A DNA stretch of 64,000 nucleotides, taken from the IMG/VR virus record IMGVR_UViG_3300037067_018977, one strand, 5' to 3'. Shown here piece by piece: positions 1 to 64,000 of this stretch. A model generated the notes under the pieces. It saw nothing but the letters and a program-made list of their open reading frames with translations. It did not search any database and had not been told where the DNA came from. The first letter of the stretch is position 1. The number at the start of each line of letters is the position of its first letter. Source of the stretch: an uncultured virus (IMG/VR IMGVR_UViG_3300037067_018977) (lineage: Duplodnaviria; Heunggongvirae; Uroviricota; Caudoviricetes). The position numbers were made by a program, and so were the translations under genes.

Positions 1-119
1 GCGTGGCATGCCTCTATTGCGGCGCTGGGGTCGGCCAGCGCTGCCGCGGCAACGGGGGCCCCGTCACCTATACCCACTCCCTGCGGCGCAAAGCCGCTCG
101 CTTGAAAGGACTCTGAATC

Positions 120-524
120 TTGCCCCACCCCACCGAACGCATCTGGCTTTGGAAACATCCCGCGACCGAGCGGTTTTACATCTCGACCGTGGCGCCCGGA
201 CCGCGCGCCCGGCGAGGCCTCAAGGCTGACGGCTACAAGCTCTACGCCGTGGACATCGCGTTGCCCGACGAAGCCTACGTGCCCGAGTATGACGGCTTGC
301 TCCGAGCCCAAGGCGAGCGCGACGACGATTTTCCGGTGCACGCTGGCGATCGGTTGGTGTTTCCCACCGGCGGCGAAGGCGGCGTGGAGCGACGGGGTAC
401 ATGCGCGGCGCTCGACGCCACTTACGTGCGCGTGACGTGGGATCACACCTCCGCGGAAGGCTCGTTCACGCGAGCGCACATCCGGAAGCTCGTCGAGATG
501 GGTTTGCTCCAGGTGAACCCGTGA
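120..524 (+). CDS. hypothetical protein
   Basis: ORF with protein-like composition, coupled to next gene; start uncertain. Confidence 0.55.
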   Translation: MPHPTERIWLWKHPATERFYISTVAPGPRARRGLKADGYKLYAVDIALPDEAYVPEYDGLLRAQGERDDDFPVHAGDRLVFPTGGEGGVERRGTCAALDATYVRVTWDHTSAEGSFTRAHIRKLVEMGLLQVNP

Positions 525-856
525 GCGGCACGGCGATCAGGCGACGACGGCGACGGCGACGAGAGGACGAGTCGCCCGATCCCGCGCGGGCTCTCCTCGT
601 ACTGGCGTCCGAGGTGCGGGCAACCAGCAAGGTGATCGACGCGCTCGACGCCACGGTGGCGCTGGAAGGCACCGTGCTGGGCGATTTGGAGCAAGGTCGC
701 ACGCGCTGGCATCGCCTCCGGATGCACACCGGCTTGATCCAGATCACTCTGCAGAAGGACGGCGTTGCGGTCGGCTCCGTCATTCTGTCGGGACCCGCCG
801 CCTACCTTTGGATGGGGCAGATGCGAAGTCTGCTCGCGGAGTTCGAGGAAGGTTGA
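521..856 (+). CDS. hypothetical protein
   Basis: GTGA overlap with upstream stop. Confidence 0.55.
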   Translation: MSGTAIRRRRRRRREDESPDPARALLVLASEVRATSKVIDALDATVALEGTVLGDLEQGRTRWHRLRMHTGLIQITLQKDGVAVGSVILSGPAAYLWMGQMRSLLAEFEEG

Positions 857-859
857 AAA

Positions 860-1123
860 ATGGCAAGACGCGCGAAGAAAACCAAGCGCGCGGCGCGGGC
901 GCCGAGACCGGTTCCTTCGCTCGCCGCAAAGCCCGATCCCAACGCCGTGCAGTGGATCGTGTTCAAGAGGACCGACGAAGGGCGGCTAGCCGTAGTTATC
1001 GACAAGGTGCTCGCACACACAGCGTTTGATGCCTGGAAGGGTTCGAGGTTCTATACCGAGGGTTACGCCTTCGCCTCGGTCTGCTGTTACCGCCCACCCT
1101 ACACCATTCGGAAACTTTCATGA
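860..1123 (+). CDS. hypothetical protein
   Basis: SD-like GAGGAAGG upstream; coupled to next ORF. Confidence 0.6.
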   Translation: MARRAKKTKRAARAPRPVPSLAAKPDPNAVQWIVFKRTDEGRLAVVIDKVLAHTAFDAWKGSRFYTEGYAFASVCCYRPPYTIRKLS

Positions 1124-1311
1124 CCGCCGACGCCCTTCTCATCTGCGAAGCCGAGCACTGGAGCGATCAGTCCACTGTGCAGGGCATGGTGGACAATCCT
1201 GTCTCCGACGCGGAGCTGCTCCGCCGTGCCCGGATCCTCATTCCGCAACTGGCTCGGCGGCTGGATATCTATCGTGAGTGGCACGAGCGCCGCGGACGCT
1301 CCGATCTCTAG
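1120..1311 (+). CDS. hypothetical protein
   Basis: ATGA overlap. Confidence 0.5.
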   Translation: MTADALLICEAEHWSDQSTVQGMVDNPVSDAELLRRARILIPQLARRLDIYREWHERRGRSDL

Positions 1312-1748
1312 ACGAGCTTCACGAACGGCTCGGACGTGATCACCCGAGCGACCCAGCTCAGCGCGCCGCTCATGCGCACCCCGTCCTCGAACTGCCACTT
1401 CACGTGATAGCGGGACGAGCTGTGATTGGCGCTGTTGATCGCCACGACCACCAGCTCGTCGGCTTCGCCAGCTTCAACGCGCGCGTAGATCTCTCGTAAG
1501 ATCCGCTTGCACGCCTCCCGACGCTTGGCCATCGCTTCGTCGAGCGGCGGGAACACCACCCGCAGCACGTTGGATGGTGCCTCCGAAGAGCCCCCTACTG
1601 TCTCCATGGTGGAGCCTGTGGGCAGGGCCGCGGGTGGGTGAGGCTCGTGGTGTCCGCACCCGTCGCACGGCTCGCCGGGCGTGTAGAGACCCTTGTAGCT
1701 CCCTTGGTTCGGGTAGCCGCACTTCGGACACTCGGCGGTGATGTTCAT
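1308..1748 (-). CDS. hypothetical protein with N-terminal Zn-ribbon (CPKC..CDGC)
   Basis: MNITAECPKCG start overlaps upstream stop; two CxxC motifs. Confidence 0.6.
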   Translation of the reverse strand: MNITAECPKCGYPNQGSYKGLYTPGEPCDGCGHHEPHPPAALPTGSTMETVGGSSEAPSNVLRVVFPPLDEAMAKRREACKRILREIYARVEAGEADELVVVAINSANHSSSRYHVKWQFEDGVRMSGALSWVARVITSEPFVKLV

Positions 1749-2155
1749 GAGGGTTTCCTTCGTTCGAGCAGGATCACACAGCGCTGACAGAACGCCGCGC
1801 GCCGGCCCTCCGGCAGCTCCACCGCGGCGAGCAGCACGTGCACGATGCGGGGACGGTACAGCTCCGGATAGGCGAGCGACCAGGTGCGCCCACCGCGCGT
1901 GACCTGCCCGTCGGCGTCGGTGAGCTGGGCACGCTCGTCGCGGTTGTCTTCCCAGCCCTGCAGCTCCGCCAAGACCCAGGAGGTCGGATGATCGATCTTC
2001 CGCCGGATGTTGCATCCGTGCGGAGCGCGGCAGCGCTGGGTCAGAATACCAGCGGTCCAGGCGTGGTTCTCGCCGCACTCGCCCGTGCACTCGCAGCGCG
2101 CACCAGCACGTTGGATCAAAGCGTCGAGGTGCTGGGGCTCGGGCTCAGACGGCAT
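1745..2155 (-). CDS. Cys-rich hypothetical protein (RAGARCEC, HNH-like N-terminus)
   Basis: CECxxEC and CxxC motifs; coupled in minus-strand operon. Confidence 0.55.
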   Translation of the reverse strand: MPSEPEPQHLDALIQRAGARCECTGECGENHAWTAGILTQRCRAPHGCNIRRKIDHPTSWVLAELQGWEDNRDERAQLTDADGQVTRGGRTWSLAYPELYRPRIVHVLLAAVELPEGRRAAFCQRCVILLERRKPS

Positions 2156-2477
2156 AGTAGTAGTCCATCTCCGAGCGGTGTTCCCAGCCCGCAAGCAGCT
2201 GCTCCAAAATGAGCACCTCATGAGCCCGTCTCTGTGACTCCAGTGCGGACGGCGCAGACGGCACGTTCACCGAAAAGTAGTTTCGCTCACGCCTCCGCAC
2301 ACGCAGCTTCTCGGGATGCCGCTGGAGGCGAGTCTGCACCGCATCCATCGCCAGCTCCTGGTACTCCTCTGGAGTACAACGCACTTCAATCCAGCTCGGG
2401 CTACCCGGACCGTAGCTCACTACCCACCACCAGATTGTTGCGCCGGCAAGCGCAGTTAAGATCTCCGCGTCCGTCAT
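2145..2477 (-). CDS. ALAG-WW family hypothetical protein
   Basis: ILTALAGATIWWW; similar to 3498-3923 (C-terminal LExxLAGWEH in both). Confidence 0.7.
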   Translation of the reverse strand: MTDAEILTALAGATIWWWVVSYGPGSPSWIEVRCTPEEYQELAMDAVQTRLQRHPEKLRVRRRERNYFSVNVPSAPSALESQRRAHEVLILEQLLAGWEHRSEMDYYYAV

Positions 2478-2692
2478 CGGCGTTCACCCCAACCCGAACA
2501 CCAGCGAAAGACCTTGACGCAACTCTTCGGCACAGCGCTCACAAGCGCGAAGTCGCCACGTTACGCCATGCAGCACGGCCACCAGGTGCGGCTCCTCGCC
2601 GTTAACTTTGGTATGCCTGCTGCAAAAGTTGCAACCGCCTTCACGCCGCGAATCCGCCAACGTGACCCGCGTCAGGACCCGCTCTCCCTGCC

Positions 2693-2971
2693 TCATTCTC
2701 GCACCCAGTCGCACCAGCGTTCATCGCAGCGGTAGGTCACTGGCATGGTCCCCAGAAGGCCGGAGCACTCTTGGCCGTAGCAGTGAACCGACCGCACGCC
2801 GGTCTGTTTCTCGAAGTCGGCGCGGCGTTGCTCCATTAGCCGCGTCGCGTTGCCGTGATTGCCAGCTGCTTGCAGGATGCCATTCACGAGAATCACCAGC
2901 GCGGCAAGCACCAGCACCGTCGTTGTGCCGGCGACCAAGCAGCGCACGAGGTGCGGTACCGAAATATTCAT
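2693..2971 (-). CDS. membrane-anchored Cys-containing protein
   Basis: N-terminal hydrophobic helix, C-terminal Cys cluster. Confidence 0.55.
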   Translation of the reverse strand: MNISVPHLVRCLVAGTTTVLVLAALVILVNGILQAAGNHGNATRLMEQRRADFEKQTGVRSVHCYGQECSGLLGTMPVTYRCDERWCDWVRE

Positions 2972-3501
2972 TCGGGCACCTTCTCGGTGATGGGGACGCG
3001 GCCCATTGCGTTCCACTGCTTGCGCCAGCCGCGGTGATCGCCCTCGTGCCCCGCGCGCTTCGCGCAAAACGTTGCGCCGCGCCGCGTGGCGAACACCTCC
3101 GGGCATTGCTGGTTTCCCTGAGACACCAGAGCACGCGCCACCGCCGCGTGCGCCTCGGTCTGCGTGAGTTTGGTGCTGGTCCACTGGTGCTTGTGCTCGA
3201 ACATCGGCGCCGCGAAAAGATGACAAAGCGTGTGGTCCACCGACACGAGACCACGGAAGGCCAGCTCGTAGCAGTAGGTTCGGCGGCGAAGCACCCGCAC
3301 GCCGGTGGCAGTGGCCAGCCGATTTGCAACCACGTCCATGGCTTCCCGTTGGTAGCTACCACACACGTCATCATCCCAGCAGCGCACTTCCAGCGTCACG
3401 TGTTGCTCGGCTCCACGGACCGAAACATCGCTCACCCACCAGCGCACCCGATGGCCACCAAGGACTGCCAGCGCTTCCTGGCTTCCGTTCACGGCCGTCA
3501 T
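2968..3501 (-). CDS. ALAG-WW family protein with C-terminal C..C...GHxGDH motif
   Basis: EALAVLGGHRVRWW; paralog of neighbours. Confidence 0.65.
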   Translation of the reverse strand: MTAVNGSQEALAVLGGHRVRWWVSDVSVRGAEQHVTLEVRCWDDDVCGSYQREAMDVVANRLATATGVRVLRRRTYCYELAFRGLVSVDHTLCHLFAAPMFEHKHQWTSTKLTQTEAHAAVARALVSQGNQQCPEVFATRRGATFCAKRAGHEGDHRGWRKQWNAMGRVPITEKVPE

Positions 3502-3923
3502 GCGACTCGGTCCCATCCTGACTTCCGACGCGAGATCCACTGGTGCGGACCATTCGTTCGCTGGACCCCCCACCACAGGCGCTCCGGTTCCTTGTCGGGA
3601 TCACGCCGCAACACTGTGTCGCACGCGGAATCGTGTTCCCAACCAGCCAGGATCCGCTCCAACACCATCACCGCCGTGGTGGGCGGACGCGCGTTCACGC
3701 GCACGCTGAAGTCGAGTGCGCCCCGCATCACGATGTAAACCTTGGGTGCTGCCTGCGCGAGCCGCTGCTCCATCGCGTTCATGGCAAGCAAGTGCTCGGA
3801 GCCCGTGAGGCGCTCGGCGGACACTACGAGGCGCAGTGGGCTCTCTCCTAGCTCGACCAACCACCAGCGCACCCGGACCCCCGCGAGGGCCACCAACATC
3901 TCAGCTCGACTCGGCGCTGCCAT
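3498..3923 (-). CDS. ALAG-WW family hypothetical protein
   Basis: MLVALAGVRVRWW; start lies 8 nt below a predicted -10 element. Confidence 0.7.
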   Translation of the reverse strand: MAAPSRAEMLVALAGVRVRWWLVELGESPLRLVVSAERLTGSEHLLAMNAMEQRLAQAAPKVYIVMRGALDFSVRVNARPPTTAVMVLERILAGWEHDSACDTVLRRDPDKEPERLWWGVQRTNGPHQWISRRKSGWDRVA

Positions 3924-3960
3924 TGACAGCAGTGCTACCATCACCATGAGCTGAGATCAA
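3924..3960 (-). promoter_or_regulatory. leftward promoter (TTGATC-N17-TAGCAC) overlapped by palindromic operator
   Basis: Matches window-wide promoter consensus; TGACAGCAGTGCTACCA at 3924-3940. Confidence 0.55.
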
Positions 3961-4274
3961 GTCACGGCGGGCGAACAGCCCAGCTCTTGGCCACAAAAAG
4001 TTTTCGGCGCCCGCTGGGGAGGGGGGTTCCCAGGGGCGCCGTTTTGGAACAGACCGGACCAAGATGGGTTGCTGACGCTGACAAAACGGAAGGTACCTCC
4101 GAGCGAACCTGCCCGTCAAACTTTTTTTTGCAGGCCCAGTTTGTCCGCAGATTGTGCGGGTAAGGGAAAACCCCTGGGGAGCCAAGCGCGGATCTCCCGG
4201 TGCTGTCACCAGCCTAGCTGCCGATCCCGCATGCGACGCTTCACGCATGCTGTCACGGAGCGACGATCGTGACC

Positions 4275-4304
4275 TTGCCCCATATAGGAAAAATATAGTA
4301 GGCA
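4275..4304 (+). promoter_or_regulatory. promoter of replication operon (TTGCCC-N18-TAGGCA), probably leaderless
   Basis: AT-rich spacer; ATG 6 nt downstream of -10. Confidence 0.5.
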
Positions 4305-4310
4305 CGAGGG

Positions 4311-4490
4311 ATGCGTCGGAGACCGCAACGCAAGCCGTACCAGTTCATCGTGGTACTGAACGAAGACGATCGACTCGCGCTCGAAAGCATCGCGGACCAT
4401 GAGCGCGCGAACCGATCGGACACGGTGCGCCGACTCATCCGTGCCGCTGCGAAGCGGCTGGAGCGTTCCAAAGAATCCACTGCTGCCTGA
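4311..4490 (+). CDS. ribbon-helix-helix (CopG-like) DNA-binding protein, 59 aa
   Basis: Not in ORF track; MRRRPQRKPYQFIVVLNEDDRLALESIADHERANRSDTVRRLIRAAAKRL fits the RHH pattern (beta strand, helix, S-D-x-V-R helix). Confidence 0.8.
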   Translation: MRRRPQRKPYQFIVVLNEDDRLALESIADHERANRSDTVRRLIRAAAKRLERSKESTAA

Positions 4491-4506
4491 GAGGGAGGTT
4501 TGCCGG

Positions 4507-5454
4507 GTGCCTTACTACCTGTTCGATTCGCGCACGTTCCGAGATCGCAAGGTGCGCGAGAATTTGACGCTGCACGAACACAAGTGGCTCTGGGCCGTGC
4601 TGCTCGCTGGCGAAGAGCGATCGCGCTTGCCGGGACTGATCAAACTTCGTCTCGCGAGTCTCGCGGACGAAGCGCAGGTCACTCCGAGCGTGGCGCTCGA
4701 CGGGCTCGCGCTGATGGAGTCCGCGAACATGATCGTGATCGATCGCGACGCGGAGTTGATCCAACTGCCGAACGCTCCCAAGCACAACGTGTGTCCGAAC
4801 GCGAACGTGCTCCGCGCGTGGTACGCGATCTGGGAGGAGCTGCCTCACTGCGCGTTGCGCTACGAGCACATCCGCCTGCTGGTGCACGCCGTGAACCTGC
4901 AGACCGCGTCGCTCGACCAGGCATGGGCGGGGACGTTCGGGGCGGTGCTCCGTGCCTGGGACGCCGGGGACCCGGACATCCGGTACCTCGCCCAGAAGCT
5001 CCGGGGCCGGTGGGTTCGGCACCAGCCCCCGGCAGGCCAGGAGCCCGCGGGTAACGGTTACCCTGGTAACAGTTACCCACCTAACGGTTACACGGGTAAC
5101 GGTTCGGGTGGTAACCGTTCCGCGTCAACGGTTACTAGTGAAACCGTTACCCCGGTAACCGTTACTCTCAAAGAATCTGGATCGGGAAATGGATCGGGAA
5201 GGGGATCGGGATCGGGAAGGGACGGTTACCGAGGTAACCGTAACGTGGAACCCCGCGAAATCAGGTCGACTGAAATTTCTCAGAATGGAACACCGGAGAC
5301 CGATGGAAACCATGGGGTCGGAGCTGACGAAGCTGGCACAAGCGTTGCAGGACACGAGGCAGGAGGACCACCACCACCTGCGAGTGGTGGTCGAGCAGGC
5401 GGGCGGCGCAGCCGCGTGGCTGAACTCGCTCGGGCTCGGGGGACACCCCGCTGA
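4507..5454 (+). CDS. phage replication initiator protein
   Basis: GTG after GGAGG; N-terminal HTH-like region; internal iteron-like repeats; upstream of helicase loader and helicase as in lambdoid O-P modules. Confidence 0.75.
   Translation: MPYYLFDSRTFRDRKVRENLTLHEHKWLWAVLLAGEERSRLPGLIKLRLASLADEAQVTPSVALDGLALMESANMIVIDRDAELIQLPNAPKHNVCPNANVLRAWYAIWEELPHCALRYEHIRLLVHAVNLQTASLDQAWAGTFGAVLRAWDAGDPDIRYLAQKLRGRWVRHQPPAGQEPAGNGYPGNSYPPNGYTGNGSGGNRSASTVTSETVTPVTVTLKESGSGNGSGRGSGSGRDGYRGNRNVEPREIRSTEISQNGTPETDGNHGVGADEAGTSVAGHEAGGPPPPASGGRAGGRRSRVAELARARGTPR
5050..5246. repeat. iteron-like GTAAC-N-GTTAC palindromic repeats plus GGATCGGG(A) repeats; probable replication origin
   Basis: Many GGTAAC/GTTACC copies followed by a purine-rich tract, inside the initiator gene. 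Confidence 0.75.
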
Positions 5455-6208
5455 CCTGACCGAGCAAGAACTGCTTGCAGAGACGTCCGCTTTCTGGCAG
5501 GCGGCCGCTCGGCGCGAGCAGAGCTGTCAACGCTGTCCCGAGCACGGCGGCGCATGCGCAGCAGAACTCGGTTGCTTGCCGCCAGGGAGCTACCTCGCGT
5601 GGATCGAGCGTCGCCCGCGTGCTCAAGCTTGCCAGCGTTGGACCGAGCACGAGCTACGCCAGCGTCTCGCTGAAGCCGGTGTGCCATTTCGACTGCAAGG
5701 CTGCCGCGCCGACACGTTTCAGGTGGATACTGACCAGCAACATCAGGCCCATCTCGAAGTCGGCGAGCTGGTCAAGCTGTGGACCAAATCCAGGGAGCTA
5801 CATTCCGGTAGCCCATGGATCGTTCTGTGCGGCTCGCACGGCACAGGCAAGAGTCACCTGCTCGCCGCCGCGCTGCGCACCGTGCGCCGCCTGCGCCCGG
5901 CGTTTCACGTTTGGTATCAGGACGCGACCGAGCTGGCCTCGTTGCTCCAAAACTTTTTCGACAACCGAGACACCACGCCGGATCCCATGGAGCGTCTGGC
6001 GGAGACCAGTCTGCTCGCATTCGACAACGTCGATCCTGGGAGTTGGAAACCGTGGCTTCAAAAGTCCGTCGAGGAGCTGCTCGTGCAGCGTTGGAATCGC
6101 GGGCTCGCTACCTTGTTGGCGACCCACCAAACTCCTGACGCACTGCTGCAAGCACTCAGGTCTCTCACAGAGCTACGTTCGGGGGCAGCGTGGTGCACGC
6201 TGGGATGA
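5303..6208 (+). CDS. DnaC/IstB-like AAA+ helicase loader
   Basis: Walker A GSHGTGKS, Walker B LLAFDN, N-terminal Cys cluster; start could be 5285. Confidence 0.85.
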   Translation: METMGSELTKLAQALQDTRQEDHHHLRVVVEQAGGAAAWLNSLGLGGHPADLTEQELLAETSAFWQAAARREQSCQRCPEHGGACAAELGCLPPGSYLAWIERRPRAQACQRWTEHELRQRLAEAGVPFRLQGCRADTFQVDTDQQHQAHLEVGELVKLWTKSRELHSGSPWIVLCGSHGTGKSHLLAAALRTVRRLRPAFHVWYQDATELASLLQNFFDNRDTTPDPMERLAETSLLAFDNVDPGSWKPWLQKSVEELLVQRWNRGLATLLATHQTPDALLQALRSLTELRSGAAWCTLG

Positions 6209-8883
6209 GCGTGCAAAGTAGGCAACCCCAGCGCTCGCGGGAGGGTCGTGTTCCCCCGCATGATCTCGAAGCCGAAGCGGCGGTGCTGTCGAGCTGCATG
6301 CTGGACAAGGCAGCGTTGGACACTGTGCGGGGCTTGATCGCGCCCGAGCACTGCTACGCCGATGCGAATCGCCGCATCCTCGAAGCGGTCTTTGCGTTGG
6401 ACGATGCGGGTCACCCGGTCGACGTTGTCACCGTGGCCACCAAGCTACGCGAGCAGAACCGCCTCGAACAGAGCGGCGGCACGGTGTACCTCGCGTCGAT
6501 CACCGATGCTACTCCAGCCGTCGCGCACGTCGATCACCACGCCAAGACGGTGCGAGATCTGTGGCGCGTGCGCCAAGCCATCGCGCTGCACCAGACCAAG
6601 GCAGCGGAGGGATTCTTCGGGATCGAGTCCGTGCAAGAGTGGCTGGAGCAGACCGAGACCGCACTTAGCGGGATCGGCTCGGTCGGCTACGGCACGGAGC
6701 TGGAGGGCATCGGGACGATCGCAGCGCGCTACTACCAGTCGATGGTGGCCGCGAAGCAACGTGGTCAGGCGATTCTGGGTACTGCCACGGGATTCACGGA
6801 TCTCGACGAGCGCACCGGTGGGCTATTTGACGGCGATCTGACCATCGTGGCGGCTCGCCCCGGCTTGGGAAAGACGTCGCTAGCCACCGCGCTCGCCCGC
6901 AACGTCGCCGGCTCAGGCGAAGGCGTTGCCTTCTTCTCTCTGGAGATGCCGCGTGACCAGATCGCGATGCGCATGCTGTGTGCGGAGGAATATTTGGACG
7001 CGAACCGCATTCGTCGCGGTCAGCTTTCTGCCGATGACTGGAGTCGACTCATGCGTGGCACTACCACGCTCGCGAGCCTACCCATCTGGGTGGACGACAC
7101 GCCTGCGATCACCGTTCAGGAACTGCGCGCGAAGGTGCGCCGGTTGCAGCGTCAGATCTTGCAAGCGCCCACCGAGCACTGTCGGAAGCTCGGGCTCGTC
7201 GCGGTCGACTACCTGCAGCTCATGAAGGGGATCCGAGAGAAGGGCGACACACGCGAGCGCGAGGTGGCTTCCCTGAGTCAGGGGCTCAAGAATTTGGCCA
7301 AGCAGCTGCGCCTGCCAGTGGTTGCGCTCTCCCAGCTCAACCGCTCGGTGGAGAAGAAGGGCAGCGACAAGCGACCTCAGCTCAGTGATCTGCGGGAATG
7401 TATCCCCGGTGACGCGCGGGTATTGCTCGCGAACGGCCAGCGCGTGCGCATGGACACGCTGGTGGGCTCCGAGCGCTCCGTCGTCTGCTTGGACCCGGGT
7501 GCACTGAAGCTCACGGCGCGCCGTGCGCGTTTCGTGGAGGCGGGGCAGAAGGAAGTCTGGCGAGTGCGGCTACGCAGTGGCCGCAGCTTCCGCGCTTCGT
7601 TCGATCATCCGGTGCTCACGCTCCAGGGATGGAAACCCCTGAACCAGCTCCACCACCACGAAGAGATTGCGGTGCCGCGCGGATATCGGCTTACCGGTAC
7701 GCGCGTGATGGCTCCGGAGTTGGCGCGCCTGCTGGGCTACCTGGTTAGCAATGGATCGTACAAGCGTCTACGCTCAGTCGGTGTGACGCTGCCCGAGCCG
7801 GAGCTGAGGCAGGACGCGCAAACCATCGCACAGACGTATCTGGGCGTGCGTTGCCGCGAGCACAAACACTGGTCCGGCACGCACAGCATCGAGTTGACGA
7901 ACGTGGCCCGCGGCCCAGGAGGCAACGCAGCAATCAACTGGCTTCGGGAGCTGGGAATCCACGGCCACGCTACCCCCGAAAAGCGCACCCCGGAGATCCT
8001 GTTTGGAGCCGACAGCGTTGTCCTCGGTCAATACATTGCAGGCCTCTACGCGGGCGACGGCAGCGTGGTGCGACGGCGGCGCGGCGGATGGACCATCAAG
8101 TATGTTTCGACGAGCATGGAGTTACTCAGGGAGATTCAACACCTGCTTCTGCGACTCGGTGTGATGGCGGTGCTCGGTAAACCCACGCGCCACACCAAAT
8201 CCACGGTGGACATCGCGGAACTGCGGATCTCCGACAAAGCGAACGTGCTGGCTTTCGCTCGCGCCGTACCCATCCCAGGAAAAAAAGGGAAGCGACTCCA
8301 GCGTGCGGCCGCGGAGTCCCAGGGGCGCACTAACGAGCACCATGACCGGCTGCCCAACGTAGTAGAACGCGCGCTCCGGGTGTTCATGCTGGCGCGCGGT
8401 ATTCGCTACCGGGACGCGGGCTACATTTGTCAGCGCAAACGCATTAACCGGCAAGCGCTGGGCGCGCTCGCTCATAAACTCACCGCGCTCGGTCACGACG
8501 GGGAAGAGACCCGCCACTGGGCAATGCTTGCAGAAAGCGACGTGCTCTGGGACGCGGTGGAGTCGGTTCAGCGGGAAGGCGTCGAGCCGGTCTACGATGC
8601 AACCGTGGACGCCGCAGCAAACTTTATTGTGGACGATGTGATCGTGCACAACTCGGGAGCCATTGAAAACGATGCCGACTCGGTCTGGCTGCTCTACCGC
8701 GACAGCTACTATCACCGCGATGCAGGTCCCGAGGTGGAGCTGGACGTGGCCAAACAGCGCAACGGACCCACCGGCGTGGTCAAGCTGATGTTCCGGGGGA
8801 AAAACATGCGCTACGACAACGCCGAGCTTGCGGACGACTACGGCGTGGCCACCGGCGCCAACGAATGGGACGCCAATGTCTGA
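6205..8883 (+). CDS. dnaB: replicative DNA helicase DnaB containing an intein
   Basis: PPHDLEAE, AARPGLGKT, FSLEM, VDYLQLM, LSQLNR, RPQLSDLRE/SGAIENDAD, KQRNGPTG motifs. Confidence 0.97.
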   Translation: MSVQSRQPQRSREGRVPPHDLEAEAAVLSSCMLDKAALDTVRGLIAPEHCYADANRRILEAVFALDDAGHPVDVVTVATKLREQNRLEQSGGTVYLASITDATPAVAHVDHHAKTVRDLWRVRQAIALHQTKAAEGFFGIESVQEWLEQTETALSGIGSVGYGTELEGIGTIAARYYQSMVAAKQRGQAILGTATGFTDLDERTGGLFDGDLTIVAARPGLGKTSLATALARNVAGSGEGVAFFSLEMPRDQIAMRMLCAEEYLDANRIRRGQLSADDWSRLMRGTTTLASLPIWVDDTPAITVQELRAKVRRLQRQILQAPTEHCRKLGLVAVDYLQLMKGIREKGDTREREVASLSQGLKNLAKQLRLPVVALSQLNRSVEKKGSDKRPQLSDLRECIPGDARVLLANGQRVRMDTLVGSERSVVCLDPGALKLTARRARFVEAGQKEVWRVRLRSGRSFRASFDHPVLTLQGWKPLNQLHHHEEIAVPRGYRLTGTRVMAPELARLLGYLVSNGSYKRLRSVGVTLPEPELRQDAQTIAQTYLGVRCREHKHWSGTHSIELTNVARGPGGNAAINWLRELGIHGHATPEKRTPEILFGADSVVLGQYIAGLYAGDGSVVRRRRGGWTIKYVSTSMELLREIQHLLLRLGVMAVLGKPTRHTKSTVDIAELRISDKANVLAFARAVPIPGKKGKRLQRAAAESQGRTNEHHDRLPNVVERALRVFMLARGIRYRDAGYICQRKRINRQALGALAHKLTALGHDGEETRHWAMLAESDVLWDAVESVQREGVEPVYDATVDAAANFIVDDVIVHNSGAIENDADSVWLLYRDSYYHRDAGPEVELDVAKQRNGPTGVVKLMFRGKNMRYDNAELADDYGVATGANEWDANV
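7399..8652 (+). mobile_element. intein (418 aa) with LAGLIDADG homing endonuclease domain
   Basis: Begins CIPGDARV, block B ASFDHPVL, LLGYLVSNG and IAGLYAGDG motifs, ends VIVHN followed by Ser. Confidence 0.95.
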
Positions 8884-9241
8884 GTGCGATGATTGGAGGA
8901 AGCTGACGAGCTGGACAGAACCAGCTACCCCTGAGCTTGTGGCCGCCGGTGCGCTCGCGGACGAATTCTGGTGGCGCTGGTATCGCGAGGCAGGGACGGA
9001 ATGGGTGCGCGTGCACATCTGTGTCAGTGCCGCCGGGGACCTTGCGAGCGCGCTAGCCTGGGCGCAGGCGTTGCTTCAGAATCATCCCGATGTGCGCAAG
9101 GTAGGAGTCGGACCGGTTTTCCCGTTCGTCGAGCCAGGAGTGGTGGTCGGCGAGTTGCGCGCAGTGATCGACCGCTGTCCCGAAGAGCTTTTGATCTTAG
9201 ACGCAGCGCTCGGCGCTCACCGACACAGGACGCGACGATGA
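8876..9241 (+). CDS. ALAG-WW family hypothetical protein
   Basis: AAGALADEFWWRW, HPDVRKV, C-terminal AALG. Confidence 0.7.
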   Translation: MSECDDWRKLTSWTEPATPELVAAGALADEFWWRWYREAGTEWVRVHICVSAAGDLASALAWAQALLQNHPDVRKVGVGPVFPFVEPGVVVGELRAVIDRCPEELLILDAALGAHRHRTRR

Positions 9242-9552
9242 CGCAACCGATCAGCGTCCTGGCGGCACTCGCGGGCGTGGAGTTCACGTGGTGGGTGGAG
9301 CAGGGTTGCGGATGGATCCCGAACCTCGCCTCCGCAAAGCTGCGGGTGCGCGCTCGCGCGCGGAACGACGACGCCTTGGCGCTGGCGTTGTGCTCCGATG
9401 CGCTCGAAGCTCACCCAGACGTGCATCGAGTCATCTTTGTCCAAGTGGGTCCCCTGAAGCATTCCGGCCTGCGCGTCTGGGTGCGAGGCCATCCGGGCAT
9501 CGTGCTCACGGTGATCGGTGAAGCGTTAGGAAAACCAGATGCCCTGTTCTGA
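9238..9552 (+). CDS. ALAG-WW family hypothetical protein
   Basis: VLAALAGVEFTWW, HPDVHRV, EALG. Confidence 0.7.
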   Translation: MTQPISVLAALAGVEFTWWVEQGCGWIPNLASAKLRVRARARNDDALALALCSDALEAHPDVHRVIFVQVGPLKHSGLRVWVRGHPGIVLTVIGEALGKPDALF

Positions 9553-9832
9553 ACTAACCATCCTGCACGCGCTGGCGGCGCCAGAGTTCCGGTGGAGCGT
9601 GGCAGTCGAGGACTTCGATGTGGCCACCGTGCGTGTGGAAAGTTCCGATCGCGAGCTGGTGGAACACTGGTGCTTCGAGCAGCTCTGTGTGCATCCAGAC
9701 GTGCGAGCGGTGTCGGTCCTGAAATCCGAGGTTGTCAACCTGAGCTGGGTGAGCGTGCAGTTCAGGTATGGCCCGGGCTGGATCCAGATCTTGCACGCGG
9801 TGCTCGGCCGCGAGAGGTATGACCGTGGATGA
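9539..9832 (+). CDS. ALAG-WW family hypothetical protein
   Basis: ILHALAAPEFRW, HPDVRAV, AVLG. Confidence 0.7.
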   Translation: MPCSELTILHALAAPEFRWSVAVEDFDVATVRVESSDRELVEHWCFEQLCVHPDVRAVSVLKSEVVNLSWVSVQFRYGPGWIQILHAVLGRERYDRG

Positions 9833-10166
9833 CATCTTCGATGCCGAGAGGGAGCCCGAGGCCGCTGCTCTCCACGCGCTCGCGGGCTACGAGTGGGCGT
9901 GGGCGATGCGCAGGAAGGACCGCGAGGAATTCCGGTATGTCTACGTCACGATTGTGATGCAGACGAGAGATCCGCGTTGGCTCATAACCCCACAGCTCAT
10001 GCTTTACCACCCAGGGATCCGGGTGGTGAAAACCAACACGTACGACTTCGCGCGAAAGGTAGCCCACAATGTGATAGTGGACATGCAGCACTTTCCGCTG
10101 TGCACCCTGGAGAGCGCGATCACTCAGGTGTTGGGTCGTCCACCGGTGCCGGGGATCCCGGAATGA
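9819..10166 (+). CDS. ALAG-WW family hypothetical protein
   Basis: ALHALAGYEWAW, HPGIRVV, QVLG. Confidence 0.7.
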   Translation: MTVDDIFDAEREPEAAALHALAGYEWAWAMRRKDREEFRYVYVTIVMQTRDPRWLITPQLMLYHPGIRVVKTNTYDFARKVAHNVIVDMQHFPLCTLESAITQVLGRPPVPGIPE

Positions 10167-10519
10167 CTCCGGGCGAGAGAGAGTGTGTGGTCGGTGCGCT
10201 TTCCGGCTACAAATTCGTGTGGTGGTTCATGAGCGAGGCGTACGAGGTGCCGGGAGAGTGTCGAGCAGAACTCGTGGTCGTGGCAGAAGCGGAGGAGAAG
10301 CCCGCGTTGAGAGCTGCCCACTCGCGGCTGGTGGCGAGCGGCTACCTGAACCCGGGTTACTCGTGGATGGTGTGGACAAGCGGCATCACGGGACAGTGGA
10401 CCACAACGTTCCAGGTGAAGCTGGACCTCACGAAGAAGAATCCACGCCACCTGGCTGCGCCAGCCTTCGTTGCCCGCCTGCTGCTCACGGAAGCGCTGGG
10501 GCAAGGACCCTCCTGGTGA
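10163..10519 (+). CDS. ALAG-WW family hypothetical protein
   Basis: VVGALSGYKFVWW, EALG. Confidence 0.7.
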   Translation: MTPGERECVVGALSGYKFVWWFMSEAYEVPGECRAELVVVAEAEEKPALRAAHSRLVASGYLNPGYSWMVWTSGITGQWTTTFQVKLDLTKKNPRHLAAPAFVARLLLTEALGQGPSW

Positions 10520-10734
10520 TGTCCGACTCGGCCGCGGCGCTGGGCGAAGTCTGGCAACGGCTCGCCGGGCATCCGCAGATCACCTGCGTGCCGCAGACGA
10601 TGGTGATTGGAGAAAGCAGCACCTACGAACTCGTCATCGACTGCAGCGCCATCGAGCCCTGCTCGCTGCGCGAGCGCGCGGACTACATGACCGAGCTGCT
10701 CACTCGGATTTTCGGGAAGGCCCCAGGCACATGA
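10519..10734 (+). CDS. hypothetical protein
   Basis: TGATG coupling. Confidence 0.5.
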   Translation: MSDSAAALGEVWQRLAGHPQITCVPQTMVIGESSTYELVIDCSAIEPCSLRERADYMTELLTRIFGKAPGT

Positions 10735-11207
10735 CCCGCCGCGGCGTGGTGCGGTGGGCGGCGCGCGCGTTCCTGGTGCGACCCATCACGGTGGAAATGG
10801 AACACTACCACGGAGACTGCGTGGTGACCGTAGGCTTCCGCGGCCTGGAGCTAGCCGGCGGCGGGGACATGGCCTACGCCTACGGGAAAACCTGGGGTGA
10901 CTGCGTCCGAAAGCTGGAGGCGGCCTACTTGTCGCTCCATGCGTTGGAGAGCGCTCCGTGTCCGTGGTTTCGGTCGCAAATCTTGGTGCACGAGCATCCC
11001 ACCATGCTCACGATGCGGGCGCTCGCGGGTGGCACGTTGAAGTGGGCTCGTCCCCGCTCCGACATGAACAATCGACTCACGGAGCTGGGCGCTACATCTG
11101 GGCCGCCGCGCTTCACGGAGGTCACGCGGGTGAAGCTCGTGGCCTACCTTCCTGATGCACGCATTGTTGCGCGGTTCCGCGCTCCGAGCGTAGGCTCATG
11201 GACATGA
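10731..11207 (+). CDS. hypothetical protein
   Basis: ATGA coupling; contains MRALAGG. Confidence 0.55.
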   Translation: MTRRGVVRWAARAFLVRPITVEMEHYHGDCVVTVGFRGLELAGGGDMAYAYGKTWGDCVRKLEAAYLSLHALESAPCPWFRSQILVHEHPTMLTMRALAGGTLKWARPRSDMNNRLTELGATSGPPRFTEVTRVKLVAYLPDARIVARFRAPSVGSWT

Positions 11208-11467
11208 AGAAGCTAGCAGCGATGGTGGTGGTTGCGCTCGGGATGTCTGGCTGTGCGAGCATGAAGCCGGTGATCCGTTCCGTGAACGATCGGGCTCGCG
11301 AGGCGTGCGAGTTTTTCTTTGCCTCGCAACAGGGATCCAGCATCGATCGGGCTCGCGAGGTTTGCGCGATCCGCGAAGTGCTCGACCCGTTCCTGAGAGA
11401 GATCCTCGCTGCCGAGCAGGCAGCGGGTGAGCAGGCTGCACCCATCGCCGCCCGGCAGGGGAAGTGA
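11204..11467 (+). CDS. putative lipoprotein
   Basis: MKKLAAMVVVALGMSGC signal peptide with lipobox-like Cys. Confidence 0.75.
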   Translation: MKKLAAMVVVALGMSGCASMKPVIRSVNDRAREACEFFFASQQGSSIDRAREVCAIREVLDPFLREILAAEQAAGEQAAPIAARQGK

Positions 11468-12213
11468 TGTTCGGGTGTTTGCCGGATCCGGCTGACCCGC
11501 GCGACAAGTCGGTCAGCGAGTTGCTTGGCGCGATCGCGAGCACGCCGCCGCCAGCGGCCGACGTGAAGCACCTGATGGCTTCCATCCCCAACCAGAACCC
11601 CACCAACTCGTGCGTGGGCATGGCAATTCGCCAAGCGTTCTACATTGCGGAGTACGCGGCGACTGGCAGTCCTCCTGAGCCGACGAGTGGCCTCGGGCAC
11701 TACTTCAACGCGCGCGCGCAGCACGGCGTGGAAGACGTTGATGCGGGGACCTGGATGCGCGCCGGCATGACCGGACTGAAGTACTTCGGTCCCTTGCGAG
11801 AGAAGCACTGGCCGTTCGACGCGAGCCAAGTGAACACTCGGCCGCCCTGGCGCGCCTACAAGGCCGCGTTCAAGGCTCGGGGACCGCATGCGTACTATCG
11901 GATCGACGCTTACGGCGACGAGCGCCTCACGGCGATCCGGCGTTGCATCGCGGCACAGAAGGGCGCGGTGATCCTGGGCACCAAGGTGACCGAGGCCTTC
12001 ACGGTCGACGTCGGCCCCGACACGGAGGACGTGCCGGCATCCGGAGCCACGATCGTGGGAGGCCATGCGCTCTGCGTGGTGGGCTACGAGCCGGGACGAT
12101 TCTTGTTGGCCAACTCGTGGGGCACGAGCTATCGCTTGAACGGACTCATCTGGGTCACCGAGGAGTACATCGCATGGTCCGGTACGCACGACATCTGGGC
12201 GCTGGTTCTCTGA
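11467..12213 (+). CDS. papain-like (C1 family) cysteine peptidase
   Basis: Q-x(4)-SC (NQNPTNSCVG), GGHALCVVGY, ANSWG catalytic motifs. Confidence 0.92.
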   Translation: MFGCLPDPADPRDKSVSELLGAIASTPPPAADVKHLMASIPNQNPTNSCVGMAIRQAFYIAEYAATGSPPEPTSGLGHYFNARAQHGVEDVDAGTWMRAGMTGLKYFGPLREKHWPFDASQVNTRPPWRAYKAAFKARGPHAYYRIDAYGDERLTAIRRCIAAQKGAVILGTKVTEAFTVDVGPDTEDVPASGATIVGGHALCVVGYEPGRFLLANSWGTSYRLNGLIWVTEEYIAWSGTHDIWALVL

Positions 12214-12497
12214 TCGCGGTGGTGGCGCTGGGCCTGGTGGCCTGTCCGGGCCCCATCGAACCCGACTTCCCGAACCGACCGCGTCCGGTGGATGCCGGGA
12301 CGCCGGCTGACTGCCACGCGGCCTGCGAGCACCTCCGTGAGCTGAAGTGCGAAGAGGGCGAGCCGGAAGAAGGCGTGAGCTGCGAGGAGATCTGTGAGCA
12401 CGTGGAGGCGAGTGGCACGGTGACACTGGACCCCGCCTGCGTGCTGAAGATCACGGAGTGCAGGGGCATCGACGGCTGCACGTACGGCTCGCGATGA
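12174..12497 (+). CDS. Cys-rich putative lipoprotein
   Basis: AGGAG SD; LGLVAC lipobox; CxxxC repeats. Confidence 0.7.
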   Translation: MVRYARHLGAGSLIAVVALGLVACPGPIEPDFPNRPRPVDAGTPADCHAACEHLRELKCEEGEPEEGVSCEEICEHVEASGTVTLDPACVLKITECRGIDGCTYGSR

Positions 12498-12916
12498 CGG
12501 CGCTGAGTCGCCGGGACCAGGTGGAGCGAATTCTCGGACGCTGCTGCTTTGGGCAGCCTGCGGTGGTGCGGGCGTACTATGCGCTTGGGGCGCAACCCCT
12601 CTTTGTGGAGGCGAAGGAAGGCCTTGTCGACTTCTGGGGCTCGAACGCGAGCTACACGGAGTTGCTCTGGTACCTCGAACTCTGCGAGCACCGCGGTGTT
12701 CCGCTTACTTTCGGGACCGCGGTGAGCTGGATTCTTCACCGGGAGGATGATGCCTGCGGTTTGTGTCGTGCCGTTGTGCAGGCGACGACGCACCGCCCCG
12801 TCGCGTTTCCTTGGGGTTTGCAGGTGAGACTCTGCTGGGGGTGCGCCGAGCGGTGGGGACTCCACGGCACTCCCGATGTGCACCAAAAGTTGCGGGATGG
12901 AAAAGTCTGTGCGTAG
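12494..12916 (+). CDS. hypothetical protein with CxxC motifs
   Basis: ATGA coupling. Confidence 0.5.
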   Translation: MTALSRRDQVERILGRCCFGQPAVVRAYYALGAQPLFVEAKEGLVDFWGSNASYTELLWYLELCEHRGVPLTFGTAVSWILHREDDACGLCRAVVQATTHRPVAFPWGLQVRLCWGCAERWGLHGTPDVHQKLRDGKVCA

Positions 12917-12942
12917 CGTCAGTTCCCGAGCGCATAGAGCGG

Positions 12943-13410
12943 ATGCTAGTTCTCGGAATCGCCCCGGGTTTGGACGCACTGGCGTACAGCGTGGTGTGGT
13001 GGAAGGACGGCGGTGAGGTCATCACCGTGGACACCGATGTGCTGCGCTGCCGCCCGCTTTCGCTTGAAGGCAAGCTGAACCCGAACAAGCGCTCCCGGGT
13101 GCACCAGCTGGTTTTGTCGGTGGTGGCCGAGCGCTGGCCGCCGACGGTGGTCTGCATCGGGCCCCCGCTCGATCCGCGGGAGCCCGAGTTGCATGTGCAG
13201 GCGACGCTGGTCATGCTGCGCGCGGTGGCGGCGGCCATGGGGGTACCCATCCAGCGAATCGAGAGCGAGGCCGAGCTGTTTCGCCGGCTCGACGCGCGGC
13301 CGCCCCGGCTGGGCCCGGCGGTGCAGCGCCGGCTCACTTCACCGCTCGGCACCCGGGACCGCCGCATCGTGCTGGCAACCGCGGCCGCCGTGGCTGCGAC
13401 TTGCACGTGA
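12943..13410 (+). CDS. RuvC-like protein lacking catalytic acidic residues
   Basis: MLVLGIAPGLDALAYSVV resembles the RuvC ILGIDPG start with D replaced by A; length about 155 aa. Confidence 0.6.
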   Translation: MLVLGIAPGLDALAYSVVWWKDGGEVITVDTDVLRCRPLSLEGKLNPNKRSRVHQLVLSVVAERWPPTVVCIGPPLDPREPELHVQATLVMLRAVAAAMGVPIQRIESEAELFRRLDARPPRLGPAVQRRLTSPLGTRDRRIVLATAAAVAATCT

Positions 13411-13434
13411 AACGCACCGAAACTAAAGGACAAA

Positions 13435-13917
13435 ATGGAACCTCTCGTTGCGGTTGGGCTATTTGCGCTGCTGGTTGGTTTGGCCGTGGGGGCCTGGTGG
13501 TCGCGCTGGAAACAGCTGCCTGACCGCCGCGCCGCCCTGTCGCTGGTGCGCAAGCTGACCCAGGACTACGCCACAGCAACGGCGAAGCACGAAAGCCTGG
13601 CGGGGGTCATCGGCTCGATCGTCGAGGAGCGCAACGGCATCATGGAGCGCTATCACCGGCAAGCGACCGAGCACGCCAGTGCGCAGGACATCATGCTGCG
13701 CGAGAACGAGCGGATCGCGCAGCAGTACAGTCGTCTGGTGGCCGCGGTGGCGGCAGCGCCAGATCTCGCCGCGGCCCAGAATCTGTGCAAGCGCCCGCTC
13801 CGGCGCCATCCCCTGCTCGAAGAGCTGGCGGCAGATTTTCGAGAAAAGCATGTTGACAATGCAAAAGGCACGGGTTCTGAAACGGCCAAAACGGTGGGCG
13901 TAACGGGGTCAGCTTGA
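13435..13917 (+). CDS. N-terminal membrane anchor plus coiled-coil protein
   Basis: Hydrophobic residues 4-22, heptad-rich remainder; AAGGA SD. Confidence 0.7.
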   Translation: MEPLVAVGLFALLVGLAVGAWWSRWKQLPDRRAALSLVRKLTQDYATATAKHESLAGVIGSIVEERNGIMERYHRQATEHASAQDIMLRENERIAQQYSRLVAAVAAAPDLAAAQNLCKRPLRRHPLLEELAADFREKHVDNAKGTGSETAKTVGVTGSA

Positions 13918-13951
13918 AGTTCCGGTCGCTAAGCCTTAGCCTCGGGCCGCG

Positions 13952-14602
13952 ATGACGACCGAGCACGACCGCGAGGCCCCTCCGGGCCGCGATTGGGCGC
14001 AGGGCCCGCGCATCGATCAGGAGCTATGGGAGAGCTTCCCGAACTCCATTCAGGTCGAGCACGCCTTCGATCCGATGGACGGGCTACCCAAGCCCCGGGT
14101 GCCGTATTCGGTGAAGCTCGCGCAGGCGCCGCCGCTGCTGCCGGAGACGTTCGTGTGCATGGCGGACACGAGCCGCTTCGTGGCGCGCGACCGGTTCGGG
14201 TTCATCAGCCGAAGCTTCGATCCGAGTGAAGTGGAGCGAACGCCCAGCGGCACGTACCGCGCGCGCGGCGGCCTGCTGCGCCGGTGGATCGAGGTCGAGC
14301 CACTGCGTCCGCAGTGCCAGCACTACGCGCGGCAGCTCACCGACGTTCAGGACGATCCCGACTTTCGGTTCGTGGCGCGGCTCTGCACCTTGCGCAAGAC
14401 CGATGAAGGCGAATACCTGTCGGTGCGGGACAGCCAGGTGTTCGCGTGTGAGCTGCGCGAGCCGCGTGACTACGAGGGCTCCGTGCAGCAGTTGGACGTG
14501 TTCGATGCGGAGCAGATCGCAGCGAACCGCAAGAAACAGAAGGAAGAGGAGCCGTTCGATGTGGAAGCGGCCCTGGCACAGCAAGATGGACACACTGAAT
14601 GA
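13952..14602 (+). CDS. hypothetical protein
   Basis: Protein-like ORF below a consensus promoter. Confidence 0.7.
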   Translation: MTTEHDREAPPGRDWAQGPRIDQELWESFPNSIQVEHAFDPMDGLPKPRVPYSVKLAQAPPLLPETFVCMADTSRFVARDRFGFISRSFDPSEVERTPSGTYRARGGLLRRWIEVEPLRPQCQHYARQLTDVQDDPDFRFVARLCTLRKTDEGEYLSVRDSQVFACELREPRDYEGSVQQLDVFDAEQIAANRKKQKEEEPFDVEAALAQQDGHTE

Positions 14603-14773
14603 GCTGCTCCCTGGCCTGCTCGTTGCAGCGCGGCTTTGCCGCAAGCAACCCGCGACGGGCCGACCCGAAGACTGCGCGCGCGAAATCGAGCGCTGCGCGG
14701 CAGACATCATGATCCGAGACCTGCATCCCAAATTCGAGGAGCAGGCGCATCTACACGACGACGGAGGCTGGTG

Positions 14774-15313
14774 ATGGCGGACGAAGAGTTGGACGAGACC
14801 GAGCAGGACGAAGACGAATCCGAAGGCAACGACGAGTCGGATGAGTCCGAGGCAGATCCGGGACCCGACACCTTGGAACCCTTGCTGGATCTGATGGAGG
14901 AGATCGAGTCGCACCGCACGCGCCTGAATCTCGCCGCGGGGCAGCGTATCGCGGACCCGAACGTTCCGATGCAGGAAGTTGCCGACACGGTGATGAGCTT
15001 GCTCCAGGATCTCGCCACTCGGGTGTACGACAACCTGTACGAGATCCGGCGCTACCTGGTGGCCGAGGTGGAGCCGCTCGTGCTCGACGGCGCTCCGGCG
15101 CCGGACAGCGGCGTCACCCTGACCGATGCCGAGGCTGCTCGCCTGGTGCGCGTGCTGACCTGGATTCGGGGCTCGTTGAGCCAGGGCGCGCGGCCGACGG
15201 ATGAAACGTTGCTGCGGCAGGTCGAGTCACTGGAGACCGATGTCCAAGTGCTGCTCGGCCGGCTCGAAGCGCAAGCTGCAGAGCAGATCGCGAGCGCGTC
15301 GGCCCCGTCATGA
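14774..15313 (+). CDS. acidic helical hypothetical protein
   Basis: GGAGG SD, TGATG coupling. Confidence 0.7.
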   Translation: MADEELDETEQDEDESEGNDESDESEADPGPDTLEPLLDLMEEIESHRTRLNLAAGQRIADPNVPMQEVADTVMSLLQDLATRVYDNLYEIRRYLVAEVEPLVLDGAPAPDSGVTLTDAEAARLVRVLTWIRGSLSQGARPTDETLLRQVESLETDVQVLLGRLEAQAAEQIASASAPS

Positions 15314-17709
15314 CCGAGCCGGACGTCACCGAGCCTCCGGCGCGGCGCAAGCGTCAGATGACCGACGCGCAGCGCCGCGCCTTGGAGCGCGCGCAAGAGG
15401 TCAAGCGAGCGAAGCGCGAAGCGCGGGCCCAGCAGCGCGAGGCCGATCTGGCGGAGCTGGCGGCCAAGCACGCGCTTCGCAAGCTGGAGGGCGCGTCGTC
15501 CGAGCCCGATGAAGTCGACGACCTTCCCGAGAGCGTGCGGGAAGCGGCCGAGGCGCAACAGGAAGCGTTTGCGGAGCGATACCACTCGCCAGACGCGGCG
15601 GTGCCTCCCGACGAAGGCAACCCGCACCGGCGCGAGCTGCCGACGATGGAAGTGGAGGTTGCTGACATGGCGGGCGAGCGCTACGTGCCTCGCAACCTCG
15701 ACGACCTGATGAGCCATGCCCCCATCGGGGATGGGCAGTACTACATCTCAGTGGACCGCAAGGCGCCGCGGGTATGGGGCGGCGCGCAGTGTGCAGGCAG
15801 CCAGCCGAGCATCTGGCGCTACATGACGACCGAGGAGTTCAAGCGCGAGTACGGCGGCGGCGAGTACGTGATGATTCTCTACGGTCCGCCCAAGCGCGGG
15901 GGGATCTACGATCCCGAGACGCGCCGGATCCGCCCGAAGGCGCTAACCGAGCCGGTACGCTTCACGGTGCCGCTTCACGAGTACGCGCCGATGCTGTTCG
16001 ACGAGAATGCCGACGACGACGAAGAGGACGACAAAGACATGAGACACGTGCAGCAACCGTGGGCCACAGGCCGTCCCAAGTCCAACGCGGAAGCGAGAAT
16101 GTTCGAGGCGCAGCTGGAGCATGAGCGCACGCAGCAGGATCGCGCCGAAGCTCGCGAGCGCGAGCAGAAGGAGCGCGAGAACACGCTGCAGAAGGAAGCC
16201 GAGCGACAAGGCATCACGATCGCGCAGCTTCTGAGCGACCAGAAGGAATCGGAGCTGCGGCGCATCGAGGACGCGCATCGGCGCGAGATGGATCTGGCCG
16301 AGCGCCGGCACAACGAGCACATGGAGACGCTGCGCGCCGAGATCAACAAGCCTGGCGAGACGCAAGCTCTGGGGAGCGCCCTGAAGGGCATCCTGGAGGT
16401 GATGAAGCCCAACGGCGCGGCGAGTGACAAGCAGGTGCAGGAGCTGATCAAGAGCCACGCCGAAGAGATCACGCGCCTCCAAAACCAGGCCCAAGCTCAG
16501 ATCAAGGACGCAAACGAGCGCGCGGACAACCGCATCCGGGATGCCGAGCAGCGCGCGGACAAGGCCAAGGAAGAGGCCGAGCGTCGCGCGGATCAGCGCA
16601 TTACGGACATCGAGCGTCGCGCCGAGGAGCGGATGCGCGAGACGCACGAGCGCGCGGAGAAGCGAGTGCGCGAGGTGGAGGACGCCGCGCGTCGGGTCGT
16701 CGAGGATGCGCGCCAGCAGGCGCAAGCTCGGCTCGATGACGAGCGTCGCAATCACGATCGTGATCTTGCCGCCAAGGCCGACTCCGCAAACATGCGGGTC
16801 GAAACGCAGAAAGCGAGCTACGAGACGCGACTCGCGGCGAAGGACGAAGAGATCGCGCGCCTGCGAGCCGAGAGCGAGCGCTTTCGGCTGGAGGCGGCGA
16901 AGGCGGGAGATCTGCCCGGACAGGTGGAGAAGTTCGCGGCGACGGCCAAGGCGCTCGGCTGGGAGAAGGACAGCGGAGGAAACGAAGCGGAGGCGCCGCC
17001 GGACTGGAAGACGATGCTGCTCGGGCTCGGCGCCGAGCTGATCAAGAACGGGCCGGGGATGATCCAGTCCGCGGGCAACACGGTGATGCAGCTCCGCGGC
17101 CAGGCGCCGCAGCCGAGCGCCACAGCACCGTACATGCAGGCGGCTCAGCCCCAGCGCACGCTGCCGCCGCGGCTGCACACGCGCGAAGGTGGCGTGTTCC
17201 AGGCGGCGCCCCCGGCGTTCGGGACGGAAGACGGTGCGGCCTTCCTGGGCGAGAACACGCACGTGCCGCCGAAGTACCCGCCCGGCTTCATGCCGAGCCC
17301 GCCCGCGCAAGCGCAACAGCCCTTGCAGCAACCTCTGCAGCAGCAGCCGGCGATGCCCGATCCGAATACGCAGCAGCCTCCGCAGCAGCAAGCAGCGCCT
17401 CCGCAGCAGCAACAGCAAGCTCAGCAAGCAGCAGGTGTCGGCGGCGTTCCTCCCGATCAGCTCGCGCAGTTCCGGGGTCTGCTCGAAGGGGCGCTCGCGC
17501 AGCGCAAGAACCCCGCCGACTTGGCGGCGGAGATCCGCGCCTCGGTGGGTCCGCAGATGGCGGCCGCGATCGCCGCGTCGGTCACGCCCGAGGCAGTGCA
17601 GGCGAGCCTGATGCAGATGCCAGATGGCGCGTCCAGTCCGCTCATCCGCCGGGAAGGGCAGAAGTTCCTGAGAGAGCTGCATCAGGCGATGCTGGAGCCG
17701 GCAGAGTGA
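15310..17709 (+). CDS. large coiled-coil protein with Pro/Gln-rich region
   Basis: 799-aa ORF; long E/R/A heptad region; QQP-rich tail. Confidence 0.85.
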   Translation: MTEPDVTEPPARRKRQMTDAQRRALERAQEVKRAKREARAQQREADLAELAAKHALRKLEGASSEPDEVDDLPESVREAAEAQQEAFAERYHSPDAAVPPDEGNPHRRELPTMEVEVADMAGERYVPRNLDDLMSHAPIGDGQYYISVDRKAPRVWGGAQCAGSQPSIWRYMTTEEFKREYGGGEYVMILYGPPKRGGIYDPETRRIRPKALTEPVRFTVPLHEYAPMLFDENADDDEEDDKDMRHVQQPWATGRPKSNAEARMFEAQLEHERTQQDRAEAREREQKERENTLQKEAERQGITIAQLLSDQKESELRRIEDAHRREMDLAERRHNEHMETLRAEINKPGETQALGSALKGILEVMKPNGAASDKQVQELIKSHAEEITRLQNQAQAQIKDANERADNRIRDAEQRADKAKEEAERRADQRITDIERRAEERMRETHERAEKRVREVEDAARRVVEDARQQAQARLDDERRNHDRDLAAKADSANMRVETQKASYETRLAAKDEEIARLRAESERFRLEAAKAGDLPGQVEKFAATAKALGWEKDSGGNEAEAPPDWKTMLLGLGAELIKNGPGMIQSAGNTVMQLRGQAPQPSATAPYMQAAQPQRTLPPRLHTREGGVFQAAPPAFGTEDGAAFLGENTHVPPKYPPGFMPSPPAQAQQPLQQPLQQQPAMPDPNTQQPPQQQAAPPQQQQQAQQAAGVGGVPPDQLAQFRGLLEGALAQRKNPADLAAEIRASVGPQMAAAIAASVTPEAVQASLMQMPDGASSPLIRREGQKFLRELHQAMLEPAE

Positions 17710-17734
17710 AGCTCGACGGGTGGGAGCTGCAGCC

Positions 17735-18520
17735 ATGACGCTGACGCAGGTGCTCTGTGCGCTCTTCGGGCTGGTGGCGTTCGAGCTGCATCTGCGCTGG
17801 GTCGCGACGGCGAAGCCCAACGATCGTCCAGGCGCTCCCGCGCGCCGGCCGTGGTTCGGGCGCGATGCCGCGGCGGCGATCCGGCGCCGGCAGCCGCTTC
17901 GGTGGCTCGTGCCGCCGCTCGCCGCGTGCATGTACGTGGTGCTGAGCGTCACGCCGCCGCTCCCTGCGGGGATCACCGCAGTGCAGGCGATGCTGGTGGG
18001 CGTGGGCCTGGGCGCCGCGCGCCAGCTCGTCTTCTGGTGGATCCTGCCGTTCGTGCTGAGGGTGAAGGATCCCACCGAGCCGTCGATCCCCAATCGGATC
18101 CTCTCCCTGGAGCAGCGGTCCGTACAGGCGATAATCACGCACGTTTTTCGAAACTGGGAACACGCGCCACCGTTAGCAGCCAGTCAGGCGGAGGTGCCGA
18201 CGATTCTGTCTCCGATCCGCGCAGTGGAAGAAGTCACTGCCGACGCGAAGACCAAGGTCTACACCAAGGTCTACACCCGGGACGACCCCGAAGTGCAAGC
18301 GATCCTCGCCCAGACGGCGCAACACTGCCGCTACATGATCGAAGAAGGCGATGACCTCGACGCGATCTGCGACGCGGCTTCGGTCGCGCGGGAAGAGGTA
18401 GCGAAGCTCAATCCCGACCTGAACTGGAAGCCGGGTGTGACCGTCAAGCTGCCTCGCCCGCTGTGCCTTTACCTGGTGGAGCGTGAGCGTAGCCGGATCG
18501 AGAAGGCGAACCGGACATAA
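17735..18520 (+). CDS. membrane protein (about 3 TM segments)
   Basis: Hydrophobic segments in N-terminal half. Confidence 0.65.
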   Translation: MTLTQVLCALFGLVAFELHLRWVATAKPNDRPGAPARRPWFGRDAAAAIRRRQPLRWLVPPLAACMYVVLSVTPPLPAGITAVQAMLVGVGLGAARQLVFWWILPFVLRVKDPTEPSIPNRILSLEQRSVQAIITHVFRNWEHAPPLAASQAEVPTILSPIRAVEEVTADAKTKVYTKVYTRDDPEVQAILAQTAQHCRYMIEEGDDLDAICDAASVAREEVAKLNPDLNWKPGVTVKLPRPLCLYLVERERSRIEKANRT

Positions 18521-18750
18521 TGGAGCCGGACTATCGCCCGCACACTTTGCACTGCTCAGCCTGCGAGCGCGAAGCGGAAGTGTGGTGGGGCTTCTTCCCG
18601 AACGGCTCGCCGCCGATCATGGAGTTTCCGGCGGGCTGGCTCATCGGCACGGAGTACACCGAGGACGAAACCGGCAAGTCGGAAGTCACGCTGTACGTGT
18701 TCTGCTCGCGCGAGTGCGTCGAGGAGTCGATTGAGCCGGAGGCGCACTAG
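18520..18750 (+). CDS. small Zn-binding protein
   Basis: CxxC ... FCSxxC. Confidence 0.6.
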   Translation: MEPDYRPHTLHCSACEREAEVWWGFFPNGSPPIMEFPAGWLIGTEYTEDETGKSEVTLYVFCSRECVEESIEPEAH

Positions 18751-18930
18751 GTGACCTACGAATACGAGTGCACCGCATGTCAGCATCGGTGGGAGACCGA
18801 GCAGAAGATCACCGCGGAGCCGGAGCGCGAGTGCCCCGAGTGCCATCAGGAAACCGCGCGCCGGTTGATCTCCGGTGGCGTGGGCCACGTGCTGAAGGGC
18901 GACGGGTGGTTCAAGAGCGGTGGGTACTGA
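18751..18930 (+). CDS. FmdB-family zinc-ribbon protein, 59 aa
   Basis: Not in ORF track; MTYEYECTACQHRWE...CPEC...RRLISGG...LKGDGW. Confidence 0.85.
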   Translation: MTYEYECTACQHRWETEQKITAEPERECPECHQETARRLISGGVGHVLKGDGWFKSGGY

Positions 18931-19337
18931 TGGGGCGGCGCAAGCGCGGGAGGCAGCTCTACAAGGCCGAGGTCCCCGAGAGTCGGCTCCGCCGGCTCTT
19001 TCAGCGGGACCCCGCGTTTCAAGATGAGGAAGAGCGCGCTCTCAACGTACTGTCCAATCTCCCGGCGCTGGCGGTCGCGAGTCAAGAGTACGAGCGCTAT
19101 CGCCAGAAGGCGATCGGATCTGCCACCGCCAAGGTCAACCTGGCTCCGATTCAGCTCTACACCGAGTGGTGCGCGCGCCACGGTAAGAAGATGCGCCCGA
19201 GTCAGCTTGCGCGCTGGACGGTGCGTTGGCTGCAGCAACGATGCCCCGCGTGTGCAGCAAATGTGAAGAATACCTCCATGGGCTACGGCCTGTTTCGAGG
19301 CCTCTGCGAGCGCTGTGCACCGATTCTTGCTCCGTAG
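18930..19337 (+). CDS. hypothetical protein with C-terminal Zn finger
   Basis: TGATG coupling; CPAC..CERC. Confidence 0.6.
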   Translation: MGRRKRGRQLYKAEVPESRLRRLFQRDPAFQDEEERALNVLSNLPALAVASQEYERYRQKAIGSATAKVNLAPIQLYTEWCARHGKKMRPSQLARWTVRWLQQRCPACAANVKNTSMGYGLFRGLCERCAPILAP

Positions 19338-19409
19338 GAGCGGCCACCGGTAGAGTCTTCAACAGCGACCCGCGAATCGGAGCCGGGGCGATTGGGATAG
19401 CTCCGTCCG

Positions 19410-19946
19410 ATGTACTCCTCGCCGCTCGCACTGTCGCCTCCGCACACGATCCGCCCCTTTCGCGGACCGGAGACGACCATTCAGACGATGCGCGAGATGG
19501 CCCAGGGCAACCGAGGCGAGCGCTCGGTGCTGGTGCGGTCGGTGACCGAGTCAGTGGTGCGCCAGCTTCAGCCCAAGGACTACCTGTCCGAGATCTTGGC
19601 GGTGCGCCACTTCGCGGCTACCCGATGTCGCTACCTGAACGATCCGCTCACCACGGAGTTCGTGAAGGACCCGCAGCGCATGATCGAAGAGATCTTGGCG
19701 CACGGGAAGACGACGGTCGACTGCGACGAGATCGCATTGCTGATCGCGACCATGTTGCGGCAGCTCGGGCGCGAGGCCGACTACGTGACGGTCGGGTTTG
19801 GGATCCCTGGCCGCTTCAGCCACGTGTTCGCGCGCGGGCTGGAGCCCAGGTCCAACACGTGGATCATCTGCGATCCCGTCGCCGGCACCGGAGAGAGCGG
19901 GATGGCTCACCGCGTGCGCACCCACAAGATCTGGAAGATCGACTGA
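19410..19946 (+). CDS. transglutaminase-like cysteine protease (candidate virion maturation protease)
   Basis: DCDE...SHVF...WIICDP gives a Cys-His-Asp triad; first gene of the structural block. Confidence 0.85.
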   Translation: MYSSPLALSPPHTIRPFRGPETTIQTMREMAQGNRGERSVLVRSVTESVVRQLQPKDYLSEILAVRHFAATRCRYLNDPLTTEFVKDPQRMIEEILAHGKTTVDCDEIALLIATMLRQLGREADYVTVGFGIPGRFSHVFARGLEPRSNTWIICDPVAGTGESGMAHRVRTHKIWKID

Positions 19947-19968
19947 CCCCATGGAGACCTGATTCAGC

Positions 19969-20487
19969 ATGTCCTACATTTCGCTTGGTCAAGTTCGTAC
20001 GGCGGTTCCGATGGCCACGCTCGCGCCCACGGCGACGGCGACCCTGTCGCAGGCTGCACCGAAGGTGGCGTGCATCACGCCCATGGAGAAGGTACAGGCC
20101 GACGCGGACTGTCGGATCGCCGACGTGAAGGGGCTCGGTGCGCTCGGCTTCCACTACGGTCCGTATCACCCCCGCTTCCCGGGGCTCGATGCGTGCGCGG
20201 TCGCGCGCATGCCGGTTTGCCCGCCGGCCGCGCGGCCGTCGATCGACGCCACGGCGTTGACGCGCACGGCCGTCACGCCGACGTCCACCTCCACGTCAAT
20301 GACCCTGTCGCCCGCGCTTCTGAAGGCAATGCGTCCGTCGGTGGTGGCGGTTCCTCCCCCTCCGATGCCGGTTCCGGAGAAGAAGGCGTTCCTGGGTCTC
20401 GGCGTGGGCGGTCTGCTGGCGTTGCTCGCGGTGGGCGGTGGCGGGGCCTACCTCCTGCTGCGCAAGAAGAAAGGCACGGCATCCTGA
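19969..20487 (+). CDS. putative virion membrane protein
   Basis: MSYISLG start, GLG motifs, C-terminal TM plus RKKK. Confidence 0.75.
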   Translation: MSYISLGQVRTAVPMATLAPTATATLSQAAPKVACITPMEKVQADADCRIADVKGLGALGFHYGPYHPRFPGLDACAVARMPVCPPAARPSIDATALTRTAVTPTSTSTSMTLSPALLKAMRPSVVAVPPPPMPVPEKKAFLGLGVGGLLALLAVGGGGAYLLLRKKKGTAS

Positions 20488-20795
20488 TGCAGTTCACGGC
20501 CAGTTGGAATTCGCGCACCGGTGTGCAGGCTGCGATCCCGGTTTCTACGACGCGGGTACAGACCAGTACGCCGGTGAAAAGTGGGAGCGCGCCGGTGCTC
20601 AAGCCGGTGCTCGCACACCTGACCGTGACGCCGCCGCCGGCCGCGCCGCTCACGATGCGCTACCAGCCGACGTCCCTTCCCGGGCAGCCGCCGGCAGCGC
20701 CGGCTCCCACGCAGGCGTCCGCGCTCGGACGCTACGCCTTGTGGGGCGTAATTGGACTGGTGGGAGCGGTCGTGCTCTACAAGTTGTGGAAGTAG
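20487..20795 (+). CDS. putative virion membrane protein
   Basis: Pro-rich, C-terminal TM plus basic tail. Confidence 0.7.
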   Translation: MQFTASWNSRTGVQAAIPVSTTRVQTSTPVKSGSAPVLKPVLAHLTVTPPPAAPLTMRYQPTSLPGQPPAAPAPTQASALGRYALWGVIGLVGAVVLYKLWK

Positions 20796-20802
20796 GAGAG
20801 CC

Positions 20803-21486
20803 ATGCGTTACGACTACAATTCGCCGGTCTACCCCCGCTACCCGAGCCAGCCGAACCGCGGCACGTTGCCCTCCATGAACCAGATGGGCCCGAGCGATGC
20901 GTCGCCCGGAGGACGTTCCGCGGCCGCGCCCGACTACCGCAATGCGCTGCTGCTTCAGACGGGCCGCCAGCTCGGCTCCACGGCCGAGGTGGTGCAGGAC
21001 GAAGCGCCCGAGCCCGGCTACGCCTGGAACGAGCTGAAGGTGCTGGCCGAGGCGGACGACGTGCAAGGCGATGGGATCTTCGATGCCCCCGGCGCGCACC
21101 CCAACATCTACCCGGATGCCGGCGTGCTCGCGGCGCGCTTCGGGATCCCCGGCTACCTGGCGCGAGAGCGGATGTTCGAGAAGAGCGAAGTGGTGGACGC
21201 GACCACTGGCCGCCCCACCGTGCACGTGAACGCAGGCGCGGTCAGCATGGACTCGATCGCGCAGATCGCCTATTTGGAGCGCAACAAGTACGGCCCGATG
21301 CAGCCGGTGGTGCGCGCGGGCGGATCGCACGGCACCGGAGCGCGGAGCATCACCAACGTCCGCGTGAACGCCGAGCCGATCAAGGGCCTCGGTGAAACCG
21401 GCCTCGGCACGGTGGGCTGGCTCGCGGTGCTCGGCGTGGTGGGCCTCGCGGCGGGAGCGGCCTACGCGAAGTGGATGAAGGGGTGA
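20803..21486 (+). CDS. putative virion membrane protein
   Basis: AGGAG SD; GDGIF, KGLGE then C-terminal TM. Confidence 0.75.
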   Translation: MRYDYNSPVYPRYPSQPNRGTLPSMNQMGPSDASPGGRSAAAPDYRNALLLQTGRQLGSTAEVVQDEAPEPGYAWNELKVLAEADDVQGDGIFDAPGAHPNIYPDAGVLAARFGIPGYLARERMFEKSEVVDATTGRPTVHVNAGAVSMDSIAQIAYLERNKYGPMQPVVRAGGSHGTGARSITNVRVNAEPIKGLGETGLGTVGWLAVLGVVGLAAGAAYAKWMKG

Positions 21487-21490
21487 GCCG

Positions 21491-22733
21491 ATGCGAGCGT
21501 ATGGAAAGAAAGGCCGAGCAGCGCCGCCCGCGGAGCTGACGCGACGCCAGCGCGAAGCGTTGCTCGCCTATGCAGCGTACCACGGGCGCAACTGGAAGGC
21601 CGAGCTAGCCGGAGACTGGACCCGCGCTGCCGCCAACGTGGGCGGGGAGTACCGGGCGGAGCTGCAGCAGATCCGCAACACGCTCGGGCCGGCGTGGCTG
21701 AAGAAAGTCACGCTGGCGGAGATCCAGAGCGCGGCGCCCGGTGCGACCGAAAGCCTGGAGGACGCCATTCTGGAGCACGCGCGCGATCCGGTCGGCACGT
21801 TGCGACCGGGCATGAAGTTCGGGGACATGACGATCACCCAGGTGGGTACGCACACGGTGGTGTACCAGCGCCCCGGCGGCTGGCGCGGCTCGGTGCAGAT
21901 CCCGTTCCTCGATCCGGTCAGCGGTGTCGAGCTTCCGTCGCATCGGAGAGCGCTGGCGGAATTTGGGATGGAAAAGAATGCAGCGGACCCTCGCCGCCCA
22001 GTGCAGGAAGAGGTCCCCGGTACGACCCCGATCGCCAACGCGAGCGAGGTGGACTTCTTCGAAGACAACACCTTCGTGCGCGAGGGTCCGCTCTGGCTCT
22101 TCAGCTTCGGAGCCTACGGAGCGACCCACNNNNNNNNNNGTCTACGTCTGGGCGGACGGCATGGAGAGCGGGTTCGAGACGGCGGTGGAGTGGCTGGACG
22201 ATAACGCCCCTGGCCTGCTCGTGATGGTCGACGAGAACGACTACCGCCGTGCGGCGGAAGATCTCGGCAAGGTCTGGGATCCGAGCGAGCCGGACGACGA
22301 GATCATGCAAGCCGCCGAAGCGGACATGACGATGATCGGCCACACCACGCTCCAGCACGGCAACGCGGTGGCGAGCTGGGAGTGGCACGTGCGCGAGGTG
22401 AAGAAGGGCTCGCCCGAGTGGAACCAAGTGGTCGAGCGCTCGCGCGAGGAGAGCGGAGAGTTCGAAGAGAACGCTTCGAAATCGCAAAGCGTGGTGTTGG
22501 CGGCGCTTCGTGGGAAGAGCGCAAAAGCGGGGGCATTTCACACCGTCGGGGGCATCGTGTACTCGTACAACTTGCCCATCGCGGATCTGAGAAACCCAGA
22601 GGGACCCTTCTACGTGCTGGACAAGATTGCCTCACCCAGCGTCACAACGAGCAAGCACATTGGTTTCGTCCGAACGTGGCTGGCGCACATCAAGTCCTGG
22701 CTGCCCATCGAGACGGTGAGCGCAATCGGTTGA
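21491..22733 (+). CDS. multi-module hypothetical protein spanning an assembly gap
   Basis: Two ORF-track frames join across the N run at about 22130-22139. Confidence 0.6.
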
Positions 22734-22744
22734 AAGAGGACACC

Positions 22745-23254
22745 ATGCCACAACGACAACTCGGCTATCCGCTCTACCTCGACGGCAAGGAGGTGCACGG
22801 ACCGCTCACGCTGCACCACGGACCCACGCCCCCGCCTCCGATGCAGGGCATGGGAGAGTACTTCACCGAGCCCCTGGCGGGTCTCGGTCAGTCCACGCTG
22901 GAGCTGCCGGCCTACCAGATGCCGAGGCAGCGGCTCTCCTGGTGGAGCAAGGCCGCGCGCGTCTCGCCGCTGATGGGCGCGCTCGGGGAAGCTGCGGATG
23001 CGGCCGCCGAGCAGGTGAGCGCGCAGCAGCAAGGCAACCAGAAGGCGGCGCTGACGGCCGGCGCCGCGCTGGCGCTGGTGGGCGTGGGGCTGCTCATTCG
23101 CGGCGCCGCGGGCTACTACGCGGGCAAGGCGATGGCACCGAGCCGGGCGGACGCGGACAAGTACGCCTGGGGCGGAGTCGCCGCGAGCGTCCTACTCGGC
23201 TCGCTCGGGCTCGGCATCGAAGGAGTGATCGCGCTTCGAGCGCGGAAAGGCTGA
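22745..23254 (+). CDS. putative virion membrane protein
   Basis: GMGEYFTEPLAGLGQ, GALGE, two C-terminal TMs. Confidence 0.75.
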   Translation: MPQRQLGYPLYLDGKEVHGPLTLHHGPTPPPPMQGMGEYFTEPLAGLGQSTLELPAYQMPRQRLSWWSKAARVSPLMGALGEAADAAAEQVSAQQQGNQKAALTAGAALALVGVGLLIRGAAGYYAGKAMAPSRADADKYAWGGVAASVLLGSLGLGIEGVIALRARKG

Positions 23255-23257
23255 GTC

Positions 23258-23635
23258 ATGACGCGCGGAGTTCCGACCCCGTACACGGTGCACGTGCACC
23301 CGTACCCGACCCGCTTCCACGGCGGTATCTGGACGCGGCCGTACAGCCAGAGTCCGGTAGCTCCCACGCCCTACAGCGTGCTCAAGCCCGACGACTTCGC
23401 GCCCGCGGCCTACGCCCGCTATCCGTTCCGTGGCGTCGGCGCTTTGGATCCGACGGCGGCGGCGATCTGGAAGCTCGCCAGCGCGGTTAGCATGGCGGCG
23501 AGCGCATTCCACGGCTACAAGCGCAACCAGTCGATCGGATGGGCGCTGGCCTGGGGAGCGATGGGAGCGCTGTTCCCGGTCATCACGCCGACCATCGCGC
23601 TGGCGCAAGGGTTTGGGGAAAAGAAGAAGGGCTGA
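23258..23635 (+). CDS. putative virion membrane protein
   Basis: RGVGA then hydrophobic hairpin, KKKG end. Confidence 0.75.
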   Translation: MTRGVPTPYTVHVHPYPTRFHGGIWTRPYSQSPVAPTPYSVLKPDDFAPAAYARYPFRGVGALDPTAAAIWKLASAVSMAASAFHGYKRNQSIGWALAWGAMGALFPVITPTIALAQGFGEKKKG

Positions 23636-23683
23636 CGCCTGCACGGTTGCTCGCCGCCGTTGTGGCGGGTATCAAGTAGGGGC

Positions 23684-23932
23684 ATGACCCGAGCCGAGCG
23701 AAGGTGGTACGCGCTCCGAGCCAAGCGGCGCGCGCGCAAGTTCTACGGCGGGTGGATGACCTCCATGCCGGACGCTGCGAGGCGCATCGGCATGGCCGCC
23801 CGCACGCCGAAGCCCTGCTCATGCTGGTGCTGTGGCAATCCTCGCCGGCACTTTGAAGATCCGACGATTCAGGAGCGGCGCGCCGGAGTGGGGGCAAAAC
23901 TTGCAAGCACGACCGAGGCCGCCGCAGCATAG
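23684..23932 (+). CDS. small basic Cys protein (PCSCWCCGNPRR type)
   Basis: Motif typical of a small basic protein family; own promoter. Confidence 0.65.
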   Translation: MTRAERRWYALRAKRRARKFYGGWMTSMPDAARRIGMAARTPKPCSCWCCGNPRRHFEDPTIQERRAGVGAKLASTTEAAAA

Positions 23933-23937
23933 GCGGC

Positions 23938-24354
23938 ATGCAGTACCAGACGCGCCAGGGTGTGTTCGGGCCGATGGCCCACGGCGGCGGGATCTTCGAT
24001 AACGCGATCTCCGGGCTCGGTAGTCTCGGTGCGACGCTGCAGACCGGGCTCGTGCCCAGCTCCGCGCAAGCCATCTCGGCGGTTGCGCAGCAGTGCATCA
24101 GCGCTTCGTGCAAGGATCTCGACGAAGACCAGCTCAAGGCGTGCATCGCGGCCTGCAACGCGAAGGCGCAGGCGGCAGCAAAGAAGCCCACGACCGGCGG
24201 CGGCGTGCCGGCTCCGCCGGTGGTGACCTCTGCCGAGGTGATGGCCTACAAGCCGGCGGCGCGGATCAGCTCGAACATGATCGCGCTCGGCGTGGGAGGG
24301 CTGGCCGCGGCCGCGTTCGTGTACCTCTACGCCACCAAGAAGAAGAAAGGCTGA
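23938..24354 (+). CDS. putative virion membrane protein
   Basis: GGGIF, SGLGSLGA, C-terminal TM plus KKKK. Confidence 0.75.
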   Translation: MQYQTRQGVFGPMAHGGGIFDNAISGLGSLGATLQTGLVPSSAQAISAVAQQCISASCKDLDEDQLKACIAACNAKAQAAAKKPTTGGGVPAPPVVTSAEVMAYKPAARISSNMIALGVGGLAAAAFVYLYATKKKKG

Positions 24355-24357
24355 CCG

Positions 24358-24951
24358 ATGTCCTACTCCGCGCTCGGGGTCGTGATGAGCCCCAACGTGC
24401 CCAAGTACTTCCCGTCCGAAGCTCAGCAGTGGACGCAGATCCCGGCGGACATCCAGTCCCAGATCAACGCCCAAGCGAATCTGATCTACAAGAATCAGCA
24501 ATCGCAGATCACGTACATGCAGGCCGAGGGTGCGTGCGACGCCACCAAGTCCGGCCGGCTTGCTGGTGGCCTGAAGGCGATGCTGATCCAGGCCGGCGGC
24601 GACCCGTCGCGGCTGAGTTCTGCCGCGGACGTCTTCGGTGCGCTGGAATGCGCAGAGTGGTGGAAGGTGTTCGGGAGAGCGGTCACCATGGAGGATGCGG
24701 TCGCGGTGGCCAAGGGCACGGGCGGCGCGGCGCTGGCGGTGATCTGCCCGAAGGGAGCGACCGTCCCGAGCTGTCCGAAGCCCGCACCGGCGCTGCCGCC
24801 TCCGGTTGCGCCGCCGCCAGTGGCCCCGCCGGTCGTTCCGGTGCCGGTGCAGCCCAAGAAGGCCAACATGCTGGTCGTCGGCGGTGTCGCGGCGGCGGTG
24901 GCCGGCGGCGGCTACCTGCTCGCAAAAAAGAAAGGCTGGATCAAGTCGTGA
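24358..24951 (+). CDS. putative virion membrane protein
   Basis: MSYSALG, Pro linker, C-terminal TM plus KKK. Confidence 0.75.
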   Translation: MSYSALGVVMSPNVPKYFPSEAQQWTQIPADIQSQINAQANLIYKNQQSQITYMQAEGACDATKSGRLAGGLKAMLIQAGGDPSRLSSAADVFGALECAEWWKVFGRAVTMEDAVAVAKGTGGAALAVICPKGATVPSCPKPAPALPPPVAPPPVAPPVVPVPVQPKKANMLVVGGVAAAVAGGGYLLAKKKGWIKS

Positions 24952-25304
24952 AGCGGACCTACGCCAGTACGGCGGACTTCCACGCACCGTTCGACTCGGC
25001 CGTGCTGCAGGGTCTGGGCACGGTGCAGCGGGACTACCTGTCCATCGCGAACTTCCGCGCCGGCTACGACGAAGGCTACTTCCAGGACAACAGCTTGTTC
25101 GGGCTGGGAGCCACCAACGTGGCGCTGGCGCCCCCTGCGTTTCGGCGCTTCGTGGATGCGGGCGCTCCGATGCCCACGTGGCGCCGGGATCTCGGTGCGG
25201 CGACCAGTCAGATCCCGCGCTGGGCCTGGGCGTTGCTCGCGGCCGGCGCGCTCGGGCTGGCGTACCGAGGATTCAAGACGGCGAAGAAGAAGCCTGCGGG
25301 GTGA
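24948..25304 (+). CDS. putative virion membrane protein
   Basis: Two repeats ending QGLG / FGLG; C-terminal TM. Confidence 0.7.
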   Translation: MKRTYASTADFHAPFDSAVLQGLGTVQRDYLSIANFRAGYDEGYFQDNSLFGLGATNVALAPPAFRRFVDAGAPMPTWRRDLGAATSQIPRWAWALLAAGALGLAYRGFKTAKKKPAG

Positions 25305-25307
25305 GCC

Positions 25308-26198
25308 ATGGGAGCGATCGAGTTTCTCGCCAGCCTCGGCAAGTACCCGCGCCTGCCGCGCCCTACCGCCGCGATGCAGCCGGTGGAAAAGGCGCTACTG
25401 CTGACGATCACCAGCGCCGAGACGGGCGCGCTCTTGGCAGGGAAGCTGCCGACTCCGGCCTGGGTCGTCGAGCAGCGTCTGCACGGTGACGTCGTTGCTG
25501 CGCAGCGGTCGCTGTACCAGCAGATCAATGACCGAGCAGAGCAGATCTTGGAAGGCCTGAGCCGCGGAGAAGATCCGCGCCTCACGGTGGCGGCCGCGGA
25601 GTACTACGACGCGCTCTGGAGCGCGTACCTGGGAGCGAGTCACGGCATCGTGCCGCTCAGCCAGGCGCTGGGTCGCAACGAGCCCGGACTGGACGTTGAG
25701 TTCGAGACGCGCCTGGGAGTCCTCCAGGCGGTGTCCGATCAGCTGAAGAGCGACATGCCGCTGCTGCAGAAGGGAGCGTTCGAGCCGCTGTCACAGGGCA
25801 TCGACCACATGTGGAAATCGGTCTGCGCGGCGCCGGGCAACAAGAGCCATCCCGAGTGCATCAAGCGTGGACTCGGCATCGAGCCAACCACCATCGCGAT
25901 CGGGATTGCCATCTCCGTCGCGATCATCATCGCCATCGCGTACTGCCTGCTCAAGATGTACGAGGTGAAGCAGTTCAATGAGCGTTGGATCGCGCGGTGC
26001 AGTCGCGAAGATCTCGACCCTGGCACGCTCAAGTGGTGCAACAGTACGGGCGGCCCGCCGCCGAGCTTCGATCCCAACGCTCTGGCCCGCACGGTGGCCT
26101 GGATCGCCGCAGCGGGCCTGGGCGCGTACGCGCTGATCACGTTCCTGCCTCAGATCGTGGGCAGCGTGAGTCGGGCAAGGAAGGCAGGTGCGACGTGA
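25308..26198 (+). CDS. putative virion membrane protein (2 TM)
   Basis: RGLGI followed by TM; second TM near C-terminus. Confidence 0.75.
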   Translation: MGAIEFLASLGKYPRLPRPTAAMQPVEKALLLTITSAETGALLAGKLPTPAWVVEQRLHGDVVAAQRSLYQQINDRAEQILEGLSRGEDPRLTVAAAEYYDALWSAYLGASHGIVPLSQALGRNEPGLDVEFETRLGVLQAVSDQLKSDMPLLQKGAFEPLSQGIDHMWKSVCAAPGNKSHPECIKRGLGIEPTTIAIGIAISVAIIIAIAYCLLKMYEVKQFNERWIARCSREDLDPGTLKWCNSTGGPPPSFDPNALARTVAWIAAAGLGAYALITFLPQIVGSVSRARKAGAT

Positions 26199-26515
26199 TC
26201 TACTCGCGCTGGCGGCCCGAGACGGGCGTCTACGACTACTACGAAGTCTCCGGTGGCCTGCCGCTCGGCAACGATTTGCCCACGCCGCGGCTCTACGGAG
26301 GCACGAGCCTCGGGGTGGCGTCGGTGACGGCGGGTCGCAAGCTGCCGCTCGGGGCGCGTCACGTGGGCTCGGGTCCGGATGCGAAGGGCATGATCGTGCC
26401 GGTTGCCGGAAGCGGTGGCCTGGGAGCGCTTTCGCTCAGCGTAGGGTTCGGGGAGATCGCGATGGTCGCAGGCGGGGCGCTCCTCGGCTGGTGGCTACGC
26501 GGGAGGCGCGGGTGA
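26195..26515 (+). CDS. putative virion membrane protein
   Basis: GGLGA then C-terminal TM plus RGRRG. Confidence 0.7.
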   Translation: MIYSRWRPETGVYDYYEVSGGLPLGNDLPTPRLYGGTSLGVASVTAGRKLPLGARHVGSGPDAKGMIVPVAGSGGLGALSLSVGFGEIAMVAGGALLGWWLRGRRG

Positions 26516-27621
26516 GTGCCTTCCTGCCGAATCCCCGAGCGCGCTGGTTGCCGGACAACCGGTTGTCGCTGTGGAAAAGCGAGCTGTCGTCGCGTAAGGG
26601 CGCGGTCGGCTATGCCGACTGGGCGTACGTGCGCAAGCAGGTGCCGGCGGCTCAGCTGAGAATCGACACGCTGGCGTGGGATCACGATGGCCAACAGCGC
26701 TCGGAGCTGTACCAGATCTTCCCGCCCGATGCGCTCGCGGACGCCAAGGCTTACGCCAAGCAGCTGATCGAAACCGGCGTCGCCAAGACGGTGGCGGTGC
26801 GCGGTCGCTGGGATCCGCCCTGGGGTAGGGACAAGCAGGTGATCGACTTCGGGGAGATGCAGCTTGTGCAGCCGAGCGGCCTCACCGATCACGAAGAGCG
26901 CTCGCTCTTGGCCGCTGCCGAGCCGGGAGGCTGGAAGGGTGGATTTGGATACGAGAGCGAGTTGCGCAGCTTGGAGCGTTCCGGATTGGTGAGCCAAGAA
27001 GGCGACCGCTGGCAGGTGACGCCGGCCGGCCAAGACCAGGCGACCAAGATCATGACGCACCGCAGGCTGATACCGAACCGTTCATCAGTGGCGTCCGCGC
27101 GGGACATTCGCCGTCGCTTCCACGACAAGGAGCCCTCCCGCGAAACCCCGGTGCAATGGCAGTGGCCGCGGGAGCTACAGGAGATCGGCACGTGCGAGGC
27201 GATCATGTACGCCTCGAACAAGTGGCAAGCGACGCCGACGAAGATCATCGACTACAAGCATGTGGCCGAGGGACCGCAGCGGATCCTGGTGCGTCCCGGC
27301 TTCGTGCAGGACCATCGCACGGGCCGAGCGCTGAGCGTCACCGGCCCCACGCACGAGCTGAACGACATGCCGGACGCCTTCGCGGTGCTCGACAAGATCT
27401 TGGGTGTGCAGGTGCGGCTCTACGAGGGCAGCGACGACGAGCCGCGGCTTCCCGATGGCGACGACGGGTACTACCAGATCGACATTCCGCACGCCTACCT
27501 GGGCGCTGCGGAGCATCCGGTCACCGGCGAAACGTTTCTCTTCGTCTACACGGAGGACGGGGTGCACGCCATGATCGTGGGCGACGAGCTGGCGGTCGAA
27601 AAAGACGGCATCACGGGGTGA
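26512..27621 (+). CDS. multi-module hypothetical protein
   Basis: GTGA coupling; modules bounded by LPNP / IPNR. Confidence 0.7.
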   Translation: MSAFLPNPRARWLPDNRLSLWKSELSSRKGAVGYADWAYVRKQVPAAQLRIDTLAWDHDGQQRSELYQIFPPDALADAKAYAKQLIETGVAKTVAVRGRWDPPWGRDKQVIDFGEMQLVQPSGLTDHEERSLLAAAEPGGWKGGFGYESELRSLERSGLVSQEGDRWQVTPAGQDQATKIMTHRRLIPNRSSVASARDIRRRFHDKEPSRETPVQWQWPRELQEIGTCEAIMYASNKWQATPTKIIDYKHVAEGPQRILVRPGFVQDHRTGRALSVTGPTHELNDMPDAFAVLDKILGVQVRLYEGSDDEPRLPDGDDGYYQIDIPHAYLGAAEHPVTGETFLFVYTEDGVHAMIVGDELAVEKDGITG

Positions 27622-27625
27622 GCCA

Positions 27626-28663
27626 ATGAGCTATCACGCGATGCCCCTCGGAGCCGAGCCCGACACCAAGAACATCCTCAAGAAGTGCGGGGTGCAGCTC
27701 AAGGACGCAAACCTGGACACCAAGTCCGGCCGCGAGCAGGTGGTGCAGACCTCTGCGGAGTGCGCCGCCGACGGCTTCTGCGCGGCGTACAGCAAGGGCG
27801 CGATCCCGCCCGGCACGTGCGGTCCGATCGCCAAGGCGGTGGCGGGTGAAGCCATCAAGGTGTGGAACTCGATCTTCGGGGACGACTCGGCGCAGCGGCG
27901 ACACCAACAGCATCTGAAAGAGCAGGCCGGCTACGCTGTTGCAAGAAAGCAGCTTGCCGATGCGGCGCTGCTCATGGATGTGGAGCTGATGCGCGCCGCT
28001 GCTGGGCTAATCAAGTACCACGACGCGCTGATCCCCACCCGGCGGGGAGCGTACGGTGGAAAGAAGCCATACGCGCGCCAGTGGGGACTGATGGCCAGCG
28101 TGCCGAGCGAAGGTGGTCCACCCACGCAGTCCGTGACGATGCAGGGCTACGAGGACGACGCAGCCATGCGTCAACTGCTATCCGAGCAGGGGCTGGTGCA
28201 TGACCTCCACCCGGTGGGGAAAGCCATCGTGGCTCCGCGTATCGACGTGCAGGTGATACAGGGCGCCGCGAAGACGTGGGCCGCCTCGGAGCGCCAGCGA
28301 CTCATGCAGTTGTGCGACATGCAGCAGCCCAAGTCTGCGCTCACCGGCCAGCGTCCAGGCGGTGGAATGTCCTACAACATGTGCATCACGGCAATCCCGT
28401 CGCCGCTCGTGCTCGAAACGCAGTACGTCATCCAGCTCGCGCAGAACGTGCCCGCGAAGTTCTACGAGTCGCTCGACAAGGCAGCGCTACGCGCTCGCGC
28501 GGTCCTAGCGGCTGAGGCCACCCGCGAGCGGGCGAGGCTGCAGGCGCAGCACGCAACGCGCGCCACCGTGCGATCGGAAACCACGTTCGCACAGGGCGGA
28601 GCGCTGTTGCTGGTGGGCGGCGCCGCCGCGGCCGCCATTCTGATTTGGCGCCGCAAACGCTGA
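27626..28663 (+). CDS. putative virion membrane protein
   Basis: MSYHAMPLG, Cys pairs, C-terminal TM plus RRKR. Confidence 0.75.
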   Translation: MSYHAMPLGAEPDTKNILKKCGVQLKDANLDTKSGREQVVQTSAECAADGFCAAYSKGAIPPGTCGPIAKAVAGEAIKVWNSIFGDDSAQRRHQQHLKEQAGYAVARKQLADAALLMDVELMRAAAGLIKYHDALIPTRRGAYGGKKPYARQWGLMASVPSEGGPPTQSVTMQGYEDDAAMRQLLSEQGLVHDLHPVGKAIVAPRIDVQVIQGAAKTWAASERQRLMQLCDMQQPKSALTGQRPGGGMSYNMCITAIPSPLVLETQYVIQLAQNVPAKFYESLDKAALRARAVLAAEATRERARLQAQHATRATVRSETTFAQGGALLLVGGAAAAAILIWRRKR

Positions 28664-28725
28664 GCGCACGACTTCTTGCAGGGAGCAGCACTGGGCAGCT
28701 AGCCTGAACATCTGGAGGAACGATC

Positions 28726-28974
28726 ATGTACGCGGGACTCGGTAACACCAACCTGGCAGTGGCAGTACGCGAAACGATGGTGATGCAGCTCTGCGTCGAT
28801 GCGGGGCGCCCCGGGAACGCTGCCTGCATTCAGCGCGCGCGCGAGCTGCTCGGCACCAAGTCGCGCGACGAAGTGATCACCGAGCTGCGCGAGGGCCCGA
28901 GCCGCAAGTGGCTTCTCTGGGGGGCGGTCGGCGCGGGCGTACTGGTGGTTGGCGCGCTCGTGTTGACGCGCTGA
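28726..28974 (+). CDS. putative virion membrane protein
   Basis: GGAGG SD; MYAGLG; C-terminal TM. Confidence 0.75.
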   Translation: MYAGLGNTNLAVAVRETMVMQLCVDAGRPGNAACIQRARELLGTKSRDEVITELREGPSRKWLLWGAVGAGVLVVGALVLTR

Positions 28975-29177
28975 TGCGCGGCTCCGAGTTGGCGCGCCGC
29001 CACGCGCGGCGCGAGAGGAAGCGCGCGCGGCGTCAAATCCGCGAGAGGGAGGACGCGCTACAGGCTCTGGCCGGGCCGCCCGACGGCGCGTTCATGCCGG
29101 CGGAGCAGTCGCATGTGGTTCTGTCGCTGCGGGTGTTCACGTGGTTTCAGAATTCCGTGAAAAACGCGCGAAAATAG
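28974..29177 (+). CDS. small protein carrying a copy of an internal segment of the intron-split capsid-like protein
   Basis: MPAEQSHVVLSLRVFTWFQN versus LPSDQSHVVLALRVFAWFRN in exon 2. Confidence 0.65.
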   Translation: MRGSELARRHARRERKRARRQIREREDALQALAGPPDGAFMPAEQSHVVLSLRVFTWFQNSVKNARK

Positions 29178-29313
29178 CCACGTTGCGCGAAGTGCACCAA
29201 AAGTTGCGACGTCGCCCGTAGCCCGAGTAGGCTGCGACTTACCGCAAAGCGAGTACCAGCGATCATCGGAGCCGCTGGGCGCTTCCTGCGAGCGGTGCAG
29301 GAGTGCGTCCTAC

Positions 29314-31365
29314 ATGGCACGAGTCGTTGGCAAAGCGTTCAAGATCACGAAGCAAGCGGCGCGGAATTACGGCTACGCCACGCCGAATTCTCCGCCGCCT
29401 GTGAGTGCGATTGCAGCCGTCAACGGCCGCGGAGCGTACGCGAAGCGTTCGGCTCGCGCCGCGATGCAGGGGTTGTCGCGCCCCGAGCGCAGCGCCCACG
29501 CGAAGAATCTCACCGCCGCCCAGCGCCGCGCTTTCGCGGATCGCATGGCGGCCGCCCGCGCAGCCAAGAGCGCGCGGCCAAGTAGTTCCCGAGCTGGTCG
29601 GAGCATGGTGCGCCCGAGCGGCTCAGGTCGGATCCCGGCGCGTACCCGCCCGGCGTCACCAGCAGCAACCGGAGGAAGCATGAAACGGAACACCTCGGCT
29701 GCGCAGCGACGGGCTGCGCTGGCCAACCTGAAGAAGGCGCGCTCTGCGCTCCGCGGAGGCCGCAAGAGCATGGCCTCGAATCGCAAGCGCCCGGGCCGCA
29801 AGACCCAGCGCAAGAACGCGCGGCGCAAGAGCATGCGTCGGAACGGCAAGCAGACGGCGGCCCAGCGGCGCGCGTCGCTCGCCAACCTGCGCAAGGCGCG
29901 CATGAAGCGGAACCGGAAGAGCACCCGCAAGGGCATGCGCAAGAACCGGCGTCGCAAGAGCATGCGTCGGAACGGCAAGCAGACGGCGGCCCAGCGGCGC
30001 GCGTCGCTCGCCAACCTGCGCAAGGCGCGCATGAAGCGAAACCGGAAGTCCACCCGCAAGGGCATGCGCAAGAACCGACGGCGCAAGAGCATGCGTCGGA
30101 ACGGCAAGCAGACGGCCGCGCAGCGGCGCGCGTCGCTCGCCAACCTGCGCAAGGCGCGCATGAAGCGGAACCGGAAAAGCAGCCGCAAGGGCATGCGCAA
30201 GAACCGCCGCAAGAGCATGCGTCGGAACGGCAAGCAGACGGCGGCGCAGCGGCGCGCGTCGCTCGCCAACCTGCGCAAGGCGCGCATGAAGAAGAACCGC
30301 AAGGGCGGGCGCAAGATGCGGCGCAACACCTGGCCGGGCGAACGCGCCCGTCATCGCAAGGCGGCCAAGAAGGGCTGGGCGAAGCGCGGGAAGCGGTACA
30401 GCGCAAACCGTCGCCGCGGCGGCAAGCTGTTCAAGAAGAACGGCTTCGTGCAGGGCATGGTCACCGTCTTCAAGGCCGGTGGGCTGACCCTGGCTGGCTT
30501 CGTGGCGCACAAGGCGCTCACGAAGGTCTTCTGCGACTTCGTGTGCGACAAGCTGTTCGGGGCCCCGGCCACGCCGGTCGCGCCGCCGACGCCTCCGGCC
30601 ACCAGCGGGCTCGACGCGCTGCAGCCCTACAAGGGGCTGATCGCGGGAGCGGTGGTCACCGGCGTGGGCATCTACGCGACCGACAAGCTCGTCAAGGACG
30701 TCCGGACGAAGATGTTCCTGACCACGGGCATGGCGGTGAGCTTCCTGCACACCTTGCTCGTGACCGCGCTCGCCAAGGCGGCTCCGCAGGCCGTCGACTA
30801 CCTGGCGGGCTACGAGGACGGCACGGCGGCGCGCCTGTCGGCCATGTACGGCCTCGGTGCTTCGATCCTGCCGCGCTACGCGCCGGTCAACGGTTTCGGT
30901 GAGTACCTCACCGCGACCAACGGCATGGGCGAGTACTTCTCCGAGCCCATGAACGGACTCGGTGAGTACTTCTCCGAGCCCATGAGCGGGCTGGGTGCCT
31001 ACACGGGCAACCCGGACCTCTACCAGGCGGCCGCCGGCTACGGCACGGTCGACTACGCGAACGGCAACCACATCGATCCCAGCTCCGATCTCGATCGCGA
31101 GCTGACGATCGTCGAGGCGGCCGCGGGCGTGGGTCAGCTGCCGGCGTACGAAGCCGCGGCCGGGTTCGGGCGCGTGCAGTCGTACGAGGCGGCTGCCGGC
31201 ATGGGTGCGATCAACACCGTGCCGCGCGCCGACACGTGGATCCCGGGCACCACCGACCCGCAGCTCTGGGCCGGCGTGCGTGGCGTCACCAAGCCGCAGT
31301 CGTCCACGGCCATGGTGCCGGCGGGCATCCTGCAGACCGACGGCGGAGGCGGCGTCTTCGGCTGA
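29314..31365 (+). CDS. Arg/Lys-rich (protamine-like) membrane-linked core protein
   Basis: Extremely basic repeats, hydrophobic segments, then G[FML]GEY repeats; alternative in-frame start at 29680 with GGAGG SD. Confidence 0.85.
   Translation: MARVVGKAFKITKQAARNYGYATPNSPPPVSAIAAVNGRGAYAKRSARAAMQGLSRPERSAHAKNLTAAQRRAFADRMAAARAAKSARPSSSRAGRSMVRPSGSGRIPARTRPASPAATGGSMKRNTSAAQRRAALANLKKARSALRGGRKSMASNRKRPGRKTQRKNARRKSMRRNGKQTAAQRRASLANLRKARMKRNRKSTRKGMRKNRRRKSMRRNGKQTAAQRRASLANLRKARMKRNRKSTRKGMRKNRRRKSMRRNGKQTAAQRRASLANLRKARMKRNRKSSRKGMRKNRRKSMRRNGKQTAAQRRASLANLRKARMKKNRKGGRKMRRNTWPGERARHRKAAKKGWAKRGKRYSANRRRGGKLFKKNGFVQGMVTVFKAGGLTLAGFVAHKALTKVFCDFVCDKLFGAPATPVAPPTPPATSGLDALQPYKGLIAGAVVTGVGIYATDKLVKDVRTKMFLTTGMAVSFLHTLLVTALAKAAPQAVDYLAGYEDGTAARLSAMYGLGASILPRYAPVNGFGEYLTATNGMGEYFSEPMNGLGEYFSEPMSGLGAYTGNPDLYQAAAGYGTVDYANGNHIDPSSDLDRELTIVEAAAGVGQLPAYEAAAGFGRVQSYEAAAGMGAINTVPRADTWIPGTTDPQLWAGVRGVTKPQSSTAMVPAGILQTDGGGGVFG
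29824..30300 (+). repeat. 129-bp (43-aa) tandem repeat, about 3.7 copies
   Basis: CGCAAGAGCATGCGTCGGAACGGCAAGCAGACGG starts at 29824, 29953, 30082 and 30208. Confidence 0.95.
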
Positions 31366-31551
31366 CGCAAGCAGAGGCTCCTGCCGCGCTCCTGGTCCGA
31401 GCGCGACTTGAAGCAGGGGCTCCACCGACCAGCCCAGGAGGTTCCGGAAAACCGGTTCCCTGGGCTGGGGTGTTCGTAACGAAACCTGAACGCAGAGCCG
31501 CAGCGGAACCAGGCCGCTTCAACAACGGTAGCTCTGCAGGAGAGAGAGAAA

Positions 31552-33873
31552 ATGGCCAAAGTCGTTTCGATCCGCGAGCGTGTTCATCAGCCTCAGAGAG
31601 GGGCCTGATCGGAGCAATCCGATCAGCAAACCGGGTGAATTCGGGGAAACCTACCGTGGGAGCGCGAGCTGCTACGGCAATCCCGAGCCAAGCCGACCGA
31701 AGGGTATTGAAGTAGGTCGGAAGGTGTAGAGGCCAAGCTGTGACGAACCCGTCGAATAAACAGCTCTTGAGCGCCCGGCATCCGCAGCCGAGGCAGTGGT
31801 TTGCCACCACTGTGGCAGCGGATGATGAGATGGTCCGATCCCCCGTGAAAGCGGGAGACAAATCGTTCTACGACACGCTCGTTCGCACTGCGGGCTTGAC
31901 GCCCGGAGCGCTGACCGACACCACGTCGCTCTTCACGAGCAACGGGGCACGCACGGAAGCCACCACCAACCTGATCAACGGCAGCACGCTGCCGTCGGAT
32001 CAGAGCCACGTGGTGCTCGCCCTGCGCGTCTTCGCGTGGTTCCGCAACCCGATTCTCCGCATCGCAGGCGGAGACGCTGGCGAAGTCGCCCTGAACGGCG
32101 ACTACGGTACGGTGGCCCCCTGGCTTGCGGGTGGTCCGGGTGCGGGTCAAGCGCCCGGCCAGATCCAGGACTACTACCGCCTGATCTGGCAGACCGAGGA
32201 ACAGTTGCACTGGTCAACTAAGGCCCCCTGCGTGCGTGAGCGCGCAGGTGCACTGGGTGAATTCGGGGAAACCCCTGCTGCGATCTGCAGCGAGGCAATC
32301 CCGAGCCAAGCCGACGGAAGCGAACACGCGCGCAAGCACGTGTGTACGTCGGAAGGTGTAGAGACTAGCTGTCGAGGATTCGCGTCCGATAAGGCAGCCA
32401 CGAGCGCCCAGCGTCTGCTCCGAGCAGATGAAGAGATAGTCCATGCCTGCGTGAAAGCGCAGGAAACACATGCTTTCGGTACGGGTCTCAAGAACTCCAT
32501 CGACAACATGCCCACGTGGTCAAACAAGGCCCCCGGCGCGCGTGAGTGCGCCGGTGTACCGGGTGAATTCGGGGAAACCCCTGCTGCATCGTGCAGCGAG
32601 GCAATCCCGAGCCAAGCCGACGGAAGCGAACACGCTCACAGCGTGTGTACGTCGGAAGGTGTAGAGACTAGCTGCCGAGGATTCGCGTCCGATAAGGCAG
32701 CCACGAGCGCCCGGCGACTGCAGAGAAGCAGCCGAAGAGATAGTCCGTGCCTGTGCGAAAGCACGGGACCAGCACGACTTCCCGGCCGGCGGCGGGATCA
32801 GCGGAGACAACGGTGCCTCCACGGATCTCATCCACTGGCAGAACTCGGGTACCGATGGGCATTCCGGAATCCTCCGCCTCAACTGAGGGGCCTTCGCAGC
32901 GTGAGCTGCGTCGAACAACGGGGTGAATTCGGGGAACGGCCTGCACGTGTCCACGTGCGACCCAATCCCGAGCGAAGCCACCAGCGAGCTTTTCGTGCTG
33001 GTGGAACGTGTAGAGAGCAGGGAGTGAGCTGGCTCAGCAATAAGCTCCCCACGAGCGCCCCGCATCTCCGAACCACGGAGATGGTGATGTGCTCCACGCC
33101 CATGCGAAAGCATGGGGATACGTGCGCGCGCGCGGTACTGATCCCGCCTCGGCAGAACATCCTCTGCGCGGCGAAGATCTTCGCGCTTCCGGACGGTGGA
33201 CAAGCGACGGTGTTCGGGACGACTCAGGGGAGCCGCAACATGCTCTCTCTGAAGGACAACCTGAACGCGGTCGACGCGGTGCAGAAGGTCAAAGGAAGGC
33301 CCTGCCACGGAGTGATCCGTGAGCAGCAACTGGGTGAATTCGGGGAAACCCCTGCTGCATCGTGCAGCGAGGCAATCCCGAGCCAAGCCGACGGAAGCGA
33401 ACACGCTCACAGTGTGTGTACGTCGGAAGGTGTAGAGACTAGCTGCCGAGGATTCGCGTCCGATAAAGCAGCCACGAGCGCCCGGCACCTGCTCGCAACA
33501 GGTGAAGATATAGTCCAACCCCCGTCGAAAGCCGGGACCAGGTTGCATCACCTTCACGTTCGACGGTCAACGCAGAGCTGCACTCGCAGCATGAGGCCGT
33601 CACGAAACCCACCTCAAACGGGGAAACCCTTCCAGGGCAATCCCGTGCCGAGCGCCAACGACGAGTTGGCGAAGGGCGTAGAGACTTCCGCAAGAGCCCA
33701 CCAGATGGTGCTGGGGCTCGAAGCGGTCAGCGGAGCAGGGGCAGAACCTGCGCTGCTGAACGGTGGGCGGATCCAGGCTGTGGCAACCACCACGGCGTCG
33801 AGGATCCGATGGGATAGTCCGAACCTGCCGGCAACGGCAGAACCATCCGCTCTTCAGCCGCGACGTGCAGTGA
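31552..33873 (+). CDS. putative major capsid protein (single jelly-roll-like), 250 aa, spliced: join(31552-31593,31866-32214,32473-32520,32777-32879,33125-33289,33546-33567,33850-33873)
   Basis: SD AGGAGAG; exons total 753 nt and give a stop-free frame MAKVVSIRERVHQP/FYDTL...LHW/SFGTG...PTW/YFPAGGG...ILR/LARAV...QK/VITFTFDG/LFSRDVQ*. Capsid identity is inferred from position and beta-rich composition. Confidence 0.85.
31594..31865 (+). ncRNA. group I intron 1 (272 nt)
   Basis: P1 GCCU|C:GGGGC with U-G pair; P GTGAATTCGGGGAAAC; Q CAATCCCGAGC; P7 GGCCA/TGGTC; P9.0 GAT/ATC; terminal G. Confidence 0.92.
32215..32472 (+). ncRNA. group I intron 2 (258 nt)
   Basis: P1 GGU|C:GGCC; R GTAGAGACTA; S AAGAGATAGTCC; P9.0 ATG/CAT; terminal G. 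Confidence 0.93.
32521..32776 (+). ncRNA. group I intron 3 (256 nt)
   Basis: Same core as intron 2; P9.0 GTG/CAC; terminal G. Confidence 0.93.
32880..33124 (+). ncRNA. group I intron 4 (245 nt)
   Basis: P1 GCCU|C:GGGGC; P7 covariant GAGCA/TGCTC; P3 CGGGG/CCCCG; P9.0 ACG/CGT. Confidence 0.92.
33290..33545 (+). ncRNA. group I intron 5 (256 nt)
   Basis: Canonical S element AAGATATAGTCC; core nearly identical to intron 3; P9.0 AAC/GTT. Confidence 0.93.
33568..33849 (+). ncRNA. group I intron 6 (282 nt, divergent)
   Basis: P1 GACGGU|C:GGCCGUC; CAAACGGGGAAAC and CAATCCCGTGCC; GTAGAGACTT / GGGATAGTCC; P3 CCCACC/GGTGGG. Confidence 0.88.
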
Positions 33874-34005
33874 GCACGCCAGCATCCGGAGGGCCGGCCG
33901 CTTCGTGCAGCCGGTCCTTCGGGGCTGCCCTTCTCGCTGCCTGACAGAACTCCAGCGGTACGGCTGCCCTTCAGCCGGAACTCGTTTTTCACGAGGTACA
34001 AGACC

Positions 34006-34953
34006 ATGCCCCAGATCGATCTCAACGCCCTGATGCAGTCCGCGGGCTACGCGGTGAAGCAGAGCCGCGATGCGATGGCGCTCGCGCAGTCGATGGCGAA
34101 CGAGCATGCCGCGATGCGCGGCGAAATCGGACGCCTCGCCCAGAACNNNNNNNNNNTCAGTCGCGTGCAGGCGCAACGCGGCGCCGAACCGCCGGACATC
34201 CAGCGCATCGAGAACATCCCCGGTCGGCGCATCCCGTTCGACCTCCTGGTGGACATCCCGATCGACGCGCAGACCACCAGCGTGCAGCAAGGCACGATCA
34301 CGATCAGCCAGGAAGGTCCGTTCGTGGCGGTGGCCCGCTACGCGACGTTCCTGAGCGCGTTCAGCTACCAGGTCCGGAACCCGGCCGACGGCTCGATCGC
34401 GACGTTCAACGGGCGGAGCTTCGGCCGCTACCGACCGATCCACTCGGCCTGGGACCTGAACGACGGCCAGCCGTACACGCAGCTGATGATGGCCGCGCCG
34501 CCGCCCGGCACGGGCGCGCCGCACGTCATCTCGCCGGCCAACGCCTCGCCCTTCCGGACGATGCAGCCGGACTTCCGCATCAAGTTCGAGAACGCGGGCA
34601 GTAGCTTCCCCCGCTCGAACATCGAGGTGCCGTCCAGCTTCTGGACCACGCAGATCAACGAGCCGTTCAAGCTCGGCGCGCTGGACTTCTTCGAGCGCGG
34701 CGAGGTGCTCACGCTCAAGGTGCTGCCGCTTCACCCGAACAACCCCGCCTTCGGCAACCTCTCGGCGTACGGCGCCCCGAACCCCGCCTATCCGTTCCTG
34801 GACTCGGGCTGGGACGCGGTCGAGGGGATCAACGACCAGAACAACCCCGCTGCCGGAGATCTCGATCCGGTCACGCGCGTCCAGAACGGCATCCTCACCA
34901 TCGGCTTCCACGGCTACCGCATCGTGCAGCCGGCGGGGGCAGGGCCGTACTGA
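34006..34953 (+). CDS. putative second capsid (jelly-roll-like) protein
   Basis: Beta-rich, ends ILTIGFHGYRIV, follows the split gene; contains an N gap. Confidence 0.65.
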   Translation: MPQIDLNALMQSAGYAVKQSRDAMALAQSMANEHAAMRGEIGRLAQNXXXXSRVQAQRGAEPPDIQRIENIPGRRIPFDLLVDIPIDAQTTSVQQGTITISQEGPFVAVARYATFLSAFSYQVRNPADGSIATFNGRSFGRYRPIHSAWDLNDGQPYTQLMMAAPPPGTGAPHVISPANASPFRTMQPDFRIKFENAGSSFPRSNIEVPSSFWTTQINEPFKLGALDFFERGEVLTLKVLPLHPNNPAFGNLSAYGAPNPAYPFLDSGWDAVEGINDQNNPAAGDLDPVTRVQNGILTIGFHGYRIVQPAGAGPY

Positions 34954-35294
34954 TGGCCTCCGCGGACTGGTCGCTGGAGCACGTGCTCCAAACGTTCAGC
35001 TACCACGTCTCGGTGCTGCGCAGCGATCGCACGTCGTCGGGCATGGGCCTGAGCGCGGGACCAGGCTCGCCGTCGGTGCTCGTGCAGGTGCGCGTGCGCA
35101 AGAAGGAAGCCGAGCCCGTGTGGGACTCGATGGAGTTCAAGCAGGAAGGCGGCGGCTGGTACACCGTCGGCAACCGCGCGGGCGCCGTCGCGGAGTACAC
35201 GCGCCTCTGCACGCCGATCATCGCGTGGGCCGCTCAGAACCTGCCAGCCAGCATCCCGAGCGACCGCAAGCACTGGCCGGCGCCCTACCGATGA
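34953..35294 (+). CDS. hypothetical protein
   Basis: TGATG coupling. Confidence 0.55.
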   Translation: MASADWSLEHVLQTFSYHVSVLRSDRTSSGMGLSAGPGSPSVLVQVRVRKKEAEPVWDSMEFKQEGGGWYTVGNRAGAVAEYTRLCTPIIAWAAQNLPASIPSDRKHWPAPYR

Positions 35295-35530
35295 ACACCC
35301 TGATCCCGAAGGCTGGCGCGCCCCCCGCGCCGCGCGGCGCGCTCCGTCCGAGCACGTACTGGGACGTGCAGCTCGGGCGCTACGTGGAGCCCGAAGAGCC
35401 GGCCTGGGACGCGGACTTCGCTCAGTGGATCGACGAAACGGCGGAGCTACTCCGCCGTCCGTCTTCCGCCGCCCCCAAACTCTGACGTCAAAAGTGGCGG
35501 CCGGACCCCGAGTCCGGCAGGATGAGTGGG

Positions 35531-36397
35531 ATGGAAGCCCCGAGTTATGCGGACCAGATCGTTCGTACCTTCCGCGACGTGAATCCCCACGTGGTGCCGG
35601 TGGTGCCTCCGCGTCCCGACCCGGCGTCGTCGGGCGGTCCGTGCTCACTCACGCGCGTGGCTCAAGCGGGCGGCGCGATCAGTCAGCTCCTGGTGCATCC
35701 GTCGTTCGTGCCGTTCGAGCAGCTCTACCGGAAGCTTCCGGAGCAGGGCGTGTTCACGGCGACGGCGGAGCGGAACTTCGTGTTCGAGCTGGGCGCGTTC
35801 GAGGTGCCCCAGCAGATGGCGTTCCTCTTGCTCGACTACAGCTTCCAGATCCACCGGCTGTCCGGCGCCGTGGCGGGCGATACCGTCCCCCTGGAGCGCG
35901 AGCGGCTCGCCACGCTGCTCGGCTACGACGTGAAGATCAACGAGACGCGCAAAGGCAACTTGCTGTTCGAATTGGATCCCCAACCGATCAGCGCGACGCA
36001 GGAGGCGTTTGCTCCGCAGCAGACGGGCGGCACGATCATCGGGACCTCACCCACGCGCGCGGGGATCGTCCCGACGTTCCCAAGCGGCTCGGGACCGCAG
36101 CCGGCGACGCCGGCTCAGTTCGCGGCCGCGAACTTCCAGCGTGTGGCCTCCCCAGCCGGCCCCGGCCTCTCCCTGCTCCCCCAGCGGCCGACGCGCCAGG
36201 GCGCGCTCGACGTGCCGTTCACCTACGTGGCCTACGAGAACCAGCGCGTCGCCTTCCAGGTGGTGATCTTCAAGCCGATCCCGATCCCGCTCGCCTTCTT
36301 CGAGGTGGACGTCACCGGCATGCTCGTGCCACAGAACGTGCTCGCCGACATGTTCGAGGGCATGAAGCCGTGCGTGAGCCCGGGAGGCGGACGGTGA
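35531..36397 (+). CDS. putative minor capsid / beta-rich structural protein
   Basis: FEVPQQMAFLLLDYSF, FFEVDVTGML strands; start 35522 or 35531. Confidence 0.65.
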   Translation: MEAPSYADQIVRTFRDVNPHVVPVVPPRPDPASSGGPCSLTRVAQAGGAISQLLVHPSFVPFEQLYRKLPEQGVFTATAERNFVFELGAFEVPQQMAFLLLDYSFQIHRLSGAVAGDTVPLERERLATLLGYDVKINETRKGNLLFELDPQPISATQEAFAPQQTGGTIIGTSPTRAGIVPTFPSGSGPQPATPAQFAAANFQRVASPAGPGLSLLPQRPTRQGALDVPFTYVAYENQRVAFQVVIFKPIPIPLAFFEVDVTGMLVPQNVLADMFEGMKPCVSPGGGR

Positions 36398-36700
36398 GCC
36401 AGCCGAGCTGTCCTTGTCCGGAGTGCTGCATGTGCTTCGGGAAAGAGTGCTGCGAGCGCGACGCGATCGAGCGTCACGCCGAAACCCGCGCGCTGACGCT
36501 GGATGAAGCGTTGGCGATTGCGGAGCACGTGGCCATCGGAGAAGGCGCGCTTCCGGAGGCGGACTCATGACTATGGCGGCCTGCGCGCGAGGGGCATGGT
36601 GCCCCGGGCTCGTGGCTACAGTGGGGACCAAACAACCCTGCCAGATGCCACCGCTCGCTCCGATTCGTGAGCAGGCTGCCGCCCTTTTTCGAGGTGAGCG

Positions 36701-37477
36701 ATGACTCTCGGCGCCTACTACAAGACGGAATACAACCAGCCGATCGGCGGCCTGGGTGCGTACTACCGCAACACCGAGAACTGGCGCATCGCGCCGGCCC
36801 AGGACGGGCTCGGGCAGACGCCCACGCCGGTGAGCTTCGCGGAGCACGCGCTCGAAGAGACGCTCGCCGCGGTCTCGAAGGGACAGCTCGTTGCGCCCTG
36901 GGCCGAGCGGCAGGGCGACGTGGACTGGGTGGACATCCCGGTCCCTTCTGAGAGCTACCTGCTTTACCCGCTCACCGACAAGCTTCTCGCGACCGCGAAG
37001 GCCGCGAGCTACGGGCACGAGCCGAACTGGTGCGCGATCCTGGCGCCCAAGCCTGCGCTGATCTCCGCCGTGGACGCGGCGCTCACCGGGCGGCCGTACC
37101 GGCTCGCCAGCACGCAGGGCGTGTACGCCGAGACCGACACGCGCCCGGTGCCGCAGCCGCTGGTGCTGTACTGGCTGGAGCTGCGCGACGATCCGCACGA
37201 CCTGCAAGGCGGCCAGGGCAGCCTGGAAGCGGCGGCGAAGCAGCTCGGAGGCCAGCTGGTCTTTCCGATGCCCACGCCGCGCCGGGGCGACGAGCGCGCT
37301 CAGCCGGACATCGACTTTCAGACGGCCATCGGCGTGGCGCGCTCCCCCACCGCCCCGGTGCCCGTGAGCCCGCAGACCGCGGCGGCCGCCGCCGGCTCGG
37401 GCCGCTGGCTCTGGGTGGTGGGCGCGGTCGGCGTCGGCTACCTCGGCTGGCGCTGGTGGAAGGGACGGAAGGGCTGA
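36701..37477 (+). CDS. putative virion membrane protein
   Basis: LGAYY x2, DGLGQ, C-terminal TM plus basic tail. Confidence 0.75.
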   Translation: MTLGAYYKTEYNQPIGGLGAYYRNTENWRIAPAQDGLGQTPTPVSFAEHALEETLAAVSKGQLVAPWAERQGDVDWVDIPVPSESYLLYPLTDKLLATAKAASYGHEPNWCAILAPKPALISAVDAALTGRPYRLASTQGVYAETDTRPVPQPLVLYWLELRDDPHDLQGGQGSLEAAAKQLGGQLVFPMPTPRRGDERAQPDIDFQTAIGVARSPTAPVPVSPQTAAAAAGSGRWLWVVGAVGVGYLGWRWWKGRKG

Positions 37478-37695
37478 TGGCGAAACTGGATGTGATGGCC
37501 AGAGAGATGGTCGGAGATGGAAAAAATCCGAACCTCTATTTCGTGAGCGACACGTCGCATGTGCTCGCGTGTTTCACAAGAAAACAGGACGCAGTAGATT
37601 TCGCAATGTTAGTCGGAGCGGACATCGTGGAAGATCGACTCCACGGAGAAGTTTGGGGCAGCGAACTGTATTATGCGTCGCAGCCAAGAGACTGA
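37477..37695 (+). CDS. hypothetical protein (lower GC)
   Basis: TGATG coupling. Confidence 0.55.
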   Translation: MAKLDVMAREMVGDGKNPNLYFVSDTSHVLACFTRKQDAVDFAMLVGADIVEDRLHGEVWGSELYYASQPRD

Positions 37696-37703
37696 AAAGC
37701 GCC

Positions 37704-38081
37704 ATGGCACGTCGCGAAGCTCTCCAATTTTTCTACCGGTACTCCGGTTATTCGGCGCCCGCGGGTGCAACCAAGACCGAGAAGGAAAAACAGCGGCGCC
37801 TCAACGCTCGCGCGCTCGCGGAAGCCGAAGCCGAGGCTGAAGAGCGGGGCTGGGAATGCACCTGGGAGGATGATCCGGAAGGCTACGAGCGAGGTGACTG
37901 GCCTGCCGAACCGGAGGTTCCGAGCGAGGTGCTGTGGGTCGCGCTGCGGGACACAGACGGCCGAGTGCTTGCATCGCTGGGGAGCATCGGGATGAGCGGC
38001 AACCTTGCCGAAGACCGGCGGTACGGTCGGGTCATCGAAGCAGAGCTGGCGCTCGAAGCGCTGGTGGAGATGAAGAAGTAA
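37704..38081 (+). CDS. hypothetical protein
   Basis: Protein-like ORF. Confidence 0.6.
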   Translation: MARREALQFFYRYSGYSAPAGATKTEKEKQRRLNARALAEAEAEAEERGWECTWEDDPEGYERGDWPAEPEVPSEVLWVALRDTDGRVLASLGSIGMSGNLAEDRRYGRVIEAELALEALVEMKK

Positions 38082-38236
38082 TGGCACGACGCATCGTCGC
38101 AGTGAGCGGAACGCCCGACGGGCTCGGGCAGGGGGAGAGCCAGATCATGTACGTGGCCTGGTTGGGCATCATCGGCATCGCGGGCCTCTTGCTCTGGGCC
38201 ACGGTGCAACCTCCGAAGAGCAGCCGGCGAGGGTGA
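38081..38236 (+). CDS. small virion membrane protein
   Basis: DGLGQ then TM. Confidence 0.65.
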   Translation: MARRIVAVSGTPDGLGQGESQIMYVAWLGIIGIAGLLLWATVQPPKSSRRG

Positions 38237-38240
38237 GCGC

Positions 38241-38477
38241 GTGGAGTTCACGGCGAGCCCCAGCGATCTGATCCGCGCGGTGCAGGCGGCGCGGGAGATC
38301 GACGCCAACCCGGTGACGCTGGCGGGCAAGCTCATTGGCCTCGGCGCTGACGAGCAGGAAGCGGGGATCCCGAGCTGGGCATGGATGACGGTGGCCCTCG
38401 GGCTCGGGCTCTACCTCGGAGTCCGCTACGGAACGGAAGTGCGCCAGAAGTTGCGGCGCGTGGCGGACGGCGGATAG
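38241..38477 (+). CDS. small membrane protein
   Basis: IGLGA, IPSWAW TM. Confidence 0.7.
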   Translation: MEFTASPSDLIRAVQAAREIDANPVTLAGKLIGLGADEQEAGIPSWAWMTVALGLGLYLGVRYGTEVRQKLRRVADGG

Positions 38478-38507
38478 AACAGATCAACCCCAGAGGAGAA
38501 CAGAGCC

Positions 38508-38891
38508 ATGTCGAGTCCCGTCGTTGCCGGAGCCATCACCAGCGTCTGCGTGGATGGCGGTGATGCCGCCGAGCTGCAGACCCGTGTACGCGCGGCGCTC
38601 GCCGCGGCCGCGGGCGGATCGGTGATCGCGGACTGTCGGATCGCGGGCACGGGCGTGGGTCCTCGCTGGCTCGCGGAGTTGCTGTTCACGGACACGCCGT
38701 ACGTCGGCGGAGCCGCGGCGGCGCTGACCGCAGCGTACTGCGTGCAGGGCGGCGATCCGGCCGAGCTGAATCAGCGCATCCAGGCGATCCTGTCCCTCCC
38801 GAACCAGACCTACATCGCGGTCGAGATCGCGGGAGCCGGAGCGGGCCGTGACTACATGGCGCTCATCCTGCAGGAGACTGGAATCGCCTGA
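38508..38891 (+). CDS. hypothetical protein made of two internal repeats
   Basis: CVxGGDxAELxxR...IAGxGxG twice; GAGGAG SD. Confidence 0.75.
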   Translation: MSSPVVAGAITSVCVDGGDAAELQTRVRAALAAAAGGSVIADCRIAGTGVGPRWLAELLFTDTPYVGGAAAALTAAYCVQGGDPAELNQRIQAILSLPNQTYIAVEIAGAGAGRDYMALILQETGIA

Positions 38892-38914
38892 ACGGCGAGT
38901 TGAAGGAGCCACCG

Positions 38915-39250
38915 ATGATTTCCGCAGACTACCGCGACGGGATCTTCAGCCAGGCGACGCCCGCGGCGGCGTACGGCAGCAAGCTGACCCAGTACAACGA
39001 CGGGTCGCTCGGGGGCTGCGCGGCGTGCGCAGGCGGCTTGGGCGATGCCGGCAAGTCCTTCCGCGACGGGATCTTCAGCACCTCGACGCCGAAGGCGGCC
39101 TACGGAGGCGGCATGCAGGCCTACTCGGACGGGTCGCTCGGAGCGCTCGACAGCGCCCAGATGGTCAAGTACGCTCTCGGCGCGCTCATCGTCGGCGGCA
39201 TCCTGTACGTCACGTTCGGGAAGAAGGGCCGGGGTCGGCGTAAGGGCTGA
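38915..39250 (+). CDS. putative virion membrane protein
   Basis: RDGIFS..AAYG..DGSLG twice; C-terminal TM. Confidence 0.75.
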   Translation: MISADYRDGIFSQATPAAAYGSKLTQYNDGSLGGCAACAGGLGDAGKSFRDGIFSTSTPKAAYGGGMQAYSDGSLGALDSAQMVKYALGALIVGGILYVTFGKKGRGRRKG

Positions 39251-39252
39251 CC

Positions 39253-39858
39253 TTGCCGGACGGGATCCTCGAAGCACTCGGACGCATGGCGTCCGGCATG
39301 CAGTTTGTGCCACCTGGCACGCCCGGCCGCGTCTGGGAGGAGCTGCGTCCTTGGCTCGCGAAGCTCGCGCTGCACGCTGCGCCCAAGTGGGTGCCGCGGC
39401 TTTCGTTCGGATTCCCGTGCAAGATCCCGGTGTACGTCGAGGGCACGCCCATCGGCCCCTGCCGGCGCGTGGCCGTGGGCGTCTGCGAGGTCTGCTCGGC
39501 GCCCTGCTGCCTGGACCACAGTCGGATCGATCAGTACGGGGACGCGATCTGCTACCTGTGCATCGCCGAGGCCATCCGCACGCGCCGTGTGGTGGGTCCG
39601 CGTCCGGGCCACGCCGCGCCTCCCGGAAAGCCGCCGCCGGCCGCAGAGGAGCAGCGCTGGGCTCGTAAGCTCCTGGACGTGACCGAGGACACCCCCTGGG
39701 AGGAAGTGCGCTCAGCGCACCGCAAGCTCAGCGCCAAATGGCATCCCGACGTGCACCGGGGCGAGAAGGCGAAGGCGCGGGCCGAGGCGAAGTTCAAGGA
39801 CGTACAGCGCGCGCTCGACGTGCTGAGTCGTGCCCGCGCGGCCCAGGAGGCGGCATGA
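39253..39858 (+). CDS. J-domain (DnaJ-like) protein with Cys-rich N-terminal region
   Basis: EEVRSAHRKLSAKWHPD...AEAKFKDVQRALDVL. Confidence 0.88.
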   Translation: MPDGILEALGRMASGMQFVPPGTPGRVWEELRPWLAKLALHAAPKWVPRLSFGFPCKIPVYVEGTPIGPCRRVAVGVCEVCSAPCCLDHSRIDQYGDAICYLCIAEAIRTRRVVGPRPGHAAPPGKPPPAAEEQRWARKLLDVTEDTPWEEVRSAHRKLSAKWHPDVHRGEKAKARAEAKFKDVQRALDVLSRARAAQEAA

Positions 39859-40032
39859 TCCAGTTCGAGTGGAAGGACGACCCGATGTACCCGCTGATCT
39901 GCCAAAAATGCGGCACGCTCCACTGCCGGCGCCACCGGTTGCACATGCTTTGGCTTCGGCTGAAGTGGCTGGTTTCCTGAAGCGCACCAAAAGTGGACGC
40001 TCGGCGCCGGCCGGCGATAGCCTGGTCGGGTC

Positions 40033-40311
40033 ATGAGCTACATCCAGGTGCGGCCCGGGTTCTATGGAATGCTGCAGGCGGACAGCCCCTGGGCCCCCGG
40101 CGCTCCCGGCTGGTCGAGCGCCCCGGTCCCCATGTGGGGCAACAACCCGAACCTCCGCGGCCCCGCGATGCTCGCCACGCACGGCTTCGGGCAGGAGTCC
40201 GTGAGCACGCCGGTCAAGGCGTTCACGATGCTCGCCTTCGGGGCGGTGGCGCTCGGTGCCCTGTGGTGGGGAGCGAGAGAGCTGGGCAAGCAGCAGGGCG
40301 GGAGACGCTGA
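40033..40311 (+). CDS. putative virion membrane protein
   Basis: MSYI start, HGFGQ, TM. Confidence 0.7.
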   Translation: MSYIQVRPGFYGMLQADSPWAPGAPGWSSAPVPMWGNNPNLRGPAMLATHGFGQESVSTPVKAFTMLAFGAVALGALWWGARELGKQQGGRR

Positions 40312-40577
40312 TGTACCAAGCGCTCGGCATCAGCTACCCGATCACGCTGCCCGTCGTCGGCAAGCAGAACATCGATGTCCCGGTGGACAGGATGAGCCAG
40401 GACGCGATCAACGCAGCCTGGCCCGTGCTGAAGGCGCGGCTCGACAAGGAGCTGCCGGGCATCATCGCCAAGAGCGCACCGGCTGCGATGACGCAGCTCC
40501 GGAGCCAGCTCATGGTTGCGGTGGCGATTCACCTGGCGGCGATCGGCCTCGCGGCGCTCTGGATCAAGAAGGGCTGA
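40311..40577 (+). CDS. putative virion membrane protein
   Basis: MYQALG, C-terminal TM plus KKG. Confidence 0.7.
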   Translation: MYQALGISYPITLPVVGKQNIDVPVDRMSQDAINAAWPVLKARLDKELPGIIAKSAPAAMTQLRSQLMVAVAIHLAAIGLAALWIKKG

Positions 40578-40580
40578 CTC

Positions 40581-40727
40581 GTGAGCTACCACCCGACGCT
40601 GGGCGAGATTACCAGGAAGCCGCCGGCTTCCGCGGTGGTGATGCCTCTCTTTCTGGTGGGCGCCGTGGGTATCTTCCTCTACATCTTCCGCAAGGAAGTC
40701 TTCGCGCCGCAGCGCAAGGCGGCGTGA
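40581..40727 (+). CDS. small virion membrane protein, 48 aa
   Basis: Not in ORF track; MSYHPTLGE...PLFLVGAVGIFLYIFRK. Confidence 0.65.
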   Translation: MSYHPTLGEITRKPPASAVVMPLFLVGAVGIFLYIFRKEVFAPQRKAA

Positions 40728-41161
40728 TGCACGGCTGTCGCGAGGTCCGTTTCCCATCCGGTCACCGCGCGGTGATGTGCGGTGATCCACGCACCTGGCA
40801 CCTTCCGATGCCGGGACCGGCTCCGGGGCAGTGTGCGGACGGGTCAGGCAACTGGCTCCCGTTGCGTTTCCCGGATGGATCGTGGAAGCCAGTGTGCCCG
40901 AGCGATCCGCTCTGGCCGCTCGCTCTCCGCCAGAACCCGCGCGCGCTCGGAGAGCTGTGTCCGCCGTGCACGATTCCGGTTGGGACGGAGTGCACGCCCT
41001 GCCCGCCGGGCGCCGAAGAGACGATGCCGGAATGCGAGGGCTGTGTCGGGGGCCGGGCTCCCGGGCCCAGTTTCTGGGAGCGCTCCCAGTTTTTGTTGCC
41101 GGTGATGGTTGGCGTAGCTACCACGCTGGCGGTGACCTGGCTCAGCAAACGCTTCGGTTGA
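40727..41161 (+). CDS. Cys/Pro-rich membrane-anchored protein
   Basis: RALGE, Cys repeats, C-terminal TM. Confidence 0.65.
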   Translation: MHGCREVRFPSGHRAVMCGDPRTWHLPMPGPAPGQCADGSGNWLPLRFPDGSWKPVCPSDPLWPLALRQNPRALGELCPPCTIPVGTECTPCPPGAEETMPECEGCVGGRAPGPSFWERSQFLLPVMVGVATTLAVTWLSKRFG

Positions 41162-41186
41162 CAGCACTGCTGTCGCCGTGCAATCT
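41158..41186 (+). promoter_or_regulatory. promoter TTGACA-N17-CAATCT with overlapping palindromic operator
   Basis: TGACAGCACTGCTGTCG at 41159-41175. Confidence 0.6.
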
Positions 41187-41192
41187 CGGTTG

Positions 41193-41597
41193 GTGACCAC
41201 CGAGACGGAGCTGACACTCGTGCGGGCTTTGGAACGCGCGCTCAGCGACGATCCGGAGCAACGCGCGGACGCACGGCGAACGCTCCGGCTCTACCACCTG
41301 AACCCCAACGTCACCGAGTGCACCCTGGAGACGTTCCGGGAAGTGCTGATAGGCAAGTCATCCGTGTACTTCAGGTTTCTGATGCCACCAGGGGCGACAG
41401 GCACGGGAGTGCGCGTTGCTATCGAGAGCGTCGGAGAGAGCCAAGAAGAGATCCTGCATGCCGTCCTGGCGGGTGCGGGGATCACCCAAGCAATCATCGT
41501 CGCACGACAGGGAGAGCTTGTGACGGTGATCGTGACTCAAACGGGTGAGCGAGCCCGCCGGGTGCGAGTGGAGTTCATGGGACGCCGGGAAGTGTGA
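41193..41597 (+). CDS. hypothetical protein
   Basis: GTG 6 nt below -10. Confidence 0.6.
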   Translation: MTTETELTLVRALERALSDDPEQRADARRTLRLYHLNPNVTECTLETFREVLIGKSSVYFRFLMPPGATGTGVRVAIESVGESQEEILHAVLAGAGITQAIIVARQGELVTVIVTQTGERARRVRVEFMGRREV

Positions 41598-41806
41598 TGG
41601 CGCGCCTAACCCATCTCCGAAATCGGGTGCACCAACCCTTTTACGATACGCTCGTGGAGCTGATGAAGGGAGAGACGCTAGACCTGCTGCTCGCGAGGCT
41701 CTATGGCGAATCTGAAGCGCAAAGGATTCTTGAGGATCCAGAGGCGCTAGGGCTTGCGCGCGCCATGCTTTGCCTCGGAGGCTACACATGGCGAGAGAAG
41801 GAATAA
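41597..41806 (+). CDS. small protein whose N-terminus copies the spliced capsid-like protein N-terminus
   Basis: LRNRVHQPFYDTLV versus IRERVHQP/FYDTLV. Confidence 0.7.
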   Translation: MARLTHLRNRVHQPFYDTLVELMKGETLDLLLARLYGESEAQRILEDPEALGLARAMLCLGGYTWREKE

Positions 41807-42003
41807 CCAGCGAGTCGCGCATGGTGCACCAACAGATCACGCTCGACACGGAGCAACGGGAGCGCCTACGAGTGTTGTCCGAGCGGACCCGGGTACCGCA
41901 AAGCGTGTTCATTCGGGAAGGCATCGACGCCATCTTGGAGCTGGCGGAAAACAACGGAAAACTGGCCAAGGAAGTGCGCGTGCTGATCCAGCGCTCGACC
42001 TGA
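41788..42003 (+). CDS. ribbon-helix-helix DNA-binding protein
   Basis: QITLDTEQRERLRVLSERTRVPQSVFIREGID. Confidence 0.82.
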   Translation: MAREGITSESRMVHQQITLDTEQRERLRVLSERTRVPQSVFIREGIDAILELAENNGKLAKEVRVLIQRST

Positions 42004-42045
42004 CGGCATTGACAGCAGGGGCGCCCCGCAGTAGCCATCGGAGCG

Positions 42046-42252
42046 ATGGCGCTGTGCGACGAAGACAGTCAGCTGGTGGAGGACTTCGAGGCAGCGGAGG
42101 CCAAAGCGAAGCGGCTGGGGCTGTCGTTCGTGGTGTGGAACGCGCAGGTGTATGTTTTGGAGCGCCGCGGGAAGGATGTGCACGATCGGTGGCTTCGTCG
42201 GTGGCTTCGGATGGCCACGGACGTAGAGGTGGCGCTGTGGGGGTCACTATGA
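42046..42252 (+). CDS. hypothetical protein
   Basis: Below TTGACA-N17-TAGCCA promoter (42009-42037). Confidence 0.6.
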   Translation: MALCDEDSQLVEDFEAAEAKAKRLGLSFVVWNAQVYVLERRGKDVHDRWLRRWLRMATDVEVALWGSL

Positions 42253-42457
42253 CGCTCGCCGAGCTGCCGTGTCCGTGCTGCGGTAAGCCAACCAGTAAGT
42301 TAGCTGTGCTGCGAAACGAACAGCTTTCGCGCCAGGCCGCCGTGGTGGAAGCCCGGGAGCGCTTGGCGCGCATTCCTGTTCATCAAGTGGAGCGCGTCGA
42401 GGTGGACCAGCGCCAGCTGTACGAAGCCCGCGCGCGGCTTGCAGAGATGGAGGCCAC

Positions 42458-42817
42458 GTGACTACAGAGTATCGAGAGAAGCGCCATCACTACGTGATGG
42501 AGGGGAAGGGGCGCGATGCCCTGAACCTCACCGAGGTCATGGCGCGCGACACGGAGACAAGCGGGGCTCTCTTCGTGCTGGAGAAGCTGATCGCAGAGAT
42601 CCGTGAACGGCTGGCGGCCGAGCACGAGGCTTATACCGCGTGCTCCGGCTATCCCAAGGCCTTGGCGGCACACGCGATCAAGCGCGGAGAGGTTACGCTG
42701 GGCCGGTTGAGTTTCGTTCATCACGAACTCACCATCTTCGAAGAAGAAGTAGAGAAACGCAGTCCGCTGTACGTCGACCCCGCGGACTACCCCACCGATC
42801 TGGAGCCCTACGAATGA
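42458..42817 (+). CDS. hypothetical protein
   Basis: GGAGG SD, GTGA coupling. Confidence 0.6.
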   Translation: MTTEYREKRHHYVMEGKGRDALNLTEVMARDTETSGALFVLEKLIAEIRERLAAEHEAYTACSGYPKALAAHAIKRGEVTLGRLSFVHHELTIFEEEVEKRSPLYVDPADYPTDLEPYE

Positions 42818-43428
42818 CCGAGCCGAAGAAAGAGCTGGAGGTGCCGCGCTCCGTCTGGGTGCGCGGCGGCACCACGAGTGGTGCGCACGATCGCCAGGAG
42901 CAGAAGCGGCTCTACGAGGCCGAGCAACGGCGGAGTCAACAGGAGGCCGAGATGCGCGCTCCGACGACGGGGATCTTGCCTCAGCATCTTCGGGACAAGG
43001 AGCTGCAGGGCGATGCTCCCGGCCACGCGAAGATGTCGAGCATGCGCCTCGGGTCGAGTCACGGGCATGCCTCGATCGTGCTCGGGCTCAAGCACCCCAA
43101 GGACGGGGAAATTCTGGACTGGGTGATCTGTGAGTTGATCGTGCAGCCCGATGAGCTGATCCTGAACCTCGCCTGCCCGCGTTGTGCTGCGAGCGGCGAG
43201 ACGGATCGCGTGCACGACCAGAACATCAAGGTGCACCAGAAGAACCGGATGTTTTGGCTCGACACGCGGCGCCAGGGGGAAGTCTGGGTCAACCCGAACG
43301 ACGCGAACGAGCACTACATCCTGGCCGGCACGATTACGAGCCAGGACTGGATGACCTGTCCCAACCGGGGGTGCGGGTGGAAGTTCAGGATCGAGGATTC
43401 GGTAGTGCACACATGGAGACCGGCGTGA
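42814..43428 (+). CDS. hypothetical Zn-binding protein
   Basis: CPRC ... CPNRGC. Confidence 0.65.
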   Translation: MTEPKKELEVPRSVWVRGGTTSGAHDRQEQKRLYEAEQRRSQQEAEMRAPTTGILPQHLRDKELQGDAPGHAKMSSMRLGSSHGHASIVLGLKHPKDGEILDWVICELIVQPDELILNLACPRCAASGETDRVHDQNIKVHQKNRMFWLDTRRQGEVWVNPNDANEHYILAGTITSQDWMTCPNRGCGWKFRIEDSVVHTWRPA

Positions 43429-43618
43429 CCGCGCGGCGCGGGAGTTGGCTCCTGCACGCGATGGTGGGGCTCTACCTGGTTGCGCTCGGTGTGATGGCGC
43501 TGATTCTGGTCTACCCGGACATGAACGCTGTCACGTTGGGTGTGCTTGCACTGGCTTATTCGCTGGCGTACATCGGCGCAGCGCTGTGCGAGCGCCGGAT
43601 GAAACAGGAGCGTACCTC

Positions 43619-43936
43619 ATGAACCGCCTGGAACGTCGCCGTCGCATGAAGCAGATGCGCATGAAGGTGCTGCGCGGGGGCAAGCCGGCGAGCGCTCCCC
43701 AGCTGGACACGTCCGAGCCGGCGGGCCTGCTCGCGAAGAAGCTGGACGGCTTCGTGCGCGACCAGTGCGCCGCCGATCCTCGCCTCGATCCATCCACCGT
43801 GCTCGCGGTGCTGCTCCAGCTCTCTGCGGCCCTGATCGTGGAGCTGAATGCTCCGGAGGCCGAGGTCTTTCAGGCGCTGGAGACGTTCACGGCGAACGAG
43901 CGGCAAGCCCGCAAGCTGCCGGAGCCGCCGGCATGA
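43619..43936 (+). CDS. hypothetical protein
   Basis: MNRLERRRR start, AGGAG SD. Confidence 0.6.
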   Translation: MNRLERRRRMKQMRMKVLRGGKPASAPQLDTSEPAGLLAKKLDGFVRDQCAADPRLDPSTVLAVLLQLSAALIVELNAPEAEVFQALETFTANERQARKLPEPPA

Positions 43937-44446
43937 GCCGAAAGAGGATCACGGCGGACTTCAACGCGCGGTTGGATGACGAGAAGTTTGTGGTGCGTCT
44001 GGGGGCTAGCCAAGTGAACGAGGTTGGGGGCGTGACGGACGGAGAGTTTGTCGAGCTGTGCGACGGAGAAGTACTGGCGTGGGCCACCGTGCGCGCGCGG
44101 AACGGGGCGTTCGTGGCCGAGGTGGTCGACTGGGTGCTCCGCGGAGAACGAACATGAGCCTGGTGTTCCGGACGGTGTTCGTGGTGGTCTACCACGACGG
44201 CGGCTGCCCCGAGGAAGGCTGTCCCCCGAGCAACGAGATGGCGTATCTCGCGTGGAGCAAGCACGAAGCCGCGGACTTCATCGAGCGGTGCAAGCGGCGG
44301 TCCGACTCGCGGTGGGAGAAGATGGAGATCAGGGAGCACACCGCGCTGGTGGACCCACACAAGGCCGTGGACCCGGACACGGGATTCGATGAGGCTTTGC
44401 TCGTGGAGCCGCTGTCGATGGGACCCCAACCCGGCTGGAAACGAAC

Positions 44447-44902
44447 ATGACCACCTATCAGCTGGATCCTAGCCCGGTGCGGGAGTTCACGAGCAGAGAG
44501 ATCGCGAAGATCATCGGCGTGCAGCTCGGTTACTTGGCCGGGGTGACGCTGGGAACTGCCAAAGCCACCGGCACCGTGATCACGCAGGAGGAGCTGTTTG
44601 GTAGCATGCAGACGGCGCTGCGCCTGGCGATGGAGATGGTCACCGAAGGCGGCAATCTGGAGAAGCTGGGGGACATCATCGCGCAGAACGAGCGGGTTGC
44701 CGTGGTCATGGTGCCCGTTCTGGGGATGGTGATGGATCTCGACAACTGCACGCCGGAGGCGGCGCGCACGGCGCTCGGGTGGTGGGCGGAGCACGAAACG
44801 GCGCTCGCGAGCTTGTGCGCCATGAGCATCGGGAAGTTCAGCGCGAACGCCGCTGTCTACGACCGGTTGTTCGAACAAGTCCGGCAGCAGCGGAAGGCGT
44901 AA
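44447..44902 (+). CDS. hypothetical protein
   Basis: ATGA coupling. Confidence 0.6.
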   Translation: MTTYQLDPSPVREFTSREIAKIIGVQLGYLAGVTLGTAKATGTVITQEELFGSMQTALRLAMEMVTEGGNLEKLGDIIAQNERVAVVMVPVLGMVMDLDNCTPEAARTALGWWAEHETALASLCAMSIGKFSANAAVYDRLFEQVRQQRKA

Positions 44903-45479
44903 GGCATGGCCAAGATCAAGAGCATCGTGTGCCACTGGTGCGGGGAGCTGATCTGGTCTGCCGAGTGGACGTTTGCGCAGCAACAGGCTGCTGAGGAAAA
45001 TGAGCGACGTGGCATCACGCACGCCTGTGAGCGCCAGCGCCAGGAGCGTGCTTTACGAGTGCTCGGTGGAGCAGGCCGATGAATCCTTCCCTGGTCTGCG
45101 AGGTGCTCGGCTACGGCCTGCCGCGCGGCAAGGTAATGGGCGTATTCAGCGGCGGCGGCGATGGTAGCATCACAATTCAGGGGCGCCTCGAAGGGACCTC
45201 GGGCCAGATTGCTCGCTGGAGCAAGGAGATCCGGGAGCGGTGCTCTACCCCGGACGGCTTTACCCTGGCAGCGCGTGACGAGCCTATTCGGCTGAATGCG
45301 TCGCGCTTGGGTTTTTGGATCTACTTGACGTGCCAGGATGAGTTGATCCGGCACAGCGTGAAGGAGGAACACCAGAACCCGGTCTGTCAGCTCTCGCTGC
45401 AAAGCAGAACGCAGTTGGCTGCTTTGCTCGGGGTGAGCGGGTTCGATGAACGGAGCGGCTTCCAGAAGGTCGAGCAGGC

Positions 45480-45779
45480 ATGACCGAGCTGATGGTCGGA
45501 GCGCTTGGGGGCCTTGTGGGAGCCGCCTTCTGGCACGGGCTGGTGATGCTCTGGCGCCGCAAGCGGTTCGTGGTGCGCACGCGAGAGATGGTGCTCGAAA
45601 GCCCAGACGTTGTGGAAATCCCGGGTCCGGATTCGGTGAAGGCCATGTGGTCGCAACCGCCAGGTGCGCTCTTGCATGGTGAGCCGGGGCAGATGGTGTT
45701 TCGTCCCGCGCCCCGGCGCAAGATCAAGAAGCTGTCCCAGCGGGAGAAGGCCTTGCGTGCGCTGCGAGGTGGATCATGA
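45480..45779 (+). CDS. membrane-anchored hypothetical protein
   Basis: N-terminal TM; ends KALRALRGG. Confidence 0.6.
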   Translation: MTELMVGALGGLVGAAFWHGLVMLWRRKRFVVRTREMVLESPDVVEIPGPDSVKAMWSQPPGALLHGEPGQMVFRPAPRRKIKKLSQREKALRALRGGS

Positions 45780-46060
45780 CCAAGGTGTCGACGGTGACAG
45801 GCTTGCTTCTGTGGGACATGGGGACGGTGTGCCCGGCGCTGATGCTGGCGTTGGCGAAGGGGACAGTCGTGTCACTTCTGCTGACTCAGGGACTGGCAGC
45901 AACCGGCTTTTTGACGCTGTGGGGCGTCGGGCTCGTGCTTCAAGTCGCGAGCTGGCGAAGATTTCGGAGAGAGCAAGCGCTTGCGGCGCTCGCTGGAGAC
46001 GTCGCCCGCTCACAAGGGTTTTGGGAGTGGCAGCTCAACCAGCGAGACCTGTGGCTCTGA
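45776..46060 (+). CDS. small membrane protein
   Basis: TMs then WRRFRREQALAALAG. Confidence 0.6.
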   Translation: MTKVSTVTGLLLWDMGTVCPALMLALAKGTVVSLLLTQGLAATGFLTLWGVGLVLQVASWRRFRREQALAALAGDVARSQGFWEWQLNQRDLWL

Positions 46061-46073
46061 CCGAAACTGCGAC

Positions 46074-46313
46074 ATGGACCTACTTCTACTTTTCGTGCTG
46101 GTGGACGTCAGTGATCTGATCGGACTGAGCGTGGTGCACACCCAGCTTGTGCTTATAGGTGCAAGCTTCCTGTCTATAGAGTACAGGCTGTGGCGACGTC
46201 ACCAACAGGCAGGGGCGCTGCGCGTGCTAGGAGGGAAACCGGCGATGGTGTACCGAAACTTCGCGGAGTGGTTGGTTGGAAACCCTGTGCATGTAGGAAG
46301 GGAAGGGTTGTGA
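46074..46313 (+). CDS. small membrane protein (paralog of next)
   Basis: WRR..ALRVLGGKPAMVYRNFAEWL...PVHVGREGL. Confidence 0.6.
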   Translation: MDLLLLFVLVDVSDLIGLSVVHTQLVLIGASFLSIEYRLWRRHQQAGALRVLGGKPAMVYRNFAEWLVGNPVHVGREGL

Positions 46314-46618
46314 GAGCAGTAGCGGTGCACGTGCTCTTGGGGCTCGTGTGGATGCACGGAGTGGAAGCCATGGGTGCAATCGCAATGGCGTTGGGTGCGC
46401 TTCACCTGCTCGAAGCCAGCTTTGCGGTTTACGTGGCAGTGGTCCTGGCTGGCGAGTGGCGCCGGTGGCGTCGCTACCAAACGTGGAGCGCGATCGGGGT
46501 GCTCGGCGGCGAGCCGACGCTGGTGTTTGCGAGCTTCACTGCTTGGCTCAACGCAAAGCCCGTGTGCGTAGGGTGTGAAGGACTGGTGCAATGGCGACGC
46601 GAAACATCTATCTCCTGA
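46310..46618 (+). CDS. small membrane protein (paralog of previous)
   Basis: WRR..AIGVLGGEPTLVFASFTAWL...PVCVGCEGL. Confidence 0.6.
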   Translation: MRAVAVHVLLGLVWMHGVEAMGAIAMALGALHLLEASFAVYVAVVLAGEWRRWRRYQTWSAIGVLGGEPTLVFASFTAWLNAKPVCVGCEGLVQWRRETSIS

Positions 46619-46850
46619 ACTGCCGCGAGTGCGACAGCTTCACCACAGCCACCGACAGCACGCGCACGTGTCTCTGCGGCAAGGCGTCGCTCCGTGAGCA
46701 CGGGCGGGAATTGATGTACGACGGCGGCCCATTGCGCATTTGGGCGCTGTCCTGGGAGGCGTACGACGGAGCGCAGCTGCACGAGGCCCAGCGCATCCGC
46801 GTCATTTTCGAGAGTCCACGGTGGCGGAGTTCAGGTAAGGTACCAATCGA

Positions 46851-48257
46851 ATGACCGACCAGGTGTTTGCGCCCGGCGAGAGTGCCGAGCATCCCTATGG
46901 AGTGCTCTACCAGGGCGAATACGAGACCGAGCACGATGGCACTGCGCGGGCGGTCCGCCTGCATGCTCGGGCGCTGGCAGGCACGGGGATCCCGGTGCTG
47001 CTCAAGAGCTTTTCCTACACGGTGGTGACCGGTGACGGAGTAGCTGAGCCCGTGCACAACGTGGGGCTCACGCCGAGGGTCGTCGCGGAGACGGTCAATC
47101 CACTACGCTTTGCTCAGACCGAGGCCTTGAACATCCTCGCCGGCAAGCCGGACACGATACACCACCGTGGTCAGACCATCGATCAACCTCTGCCTCGTGC
47201 GATGCTGGGCAAGGCGAGCATGCGCAACGCGAGCATCGGCGAGCTGGTGCCGAGCATCAAGCACCTGGTGGTGCGCTCGGACGAGCAGCTGCAGAACGCG
47301 ATCTTGCCCCGTGGCGCGATTCATCACGATCCATCCACGGTGTTGGCGTTGCGGGATGCGATCTACGCGAACACCATCGTCTACTCGGTCTGGGAGAGGG
47401 ATCGGGTCGACACGAAGGTTGCGCGCCAGCTCAGCCGAGTGGGTCAGTGCTGGGTGCCGTGTGAGCAGAATCGGCAGATGCTGATCGCGTCGGGTGTACC
47501 CGCTACACGGGTGCACGTGGTGCCGCACCCGTACGAGCCCACGGCGATGTTGTGCAAGCTCACCCGCCGCAAGCTGACTCCTGCGCCGAAGAGCTTCTAC
47601 AGCATCGGTCGCTGGGAGCCGCGCAAGGGGTACGTGCAGCTGATCGACGCCTTCGCGCAAGCGTTCGGGCCCTCGAACGGCTGCACGCTGACGCTGAAGG
47701 TCACGTTGCGGAACTGGCCGGACTATCCGACGCCCGAGCAGGCCATCGAGTCAGCGTCACGGAGGTTCGGGTGGGACGTGGGCTCCGCGGTGAAGGTGAT
47801 CACCGACACGCTTTCGGAGGACAAGATCCTGAAGCTCCACTTCGATAACACGGTTTACGTCTGCAGCTCCCACGGGGAGGCCTGGGCCCTGCCGGCGTTC
47901 GATGCGAAGGTAGCCGGCAACGCCTTGGTGCACGTGCCCTACGGGGGCACCGCGGACTTCGTTGATCCGGAAGTGGACGTGGCGGTGCCCTACACGGTGA
48001 CCGGCCTGGTGCCTCCTAGCTACGGCTGGAGCCCGGACGCTCGCTGGGCGGAGTTTCGCACCGAAGATCTGGCTACGGCGCTCAAGCACGTTGCCTTGCG
48101 CCGTGAAGGCAACCAGGTGGTGTTTCAGCGCCCCCCTCGCTTCGAGGAGCGGTTTAGCATGAGCGCGGTGGGAGCAACGATGCGCAAGCTCGTGCTTGCG
48201 TTGGTGCGGGAGACCCATCCCCGAGCCGCGGAGTATCTCGGTCGATGCGGCGCCTGA
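46851..48257 (+). CDS. glycosyltransferase (GT-B fold, GT4-like)
   Basis: SIGRWEPRKGYVQLIDAF, SSHGEAWALPAFDA. Confidence 0.88.
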   Translation: MTDQVFAPGESAEHPYGVLYQGEYETEHDGTARAVRLHARALAGTGIPVLLKSFSYTVVTGDGVAEPVHNVGLTPRVVAETVNPLRFAQTEALNILAGKPDTIHHRGQTIDQPLPRAMLGKASMRNASIGELVPSIKHLVVRSDEQLQNAILPRGAIHHDPSTVLALRDAIYANTIVYSVWERDRVDTKVARQLSRVGQCWVPCEQNRQMLIASGVPATRVHVVPHPYEPTAMLCKLTRRKLTPAPKSFYSIGRWEPRKGYVQLIDAFAQAFGPSNGCTLTLKVTLRNWPDYPTPEQAIESASRRFGWDVGSAVKVITDTLSEDKILKLHFDNTVYVCSSHGEAWALPAFDAKVAGNALVHVPYGGTADFVDPEVDVAVPYTVTGLVPPSYGWSPDARWAEFRTEDLATALKHVALRREGNQVVFQRPPRFEERFSMSAVGATMRKLVLALVRETHPRAAEYLGRCGA

Positions 48258-48432
48258 AGCACCGCGCCTTGCGTTGCGCACACGGCTTCTACGCCGGCCT
48301 CTGTACCGAGCGGACCTGTCCGCATTGGGACGGAGTGCGGAGCCAGAAGGACGCTCAGCGCACCATCGTGCACGATGCGTGGGGGAAAAACGAGCCCCCA
48401 AGACACGAAGAGCAGGATGCGGAGCGGCAGCG

Positions 48433-48461
48433 TTGACAGCGGCGCTGTCATGCGATAGGCG
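48433..48461 (+). promoter_or_regulatory. promoter TTGACA-N17-TAGGCG with perfect palindromic operator
   Basis: TGACAGCG-G-CGCTGTCA at 48434-48450; ATG 7 nt below -10. Confidence 0.65.
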
Positions 48462-48468
48462 ATAGGAC

Positions 48469-48852
48469 ATGGCGAGATTGGTCAGGGTCACCGAGCGCGC
48501 AGCAGGCCAGCGCCGTCGCATCGGGGCAATTCAACGCAGCCAAGCAGCGGACCGGAAAGCGCGCGCCCGCGACGCTGCGTTCCGTAAGATGCTGCAGAAC
48601 GGGTTCCACGTCGAGGTCGAGTACGGGGAGAACGAGCTGGACCACCGGGACCTCGACTACGATCTGGAGAGGGAGATCACGAAGCAGGCCCGCGCCGAGC
48701 TGGTGGGCTCGGGGTTTGCTTTCAGGGACGGCGTGCGGGATCTCAGCTTCGGGTACCCGACGCGCGCGAAGGCGGTAGCGGCAGCCAAGCGCATCAAGAA
48801 GGCGTTCGGGCGCAAGGTGAAGGCGCGAGCCACGGGAACGATCTGGCCGTGA
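48469..48852 (+). CDS. hypothetical protein
   Basis: GSGFAFRDGVRDLSF; below promoter. Confidence 0.65.
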   Translation: MARLVRVTERAAGQRRRIGAIQRSQAADRKARARDAAFRKMLQNGFHVEVEYGENELDHRDLDYDLEREITKQARAELVGSGFAFRDGVRDLSFGYPTRAKAVAAAKRIKKAFGRKVKARATGTIWP

Positions 48853-49238
48853 CCACGCATCGGGAAGCGCTCCAGGAGCTGCGGGATGCAGCGTGGGAGG
48901 TGATGCACCGCTACGCGGACGACGCGGAGGTGAGGTACCTGCTGCGCGCGTTGCAGCAAGCCGACCAAGCGCTCGACGCGCCGGAGCCGCCCGCGCCACC
49001 GGTGATCGAGTGGTCGGGTTCGGAGTGGCCGGACAAGAGCTGCCGCGCGGTGCACGTGAAGATCGGGAAGTTCACGGAGGTAGTGAGCGATCGCCCCGTC
49101 ACGTGGGCTCGGCACATCCTGAACGCGATGGTGAGCGGCCTCACCCGGGGCCGGTTTGGCTCTCCCGTGAACCGAGCGTGGCAACCCAGGGACCAGAGCA
49201 CGCATCGGCTGCTGGAGAGGCTGGACGCCACCGAATGA
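48849..49238 (+). CDS. hypothetical protein
   Basis: GTGA coupling. Confidence 0.55.
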   Translation: MTTHREALQELRDAAWEVMHRYADDAEVRYLLRALQQADQALDAPEPPAPPVIEWSGSEWPDKSCRAVHVKIGKFTEVVSDRPVTWARHILNAMVSGLTRGRFGSPVNRAWQPRDQSTHRLLERLDATE

Positions 49239-49523
49239 GCCGGCGAGCCGTCAGTATGCGGTGCAACGGATGCCACCAGCTCTCCGAGGGCGTGCTGGTG
49301 GACGCGCCGCTGCCTGACCTGCCCAATACGCTCTGGGTGCGCCCGCCGCGGGGCTGGTTTACGACGACCGCGTTTCTGGATCCTGGAGACGTGGTCGGTA
49401 ACGAAGACACGGGCGCAGAAGGCCAAGTGGGTACCAAGGGCGGCATCCTGGCGATCGTGGTGTGCGAGCGGTGCATGGCGCTCGGCCGCGTGGTGAAGAC
49501 GGACGACAAGGACACGAACTGAG

Positions 49524-50090
49524 ATGACTACGCGCTTTTTCTTCGATACGGAGTTCATCGAGGACGGCAAGACCATCGATCTCATCTCGCTCGGCATGGT
49601 TGCCGTGGTGCGCGGACCCGGGCCTGCGGCGCCCGGTGTGCTGAGTCGGCACCCTCCGAAGGATCCGGCGGAGCCGTGGGTCCATGGGGAGTTCTACGTC
49701 GTGAACTCCGAGTGCGATCACAGTCGAGCTGACCCGTGGGTGACCGAGCACGTGCTGACGAAGTTGCCGGCGAATCGTGGGCACTGGATACCGAGACAGC
49801 TCATCCGGGAACGGCTCGAAGCGTTCGTGAGGCAGTACCCGCCGCCCTATCAGTTCTGGGCGTACTTCGCGGACTACGACTGGGTGGTGCTCTGTCAGCT
49901 GTTCGGGAAGATGATCGATCTTCCGAAGGGCTTCCCGATGTTCTGCCACGACGTGAAGCAGGAGATGAGCCGCCTCGGCTTCCGCAAGGAGATGCTGCCG
50001 AGCGGGGATACCACGCTGGACCACGACGCTCTGCATGATGCGAAGTGGGCGTTTCACGCCTGGCGTGCGATGGGACTGGGTTCACCATGA
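49524..50090 (+). CDS. DEDDh 3'-5' exoribonuclease (Rv2179c-like)
   Basis: FFDTEF, YDWVVLCQLFG, HDALHDA motifs. Confidence 0.9.
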   Translation: MTTRFFFDTEFIEDGKTIDLISLGMVAVVRGPGPAAPGVLSRHPPKDPAEPWVHGEFYVVNSECDHSRADPWVTEHVLTKLPANRGHWIPRQLIRERLEAFVRQYPPPYQFWAYFADYDWVVLCQLFGKMIDLPKGFPMFCHDVKQEMSRLGFRKEMLPSGDTTLDHDALHDAKWAFHAWRAMGLGSP

Positions 50091-50911
50091 GCGAACAGCT
50101 CTGCAACCAGTGTGGGCAGACGCTGTGCCCTTCCAAGCAGGTCGACGATGCGTACGGCCTGGTGGATGCCGAAGTGTCGGGAGGTTACTTCTCGGAAGGC
50201 CTGCTCGACATGACGACGTACCGATTCTCGCTTTGCGAGCAGTGCCTGCGGGCGATGTTCCGGAAGTTCAAGGTGCCGCCGAAGATCACCTGCGACGGGG
50301 AGAACGTTCCGTACGAGCAGGAGGCGCGCGACTTTCGGAACGATCGATGGCGCAGGGAGGGCGGTGAAAATCAAAAACTTCCAACTGGTCGGTGCAACGC
50401 GACCATGGAGTGCGAGCGGCCGGCAGTGGTGAGGGAGATGCTTAGCGGACACCTGACGAATCGGTCGTTCTGTTTGCCGTGCGCGGAACGGTATCGTTCC
50501 ATGAACTCCGACTGGGTCTCCGAGGAGCTGGTGGCGGACATTCCGGTGCCCGAGGCCGAGCAGACCGGAGAGCAGACCGAGCGCGTGCTGCAGGTGTGGT
50601 TGGGCACGCTTACGACCACGCGCCCGACGTGGTTTCGGGTCGTGAGCGAAACGGTGCGACGGCTGACGCGCTGTCCGGAGAAGACGGGCGCCATTTGGCT
50701 ACCGGCTGACGTTGCGCGTCCCGAGTGGCTGGCTCCCAATCTGAACGCCTACGTCCTCCGGAACGGGACTCTCTTCTACGCAGCGCGCGAGGAAATCGAG
50801 GCGCTGGTGGTGCCCAAGCGCGACGTGTCGGACTACTACTACCGGGAACGAGAGCAGACGCCTGCCACGCGCAAGGGCGGCGTGCTCACTGACGTAGCGG
50901 AGGAGGAGTAA
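50087..50911 (+). CDS. Cys-rich hypothetical protein
   Basis: Several CxxC; ATGA coupling. Confidence 0.6.
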   Translation: MSEQLCNQCGQTLCPSKQVDDAYGLVDAEVSGGYFSEGLLDMTTYRFSLCEQCLRAMFRKFKVPPKITCDGENVPYEQEARDFRNDRWRREGGENQKLPTGRCNATMECERPAVVREMLSGHLTNRSFCLPCAERYRSMNSDWVSEELVADIPVPEAEQTGEQTERVLQVWLGTLTTTRPTWFRVVSETVRRLTRCPEKTGAIWLPADVARPEWLAPNLNAYVLRNGTLFYAAREEIEALVVPKRDVSDYYYREREQTPATRKGGVLTDVAEEE

Positions 50912-50915
50912 CAAA

Positions 50916-51215
50916 ATGACGGAAGCAATGACACAGGCCGACGCGCTGCACGTGTTCCACCAGGGGGATGACGGTTGGTGGGTGGTTGCTCGGGATCCGG
51001 AGGACGCCTGGGATGTGGCGCTTGTAGGATTTGGCGGAGACCGCGCCGACTACGAGTCCGACTCGGTCTTCGAGCAGTGGCCCGATGACCGCCCGCTCAC
51101 CATCTTGTGCAACGCGGAAGGCCACCCCGACGAATCGGGCGAGCACGTCACTCGCCCCTGTGGCGAGTGGGCCGCGCGGGAGGGCCGGGGAATTCTCTGC
51201 AGCCGGGACTACTGA
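50916..51215 (+). CDS. hypothetical protein
   Basis: GGAGGAG SD. Confidence 0.6.
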   Translation: MTEAMTQADALHVFHQGDDGWWVVARDPEDAWDVALVGFGGDRADYESDSVFEQWPDDRPLTILCNAEGHPDESGEHVTRPCGEWAAREGRGILCSRDY

Positions 51216-51415
51216 TTCATGGCCAAGGACGACGACGATGATCCGCTTTGTCGCTGCGGTAAGCCCGCGCCGCTCGACGTGTCGATCACTGCGGGTCCGC
51301 CGTTTGGGATGAGCGGCCGGCGCACGGAGCTGAGTCTGACCACGGTGGCGTGTCGCGATTGCGCGTTTGCGGCGGGCAAGCTGATGTTGGAATTCCTGGA
51401 CGGAAAGAAGGGCAC

Positions 51416-52084
51416 ATGCAACTGAACGAACTGCGAGACACGAGCTTCGAGATCGCCAAAAGCAAAGGCTGGCACGATCCGGAGGTGGACACGGCCACGT
51501 TCGGGGATCGGATCGCGCTGGTGATGACCGAGCTGGCCGAGGCGATGGAAGACCACCGCGTGGGCAAGCCACCGCGCCAGATCGAGTACATCAAGGAAGG
51601 CGCGCCGCCGGTGCGCTACACCGGCGATCACGAGAACCTCCACCAAGTGGGCGAGGAGCAGATTCGGAAGACGGCCATGAGCCTGGCCAGCTCCGGCTAC
51701 AAGCCGTGCGGAATCATCATCGAGCTGGCGGACGTGGTGATCCGGCTGGGAGATCTCTCGGGGAGGTACGAGCTGAACTTCGCGGCCGAGGAGTCCTCCA
51801 TCGCTCAGCTGGTGGATAAAACGGATCTGACGGAGAACTCGGTATTGGAGCTACCGACGTTCGGGGAATGGATCTGCGGTATCACCGTGCACCTGCTCAA
51901 TGCCTGGCAGATACACGAAGGTTCGACGGCTGCAGCGTCAGCGGATATAGCGAGCGCGATCCGTGGCACCTGCGGGTTCGCCAAGTCGCTGGGGATCACC
52001 GGCGCGGAGTTCGAGCGGGCGATCGAGATCAAGCATGCGTTCAACCGCACGCGCCCGGTGCGGCACGGAGGCAAGAAGCTGTGA
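51416..52084 (+). CDS. MazG-like nucleotide pyrophosphohydrolase
   Basis: KGWH, ALVMTELAEAME, ELADVVIR, K..FN.TRP.RHGGK. Confidence 0.88.
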   Translation: MQLNELRDTSFEIAKSKGWHDPEVDTATFGDRIALVMTELAEAMEDHRVGKPPRQIEYIKEGAPPVRYTGDHENLHQVGEEQIRKTAMSLASSGYKPCGIIIELADVVIRLGDLSGRYELNFAAEESSIAQLVDKTDLTENSVLELPTFGEWICGITVHLLNAWQIHEGSTAAASADIASAIRGTCGFAKSLGITGAEFERAIEIKHAFNRTRPVRHGGKKL

Positions 52085-52695
52085 ATCCGGAAGACCACTG
52101 GATGCAGACGTTCACGGGGCGGAAGTTCTATCCGCTCGCGCCGCGCGTCGAGGACATCGTGATCGAGGACATCGCGCACGCGCTGGCGCAGATCTGCCGC
52201 TGGGGTGGGCACTGCATGTACCACTTCTCGGTGGCCCAGCACTCCCTGAACGTCTCCTACATGGTGCAGGAGATGAACGGCTCACCCCGAGCCTGCCTGC
52301 TCGGCCTGCTCCACGACGCTCAGGAAGCGTACCTGGGAGACATGGTACGGCCACTCAAGATGGCGGACGCCATGGAGGCCTACCGCGAGGCCGAGGACAG
52401 GCTGGAACGCGCGGTCTGGGAGCGGTTCGGGCTCCAGGAGACCGACCAGCGGCTGGTCAAGGGCGTGGACCGGCGCATGTGCGTGACCGAAGGCGAGATC
52501 ATCATGGGCCCGCGGCCGATGATCTGGCACGAGGCGGAGCCGCCCTTCGGCAGGCCCTGGCCGGATGGCATGGTGATCGGCGAGCTGGGGGTTCCGAAAC
52601 ACGCTGGTGCTTTGGGTGCGCTCGCGGGGATGCCCCGTCAGCCGGTGGACGTCGAGACGGAATTCCTGCAGCGGTTCCGGGAGCTGGCAGCATGA
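52081..52695 (+). CDS. HD-domain 5'-deoxynucleotidase (YfbR-like)
   Basis: IEDIAHALA..CRWGGH, SVAQHS, LLHDAQEAYLGD..RPLK. Confidence 0.92.
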   Translation: MNPEDHWMQTFTGRKFYPLAPRVEDIVIEDIAHALAQICRWGGHCMYHFSVAQHSLNVSYMVQEMNGSPRACLLGLLHDAQEAYLGDMVRPLKMADAMEAYREAEDRLERAVWERFGLQETDQRLVKGVDRRMCVTEGEIIMGPRPMIWHEAEPPFGRPWPDGMVIGELGVPKHAGALGALAGMPRQPVDVETEFLQRFRELAA

Positions 52696-53417
52696 AGGGC
52701 GTGTTCGTGGTGTTCGAGGGCATCGACGGCTCGGGCAAGAGCACGCAGGCACAGAGGTTCGTGTCCGCGCTGCGACGCGCCGAGTCCGAACGCACGGTGC
52801 TACTTACAGCGGAGCCGAGCCAGAAGGAAATCGGGCAGTTGATCCGCTCGATGCTCGTCGCGCGCCCCGTGCTGGCCACGCAGGGTGCCTGGAGCTATCC
52901 CTGGCGCGCGATGACGCTGCTGTTTGCGGCGGATCGCGCGGCGCACCTGGCCAACGTGATCGATCCTGCTCTCGACAAGGGAGCCATCGTGGTGTGCGAC
53001 CGCTACATCCTGAGCACGGTGGCCTACCAGCTGGCGAGCGCGCTAGGGGAACTGAAGGCACAGGGCATTGACCTCGGGCCCGGGTTCCGGCGCGCGACGC
53101 GGGCGACGCTGGCGGAGTGGCTCCGGGACGTGTTTGCGCCGTTCACGAAGGCCAACGTGACGTTCGTGCTGGAGATGCCGGTGGACGCGGCGCTCGCGCG
53201 GCTCAAGCGTCGTGGTGGGGCGCGCGATTGCTACGAAACGGATACGCACCTGCGCGAGACCGCGGACATCTACTGGTCCGCCACGAACACGCACGAGTTC
53301 AATTGGTGCGGCGCGCCCGCGCAGAGTATCGACGCGACGGGTAGCGAAGACGAAGTGGCGGAGCGGATCCAGAAGAACTGGAAGCAGCTCCAGAAGGTCA
53401 AGCAATGGCCGCGGTGA
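52692..53417 (+). CDS. tmk: thymidylate kinase
   Basis: FEGIDGSGKSTQ, EP, LLFAADR, CDRY..S..AYQ. Confidence 0.93.
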   Translation: MKGVFVVFEGIDGSGKSTQAQRFVSALRRAESERTVLLTAEPSQKEIGQLIRSMLVARPVLATQGAWSYPWRAMTLLFAADRAAHLANVIDPALDKGAIVVCDRYILSTVAYQLASALGELKAQGIDLGPGFRRATRATLAEWLRDVFAPFTKANVTFVLEMPVDAALARLKRRGGARDCYETDTHLRETADIYWSATNTHEFNWCGAPAQSIDATGSEDEVAERIQKNWKQLQKVKQWPR

Positions 53418-53929
53418 CTCCCGTGGACGCTCTGCGGCAGCTGGTGACGCTCGACGCGCTGGCCGGATGCGAAGTGCTGCCGCTCATCCGGGTGGCTAGG
53501 CTAGCCATTAATGCGCAGCTCGATCAGCTGGAGAGTGTGCGCGAGCATCCCGAGTGGGGAGGCCAAGCGCATCGCCGACTTTCGGCGTTCGCTCGAAACC
53601 GACCGCTGTTCGGGGACTGGTTCGTGCCGGTGCGTCCGCACCCGGAGTCCCGCGCCTTCAAGATGAAGGCCATCCTGGTGTATCGTCCCCTGCGCGCCGA
53701 AGTCGGAGCGGTCTATTACCGGGAGGCTCCCACTGCGTTCGCAGCCTTGTGGCAGGCGTTGTACGAGAAGTCGCCGGCACGCCGCCTCGGCGGTCGCCTG
53801 CCTAGTCCCACGGTGCACGCCGCGGCCCAGCTGTTCGTGGATCTCCAGGCCGCGGTGCGCGCGAGCTGGGACTGGCTGCGTTTCGATGAAGCGCACAGTG
53901 ATCTCTTGATCCGGAGGCTCGGAGCATGA
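53405..53929 (+). CDS. hypothetical protein
   Basis: Coupled ORF; TLDALAG near N-terminus. Confidence 0.55.
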   Translation: MAAVTPVDALRQLVTLDALAGCEVLPLIRVARLAINAQLDQLESVREHPEWGGQAHRRLSAFARNRPLFGDWFVPVRPHPESRAFKMKAILVYRPLRAEVGAVYYREAPTAFAALWQALYEKSPARRLGGRLPSPTVHAAAQLFVDLQAAVRASWDWLRFDEAHSDLLIRRLGA

Positions 53930-54576
53930 CTGCAGCGGAGAAGCATCTCCGGCGGCTCCAGTGGGAGATCGCTCGGATGTACGAGAATCACCAGCTGCTC
54001 GACGAGCAGTACTGGGCTGAGGGCCGTGGTGCGCGTTGGCTGATTGGTCAGGCCGACACCAACGTGATGAAAACCGAGATCATCGCCGGCATCTGCGGGT
54101 CGCTGCTCGTGCACGGCGACTGCGACACGGCGCGCTTCGCGTACTACTCCGATCACCGGGACGCCTGGCGTCGGCTCTGCTGGATGGGATGTTGTCGCGA
54201 TCTCGGCTACTACGTGGCGCAGAAGTACTCCATCGGCATGGCGCGCTCGGGAGCGGGGTCTGATACGTACGACGAAGAGGTGGCGCAGGACGACTTACGG
54301 CGGAGGATCGCCGAGGAGATCGAGTGCGGCCGAGAGCCGGACGACCCGCTCATTGTCCTGCTGCATGAGGCGCTCGAATCGCACACCGAGAGCGAGCACG
54401 AACTCCGGATGTTCCTCTCCGAGAACGACAAGGGTTGGGACCTATGGGAGTGGAGATTTGGTGAGGTCATTGCAACTCCGGTGGTGACGGGGCACCTGGC
54501 GCTCCAGCGCTGCGTGTATCTCCTGGTGGACAAATACGGGTGGGACGGACCGCCTGCATGCCGGAGGCAGCCCTGA
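53926..54576 (+). CDS. hypothetical phage protein
   Basis: LLVHGD...YVAQK pattern; ATGA coupling. Confidence 0.65.
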   Translation: MTAAEKHLRRLQWEIARMYENHQLLDEQYWAEGRGARWLIGQADTNVMKTEIIAGICGSLLVHGDCDTARFAYYSDHRDAWRRLCWMGCCRDLGYYVAQKYSIGMARSGAGSDTYDEEVAQDDLRRRIAEEIECGREPDDPLIVLLHEALESHTESEHELRMFLSENDKGWDLWEWRFGEVIATPVVTGHLALQRCVYLLVDKYGWDGPPACRRQP

Positions 54577-54947
54577 CCCGCGTGCTGGTGACCGGCAGCC
54601 GCGGCTGGACGGACGAAGCCAGGATTAGGGCGGCGTTCGCGGCGGTGGAGGAGCGGACTCCGCGTCCCTGGATCTTGGTCGTCGGTGACGCTCGGGGCGC
54701 CGATCAGCTCGCTCGGAAAGAAGCGGCCCTCCGCGGCTGGGAGACCGAGATGTGGATAGCGGACTGGGACCGCTACGGCCGGCGAGCTGGCTTCCGCCGG
54801 AACGCGGAGATGGTGGAGCGTGGCGCTGACCTCGCGCTCGCATTTTGGGATGGTCAGAGCCGGGGAACGGCGCACGCCATGCAGCTCTGCCGCGCGAAAG
54901 GGATCTTTTTGGAAGTGTTCGAGGTGGACGATGTGTCACGCAGCTGA
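54558..54947 (+). CDS. SLOG superfamily (YspA/DUF2493-like) protein
   Basis: RVLVTGSR, GDARGAD, AGFRRNAEM, AFWDGQSRGT. Confidence 0.9.
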   Translation: MPEAALTRVLVTGSRGWTDEARIRAAFAAVEERTPRPWILVVGDARGADQLARKEAALRGWETEMWIADWDRYGRRAGFRRNAEMVERGADLALAFWDGQSRGTAHAMQLCRAKGIFLEVFEVDDVSRS

Positions 54948-55260
54948 TGAAGTTTACGACGTCTACGATGAGACATTTCCGCGCGCGCGAAAGGAGCACC
55001 AATGCAGCGCCTGTCGCGAAACGATCGCGCCGGGTCAGCGTTACGCGCGCGTCGGAATCGTCTTTCAAAAGGAAGCCGAGACGGTGGTGAGGTGCCTGCG
55101 CTGTCAGCGCATTCACGAGCACCTGCGCGACTTGGCGCCAGGAGATCTCTGGCCTGACGAGCACCTGAACTGTGGGCAGAAGTACCTCGACACGTGGGGC
55201 ACGGAGCCTCCCGAGGAAATTGCGAAGCTGGCCTTTGCGCTGCCGGGGGAAGTCACATGA
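54931..55260 (+). CDS. Zn-binding hypothetical phage protein
   Basis: RARKEHQCSAC...IAPGQRY...CLRC. Confidence 0.7.
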   Translation: MCHAADEVYDVYDETFPRARKEHQCSACRETIAPGQRYARVGIVFQKEAETVVRCLRCQRIHEHLRDLAPGDLWPDEHLNCGQKYLDTWGTEPPEEIAKLAFALPGEVT

Positions 55261-56321
55261 GCGCTAGGCTTTACAGTCGAGCGATCGGACAGAGTTCGCA
55301 GGCGCAGGTGTCGCGCGGGTTCCGGGAGGCGCTCCAAGCGGCGGGCGCGCTCGCGGGTGAGTATGCGATGGACATCGAGCCGCTGCCGGAGGAGCCGGCG
55401 CGCCCGGGCGCGGCCGCGCCGCACGGGATCTGGACGGCGCCGCTTGCGCACCTTCAGACGCTGCGCCAGGCGGGCCGCCATGCGCGCCGCTGGGTGATGG
55501 TGGCCCCGAACAGCACCTGGATGCCACCCGGGCTCCTGAGCCTGCTGGAAGCCACGGCCACGGGCTTGCTGGCGCCCTCGGGCTGGGCCGCGGAGGTGCT
55601 TCGGGAGCTGACACCGTTTCCGGTCACCGTGGTGCGCCATGGCGTGCACCCCGAGCTGACCGTGGCGCAGCCGACCACGGTCAAGCTTCTCGGGATGGAC
55701 TACACGCTGGGGCGGTTCCGGGTGGGGCACTTCTCCACCAGCGAGCGCCAGCGGAAGGGGACCCGGGAGCTGATTGCGGCCTGGGAGCTGCTGCAGCAGC
55801 GCCAGGCGCTGCCCAGCTCGGCGCAGCTCTTCCTGGTGCTGGACGCGCCAGCCGAGACCCAGCTCATCCTGGAGTTCGAGGGGAAGTTTCCGCCAGGCGT
55901 GGTCCTCCGCTCGCGGCTGAATCTTCCCGCTGGCTCGATGGCGCCGATGCTCCAGTCCCTGCACCTGGTCTGCCAGCCCTCGCGCGGGGAGGCCTTTGGC
56001 CTCGTGCCGCTCGAAAGCCTGGCGTGTGGTACACCGGTCGTGGCCACGGCCTGCACGGGGCACAGCGAGTATCTGTCCCCAAGCACGCCCGGCGCGGTGG
56101 TCGTGGAGCATGGTCCGACCGGCCCGATCGACGACGGGGACGGGGCGTGGGGTCCGACCGTCAGCCCTGACGCCATTGCTGCCGCCGTGGAAATCGGCTA
56201 CCAGCGCTGGACGGAGCTGAAGGTGGCAGCGAGCCAGCATGCGGGATCCGTGCAGACAGCCTGGGCCTGGCCGCAGGTGCTGGGCCCGTTCATTGAGCAG
56301 ATGCAGAAAGAAGAACCATGA
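55257..56321 (+). CDS. glycosyltransferase (GT4-like)
   Basis: QRKGTRELI, PSRGEAFGLVPLESLACGTPVV. Confidence 0.9.
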   Translation: MSARLYSRAIGQSSQAQVSRGFREALQAAGALAGEYAMDIEPLPEEPARPGAAAPHGIWTAPLAHLQTLRQAGRHARRWVMVAPNSTWMPPGLLSLLEATATGLLAPSGWAAEVLRELTPFPVTVVRHGVHPELTVAQPTTVKLLGMDYTLGRFRVGHFSTSERQRKGTRELIAAWELLQQRQALPSSAQLFLVLDAPAETQLILEFEGKFPPGVVLRSRLNLPAGSMAPMLQSLHLVCQPSRGEAFGLVPLESLACGTPVVATACTGHSEYLSPSTPGAVVVEHGPTGPIDDGDGAWGPTVSPDAIAAAVEIGYQRWTELKVAASQHAGSVQTAWAWPQVLGPFIEQMQKEEP

Positions 56322-56633
56322 AAGTCAGCGACTACCAGGACTTTTTCGACGTGCCCGTGGCTGTGCAACTTCGGCAGCCATCCATGATCGTGGACAACGA
56401 CGGGGAGCCCCGAAACCGGATGCAACATGGCAACCGGGAATATGGCGTGCCGCAGCCCGTGGTCATGCAGGGCAATCCAGCCGCTCAGCTCATGCTGGTG
56501 GGAGTCCTGGTTCCTTCCAAGAGCGAGGAGCTGTTGACGTTCCGGAGCAAAGGCGAGCGCGGCGCGGTGATCGTGACCACGCTGCTGCCCGATCAGATCN
56601 NNNNNNNNNGCTCATCACCTCGCCGGGGAACTG

Positions 56634-57122
56634 ATGCCCGCCCCGGAACTCGATCTCGCGTTCCACCACGGTGTGGAACAGGAGCGCCAGAAGTGGCAAG
56701 CGATCTTCGGTACCAAGCCAGGGTTTGGGCCCAAGAACGCGGACGAAGGCAAGGTGTTCCTGGAGCAGTCCTTGCGGGTGCACGAAGAGCGCGCGGTGCA
56801 CGAGGTGCGGCAGCGCTGCCACGCGCAACGGCGCGAGCTGCGCCGCCTGAATCAGAAGATCCTGGCGATGCGCGCGGTAATGACGGGATCCTACTGCAAC
56901 GACGTCGGGGAGCTGCGGGTGCGGCTCGCGACCAGCGAGAACAACTGGCGCAAGGAACGCGCCGAGCGCCAACGGCTCGAAGGTGAGTTGTTCCGGCTGC
57001 GGGAGAAGGTGGAGCCACTGTTCCCGTTGCTCGACCTGCAGCTGTCACCGGACGAAATGCGCGCGCTGCAGACTTCGCGTACCGAGCCTTCACCAGAACC
57101 CGAAAGGAACGAATCCCCATGA
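56634..57122 (+). CDS. coiled-coil hypothetical protein
   Basis: Protein-like ORF coupled to next. Confidence 0.55.
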   Translation: MPAPELDLAFHHGVEQERQKWQAIFGTKPGFGPKNADEGKVFLEQSLRVHEERAVHEVRQRCHAQRRELRRLNQKILAMRAVMTGSYCNDVGELRVRLATSENNWRKERAERQRLEGELFRLREKVEPLFPLLDLQLSPDEMRALQTSRTEPSPEPERNESP

Positions 57123-57352
57123 ATCAGTTTGGAATCGGCCGCGCGATCGAGCACCTGCGCGAGGGCAACCGGGTGCAGCGGGCCGGCTGGAACGGCAAGG
57201 GCATGTGGATCGGGCTGCAGAGCCCGGACGCAAACAGCCAGATGACCGAGCCGCACGTCTACATGAAGACGGCGCAGGGAGGACTCATCCCCTGGCTTTG
57301 CTCGCAGGCCGATCTGCTCGCCACGGACTGGCAGGTGTTCGAAGAGAGATGA
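57119..57352 (+). CDS. DUF2829 / Tad2-like anti-Thoeris sponge protein
   Basis: AIEHLREGNRVQRAGWNGKGMW...PWLCSQADLLATDW. Confidence 0.88.
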   Translation: MNQFGIGRAIEHLREGNRVQRAGWNGKGMWIGLQSPDANSQMTEPHVYMKTAQGGLIPWLCSQADLLATDWQVFEER

Positions 57353-57999
57353 GCACGCCCGGCGTGGAGGCGGACTTTCGGCGCTGGCTGGTGAGCAAGC
57401 TGTTGCTCACGCGCTGGCCGTTCCGCCAGGGAGAGAAGCTCGAAGAGCTGGCTGAGCGGCTCTGGGTGCATCCAGATGCGCTGCGGCGCGCGCAGGCGCA
57501 GCTGGACGCGCGTCAGCGCAAGGCTGGGCGCCCGACCAAGCGCTTGCTTCACGATCCGAGGCCGGTGCGCGAGAGATTGCGCGTGCGCATCGACTGTTCG
57601 GTGCCGCCCGTGGCGCATCGAGCGATCCACGGATTTTGCAAGCTGCGCGCGATCACTCCGGCGACGCTGATTCGAAGCTTGCTTCACGCCATGCTGCTCG
57701 AAGCCCGTAACCCAGAACTCACCGAGTTCTGGTGGTACGAGGGGCAGCGCTTGAGCATGCGGCGTCCCGAGCGCGGCCGGCGCTCCGAGGCGCTGCAGAC
57801 CTTGAAGAGCGAGATCACGGCCGGCGCGCATCGAGCGCTGACGGCGCGCGCGCTGGAGGCTGGGGTCAAGCCGACGACGTTGCTCCGCGGGTTACTCCAG
57901 GAAGCACTGCACAATCAGCGGCTGCGCTTCGAGATTTTGACACGAGTGAGCCAAATGTGGGACGACGAGACGCGGTACATCTGTCAGGTCGGGAAGTGA
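57349..57999 (+). CDS. putative DNA-binding protein with two RHH-like segments
   Basis: AHRAI...ITPATLIRSLL and AHRAL...VKPTTLLRGLL. Confidence 0.6.
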   Translation: MSTPGVEADFRRWLVSKLLLTRWPFRQGEKLEELAERLWVHPDALRRAQAQLDARQRKAGRPTKRLLHDPRPVRERLRVRIDCSVPPVAHRAIHGFCKLRAITPATLIRSLLHAMLLEARNPELTEFWWYEGQRLSMRRPERGRRSEALQTLKSEITAGAHRALTARALEAGVKPTTLLRGLLQEALHNQRLRFEILTRVSQMWDDETRYICQVGK

Positions 58000-58218
58000 G
58001 TGCGTCGAGGAGCATGAGCGATGGATGAGGAAGAGTTTGCGATCGAGGTGGCGGACGCCATCGAGCAGTGCCTGGACGTCGAGAGCGTGGAGTGTCCCGA
58101 GGACACCCACGTGATCTTGGTGACCACGGCGGATGGGGAGCGGTTCCGCGTTTCGGTCGAGCATGCCAAGGCGCGCCTTCGAAACCGCGAAGACGACGAC
58201 GACAAGGACGAGTGAGCG

Positions 58219-58665
58219 ATGGCCTACGAATTGCGAAGGGTTCCACCCGGGTGGAGCCATCCGAAGGATGCGCTCGGTCGCTACGTCCCGCTCTACGGTG
58301 AGCCGTTCGACCGCGCGCTTCGGCGCTGGGAACAGGCTCCGGTCACGTCCCGCCCCGTGAAGTGCGACCTCGAAGCTCCGGTGCGAGGCACCTTCGTGCC
58401 GTTCGGGGAAGCGGAGGCCACGCACTACCAGGTGTACGAAGACACGACCGAGGGCACGCCGCTGAGCCCGATCTTCGCGACGAAGGATGGGGTGATCGCG
58501 TGGCTGCTCATTCAAGCCATCGCCGCGGAAGACGCCCGCGCCTTCGTCGAGCTGGGCCATGTGCCGGCGGAGGTAACGTTGAGCGACGGCACCGTGCTGT
58601 GCGGGTTTGCGACGGCAGCGCTGATCCTGAACAAGCAGGCGCAGTGGAAAGCGAGTCGAGCGTGA
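58219..58665 (+). CDS. hypothetical phage protein
   Basis: RRVPPGWSHP, YEDTTEGTPLSPIFAT. Confidence 0.7.
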   Translation: MAYELRRVPPGWSHPKDALGRYVPLYGEPFDRALRRWEQAPVTSRPVKCDLEAPVRGTFVPFGEAEATHYQVYEDTTEGTPLSPIFATKDGVIAWLLIQAIAAEDARAFVELGHVPAEVTLSDGTVLCGFATAALILNKQAQWKASRA

Positions 58666-59507
58666 TCGACATCCTCCGTTCGCTGGCGCAGGAGAGTAGG
58701 CCACAAGTCGAGGCGTACTGCGAAGCGCGGGCGCGCTCGGTGCCGTTCGGGGAGAACCGGATGGTGTGTCGGGTGCTCGGTACGTACTTCATGATGGTGG
58801 ACACCCGAGATCTGAGCCTGAGCCCGCACCTGGCGATGAGCGGCTACTGGGAGTTCTGGATCTCCCAGGCGATTGCGCGGCGCGTGCAGCCGGGCATGCG
58901 CTGCATCGACGTGGGAGCGAACTTTGGCTACTTCACGGTGCTGCTCGCGGCGCTGGTGAAGGAGACCGGGATGGTGCAGGCCTGGGAGCCCCAGCGCAAG
59001 GTGCGGGAGTGCCTGGAGATCACACTGGCCCTGAACGGCTTTCAGGAGCGGGTGGAGGTGGTGTCCGCCGCGGCTAGCTCCGCCGCGGGAGCTGCGGTGC
59101 TCTGGACGCCCAGCCACTTCTGGGGCTCGACGCGCGTGGTGCAGGACGAAGACAGCAAGACCGAAGGCGAGCGGTGCGATCTCTGGACCATCGACGCCTG
59201 GGCTGCGAGCTGGCCCCGGGTGGACTTCGTGAAGATCGATGCGGAGGGTCACGAGCCCGAGGTCTGGGCGGGCATGCGTGCCTTGCGGGAGCGGAGCCCG
59301 GGCATGCAGGCCCTGATCGAGTTCACGCCGAGCTGCTACGCGGACCCCGCGGCCTTCCTGAGCCAGCTTCGCCAGGACGGGTTCCGGATCAGCAGCGTGC
59401 AGACCGACGGGGATCTCCGGCCGGTGGAAGACGCTGAAATCCTGGCCTGCGAGCGCTTCGAGATGCTGTGGCTCGATTCTTTGACGCCGCCCCCGGCCCC
59501 GGCATAG
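58662..59507 (+). CDS. FkbM-family SAM-dependent methyltransferase
   Basis: IDVGANFGYFT, AWEP, VDFVKIDAEGHE. Confidence 0.92.
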   Translation: MIDILRSLAQESRPQVEAYCEARARSVPFGENRMVCRVLGTYFMMVDTRDLSLSPHLAMSGYWEFWISQAIARRVQPGMRCIDVGANFGYFTVLLAALVKETGMVQAWEPQRKVRECLEITLALNGFQERVEVVSAAASSAAGAAVLWTPSHFWGSTRVVQDEDSKTEGERCDLWTIDAWAASWPRVDFVKIDAEGHEPEVWAGMRALRERSPGMQALIEFTPSCYADPAAFLSQLRQDGFRISSVQTDGDLRPVEDAEILACERFEMLWLDSLTPPPAPA

Positions 59508-59510
59508 CAT
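59481..59510 (+). promoter_or_regulatory. promoter TTGACG-N18-TAGCAT, probably leaderless
   Basis: ATG at 59518 is 7 nt below -10; no SD. Confidence 0.6.
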
Positions 59511-59517
59511 CCTGGGC

Positions 59518-59937
59518 ATGGCAATCGTTGCTGGGTCCATCGTCGCTCTTCGGAACATCGGTCCGCAGTACGCTTCCGGCGTGCAGGCCCAGCCGCCAGG
59601 ATTTGGGGTAGTGCAGACGCTGGGCACTCCGCCCGCGATCGACGTCATCTGGCCGGACGGTCATGTCGAGGCAGACATGGATCTCGGTCAGCTCGACGAG
59701 ATCTTGTCCGCGGATGCGGCGTCGGTCACCGGGTTCCAGGGTCGCTTCGTGCGCCACACGCGCGCACCCTCCCCGAACTCGGACAGTCCCGGCTTCGATG
59801 GCTACGTGGTCCAGCTCTACAAGCGCCAGATCGGCGGCACCGGCGCGGCGACCAGCGACCTCGCGCTGATCCGCACGCAGACCGGCTTCTGGATCGAGGT
59901 CCCCGTCGGCGAGCTGGAAGTCGTTCCGGGCAACTGA
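59518..59937 (+). CDS. hypothetical beta-rich protein
   Basis: Clean ORF below promoter. Confidence 0.7.
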   Translation: MAIVAGSIVALRNIGPQYASGVQAQPPGFGVVQTLGTPPAIDVIWPDGHVEADMDLGQLDEILSADAASVTGFQGRFVRHTRAPSPNSDSPGFDGYVVQLYKRQIGGTGAATSDLALIRTQTGFWIEVPVGELEVVPGN

Positions 59938-60206
59938 TGGCGGCGGGAGCGACTCCCCTCGAACTCGCCACGCTCCGCTCCTACGCCCTGGCGGTGCGCC
60001 AAGCTGCGCGCCACGCGGACCGCGCGCACGCCGAGAAGACGCTCATCCGGGCGCAGCATTTGATGCAGCTCCTGCGCAAGGACCGGCCCAGCCACTGGCG
60101 GCCGCTCCGGATGGCCACCGCGGCCTCCGCGCTCGCGCTGGATGAGCCCGACAAGGCGCTTCGGGCCGTCGACCGGCTGCTTTCTGAGCTGCCCCACCCT
60201 GCGTAA
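59937..60206 (+). CDS. hypothetical protein
   Basis: TGATG coupling. Confidence 0.55.
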   Translation: MAAGATPLELATLRSYALAVRQAARHADRAHAEKTLIRAQHLMQLLRKDRPSHWRPLRMATAASALALDEPDKALRAVDRLLSELPHPA

Positions 60207-60299
60207 CACCCGGCTGCGTCACGGGTGACACGGTTACGCCCCGAGTGACACCCCTCGCCCGTGCACCCCTGAACATCCCCACCCAGGGGTTTCGAGGAC

Positions 60300-60336
60300 T
60301 TGACGCGCCCCGGCAGCAGTGGCAGCATTGCTGTCA
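60300..60336 (+). promoter_or_regulatory. promoter TTGACG-N17-CAGCAT with palindromic operator over the -10
   Basis: TGGCAGCATTGCTGTCA at 60320-60336. Confidence 0.6.
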
Positions 60337-61498
60337 GACTGGCACGCAGGGTGCATTGTGGAGAAGCATGGCAACCGTGAGCTTTGGTAGGTTCAGTGGG
60401 AGCGGCGAATTCGCGAGCGCCCCCGTTTTCAAGGACGGCGTCCAGGTTGGTACCATTCATCGCATCAAGAGCGATGAATTCGTGACCGAGAGTAGTCGCG
60501 CCCGAAAGTGGGTCGTCTCGGAGTACGAGGTCGCGCTTGAAGTGGACGAGGACACCAAGGTGGTTCATGGTGACGCGCGCCATCTGCGCAACCGGTGCGT
60601 TGAAGCAAGCGGCAGATTACTGCCGAGAGAGGCTGGCGTGAGCATGAACAAGCAACCCTTCTACCACCAGGTCTCCGTGCTGTTCACGGGCACGGAAGAC
60701 CTGTCCGAGAAGATTAACTCGCGGGAGTTCCAGGAAAAGCTGGCGAACTTCCTGAAGCGCAACCTGGGCCCCGTGCTCAAGGACTCGGTGGAGCTGGATG
60801 GCCCCGCCACCGCCGAGCCCGGTGACCCGTCCGATCTGATGTGAGCAAGAACATGACCTGGCATACCGAAGACTGTGGTGACAGCTTCCGCTGTAACGGC
60901 AAGTGTCACGAAGTGCACCTCGACTGCAGCAACTGCGGAAGCTGTTGGGACGGTGAGGATACCGAGGAGCCTCCGGACGTCTGCGAGGAGTGCGGAGAGC
61001 CCTGGAGCGATGGCGACGAAAGCGAAAACAACTACCGGGAGGACTTCCATGCCGACGGGTGACAAGAACCAGGTGGTGACGAACCTGAAACAAGAGATCC
61101 TGGAGGCGATGTGGTCTGGCGACGTCGAGAAGTGTGACCAGCTGGCGCCGTGTGTCTGCTGCTGCGACGAGCACACCTTCGAGAGCTGCCCAGCGCGTCT
61201 TTGGTACGGATGCAGGGGCCAGGGCGCGATGACATCGGCGGAAGAGAAGTCGTGGCTGGAGCACTACCGCAAGAACCACGGCATGACCGAAGCGCAATTC
61301 TACGGAGTGGAGGCGTGAAGTGGCTCAGACGGAGCGTGTGATCGAAGGCTGCAACGGTACCGGCGTTTGCGCGCGCTGCCAGGGGCACGGCGCGCACCAG
61401 CGGGAGACGTTCGAGGACGCGGAGTGTGAGGTCTGCGACGGCACGGGGGACTGCCCGTGCGTCCACAACATGCGCGCTCACGCGCCGCCGGTGGCGTG

Positions 61499-61846
61499 AT
61501 GGCCCACGATCGCTTTGTCTACTGGCGGAAAGAGCGCCCTACGCGGGAGCAGCTCCAGATGGTGCTGGAAGACTACGTGCTCCGGCTCGGAGTCGTGGAG
61601 TGGGAAACCGACCGGTTTTTCGTGACGCTTCCCGGGAAGTGCCGTCACCCGCTGACACGGGTCACCGAAGCCCGCGCCGTGGAGGCCATGAACGAGGGCC
61701 CCCGGGAGCGCTGGTTCGAGGTGTACGTGGGCGAGGATCACATCGACGTGATCACGCGCCTCATGGACCAGGTGACCGAGGACATCGCCCGAGGCTTCGC
61801 GGTGGTGGTGGCGCGATTCTGGGACGGCAAGCTGGAGGGTATCTGA
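61499..61846 (+). CDS. hypothetical protein
   Basis: MAHDRFVYW ORF, TGATG coupling. Confidence 0.6.
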   Translation: MAHDRFVYWRKERPTREQLQMVLEDYVLRLGVVEWETDRFFVTLPGKCRHPLTRVTEARAVEAMNEGPRERWFEVYVGEDHIDVITRLMDQVTEDIARGFAVVVARFWDGKLEGI

Positions 61847-62052
61847 ATGTACGCGACCCGAGCCCTGGTGGTGGCCCCGTTGGAGATCTTGCGGGAGGTG
61901 GACACTCATCCCGAGTGCGGCTCGGTCGTGCTCGAAGTGGTGACCCCGCACAGCCGGCGCACCTGGCGGGCGGTGAGGCGCACCGAGCTGGCGCACCACG
62001 TGGACACGTGGTTGAAGGACAACGGCCTGAACATTCTCAGCGAGGTGACATC

Positions 62053-62445
62053 GTGAGCAAGACAGACGCGGAAAACCAGAGCATTGCGGAAGTCATGGCC
62101 GGCATCGCAGACACCGTGGGTCTCACCTACGCGCGGGCGGAGCGCGATGAAGCAACGCCGGTGGAGGAATTGGCAACGTACAAGGAGATCGTCGTGGTTC
62201 TGCACTTCGCGGAGTCTGGCTTCGGCTTCGGGGAGGTGACGATCGTGCAGACGCCCGCGGGTCTGTTCATGGATGGGGAGTACATGGACGACGATCGGAT
62301 CAAGAAGTACCTGTGCAAGCTCGTGGACAACTCTGTGCGAGAATACGACAAGGACCCGGAGCGCCACGCGCTCTACAATCGCGAGATGGGGCGATCGTGC
62401 GGCGAAGGCTGCAAGGTCTGTTACCCGGCAGGAGGTGGCCAATGA
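62053..62445 (+). CDS. hypothetical protein
   Basis: GAGG SD, GTGA coupling. Confidence 0.6.
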   Translation: MSKTDAENQSIAEVMAGIADTVGLTYARAERDEATPVEELATYKEIVVVLHFAESGFGFGEVTIVQTPAGLFMDGEYMDDDRIKKYLCKLVDNSVREYDKDPERHALYNREMGRSCGEGCKVCYPAGGGQ

Positions 62446-63182
62446 CACGGTGGACACGGTGGCAGTCAGCGTTCTACTGGTTCCTGGTGCTGGTTCTGAC
62501 CGGTTGCAGCAGCGAATCGATCAACACCGCGGTGGGCGTTGGTGGCCAAGCGGGGGCTGCAGGGAGTAGCACCGGCGGCATCGCGGGCGCTGGTGGAGCG
62601 CTCACGGGCGGCGCTGGTGGAGCGCTCGGCGGGAGCGCCGGCTCGGATGCCGCGGCGGATGGTGGAGGGTCGGGCGGAACGGGCGGCACAGTGACGCCGG
62701 CCTGCGCGCCGAGCGAAGCGATCACCAAGGCGGCGCTCAGCCAGGTGAGCTGGATCTGGCAGAGCTACAGCGACCAGAAGCTCGGCACCAACCAGTGCAT
62801 CGCCTGCAAGGGCACGCCCTGTGCGACGGGCTGCACGCTGCAGCCGGTGCTGATCTCGTGGGACAAGCCGGCGGCGGGCTGGGTGGCTGCTCAGGGAGAC
62901 GCGAGCTGTGCGGACGCGCTGATCCGAGTGGGGAGCTGCGGCAGCGAGATCGAGTGCCAGCTGGGCGTGAAATCCGGAACGGCGAGCTTCGCGGCGCTGC
63001 CCGAGCCGACGGCCACGGGCTGGAAGCTCACCGGGGTGAAGATGTACGGCGCGGGCTACGTGAACTCGGCGACGTTCAGTGGCGCGTGCGGCTCGGGGTG
63101 GATCGACGTCAATGCGCTCGGTGCCGCCGTGGGGGTCGCGCTTCCTACCGCTTTCGAAGGAGCCGAGTTCCCATGTCCGTAA
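62442..63182 (+). CDS. Gly-rich, Cys-containing lipoprotein
   Basis: LVLTGC lipobox then GGAGG linker, a style common in myxobacterial lipoproteins. Confidence 0.75.
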   Translation: MTRWTRWQSAFYWFLVLVLTGCSSESINTAVGVGGQAGAAGSSTGGIAGAGGALTGGAGGALGGSAGSDAAADGGGSGGTGGTVTPACAPSEAITKAALSQVSWIWQSYSDQKLGTNQCIACKGTPCATGCTLQPVLISWDKPAAGWVAAQGDASCADALIRVGSCGSEIECQLGVKSGTASFAALPEPTATGWKLTGVKMYGAGYVNSATFSGACGSGWIDVNALGAAVGVALPTAFEGAEFPCP

Positions 63183-63220
63183 ACTTGCAGCCGGCGACGG
63201 GAAGCGGGTACAACCGAGGC

Positions 63221-64000
63221 ATGGCTCAACCGAGCTGGGAAGATCTCGAATCCACCATCGTGGCGACCATCACCGAAGAGGATGGGGTAGACACCGACGT
63301 AGAACTGCACCCCGGCGCGCTGCTCGTCGGGTGGCAGCACTACGGGGAGACGCAGCTCGCGCTTCCGGGGATCCAGCCGGGCCGGCGCTTCAGCACGATC
63401 GCGGTGGTGAGCGACGACGATCCTCCCGAGAAGGTCGACCCGGAGCTGGGCATCGACGCGGCGATCGACTACGCGACCCAGCACTACCCGAGCCTGCAGG
63501 GACAGCCCGTGCTCGCGTACGTGGCGAGCGACGAATCAGGTATCCGGAGCGCGCTCGAAGCCGCGGCGCAGGACATGGCCAACCAGAGCTTCGTGGAGGG
63601 GCTGAGCACGCCGGGCGACGAGCTGATCGACGCACTGACCGAGGAAGGCTACGACCCGGAGAGCGTGGTGGTGATCGCGAGCAGCGGAGCGGCCGTCGCC
63701 GTGAACGGTGATCTCCACGTGGACTCGCACTGGGAGCAGAAGCTGGGCCTGGTCGACAAGTTCAAGCCGTACCCAGAACTTTGGACCGACGATTACTATC
63801 GACGGGATCATTTTCCGAGGACAGCACTGGCCTATTTGCAGGAGTGGCTGGTGAACGAAGGCTTCACGCGCCGGACCGATCTCGGAGGCGAGTGGCCGGG
63901 CGGAGCGGAGCAGGAGATCGACAAGGACTTCCTGGTCGAACACGCCGCGAGCGCGAGCCGCATTCCCGAGGCCGAGGTGCGGGAGCTGGCGGACGCTTGG
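63221..64000 (+). CDS. acidic hypothetical protein, truncated by window end
   Basis: Open frame MAQPSWEDLE...; promoter TTGCAG-N18-TACAAC upstream. Confidence 0.7.
   Translation, partial: MAQPSWEDLESTIVATITEEDGVDTDVELHPGALLVGWQHYGETQLALPGIQPGRRFSTIAVVSDDDPPEKVDPELGIDAAIDYATQHYPSLQGQPVLAYVASDESGIRSALEAAAQDMANQSFVEGLSTPGDELIDALTEEGYDPESVVVIASSGAAVAVNGDLHVDSHWEQKLGLVDKFKPYPELWTDDYYRRDHFPRTALAYLQEWLVNEGFTRRTDLGGEWPGGAEQEIDKDFLVEHAASASRIPEAEVRELADAW

Follow-up and report, generated by a model that had tools for sequence, protein, structure and literature searches.

Can a single short phage gene be divided into seven exons by six group I introns, and if so, how did the introns come to be there? 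This question is raised by positions 31552-33873 (plus strand) of the window, the whole 64-kb stretch of DNA that was analyzed. The original prediction had read this locus as one phage gene interrupted by six ORF-less group I introns, and several independent analyses support this interpretation in its main points, including alignment of the spliced product with its homologues, covariance-model scores, predicted folds with covariation, and contigs from other sequencing runs. Re-derivation of the gene layout returned the same coordinates, sizes and counts, with six inserts (I1 to I6) whose removal leaves 753 nt encoding 250 amino acids without an internal stop. The inserts make up 1569 of the 2322 nt (67.6%), in keeping with the earlier estimate of about two thirds. 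Their density is six introns per 753 nt of coding sequence, or one per 125 nt. The shortest exons are the internal ones of 22 and 48 nt and the last exon of 24 nt. The spliced coding sequence has the GC distribution of a coding region (0.61, 0.49 and 0.82 at codon positions 1, 2 and 3). The features of the locus are as follows.

31538..31547 (+): putative purine-rich ribosome-binding-site-like stretch, 5 nt 5' of the ATG, read directly from the sequence
31552..31593 (+): exon 1, 42 nt, codons 1-14; tblastn identity of 100% to residues 1-14 of homologue P0001
31594..31865 (+): intron 1 (I1), predicted group I, ORF-less, 272 nt; RF00028 score of 79.3 bits, fold, I1-exon 2 joint found in X2 and X21 contigs
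31866..32214 (+): exon 2, 349 nt; homologue alignment
32215..32472 (+): intron 2 (I2), predicted group I, ORF-less, 258 nt; RF00028 score of 63.0 bits, paralogue of I3 and I5, fold, joint 32214/32473 in an X21 contig
32473..32520 (+): exon 3, 48 nt; homologue alignment, contigs of other runs
32521..32776 (+): intron 3 (I3), predicted group I, ORF-less, 256 nt; RF00028 score of 48.3 bits (threshold 50), fold, covariation, joint 32520/32777 in an X21 contig
32777..32879 (+): exon 4, 103 nt; homologue alignment, contigs of other runs
32880..33124 (+): intron 4 (I4), predicted group I, ORF-less, 245 nt; no RF00028 match, nhmmer E-value of 1.3e-19, fold, joint 32879/33125 in contigs of both X2 and X21
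33125..33289 (+): exon 5, 165 nt; homologue alignment, contigs of other runs
33290..33545 (+): intron 5 (I5), predicted group I, ORF-less, 256 nt; RF00028 score of 65.8 bits, core identical to that of I3 at 153 of 156 positions, missing in the X2 relative
33546..33567 (+): exon 6, 22 nt; homologue alignment
33568..33849 (+): intron 6 (I6), predicted divergent group I, ORF-less, 282 nt; no RF00028 match, orthologue in related locus L142, fold, present in the X2 relative
33850..33873 (+): exon 7, 24 nt with the TGA stop codon counted; homologue alignment
31740..33944 (+): 734-codon ORF (translation table 11) crossing introns and exons that are out of frame; misleading for annotation and no gene

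A scan for promoters and terminators returned nothing beyond chance, and no group I introns were found elsewhere in the 64-kb window.

Removal of the inserts precisely restores a single gene, whose protein is highly conserved. The 250 amino acid product aligns over its full length and without gaps at all six junctions with 13 of 13 full-length homologues, and contiguous homologues of 249-251 amino acids share up to 97.2% (P0001) and 96% (P0002) identity with it. A total of 263 homologues were detected; among the 120 listed, almost every one has a length of about 250 amino acids. The full-length homologues align across the predicted junctions and not through the inserts, the opposite of the outcome that would speak against introns. 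In addition, contigs of other runs join exons exactly at 32214/32473, 32520/32777 and 32879/33125 (I2, I3 and I4, respectively), and the exon map is established to the base. Among GenBank phages, the DNA of the locus had no match and the protein had none by tblastn.

The structure model of this protein (pLDDT 78.6) looks jelly-roll-like. Its best structural match was a capsid chain of SPV1 (Z 6.3; 130 residues aligned, rmsd 3.9), a weak score in the range common for the tool, followed by further weak matches to a tail fibre (Z 5.5) and a cement protein (Z 4.8); no HK97 protein was among the structural matches listed. A Foldseek search with the model gave nothing at E<=0.001, the protein had no match in Pfam or PHROGs, and a profile search against PDB sequences was equally negative. 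Matches in the ESM Atlas were viral clusters without names, the nearest named clusters (0.76-0.77) being a lead only, and the source names read 'hypothetical' throughout. The proposal that this is a probable capsid gene found no support in these searches, since all structural matches are weak despite the jelly-roll-like fold of the model. Nor did anything in the analysis speak for or against the suggestion that splicing could serve as a timer or gate on late expression. Paralogy of two neighbouring beta-sandwich proteins was also considered and rejected (hhalign probability of 3.3%). In the complete relative G002 (109 ORFs), replication genes were recognized and no recognizable terminase, portal or capsid protein was found; likewise, Terminase_6N, TerL_ATPase and Phage_capsid each matched none of five complete relatives, which does not mean that such genes are missing from them. 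Nine loci lie in genome bins of scattered phyla and give no host signal. The phage itself has a GC content of 66%.

Regarding the identity of the inserts, three of the six scored above the threshold of 50 bits with the Rfam model RF00028 (I1, I5 and I2; best E-value at the locus = 1.7e-18), I3 fell just under it, and I4 and I6, each searched alone at E<=10, had no match. An nhmmer profile built from I1, I2, I3 and I5 only matched I4 over its whole length (E-value = 1.3e-19), and nhmmer gave no better than an E-value of 0.21 with I6. Two repeat families with six copies each are present in the locus, and the core pattern GAATTCGGGGAA-N15-45-CAATCCCGAGC occurs five times as against none in 100 shuffles, indicating that the P/Q/R/S-like repeated elements noticed at first reading are real. 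All six inserts are preceded by an exon U, start with CA and end with G, and the predicted U-G pair at the 5' splice site, formed with an internal guide in P1, is found in all six inserts and in all seven rows of the covariation alignment, as had been claimed.

Segment-by-segment folding gave P1-P9 in all six inserts, including a P3/P7 pseudoknot core, and the P3, P7 and P9.0 pairings quoted previously were found as described. Covariation was assessed in an alignment of seven sequences (I1-I5 and two related introns, with I6 left out), in which 84.2% of cells are paired as compared with 70.7% after shuffling (none of 500 shuffled alignments attained the observed value) and 35-40% with partners slid, a control over which the structure is favoured because it came from one of the aligned sequences. 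In this alignment 42 of 81 pairs have changed on both sides, and pairing extends to 100% of cells in P3, P4, P7 and the outer P6 stem, which bears out the covariation claimed for the helices. P1 measures 4-5 bp in I1-I5 and 7 bp in I6, P10 as judged by eye is weak or missing for several introns, and three of the six introns, I2 and I3 among them, have an identical guide sequence. Together, these features support the interpretation of I1-I6, predicted from the sequence, as compact IA-like group I introns that lack an endonuclease and divide one short phage gene into seven exons.

Judged by sequence and predicted fold, I1-I5 form one family and I6 is a separate, divergent lineage. Between P7 and P3', I1-I5 have just one hairpin, built of two parts (all six outer pairs covary, 97.6% paired), whereas I6 has two hairpins at this position (P7.1 and P7.2), both kept in L142, and a hairpin within the P1 loop that replaces a separate P2; its P7 has four of five pairs and one mismatch. 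The orthologue of I6 is a 296-nt insert at the same site (L142:1544-1839), in which 11 of 68 predicted pairs have changed on both sides, and this comparison recovers P3-P6, P7.1, P7.2 and P9. A search of IMG/VR for I6-type introns with two sequence patterns gave no matches. Within the first family, I2, I3 and I5 are paralogues with nearly identical cores (about 160 nt, 91-98% identical). In the pair I3 and I5, the identity of the core is accompanied by only 45% identity in the P1-P2 parts and 65% in the P8-P9 parts. IA subgroups are defined by additional helices, P7.1 together with P7.1a or P7.2, that lie between P7 and P3' (described in part in PMC3984707). The putative assignment of I1-I6 to subgroup IA depends on the presence of such helices in all six.

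We infer that the six introns are spliced, that they catalyze this themselves, and how their copies spread. RNA runs X21 and X22 contain relatives and not the window phage itself: X21 has joined exons from a relative with about 86% identity in exon 2, which could reflect intron-less DNA alleles, as these clearly exist, and an RNA-library contig of X22 joins I4 to exon 5. Stretches of the locus that a run leaves uncovered carry no weight as evidence. It is unlikely, though worth weighing, that these are group I introns without self-splicing activity, which either depend on a maturase or host factor for their removal or include dead copies in a decaying allele. Such a reading would fit the very short P1 helices, the position of I4 and I6 outside the Rfam model, the P7 mismatch of I6 and the absence of a protein encoded by any of the six introns, and in Bastillevirinae four of eight spliced genes were spliced only in infected cells (PMC11878797). 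Against it, once the inserts are taken out every exon is intact and in frame, yielding a product 97% identical to uninterrupted homologues, and each copy retains its helices through compensatory changes, a sign that the fold is still under selection.

Much less probable is an assembly artefact, in which the repeated cores led the assembler to stitch strains together so that no genome has all six introns. The near-identity of the I2, I3 and I5 cores would favour such an error, and Logan contigs of run X1 break within the repeats, none of the pieces listed spanning the locus; however, the exon order is exactly that of the homologous protein, X1 contigs bridge I2-E3-I3, I3-E4-I4-E5-I5 and I5-E6-I6-E7 (E, exon), contigs of X2, a DNA run of a different study, contain I1-E2-I2, I2-E3-I3, I3-E4 and E6-I6-E7, and the X22 contig has the I4-E5 joint. 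Finally, the notion that the 734-codon ORF encodes a real repeat-containing protein and that the RNA features are incidental can be dismissed, given that this ORF, although open throughout and accompanied by similar read-through ORFs in protein databases (P0048, P0069 and P0120), follows the true frame in exons 2, 3 and 5 only and overruns the conserved stop codon, while the homologues have the length of the spliced product and RF00028 E-values reach the value given above.

The number of introns at this gene varies among relatives (0, 1, 4 or 6). The DNA relative in X2 has I1, I2, I3 and I6 and lacks I4 and I5 (joint 33290/33548 at I5), and I5 is known only from the window and from X1, which is probably its source sample. 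Among 110 related loci, 13 had a single intron, located at site 1 in 12 cases and at site 6 in the other (the related metagenome loci with DNA being the best 80 of 271). No endonuclease gene was found inside the window introns (245-282 nt). The site-1 intron of one relative (L159) contains an ORF scoring 79.3 bits to LAGLIDADG_2; among the site-1 intron ORFs of other relatives, four scored 17.6-18.9 bits, below cut-offs, and one had no match. The LAGLIDADG gene of the relatives overlaps the ribozyme core. The exon frame runs without a stop through I2, I3 and I5, and the open frame through the cores is a relic, because the relatives' gene uses that frame across the core. Selection for a stop-free exon frame in these three introns was considered and rejected, as the frame is that of the relatives' endonuclease and two of the three are in the ancestral phase. 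Insertion targeted to the most conserved DNA was likewise set aside as a modest signal only: mean conservation at the six sites was 0.872 versus 0.816 overall (18 sequences), 590 of 20000 random sets equalled it, and site 5 is below average.

Taken as a whole, the locus is very probably one gene in the genome of a large, high-GC, uncultured phage that encodes a highly conserved beta-sandwich protein, with six ORF-less group I introns removed by the group I route. All six introns would leave the pre-mRNA by this standard route so that the protein is made: free guanosine would attack after the exon U paired U-G with the intron guide in P1, and the released exon end would then attack beyond the last intron G. 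The I1-I5 family also occupies site 1 in many relatives, often with a LAGLIDADG gene overlapping the core, and the window copies are most likely endonuclease-less deletion derivatives that spread to further sites within the same gene.

How this spread took place is a more tentative matter. One possibility, which we consider less likely than not, is a burst of intron spread inside this gene by an RNA-level route, followed by core exchange through gene conversion, with the copies perhaps kept by destroying homing-endonuclease targets. ORF-less copies of one family would reach new, non-allelic sites via reverse splicing, a route suggested by the fact that the new sites share only a short guide-complementary word (GGU then C), as reverse splicing needs; sites 2 and 3 also have similar downstream sequence (CUU/UUC). 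Cores may then have been exchanged by gene conversion, as the divergence of the I3 and I5 flanks around their shared core would suggest, and each copy may persist by destroying the target of homing endonucleases carried at this gene by related phages.

Several known systems bear comparison with this locus. Landthaler and Shub reportedly described, in 1999, three group I introns in one gene, orf142 of Staphylococcus phage Twort, said to be of IA type with P7.1/P7.2. Both cases involve several small ORF-less group I introns and short internal exons in one function-unassigned phage gene, with six introns in a 66% GC uncultured phage here as against three in a low-GC Firmicute phage; near-identical paralogous cores at different sites are not known from orf142. 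The introns of phage T4 td, nrdB and nrdD, which belong to subgroup IA2 and occur one per gene in nucleotide-metabolism genes, are likewise group I introns of IA type, having helices that separate P7 from P3'. These T4 introns are mobile via homing endonucleases, and defunct or ORF-less derivatives are known. The td intron has an early in-frame stop, unlike I2, I3 and I5. Five or more group I introns per gene occur in organelles (algal chloroplast rRNA and psbA genes, fungal cox1), where ORF-bearing and ORF-less copies coexist and presence or absence differs from strain to strain; these genes differ, however, in their nuclear-encoded splicing factors, longer exons and other genome biology.

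Among crAss-like phages, one survey describes introns and inteins over many genes, with up to 14 introns per genome, and a major capsid gene of the Zeta group in five fragments, with four inserts, three of them recognized by intron-type protein domains (Yutin et al., 2021; PMC7886860). The two cases are alike in that an intron-rich gene of an uncultured phage breaks gene calling and that intron load varies between related groups, whereas the Zeta gene is much longer and the present one has six ORF-less introns per 753 nt and no others within the 64 kb. Gut phages of the Jug group are described in a preprint as having group I introns of small size (average length about 206 nt, 18.5 per genome; PMC12363816). 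In Jug phages and Bastillevirinae, genes are in two to three fragments or have up to three introns, with splicing backed by metatranscriptome or nanopore reads (PMC12363816, PMC11878797). These phages resemble the present one in their many small group I introns, there in essential phage genes, but the introns are genome-wide rather than concentrated in one short gene.

That phage genes can contain group I introns is well established, and six in a 753-nt coding sequence exceed any described in the literature searched, where the maximum for a phage gene was three introns, or four inserts, and nothing comparable was found in phage or bacterial protein genes. The description of the array as exceptional therefore holds for phage genes within that literature and fails for organelle genes. 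The locus raises the question of how six adjacent ribozymes, three sharing a guide, could fold and splice on one transcript without skipping tiny exons, by what route ORF-less introns reach new sites, and whether introns may protect a gene against the homing endonucleases of rival phages. It also carries a practical warning, as gene callers make false long ORFs here and public protein collections already contain ORFs of this kind.

Our analysis identified seven exons (E1 to E7) and six inserts (I1 to I6) on the plus strand of 31552-33873, and all the figures that the original prediction had given for this locus were correct on recheck.

Exon-intron map of the locus
31552-31593, plus strand, exon E1, 42 nt
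31594-31865, plus strand, intron I1, 272 nt
31866-32214, plus strand, exon E2, 349 nt
32215-32472, plus strand, intron I2, 258 nt
32473-32520, plus strand, exon E3, 48 nt
32521-32776, plus strand, intron I3, 256 nt
32777-32879, plus strand, exon E4, 103 nt
32880-33124, plus strand, intron I4, 245 nt
33125-33289, plus strand, exon E5, 165 nt
33290-33545, plus strand, intron I5, 256 nt
33546-33567, plus strand, exon E6, 22 nt
33568-33849, plus strand, intron I6, 282 nt
33850-33873, plus strand, exon E7, 24 nt, stop included

Joined by script, the exons give 753 nt encoding a 250 amino acid protein with no internal stops, with a coding-like composition by codon position (GC1/2/3 = 0.61/0.49/0.82); 67.6% of the locus is intron. 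A search of 5.8 billion proteins with translated exon 2 alone (E ≤ 0.001) returned 263 relatives; of the 120 listed, almost every one is a 249-255 amino acid ORF without interruption, and all 120 lack a Pfam domain and any name more specific than "hypothetical". The intronless homologs that the original prediction had proposed to look for exist, the nearest being P0001 (97.2% identity) and P0002 (96%), followed by the remaining full-length homologs at 71-94%. All 13 full-length homologs align with the spliced product from first to last residue, across the six junctions without a gap; alignment through the inserts, which the original prediction had named as refuting it, was not seen. The 14th sequence of the alignment, P0120, is a read-through ORF of an intron-bearing relative. 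In addition, contigs of other public runs join 32214 to 32473, 32520 to 32777 and 32879 to 33125, the exact predicted ends of I2, I3 and I4.

Two metatranscriptome runs were examined, both of which hold relatives only. In one of them (X21), a 669-nt contig joins E2, E3, E4 and E5 at the predicted bases and extends from the E2 start to one base past the last base of E5, and another contig, at about half the depth, joins I1 to E2. Spliced transcripts mixed with unspliced ones would produce this pattern; a mixture of strains would as well, and intron-less DNA alleles do exist. For this reason, we take the junction-spanning sequence, a check that the original prediction had proposed, as confirming the exon boundaries, and splicing itself we infer.

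The group I nature of the inserts was evaluated with the Rfam group I intron model (RF00028, threshold 50 bits), which recognized I1 (79.3 bits), I5 (65.8 bits) and I2 (63.0 bits), whereas I3 scored 48.3 bits and I4 and I6, each searched alone at E ≤ 10, had no match. No further match was found elsewhere in the 64-kb window at E ≤ 0.1. A profile built from only I1, I2, I3 and I5 matched I4 over its whole length (E = 1.3e-19). The same profile matched I6 only over a 35-nt stretch (E = 0.21), which makes I6 a separate intron lineage. A metagenome contig (L142:1544-1839) carries a 296-nt insert in the homologous gene at exactly the site of I6, and joint folding of both inserts recovered P3, P4, P5, P6, two P7-P3' hairpins and P9, with both sides changed in 11 of 68 predicted pairs.

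Segment-by-segment folding, with conserved anchors as limits, predicted a complete set of helices for each of the six introns. Each starts with CA and, as had been claimed, ends in G and follows an exon U placed in a P1 U-G pair; the P3, P7 and P9.0 pairings originally listed are present as written. I6 has one mismatch in P7 and lacks a separate P2, a hairpin sitting inside its P1 loop instead. Applying the structure of I2 to an alignment of I1 to I5 and two short introns of relatives, we found that 84.2% of cells pair, against 70.7% after shuffling (observed value reached in 0 of 500 shuffles) and 35-40% with partners slid, a control over which a structure derived from one aligned row has an advantage. 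Both sides changed in 42 of 81 pairs, and P3, the P6 outer stem, P4 and P7 are paired in all sequences. The modeled P7-P3' helices would fit subgroup IA.

Overall identity is 76-86% among I2, I3 and I5 and 38-58% for other intron pairs, and the likeness among these three is a mosaic along the intron. I3 and I5 agree at 18/40 positions in the 5' part (P1-P2), 153/156 in the core (P3 to P3') and 40/62 in the 3' part (P8-P9); the corresponding values for I2 and I3 are 31/38, 146/159 and 45/62. All three share one short target, GGU followed by the intron C, pairing with GGCC. We read this pattern as a single intron that would have spread to new sites within the same gene, its copies then swapping cores with each other. 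Candidate routes for this spread are reverse splicing, the action of an endonuclease in trans, and recombination.

We examined 110 related loci, of which 30 came from IMG/VR and 80 were the best of 271 metagenome loci; the set includes at least four contigs present in both sources and is biased toward uninterrupted genes. One intron is present in 13 of the 110, at or next to the I1 insertion site (site 1) in 12 and at the I6 site in L142, and no second intron in the gene was seen in any of them. The site-1 introns belong to the I1-I5 family (nhmmer E = 1e-14 to 1e-22 in ten loci and 2e-4 in L141) and lie after nucleotide 43, one base later than I1 (after 42). They occur as short forms of about 270 nt and long forms of about 730-890 nt, the latter containing a 200-233 amino acid ORF. 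The ORF of L159 matches LAGLIDADG_2 at 79.3 bits; four others score 17.6-18.9 bits, below Pfam's cut-offs, and one has no match. One of the 13 intron-bearing loci, L014 of IMG/VR (5640-6045), whose match the locus search had called uninterrupted, has an endonuclease-bearing intron ending just before codon 15, with the endonuclease ORF overlapping the ribozyme core (P4-P7). Directly 3' of the homologous gene in L025 and L026, a distant branch of the gene family (~32% identity), a 544 amino acid ORF with LAGLIDADG domains (6912-8543, plus strand, 48.3 bits) may be a homing endonuclease gene standing on its own or else a gene that contains an intein.

A relative in a DNA run of another study (X2) has I1, I2, I3 and I6 and lacks I4 and I5, and from the read-through ORFs P0048 and P0069, seen as translations only, we infer that other alleles with several introns exist and that there are two additional insertion sites, one after residue 56 and one after residue 151. 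Taking into account these and the intron-free relatives, close relatives differ in the number of introns in this gene, with a range of 0 to 6. RF00028 had no match anywhere in the five complete relatives G001-G005, which measure 125-179 kb and four of which have direct terminal repeats. In IMG/VR, 54 other viral contigs (L031-L084, 2.7-543 kb) each contain the P4-P5-P4' core word once, with no second copy nearby, which makes this intron family a widespread one among uncultured phages. A contig from the probable source sample (X1), with loose ends at window positions 33328 and 33487, shares the intron core and has AT-rich flanks on each side; it appears to be a related group I intron from another, low-GC member of that community.

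A 734-codon ORF (31740-33944) spans the locus. The upstream-exon frame meets a stop after 4, 2 and 8 codons in I1, I4 and I6, and has no stops in I2, I3 and I5, against 2.3-2.7 per frame in shuffled sequences. Selection for this stop-free frame was dropped as an explanation, because the LAGLIDADG gene of relatives enters the ribozyme core in exactly that frame. Given this overlap, the open frame is what remains of the lost endonuclease gene, which supports an origin of the short introns from ancestors that carried an ORF.

In the literature searched, phage genes have at most three group I introns, as reportedly does Twort orf142. A search for genes with four to seven such introns led to organelle and rDNA cases, and the only phage paper among the matches listed (30 of 42) uses the phrase "five group I introns". 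Three reports describe up to three group I introns in Bastillevirinae polymerase and terminase genes (PMC11878797), a crAss-like capsid gene in five fragments with four inserts (PMC7886860), and Jug phages, whose genes lie in 2-3 fragments and whose genomes average 18.5 small introns (PMC12363816). The gene described here has six inserts and seven exons, exceeding Twort orf142 and the Bastillevirinae genes as well as the crAss-like gene. Since phage genes with several such introns or inserts have already been described, the kind is known, and what had been called exceptional is, as far as our searches reach, new in number, density, confinement to one gene and paralogous copies, although supplementary tables could hold denser cases.

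The AlphaFold model of P0001 (107 homologs, pLDDT 78.6) shows a beta-sandwich fold and a single long helix. Foldseek gave no match at E ≤ 0.001, and an all-against-all structural aligner ranked the SPV1 capsid chain first (Z = 6.3), followed lower down by a phage tail fiber (5.5), the HHIV-2 capsid chain (5.2) and a capsid cement protein (4.8), all within the aligner's "common" range. A structural protein is a fair guess, and the earlier assignment as a probable capsid gene is not supported by these matches. The next gene downstream (34006-34953, plus strand), aligned with its relatives, encodes a protein that combines a beta-sandwich domain with an N-terminal helix of 55 residues; its model is poor (pLDDT 61.9) and, like that of the intron-bearing gene, gives weak matches to jelly-roll capsid proteins (Z = 6.9-7.7), and the two proteins show no relationship at the sequence level. 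This side-by-side arrangement of two jelly-roll-like genes is reminiscent of viruses that have a pair of single-jelly-roll capsid proteins, on matches within the tool's "common" range. One of three runs of exactly 10 N in the window (22130-22139, 34147-34156 and 56600-56609), the second, falls within this 3' gene. Neighboring genes have a GC3 of 0.89-0.94 and no family matches.

Among the complete relatives, replication genes are easily recognized. No terminase, portal or HK97-type capsid was recognized with PHROGs among 109 ORFs of G002 or with three Pfam families in G001-G005, and the virion module of this clade appears to be beyond recognition by current profiles. The DnaB-like helicase gene of the window (6190-8883, plus strand, 897 amino acids) is interrupted by a LAGLIDADG-containing intein (Intein_splicing 65.5 bits, LAGLIDADG_3 60.5 bits). 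Since this intein is missing from the 486 amino acid helicase of G002, the phage of the window exceeds this relative in selfish elements in at least two genes.

Follow-up and report, generated by a model that had tools for sequence, protein, structure and literature searches.

A close precedent is orf142 of phage Twort, which contains three group I introns (Landthaler and Shub 1999, cited in PMC10136302, PMC11878797). As presented in the passages citing it, orf142 is the virion-protein gene of the tail tube, two of its introns are a highly similar IA2 pair and one of its exons measures 23 nt. Capsid genes are also group I hot spots in other viruses: in the cited sections, the MCP of crAss-like Zeta/Delta phages occurs in five fragments (PMC7886860) and the capsid gene of faustovirus E12 has 13 exons and 5 group I introns (PMC6247863). 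How group I introns lacking an open reading frame (ORF) reach new sites is an old open question; for the reverse-splicing route, the pertinent part of a review gives circumstantial support only (PMC3984707).

A gene of the same kind, interrupted by six introns instead of the three of Twort orf142, is carried by an uncultured large bacterial virus. It was analysed in a window of 64 kb (64,000 nt, the whole stretch of DNA examined; the genomes of relatives are mostly 95-180 kb long). The gene occupies positions 31552..33873 of the plus strand, as do all features below on that strand, and comprises 7 exons (753 nt, 250 codons) and 6 introns (1569 nt, 68% of the gene). Removal of all six introns leaves a single open frame of 250 aa, and intronless orthologs with 58-86% identity match it across all 250 aa. 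The splice sites are fixed because these orthologs align to the spliced gene. They delimit exon 1 (31552..31593, 42 nt), exon 2 (31866..32214, 349 nt), exon 5 (33125..33289, 165 nt), exon 6 (33546..33567, 22 nt) and exon 7 (33850..33873, 24 nt including the stop codon) and, together with contigs of sequencing runs, exon 3 (32473..32520, 48 nt) and exon 4 (32777..32879, 103 nt). With exons of 22 and 48 nt, as with the 23 nt exon of Twort, exon skipping is a risk. In the RNA run X21, one contig joins the exons exactly at the boundaries of introns I2, I3 and I4, although it may stem from an intronless strain; pieces of I1, I3 and I6 are also present in this run. A 734-codon frame crossing I2 to I6 was considered as a gene and rejected: it has no Pfam match and is best read as a by-product of the stop-free core frame and GC bias. 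Annotation pipelines mis-call such split genes as fragments, so that the capsid marker of these viruses is hidden.

The product is probably a single jelly-roll major capsid protein, as judged from structure modelling. The best match of an ortholog model (pLDDT 78.7) is the SPV1 capsid protein, a weak match below the tool's clear level (Foldseek E 0.067, VIA Z 6.2, rmsd 3.7 over 123 residues). An Atlas search with the capsid-like protein led to the P2/P3 capsid families (0.75-0.77), and no sequence match was obtained in PHROG or PDB.

From their sequences, the six introns are group I ribozymes predicted to be self-splicing. A U.G pair at the 5' splice site in P1 and a terminal G were found in all of them. 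I1 (31594..31865, 272 nt, phase 0, 79.3 bits), I2 (32215..32472, 258 nt, phase 1, 63 bits) and I5 (33290..33545, 256 nt, phase 2, 65.8 bits) exceed the gathering score of Rfam family RF00028 over their full length, and I3 (32521..32776, 256 nt, phase 1) reaches 48.3 bits with an E value of 5e-10. The Rfam search gave no RF00028 match for I4 (32880..33124, 245 nt, phase 2) or I6 (33568..33849, 282 nt, phase 0). I4 nevertheless displays the full P1-P9 pairing and belongs to the same broad group I family as I1-I3 and I5. I6 is a group I intron of a lineage different from the other five: P1, P3, P4, P5, P6 and P9 are present, and 16 of its 76 predicted pairs are changed on both sides among three orthologs. 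P3 and P7 pairing was found in I1-I5, each of which also has a P9.0 with 3/3 Watson-Crick pairs, in five different sequences, and an extra stem between P7 and P3'. To our knowledge, the classic IC3 tRNA introns lack this stem; the cited parts of PMC8530359 and PMC6125680 gave no lead to the intron subgroup or the virus group. I1 has a stop codon at nt 13 and I2 is open in frame from end to end.

An earlier note on this DNA had described insertion after GGU or GCCU, introns starting with CA and no room for an endonuclease gene. These observations hold: the site is GCCU for I1 and I4 and GGU for I2, I3, I5 and I6, and none of the six, at 272, 258, 256, 245, 256 and 282 nt, contains an insert. 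The CA start is common to all six but is a family trait, also found in relatives' introns at other sites. Of the 21 GGT words in the spliced gene 4 are occupied, and of its 5 GCCT words 2. Around sites 2, 3 and 5 only GGU is common, with 6-8 matches out of 16 against a background mode of 6, and the guide GGCC is identical in I2, I3 and I5. Ectopic homing between look-alike sites by a sequence-specific nuclease was rejected, the sites being no more alike than random GGT pairs.

The near-identity reported for the introns is confined to their cores. The shared tract runs from the 5' strand of P3 via P4-P5-P6-P7-P7.x to the 3' strand of P3, and I3 (32561..32715) and I5 (33332..33486) are identical there at 153 of 155 positions, the differences being 32642C/33413T and 32696G/33467A. 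The core of I2 (32255-32409) is close, as had been noticed, with 147 of 156 columns identical to I3 and 145 of 156 to I5. Around these cores P1, P2, P8, P9.0 and P9 do differ among the three introns with pairing kept (P9 of I5 was taken from the Rfam alignment, the hairpin finder having given only 3 bp). I3 and I5 are identical at 25 of 44 columns in the 5' part and 43 of 64 in the 3' part, i.e. 40 of 108 outer columns differ, compared with 26 of 104 for I2 and I3. A P3 pair is U-A in I2, C-G in I3 and the wobble U33331-G33484 in I5, and the edge of the I5 tract adjoins U33331; the same wobble occurs in 2 of 8 relatives' introns.

The repeat is real as far as run contigs tell. Of the sequencing runs X1 to X24, the comparisons draw on X1, X2, X20 and X21. 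The possibility that an assembler placed one core into both introns, which the earlier note had named as a refutation, can hardly be credited: in X1, the best-matching run, unique contigs (32380-32590, 32683-33361 and 33437-34084) match the window without difference and enter or leave a single shared core unitig (32561-32695), whose depth of 15.9 against 3-7 in the flanks is about twice theirs. No alternative path was met and no alternative core was found among X1 contigs at 85% likeness; I2 and I3 stand also in runs X2 and X20. In favour of an artefact, X1 may be the window's own source, the check was made on contigs only, in which the C/T difference 32642/33413 is itself collapsed, and 31992-32379, a part of exon 2 and I2, is without contig cover.

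That I2, I3 and I5 are older paralogous introns, and that the P3-to-P3' core of I5 was recently overwritten by that of I3 through gene conversion, is in our view the probable explanation. We infer both the conversion and its direction, I3 as donor and I5 as recipient, from the following comparisons. On the 162 columns variable among I1-I5, the longest run of I3 and I5 with at most 2 differences is 87, a length reached in 0 of 20000 shuffles (shuffle maximum 53). Where two of the trio agree, I2 goes with I3 in 19 columns of the 5' part and I3 with I5 in 4; the figures are 2 and 11 in the core and 11 and 7 in the 3' part. A Fisher test of this mosaic gives p 0.0006 on columns and p 0.04-0.2 when events are counted. 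With 13 introns, the trees of the cores and of the outer parts are mutually rejected (AU p under 1e-4). A second mosaic appears in relative L031, whose outer parts are those of the intron at nt 36 and whose endonuclease-bearing core is that of the nt-43 family; grouping it with L057 is rejected by the core (AU p 0.04), and placing it with the nt-43 group in the outer parts is not significantly rejected (p 0.09). Gene conversion between paralogs is recognized by a sharply bounded stretch of near-identity set in diverged flanks, together with relationships that conflict, and this pattern is observed here.

The same columns might be read with no exchange at all, as old paralogs whose core is kept near-invariant by purifying selection. 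The core is indeed more conserved than the outer parts in every comparison: the I1 ortholog in X2 has P2 and P8 remodelled around a core about 94% alike, which is more conserved than exon 2, so that the core appears under much stronger constraint than the outer helices. Because of this constraint, conversion is not required for I2/I3 or I2/I5, and I3/I5 is the one exceptional pair. The single-clade tests of the trio are not significant either (p 0.15 for I2+I3 forced in the core tree, p 0.16 for I3+I5 in the outer-part tree), and the alignments of the outer parts are short and uncertain. Constraint alone is nonetheless an unlikely account of I3/I5. Nine same-site ortholog pairs have flanks 47-80% and cores 76-84% alike, and a tenth, near-identical pair has a core 96% alike, while I3 and I5 combine flanks of 57/67% with a core of 99%. 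Even under the most lenient, i.e. lowest, core/flank ratios (0.20-0.25), 11-14 core differences are expected and 2 are seen (P 0.001 or less). The identity includes the P5 and P6 loops, which differ between I2 and I3 and in the protein P0010 (see below), and an I3-like piece in X21 differs from the window's I3 at 15 of 203 nt, more than I5 does.

The near-identical copies had been taken for a recent spread of whole introns, in which I3 would have entered site 5 by reverse splicing at GGU, reverse transcription and recombination. For I3 and I5 this does not stand: P2, P8 and P9 are far diverged on either side of the identical core, and a fresh whole-intron copy is unlikely because P2, P8, P9 and P9.0 are independent of the target site and yet differ, together with the remaining outer columns, at 40/108. 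The whole-copy account would have to assume that P1, P2, P8, P9.0 and P9 were re-tuned fast, perhaps by selection against cross-intron misfolding and exon skipping, and rates of change in the outer helices can be about four times that of the core. Some 40 changed columns would be needed, many of them compensatory and in helices that do not touch the exon, with only 2 changes in a core that includes variable loops. Its best arguments are that I5 is missing from close relatives (X2, X20) in which I2 and I3 are present, that the three introns have one guide and that their sites are alike only in the guide-paired bases, as predicted for reverse splicing in the cited part of PMC1299323; the other expected sign, a copy identical along its full length except for the guide, is seen neither in I3/I5 nor in I2/I3. 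I2/I3 looks like a whole-intron duplication, but an older one than had been proposed, both sites being occupied in the DNA of two other studies.

The protein P0010 of a relative reads through an intron of the same subfamily at another site, codon 56/57, with a diverged core. In its 5' helix region 4 of 9 codons match I5, 2 match I2 and none matches I3. An I5-like 5' helix in an independent intron with a different core argues against transposition and suggests that the outer part of I5 is older than its core. P0010 is known as a protein only; searches for its DNA gave intronless genes or nothing. No reverse transcriptase was detected among the 184 ORFs of the 64-kb window or in 19 related virus records (0 of 11 near-complete ones), and the review cited above finds, in its pertinent part, no direct experimental evidence for the pathway (PMC3984707). 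Recent transposition into site 5 is on balance improbable. Of the two routes that had been proposed, reverse splicing stays a fair candidate for the first arrival, with 3-4 guide-paired bases common to the sites, although the reverse transcriptase is missing from the records searched; as the first step into a new site, illegitimate break repair is about as likely as guide-directed reverse splicing that borrows a reverse transcriptase. Gene conversion accounts for the near-identical cores but is not a route of mobility: it rewrites introns already in place, homogenises them and creates no sites.

Mobility without a homing endonuclease, as had been suggested, is open to doubt in view of the relatives. 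In the window, the only endonuclease domain found among the 184 ORFs is the LAGLIDADG intein of the DnaB helicase (6190..8883, Pfam), which is expected to home to dnaB and not to the capsid-like gene. In six distinct relatives' introns of this gene (L031, L083, L098, L099, L138 and L140), a LAGLIDADG insert of 461-470 nt lies between P3 and P4, and free-standing LAGLIDADG genes stand beside the capsid-like gene in L045, L049 and L057. Each intron of the window could thus be imagined to have arrived with such a gene, homed and lost it precisely, I5 coming from another genome with an I3-related core. The start and end of P5 are common to the six endonuclease-bearing introns and I2/I3/I5, and at nt 36 and nt 43 the relatives have introns both with and without an ORF. 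This history is nevertheless very unlikely, since the ORF-bearing cores are only 65-70% like those of I2/I3/I5 and fall outside their group, sites 2-6 yielded no intron with an endonuclease, no trace of a lost gene remains and the mosaic goes unexplained.

Among relatives, 9 intron sites were counted in the capsid-like gene at the DNA level and about 21 when peptide read-through is included. I2 is present in X2 and X20 and joined out in X21, I3 is present in all three runs, I4 is missing from the relatives in all three, and I6 has same-site orthologs in L057 and L103. None of the other genomes surveyed yielded an intron at site 5, so no unconverted I5 core came to light. When viral contigs were scanned with patterns for further DNA of the I2/I3/I5 subfamily, other families or chance matches came up, the I6 pattern gave no match and a blastn search of I3 against 50,697 phage records returned none. 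In the CRISPR-like array of the sibling virus L008, 3 of 5 spacers span, by position, sites 1, 3 and 5 of the window, and only two spacers match the capsid-like gene within 2 mismatches. The idea that the introns act as shields was rejected, the overlap having p 0.1-0.3 once conservation is weighed.

Under the conversion favoured here, two layers of history would be superposed. In the old one, small group I ribozymes with a P1 guide of 4-5 bp would have colonised many conserved positions of the capsid-like gene in a group of large bacterial viruses; the trio I2, I3 and I5 would be paralogs of one subfamily whose P2, P8, P9 and P9.0 diverged by compensatory change during long residence. In the recent one, non-crossover recombination between direct repeats would have replaced the P3-to-P3' core of I5 with that of I3, in a tract beginning and ending in the conserved P3 boxes, where homology stops. 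Both I5-specific changes look post-conversion because both weaken pairing. Only core swaps would survive, since a crossover between the repeats would be lethal through loss of exons 4 and 5, and a tract reaching P1 would break splice-site pairing; a core swap would be harmless because the outer helices pair within themselves. ORF-less introns, once present, would move from genome to genome through DNA recombination that includes the adjoining exons, and LAGLIDADG cuts from co-infecting relatives would probably assist. Between a contig of X21 and the window, 49 of 349 nt differ in exon 2 and only 2 of 151 in exons 3-4, a difference ratio that is at least 0.54 in all 85 intronless genes; this hints at exon co-conversion, in a single contig that may be a strain chimera. 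More broadly, and only as a tentative proposal that we consider doubtful, an ongoing endonuclease-free radiation may be carrying group I ribozymes to some twenty positions on a single viral mRNA with a 3-4 base guide, the introns evolving as two separable modules: a site-specific shell (P1, P2, P8, P9) and a core (P3-P7) swapped between sites by recombination and able to carry a homing endonuclease between introns. If true, no denser natural series would exist on which to test reverse-splicing transposition.

Within 753 nt, the locus and its relatives offer a large number of sites, introns of several lineages, forms with and without an ORF, and presence or absence among close relatives. Near-identical cores at different sites, the usual sign of recent transposition, can stem from conversion; if core swapping is general, core-only intron trees give wrong dates for movement, and an endonuclease can pass from one intron to another along with the core. 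In mostly open-access literature, no report was found in which group I introns at separate sites within a single phage gene had exchanged cores by conversion, and the passages citing the work on Twort orf142 mention neither a core-versus-flank mosaic nor a survey of sites across relatives. The remaining comparisons hold for the cited parts of each source. The introns of crAss-like phages were found through endonuclease domains, whereas all six here are ORF-less and packed in 2.3 kb (PMC7886860), and faustovirus E12 is a eukaryotic virus with a 17-kb gene, compared with 2.3 kb in a bacterial virus (PMC6247863). In T4-like phages, collaborative or trans homing spreads an ORF-less intron by an endonuclease encoded elsewhere, with co-converted flanks (PMC2988022, PMC2790892). 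The free-standing LAGLIDADG genes flanking the capsid-like gene in L045, L049 and L057 resemble this arrangement; however, no free-standing endonuclease lies in the 64-kb window, and homing fills a fixed site but makes none. Fungal rDNA introns, for which spread by reverse splicing was proposed, are likewise ORF-less and sit at heterologous sites alike in few 5' exon bases, but they occupy over 90 sites in kilobases of eukaryotic rRNA instead of a 753-nt protein gene of a bacterial virus, and the introns described here, unlike them, have endonuclease-bearing kin nearby (PMC1299323). Finally, the yeast mitochondrial omega intron also concerns mosaic group I introns and conversion between endonuclease-bearing and endonuclease-lacking forms; there, alleles at one site exchange, whereas here the exchange would be between paralogs at different sites, with the P3 strands as its bounds (PMC4059233).

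The capsid-like gene (31552-33873, + strand) is divided into seven exons of 42, 349, 48, 103, 165, 22 and 24 nt by six introns, I1 to I6, of 272, 258, 256, 245, 256 and 282 nt, which make up 1569 of its 2322 nt. Their removal leaves a single open frame of 250 codons. An unbroken version of the gene is present on ten viral contigs (63-179 kb), with 58-86% identity across all 250 residues, and this fixes all intron boundaries. I1, I2 and I5 score above the cut-off of Rfam RF00028 and I3 slightly under it; I4 and I6 have no match to it, yet show group I pairing. A search with a model from I1-I5 and one relative gave six matches in the window, all within this gene. I1-I6 belong to a known kind of group I intron; it is their arrangement that is unusual. 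Three 10-N scaffold gaps (22130-22139, 34147-34156, 56600-56609) all lie outside the gene. A 734-codon open frame (31740-33944, +) extends from the end of I1 across I2-I6, in the frame used by endonuclease ORFs of relatives through the intron core. I2 (in frame for 86 codons), I3 and I5 lack an early stop for ribosomes coming from the upstream exon; I1, I4 and I6 differ in this.

The structure model of an ortholog, built from 85 sequences (pLDDT 78.7), is a single jelly roll whose closest match, with weak scores, is the SPV1 capsid protein; the 250-aa product is probably a capsid protein. A DnaB helicase (6190-8883, +, with a LAGLIDADG intein) and direct terminal repeats of the contigs suggest a large bacterial virus. 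Upstream, a 683-aa protein (29314-31365, +) without match in Pfam or PHROG contains four basic repeats of 129 nt each at 29796-30335, and three short ones near 30876-30982. Five related proteins, P0159-P0163, are fusions of the capsid-like protein with the product of the following gene and have Leu at the stop position of the others, possibly by stop read-through or recoding. The capsid-like proteins P0002, P0004 and P0029 carry an insertion of 110-230 aa close to residue 160, without intron-like character, and locus L121 carries two tandem paralogs (548-1315 and 1423-2244).

The P3-to-P3' cores of I3 (32561-32715) and I5 (33332-33486) are identical except at 2 of 155 nt, and their outer parts match in 25 of 44 columns (5' part) and 43 of 64 (3' part). 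I2 and I3 are alike at 32/40 columns in the 5' part, 147/156 in the core and 46/64 in the 3' part. P1 is GGUC/GGCC in I2, I3 and I5; P2, P8, P9.0 and P9 differ among them with pairing preserved, as the earlier note had described. The clustering of I3/I5 identity exceeds all 20000 shuffles of variable columns, a procedure that leaves real constraint differences in.

The near-identical cores are real according to the contigs of four of 24 sequencing runs (X1, X2, X20 and X21). In X1, possibly the source of the window, unique contigs with no differences to the window are routed through one unitig (32561-32695) at a depth of 15.9 vs 3-7 for the flanks, and a second version of the core was not seen among the contigs. 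Assembly collapse of the two cores was rejected on this doubled-depth type of shared unitig and the lack of an alternative core. The runs X2 and X20 come from other studies; the relatives in them have pieces of I1, I2 and I3 (X2 also of I6) and contigs that join across I4 and I5. The RNA run X21 contains a 669-nt contig with exact joins at the boundaries of I2, I3 and I4, and pieces of I1, I3 and I6; this fits splicing in vivo, but the run may include an intronless strain.

In group I introns, P2, P8 and P9 make no exon contact. In a fresh copy only the guide must change, so these helices should still match. A recent intragenic spread of whole copies does not fit: I3 and I5 show differences in P2, P8 and P9 at some 40 of 108 columns, on either side of a core whose identity extends to the P5 and P6 loops. 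Outer helices can nevertheless evolve four times faster than the core, as in the I1 ortholog of X2, where P2 and P8 are remodelled and the core is ~94% alike; I2/I3 and I2/I5 therefore need no conversion. Even at this fast rate, 11-14 differences are expected in the I3/I5 core vs 2 observed (P <= 0.001). Within the trio, 19 columns of the 5' part group I2 with I3 and 4 group I3 with I5; in the core, 11 group I3 with I5 and 2 group I2 with I3. Of ten same-site ortholog pairs, nine have flanks that are 47-80% alike, and the cores of these nine are 76-84% alike. Trees of 13 introns (excluding the unalignable I6 type) built from the core and from the outer parts each reject the other; single-clade tests on the trio were not significant (p 0.15 and 0.16). 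Gene conversion, one of the two routes named in the earlier note, is the best and a fairly probable explanation of the I3/I5 identity, as a recent replacement of the core between older paralogs.

The direction looks like I3 to I5. At the second pair of P3, I2 has U-A, I3 has C-G and I5 has U.G; the tract edge adjoins the I5 U, and both I5-only core changes weaken a helix; the wobble is only suggestive since 2/8 relatives share it. A same-subfamily intron at codon 56/57, whose core is diverged, is read through in the related protein P0010. In its 5' helix region 4/9 codons match I5, 2 match I2 and none I3; its 3' part is equally close to I2 and I5. L2 is GUGA in I2, I3 and I5 and a CUG/CAG step is kept in P8, a combination described as a tetraloop-receptor match, which would make cores and shells interchangeable.

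Ten of 118 loci carry an intron in the gene, and no intron was found at the insertion points of I2-I5. The loci come redundantly from three collections, the metagenome part is limited to the 80 best of 250, a selection biased towards intronless genes, and four loci are truncated by contig ends. Together, the window and relatives (including L138, L140 and L143) have nine DNA-level sites, at codon 5 (from L075; motifs by eye) and nt 36, 42, 43, 391, 439, 542, 707 and 729 of the spliced gene. Mis-called proteins running into intron-like peptide suggest about 12 more. The 21 positions fall in conserved protein parts (0/20000 random draws as high; p 0.013 for the six of the window), which detection may itself favour. 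Nineteen related virus records gave four group I matches, three within this gene and the fourth in a tRNA cluster. The gene is an intron hot spot. In L008, a five-spacer repeat array (4787-5030) directly follows the gene, with a large ORF (5001-7398) and a second array (7605-8120) after it. The five spacers match that virus's own capsid-like gene with 0-2 mismatches; three span window intron sites by position, which is not significant.

The near-identical cores had also been taken to indicate mobility free of endonucleases. They are no proof of it, as LAGLIDADG genes lie inside or beside the gene in relatives. In six distinct introns at nt 36 or nt 43, P3 and P4 are separated by an insert of 461-470 nt that codes for a LAGLIDADG-type protein (weak Pfam matches, E 0.0005-0.009; PHROG E 4e-14 for L098). 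The L031 intron combines nt-36 outer parts with an nt-43 endonuclease core (AU p 0.04 and 0.09), an apparent second core swap. The ORF-less nt-43 intron of L079 (23-285), with a 5' part 87% and a core 60% like L098, is possibly a third. Free-standing LAGLIDADG genes adjoin the gene in L045, L049 and L057, the last also with two ORF-less introns. In the same post-gene slot, 430-460 aa ORFs without clear Pfam match (L025:4313-5698, L133:921-2300, L044:4331-5617) are candidate unrecognised endonucleases. In the window itself, the only nuclease domain among the 184 ORFs is that of the DnaB intein, and they include neither a free-standing endonuclease nor a reverse transcriptase; the latter was also not found in any of the 19 virus records.

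Between the X21 contig and the window, 49/349 nt differ in exon 2 and 2/151 in exons 3-4, a ratio of 0.09 vs at least 0.54 in 85/85 intronless genes. This hints that the I2-I3 block passed from one genome to another at the DNA level, together with its exons; reverse splicing would not carry flanking exons along, according to passages of PMC2504315. The insertion points of I2, I3 and I5 have only GGU in common, as reverse splicing predicts for target sites sharing little else (excerpts of PMC1299323). Direct evidence for that route is absent according to part of a review (PMC3984707), and the alternative at the DNA level is illegitimate repair of breaks at microhomology (in sections of PMC2988022). 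I2/I3, an old event, is the best candidate for true intragenic transposition.

In the literature searched, no description was found of cores being converted between introns that occupy separate sites within a single phage gene. Intron-rich capsid genes are already known from crAss-like phages and faustovirus (portions of PMC7886860 and PMC6247863). The Twort tail-tube gene orf142 has three introns, two of them highly similar, with exon skipping (in extracts of PMC10136302 and PMC11878797), and in the yeast omega intron conversion makes mosaics at a single site (from part of PMC4059233).

Follow-up and report, generated by a model that had tools for sequence, protein, structure and literature searches.

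Capsid-derived sequence is turned against related viruses by Fv1 and other restriction factors derived from retroviral Gag, which differ from the small viral gene described here in being host-encoded, eukaryotic and built of large domains. Closer in scale are two satellite proteins that interfere with capsid assembly: SaPI CpmB, which has a short motif in common with the phage scaffold protein (accessible text of PMC6893505), and Rcm, a small accessory scaffold mimic (accessible text of PMC12409344). A capsid-derived gene that serves conflict between mobile elements is also on record, the Ccm of SaPIbov5 (accessible text of PMC6893505). In the viruses SH1 and HCIV-1, one capsid protein reaches over to its neighbour and straps onto it through an N-terminal extension, as described in the accessible parts of PMC6441041 and PMC6414509. 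The phage decoys described in the accessible text of PMC12409349, Ocr among them, act as DNA mimics or nucleotide sponges, and none is a capsid fragment. In a literature consisting mostly of open-access articles without their supplements, we found neither the virus family considered here nor a capsid-fragment fusion gene.

We analysed a stretch of 64,000 nucleotides from an uncultured virus (IMG/VR IMGVR_UViG_3300037067_018977), hereafter the window, which carries a short gene that begins like the capsid-like protein of the same genome (Table 1). Residues 1-22 of its product are homologous to the capsid start, four protein clusters keep both this start and the domain that follows, and the cassette in which the gene lies is outside the conserved structural block.

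Table 1. Positions of the small gene, its neighbours and the capsid-like gene in the window.
Feature	Position	Strand	Remarks
Small gene, 69 aa	41597..41806	+	capsid-like residues 1-20/22 fused to a domain of about 45 residues that matches no known family
Capsid-derived segment	41597..41656	+	N-terminal arm and beginning of first strand in the capsid model
Upstream ORF, up to 139 aa	41178..41597	+	start possibly GTG at 41193; stop overlaps start of the small gene
Promoter-like TTGACAGC motif with overlapping perfect 7-1-7 palindrome (41160-41174)	41158..41186	+	candidate promoter/operator
Ribbon-helix-helix (RHH) gene	41788..42003	+	Pfam RHH_3; GGAGG ahead of ATG
Second TTGACAGC motif and three further small ORFs of the inserted cassette	42009..42817	+	
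Second capsid echo, 67-aa ORF, TGATG-coupled	28974..29177	+	C-terminal part matches capsid profile positions 54-81
Capsid-like gene, 7 exons, 250 aa	31552..33873	+	six group I-type introns
Capsid exons	31552-31593, 31866-32214, 32473-32520, 32777-32879, 33125-33289, 33546-33567, 33850-33873	+	
Intron 1, group I	31594-31865	+	Rfam RF00028, 79 bits

A capsid-like start on an unrelated domain

The initial annotation, made from the sequence alone, had described the small ORF as an echo of the capsid-like protein across the junction of exons 1 and 2, with synonymous divergence. Both observations hold: ORF residues 8-20 agree with the spliced capsid at 12/13 positions, nine of these 12 shared residues are specified by a different codon, and over residues 1-20 identity to the window's own spliced capsid is 14/20. 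Matches of at least 12/13 are expected 1.6e-10 times in the six frames of the window (3e-6 when corrected for about 21,000 query positions), and the top match of shuffled queries (n=200) was 8/13. When the small family was compared with 39 capsids by hhalign, positions 1-22 alone aligned, with a probability of 98%, and the small gene is thus not a whole-capsid paralogue of the Ccm kind. The remainder of the protein had been called unrelated sequence ending in AMLCLGG. It does lack any relation to the capsid, as the C-terminal parts score against the 39 capsid bodies like shuffles (fractions 0.29-0.81), but it runs for seven more residues beyond AMLCLGG and is a conserved domain, not a sequence unrelated to everything. 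The further idea that the C-terminus copies the last strand of the capsid was unsupported, with 14% of 3000 shuffles scoring equally and an hhalign probability of 0.1%.

The ATG of the ORF overlaps the stop of the upstream ORF in the sequence TGATG, and its 3' end overlaps the RHH gene; one gene caller placed the start at residue 20 (P0002). A single Logan contig of 4631 bases, from the probable source run, covers the cassette with one difference, outside the ORF, which argues that the ORF is not an assembly join, the contig being of the same source and not independent biology. Logan contigs from four of the nine listed runs were compared with window positions 36500-46000. Low-depth, near-identical short pieces of this interval occur in three other runs (wetland, landfill and estuary records), and among the matches listed these pieces leave the 41597-41806 ORF uncovered.

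Conservation of the small gene

A phmmer search of 1.84 billion representatives returned four matches: a fragment of the protein itself, P0004 (68 aa, 52% identity, E 5.5e-9), P0005 (66 aa, 41% identity, E 1.8e-7) and a LysM-repeat protein, P0006, which was matched at E 1e-6 through weak repeats added together. Two more members, P0008 (50%) and P0007, the latter almost identical to P0004, came from cluster and profile searches. The three further clusters (P0004/P0007, P0005 and P0008) share 40-52% identity, measure 66-73 aa and are known here as protein sequences alone. In all homologues the capsid-like segment comes first and the common C-terminal part follows, and the C-terminal parts are homologous when compared without the capsid segment (Smith-Waterman z 16-38, beating all 5000 shuffles in 6/6 pairs). 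Pairwise identities amount to 73/114 in residues 1-19 versus 123/240 in the C-terminal part. The residues R10, V11, H12, P14, F15 and T18 are retained in all four clusters, which at position 16 have Y, W, F and F, the same aromatics that occupy it in 51 of 56 capsid starts. The copied stretch contains seven positions that are invariant across all 56 capsid starts; four invariant capsid residues, E9 (2/4 clusters), Q13 (1/4), D17 (3/4) and L19 (2/4), vary within the small family.

Conservation had been put forward in the initial annotation as the check on its proposal, and it was found: full-length homologues exist, in which the rest of the protein is no more conserved than the capsid-like start. 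The suggestion of a retained capsid peptide is supported by the joint retention of the two parts, and the other suggestion made at the time, a captured relic, is unlikely in view of the intact homologues and the conservation of the start. We regard the gene as real, conserved and apparently undescribed, and the functions proposed for it below as putative.

Pfam, PHROGs, NCBIfam, PADLOC, PDB and ESM Atlas yielded no family match for the gene, and word-indexed searches that started from this one ORF recovered nothing beyond the ORF itself. When P0005 and P0004 were sought in viral contigs, 0/11 and 0/28 candidates, respectively, were confirmed. A DNA pattern for the C-terminal domain matched 0 loci, a pattern for the N-terminus matched 13 (11 capsid genes and two chance matches), and a metagenome scan gave, among the matches listed, at least 40 loci, made up of 39 capsid starts and one chance match; counted among these, tentatively, is L045, a truncated start of 52 aa close to a contig end. 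Each of the four loci from a genome scan matched over the N-terminal 20-22 residues only, and GenBank phages and plasmids held no match better than E 0.6. None of the 27 related records contains the gene, and 10 of these records have a completeness of 90% or more; the count draws in part on a genome search that covered 14 of 28 loci. Two candidates were set aside: P0003, listed in the P0002 cluster, is an unrelated protein of 430 aa, and P0009, in which an unrelated tail follows a capsid start, probably represents a disrupted capsid gene and is excluded from the homologues.

The capsid-like gene and the origin of the segment

The capsid-like gene has a coding sequence of 753 bases, which in the window is divided by six introns of 245-282 bases that contain no ORF; the shortest exons are 22-24 bases. 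The exon/intron map was derived from intron-less relatives, and the gene is uninterrupted in all 24 related viral records (38-182 kb). At every one of the six introns a U precedes the 5' splice site and a G stands at the intron end, and their removal leaves an open frame of 250 aa that is identical to the product of intron-less L006 at 208 of 250 residues; three of the six pass Rfam. The boundary of intron 1 in the initial annotation, for which the small ORF had been cited as independent support, is correct, and the intron-less relatives show it better than the echo does. The coding sequence of a distant capsid gene (L057:10001-11100) is broken after roughly codon 42, in a different position, by what, judged by eye, resembles a group I intron. 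One related record (G017) carries a tandem pair of capsid-type genes (L110:3001 and 4352), whose products measure 397 aa (with large insertions) and 258 aa.

The capsid-like protein has no sequence match in Pfam, PHROGs or PDB. A predicted structure of the L006 relative (83% identical; 39 sequences) is a single jelly roll (pLDDT 72.9, pTM 0.73), whose top fold matches were the SPV1 capsid, with 139 residues aligned at an rmsd of 3.3 (Z 7.6), and P23-77 VP17 (Z 6.6), both below the caution line of 8; the best Foldseek match, at E 0.044, was to the same virus as one of these. The gene probably encodes a single-jelly-roll capsid protein, an assignment that fold scores under 8 leave probable rather than proven. 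Residues 1-10 are of low confidence in the model, and residues 15-22 form the first long strand. The presence of DnaB, of TTGACA motifs and of overlapping genes indicates a virus of bacteria; the DnaB helicase (window 6190-8883) carries a LAGLIDADG intein.

The segment in the small gene agrees with the capsid starts of another clade (L002, L003 and L092) at 16/20 residues, versus 14/20 for the local capsid, and at the DNA level its best agreement with other capsids is 41/60 versus 36/60 with the window's own. Against 39 capsid 5' ends, pS was 0.64-1.08 and pN 0.15-0.36. Pairs of capsids themselves have a median pS of 0.73, so synonymous divergence alone is no proof of selection, which the protein family provides. 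The segment does lack an intron, as the initial annotation stated, but intron loss is not the reason, for it is closer to the intron-less capsids of other clades. The same comparison largely rules out a retro-copy of the spliced capsid mRNA. The simplest history would be one old fusion in which the donor was an intron-less allele, with no need for reverse transcription. The GC3 of the small gene is 0.64, versus 0.84 in capsid exon 2.

Genomic setting of the small gene

The genes flanking 41158-42817 have adjacent homologues in L007, L013 and L084, which indicates that the six small ORFs between them are an insertion. The RHH neighbour named in the initial annotation was readily recovered (43.4 bits to RHH_3 versus a cut-off of 21.6, E 3e-11), and this gene is present in three of 24 related records. 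The accompanying description of the unit as operator-controlled stands in so far as a perfect 7-1-7 palindrome overlaps TTGACA (41158-41174); a consensus promoter scan of 40500-44500 found 0 sites, and control of the unit is putative. The TTGACAGC motif occurs five times in the window versus 1.1 expected, twice within the cassette (41158 and 42009), and in the close relative L007 it stands directly ahead of the next conserved gene at the same junction. The palindrome family has 10 matches versus 4.3 expected, a number reached in 0/100 shuffles. TTGACA was not found near capsid or core-protein starts in the window, and we infer that the cassette is a non-late unit. A promoter-operator-like motif of the form TTGACAGC / GACAGC..GCTGTC recurs at window positions 3923, 5530(-), 41158, 42009, 48433 and 60321. 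Other records have different genes near this junction: L009 encodes a 646-aa protein with a Cas12f1-like TNB domain (L009:16594-18534), and L012 a NikA-like protein.

A second capsid echo and a capsid-matching spacer

In the six frames of the window, a capsid profile recovered five exon matches and exactly two others, the small gene (E 2e-8) and the ORF at 28974-29177 (E 3e-7). The latter agrees with the local capsid at 15/23 residues, 8/15 of them through different codons, and with other capsids at up to 16/23 residues and 51/69 nt. An arginine-rich start precedes its capsid segment. It forms a singleton cluster, and limited searches of viral contigs found no relatives. In 24 relatives the same profile found no such echo ORF; its only further matches were the additional capsid gene of G017 and, in G013, a short piece in antisense orientation.

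The antisense piece in G013 is a CRISPR spacer, part of a small repeat array that adjoins the capsid gene. This array (L100:1033-1254) has five repeats of 19-20 bases and four spacers, two of which agree perfectly (32/32 and 25/25) with the capsid gene of the same virus or with its 3' end. The spacer corresponding to capsid nucleotides 16-47 agrees with G013's own gene at all 32 positions and with that of the window, once spliced, at 28/32, where it spans the site of intron 1. Since this spacer covers the copied stretch, the stretch is contested at the DNA level too. The capsid introns, of which intron 1 splits the spacer-matched site, may shield the gene from DNA targeting. We rejected the idea that the echo acts at the DNA level as a decoy for this G013 spacer, as the two agree at only 20/32.

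Discussion

We suggest, with a probability of about 0.38, that the small protein is an early-made mimic of the capsid arm that competes for the docking site of that arm, and blocks or delays assembly of the shells of relatives or sets the timing of its own. A single fusion would have placed a small domain behind the beginning of a capsid gene of the family, the two being kept as a unit since. The protein would be made early, from the TTGACAGC promoter. By analogy with vertical single-jelly-roll viruses, the N-terminal segment of the capsid protein would be an inter-subunit docking arm, and a small protein that displays this arm without the capsid body could fill the site of the arm on capsid subunits. 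Shell assembly would then be blocked or delayed, most plausibly in co-infecting relatives, and the virus may possibly control its own timing in the same way.

The closeness of the segment to another capsid clade fits a foreign or broad target, and together with the patchy distribution, the accessory slot and the non-late motif it favours interference or assembly timing. Several observations count against an arm mimic. The four relaxed residues that are invariant in capsids argue against strict mimicry, residues 15-20 are predicted to be a core strand of the capsid rather than a free arm, an inhibitor so similar to the virus's own capsid would require a shut-off or some selectivity, and the absence of the gene from all 27 related records was counted on the same side. 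Taking the two echoes together, we would propose more tentatively that this undescribed virus family grafts single conserved capsid segments onto short carriers, which would be made early as dominant-negative weapons against the shells of relatives or as decoys for immunity that senses capsids, a protein-level arm of a conflict. This proposal draws on the two different capsid segments in one genome, and the same conflict would be visible in the six introns and in the capsid-targeting CRISPR spacers of a relative.

Other readings explain part of the same evidence. The 5' end of a capsid gene could have been captured as a ready start and beta-strand for a new small fold with a function unrelated to the capsid, which we consider doubtful, and foremost among the alternatives. 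It would account for the presence of the capsid-like start in every detected homologue of the C-terminal domain, as if the two co-fold, and for the relaxation of E9, Q13, D17 and L19, and the second echo illustrates that capsid pieces do reach small ORFs in this genome. A faint LysM/Tail-X-like pattern in the middle of the protein also points this way (Pfam Tail_X at E 0.13 in 1/5 members), but the LysM likeness has an hhalign probability of only 5.9%, or 0.9% without the window's own protein. The capsid segment is moreover conserved as much as the C-terminal part or more, and residues 1-10, which are poorly ordered in the capsid model, are kept as well. Anti-defence genes are typically patchily distributed and sit in accessory slots, as this gene does, and a slightly more doubtful reading is that an early protein binds a host factor that recognises the capsid start (an immune sensor, a protease or a chaperone) without triggering it. 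The virus may be unable to mutate away from such recognition, the copied stretch holding the seven positions that never vary among 56 capsid starts, and bacterial immunity directly triggered by capsid proteins is described for CapRel in the accessible text of PMC9712102. On the other side, this virus family has no known host or sensor, a faithful epitope could itself activate the sensor, and the accessible literature searched yielded no capsid-fragment decoy.

The arm might instead serve as a docking tag through which the small domain, as cement or cargo, is incorporated into the shell of the virus itself. HCIV-1 has small helical proteins beneath its capsomers (accessible text of PMC6414509), and a GMGEYF-type motif is common to two window proteins (29314-31365 and 22382-23254), which is in keeping with a minor virion protein; the first of the two is a basic, repeat-rich, core-like protein. 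We consider this role unlikely, as the gene lies outside the structural block, in a cassette behind a motif that does not occur near capsid or core-protein starts, and is missing from the related records, including the 10 with a completeness of at least 90%. Least probable by far is a neutral relic or a retro-copy of the spliced capsid message. A relic would be consistent with the low GC3, with synonymous saturation, which is also typical of pairs of capsids, and with the gene call that begins at residue 20; it is hard to reconcile with intact full-length homologues at 40-52% identity, a coupled start and an overlap with the next gene, and neither version fits the fact that other clades match the segment better than the local gene does.

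A separate, conserved gene that carries a 20-residue piece of the capsid suggests a binding site worth attack or defence. If the arm mimic is an assembly blocker, it would amount to a compact, naturally occurring inhibitor of capsids and reveal a new way in which viruses interfere with one another; if the protein is a decoy, it would be a missing counter-measure to capsid-sensing immunity and a bait for the sensor. Both readings are testable by co-expression, with no need for virus culture. Gene fusions of this motif size escape gene callers, one of which started this ORF at residue 20, and database searches, in which 20 residues are never significant.

Comparison with known systems

Like CpmB and Rcm, the small gene combines a small carrier with a short motif taken from a protein of virion assembly, its activity here being putative. 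Those proteins are satellite-encoded and mimic the scaffold of HK97-type helpers, whereas here a self-sufficient virus with a predicted single-jelly-roll capsid copies the capsid itself, and a search for sequence likeness of the small protein to CpmB or Rcm found none. The capsid-like gene of the window is complete (250 aa) and is accompanied by a conserved structural block and a DnaB helicase, so this is no capsid-less satellite of the kind that encodes the remodellers CpmB, Rcm and Sid. Unlike Ccm, which keeps a whole capsid-like fold, the small gene keeps 20-22 of about 250 residues, on an unrelated domain. The nearest fold matches to the donor, the SPV1 capsid and P23-77 VP17, are modest in score and have no sequence match with it. 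The predicted arm of the donor capsid would resemble that of VP7 in SH1 and HCIV-1, in which an N-terminal extension docks on a neighbouring subunit, and differs in that the accessible text of PMC6441041 and PMC6414509 describes no free-standing copy of the VP7 strap. Capsid sensing by CapRel (PMC9712102) and decoys of the Ocr type, so far as the accessible texts describe them, together provide a rationale for a decoy of a capsid epitope. The capsid-fragment small gene would be kin to known assembly-motif mimicry and is itself apparently undescribed.
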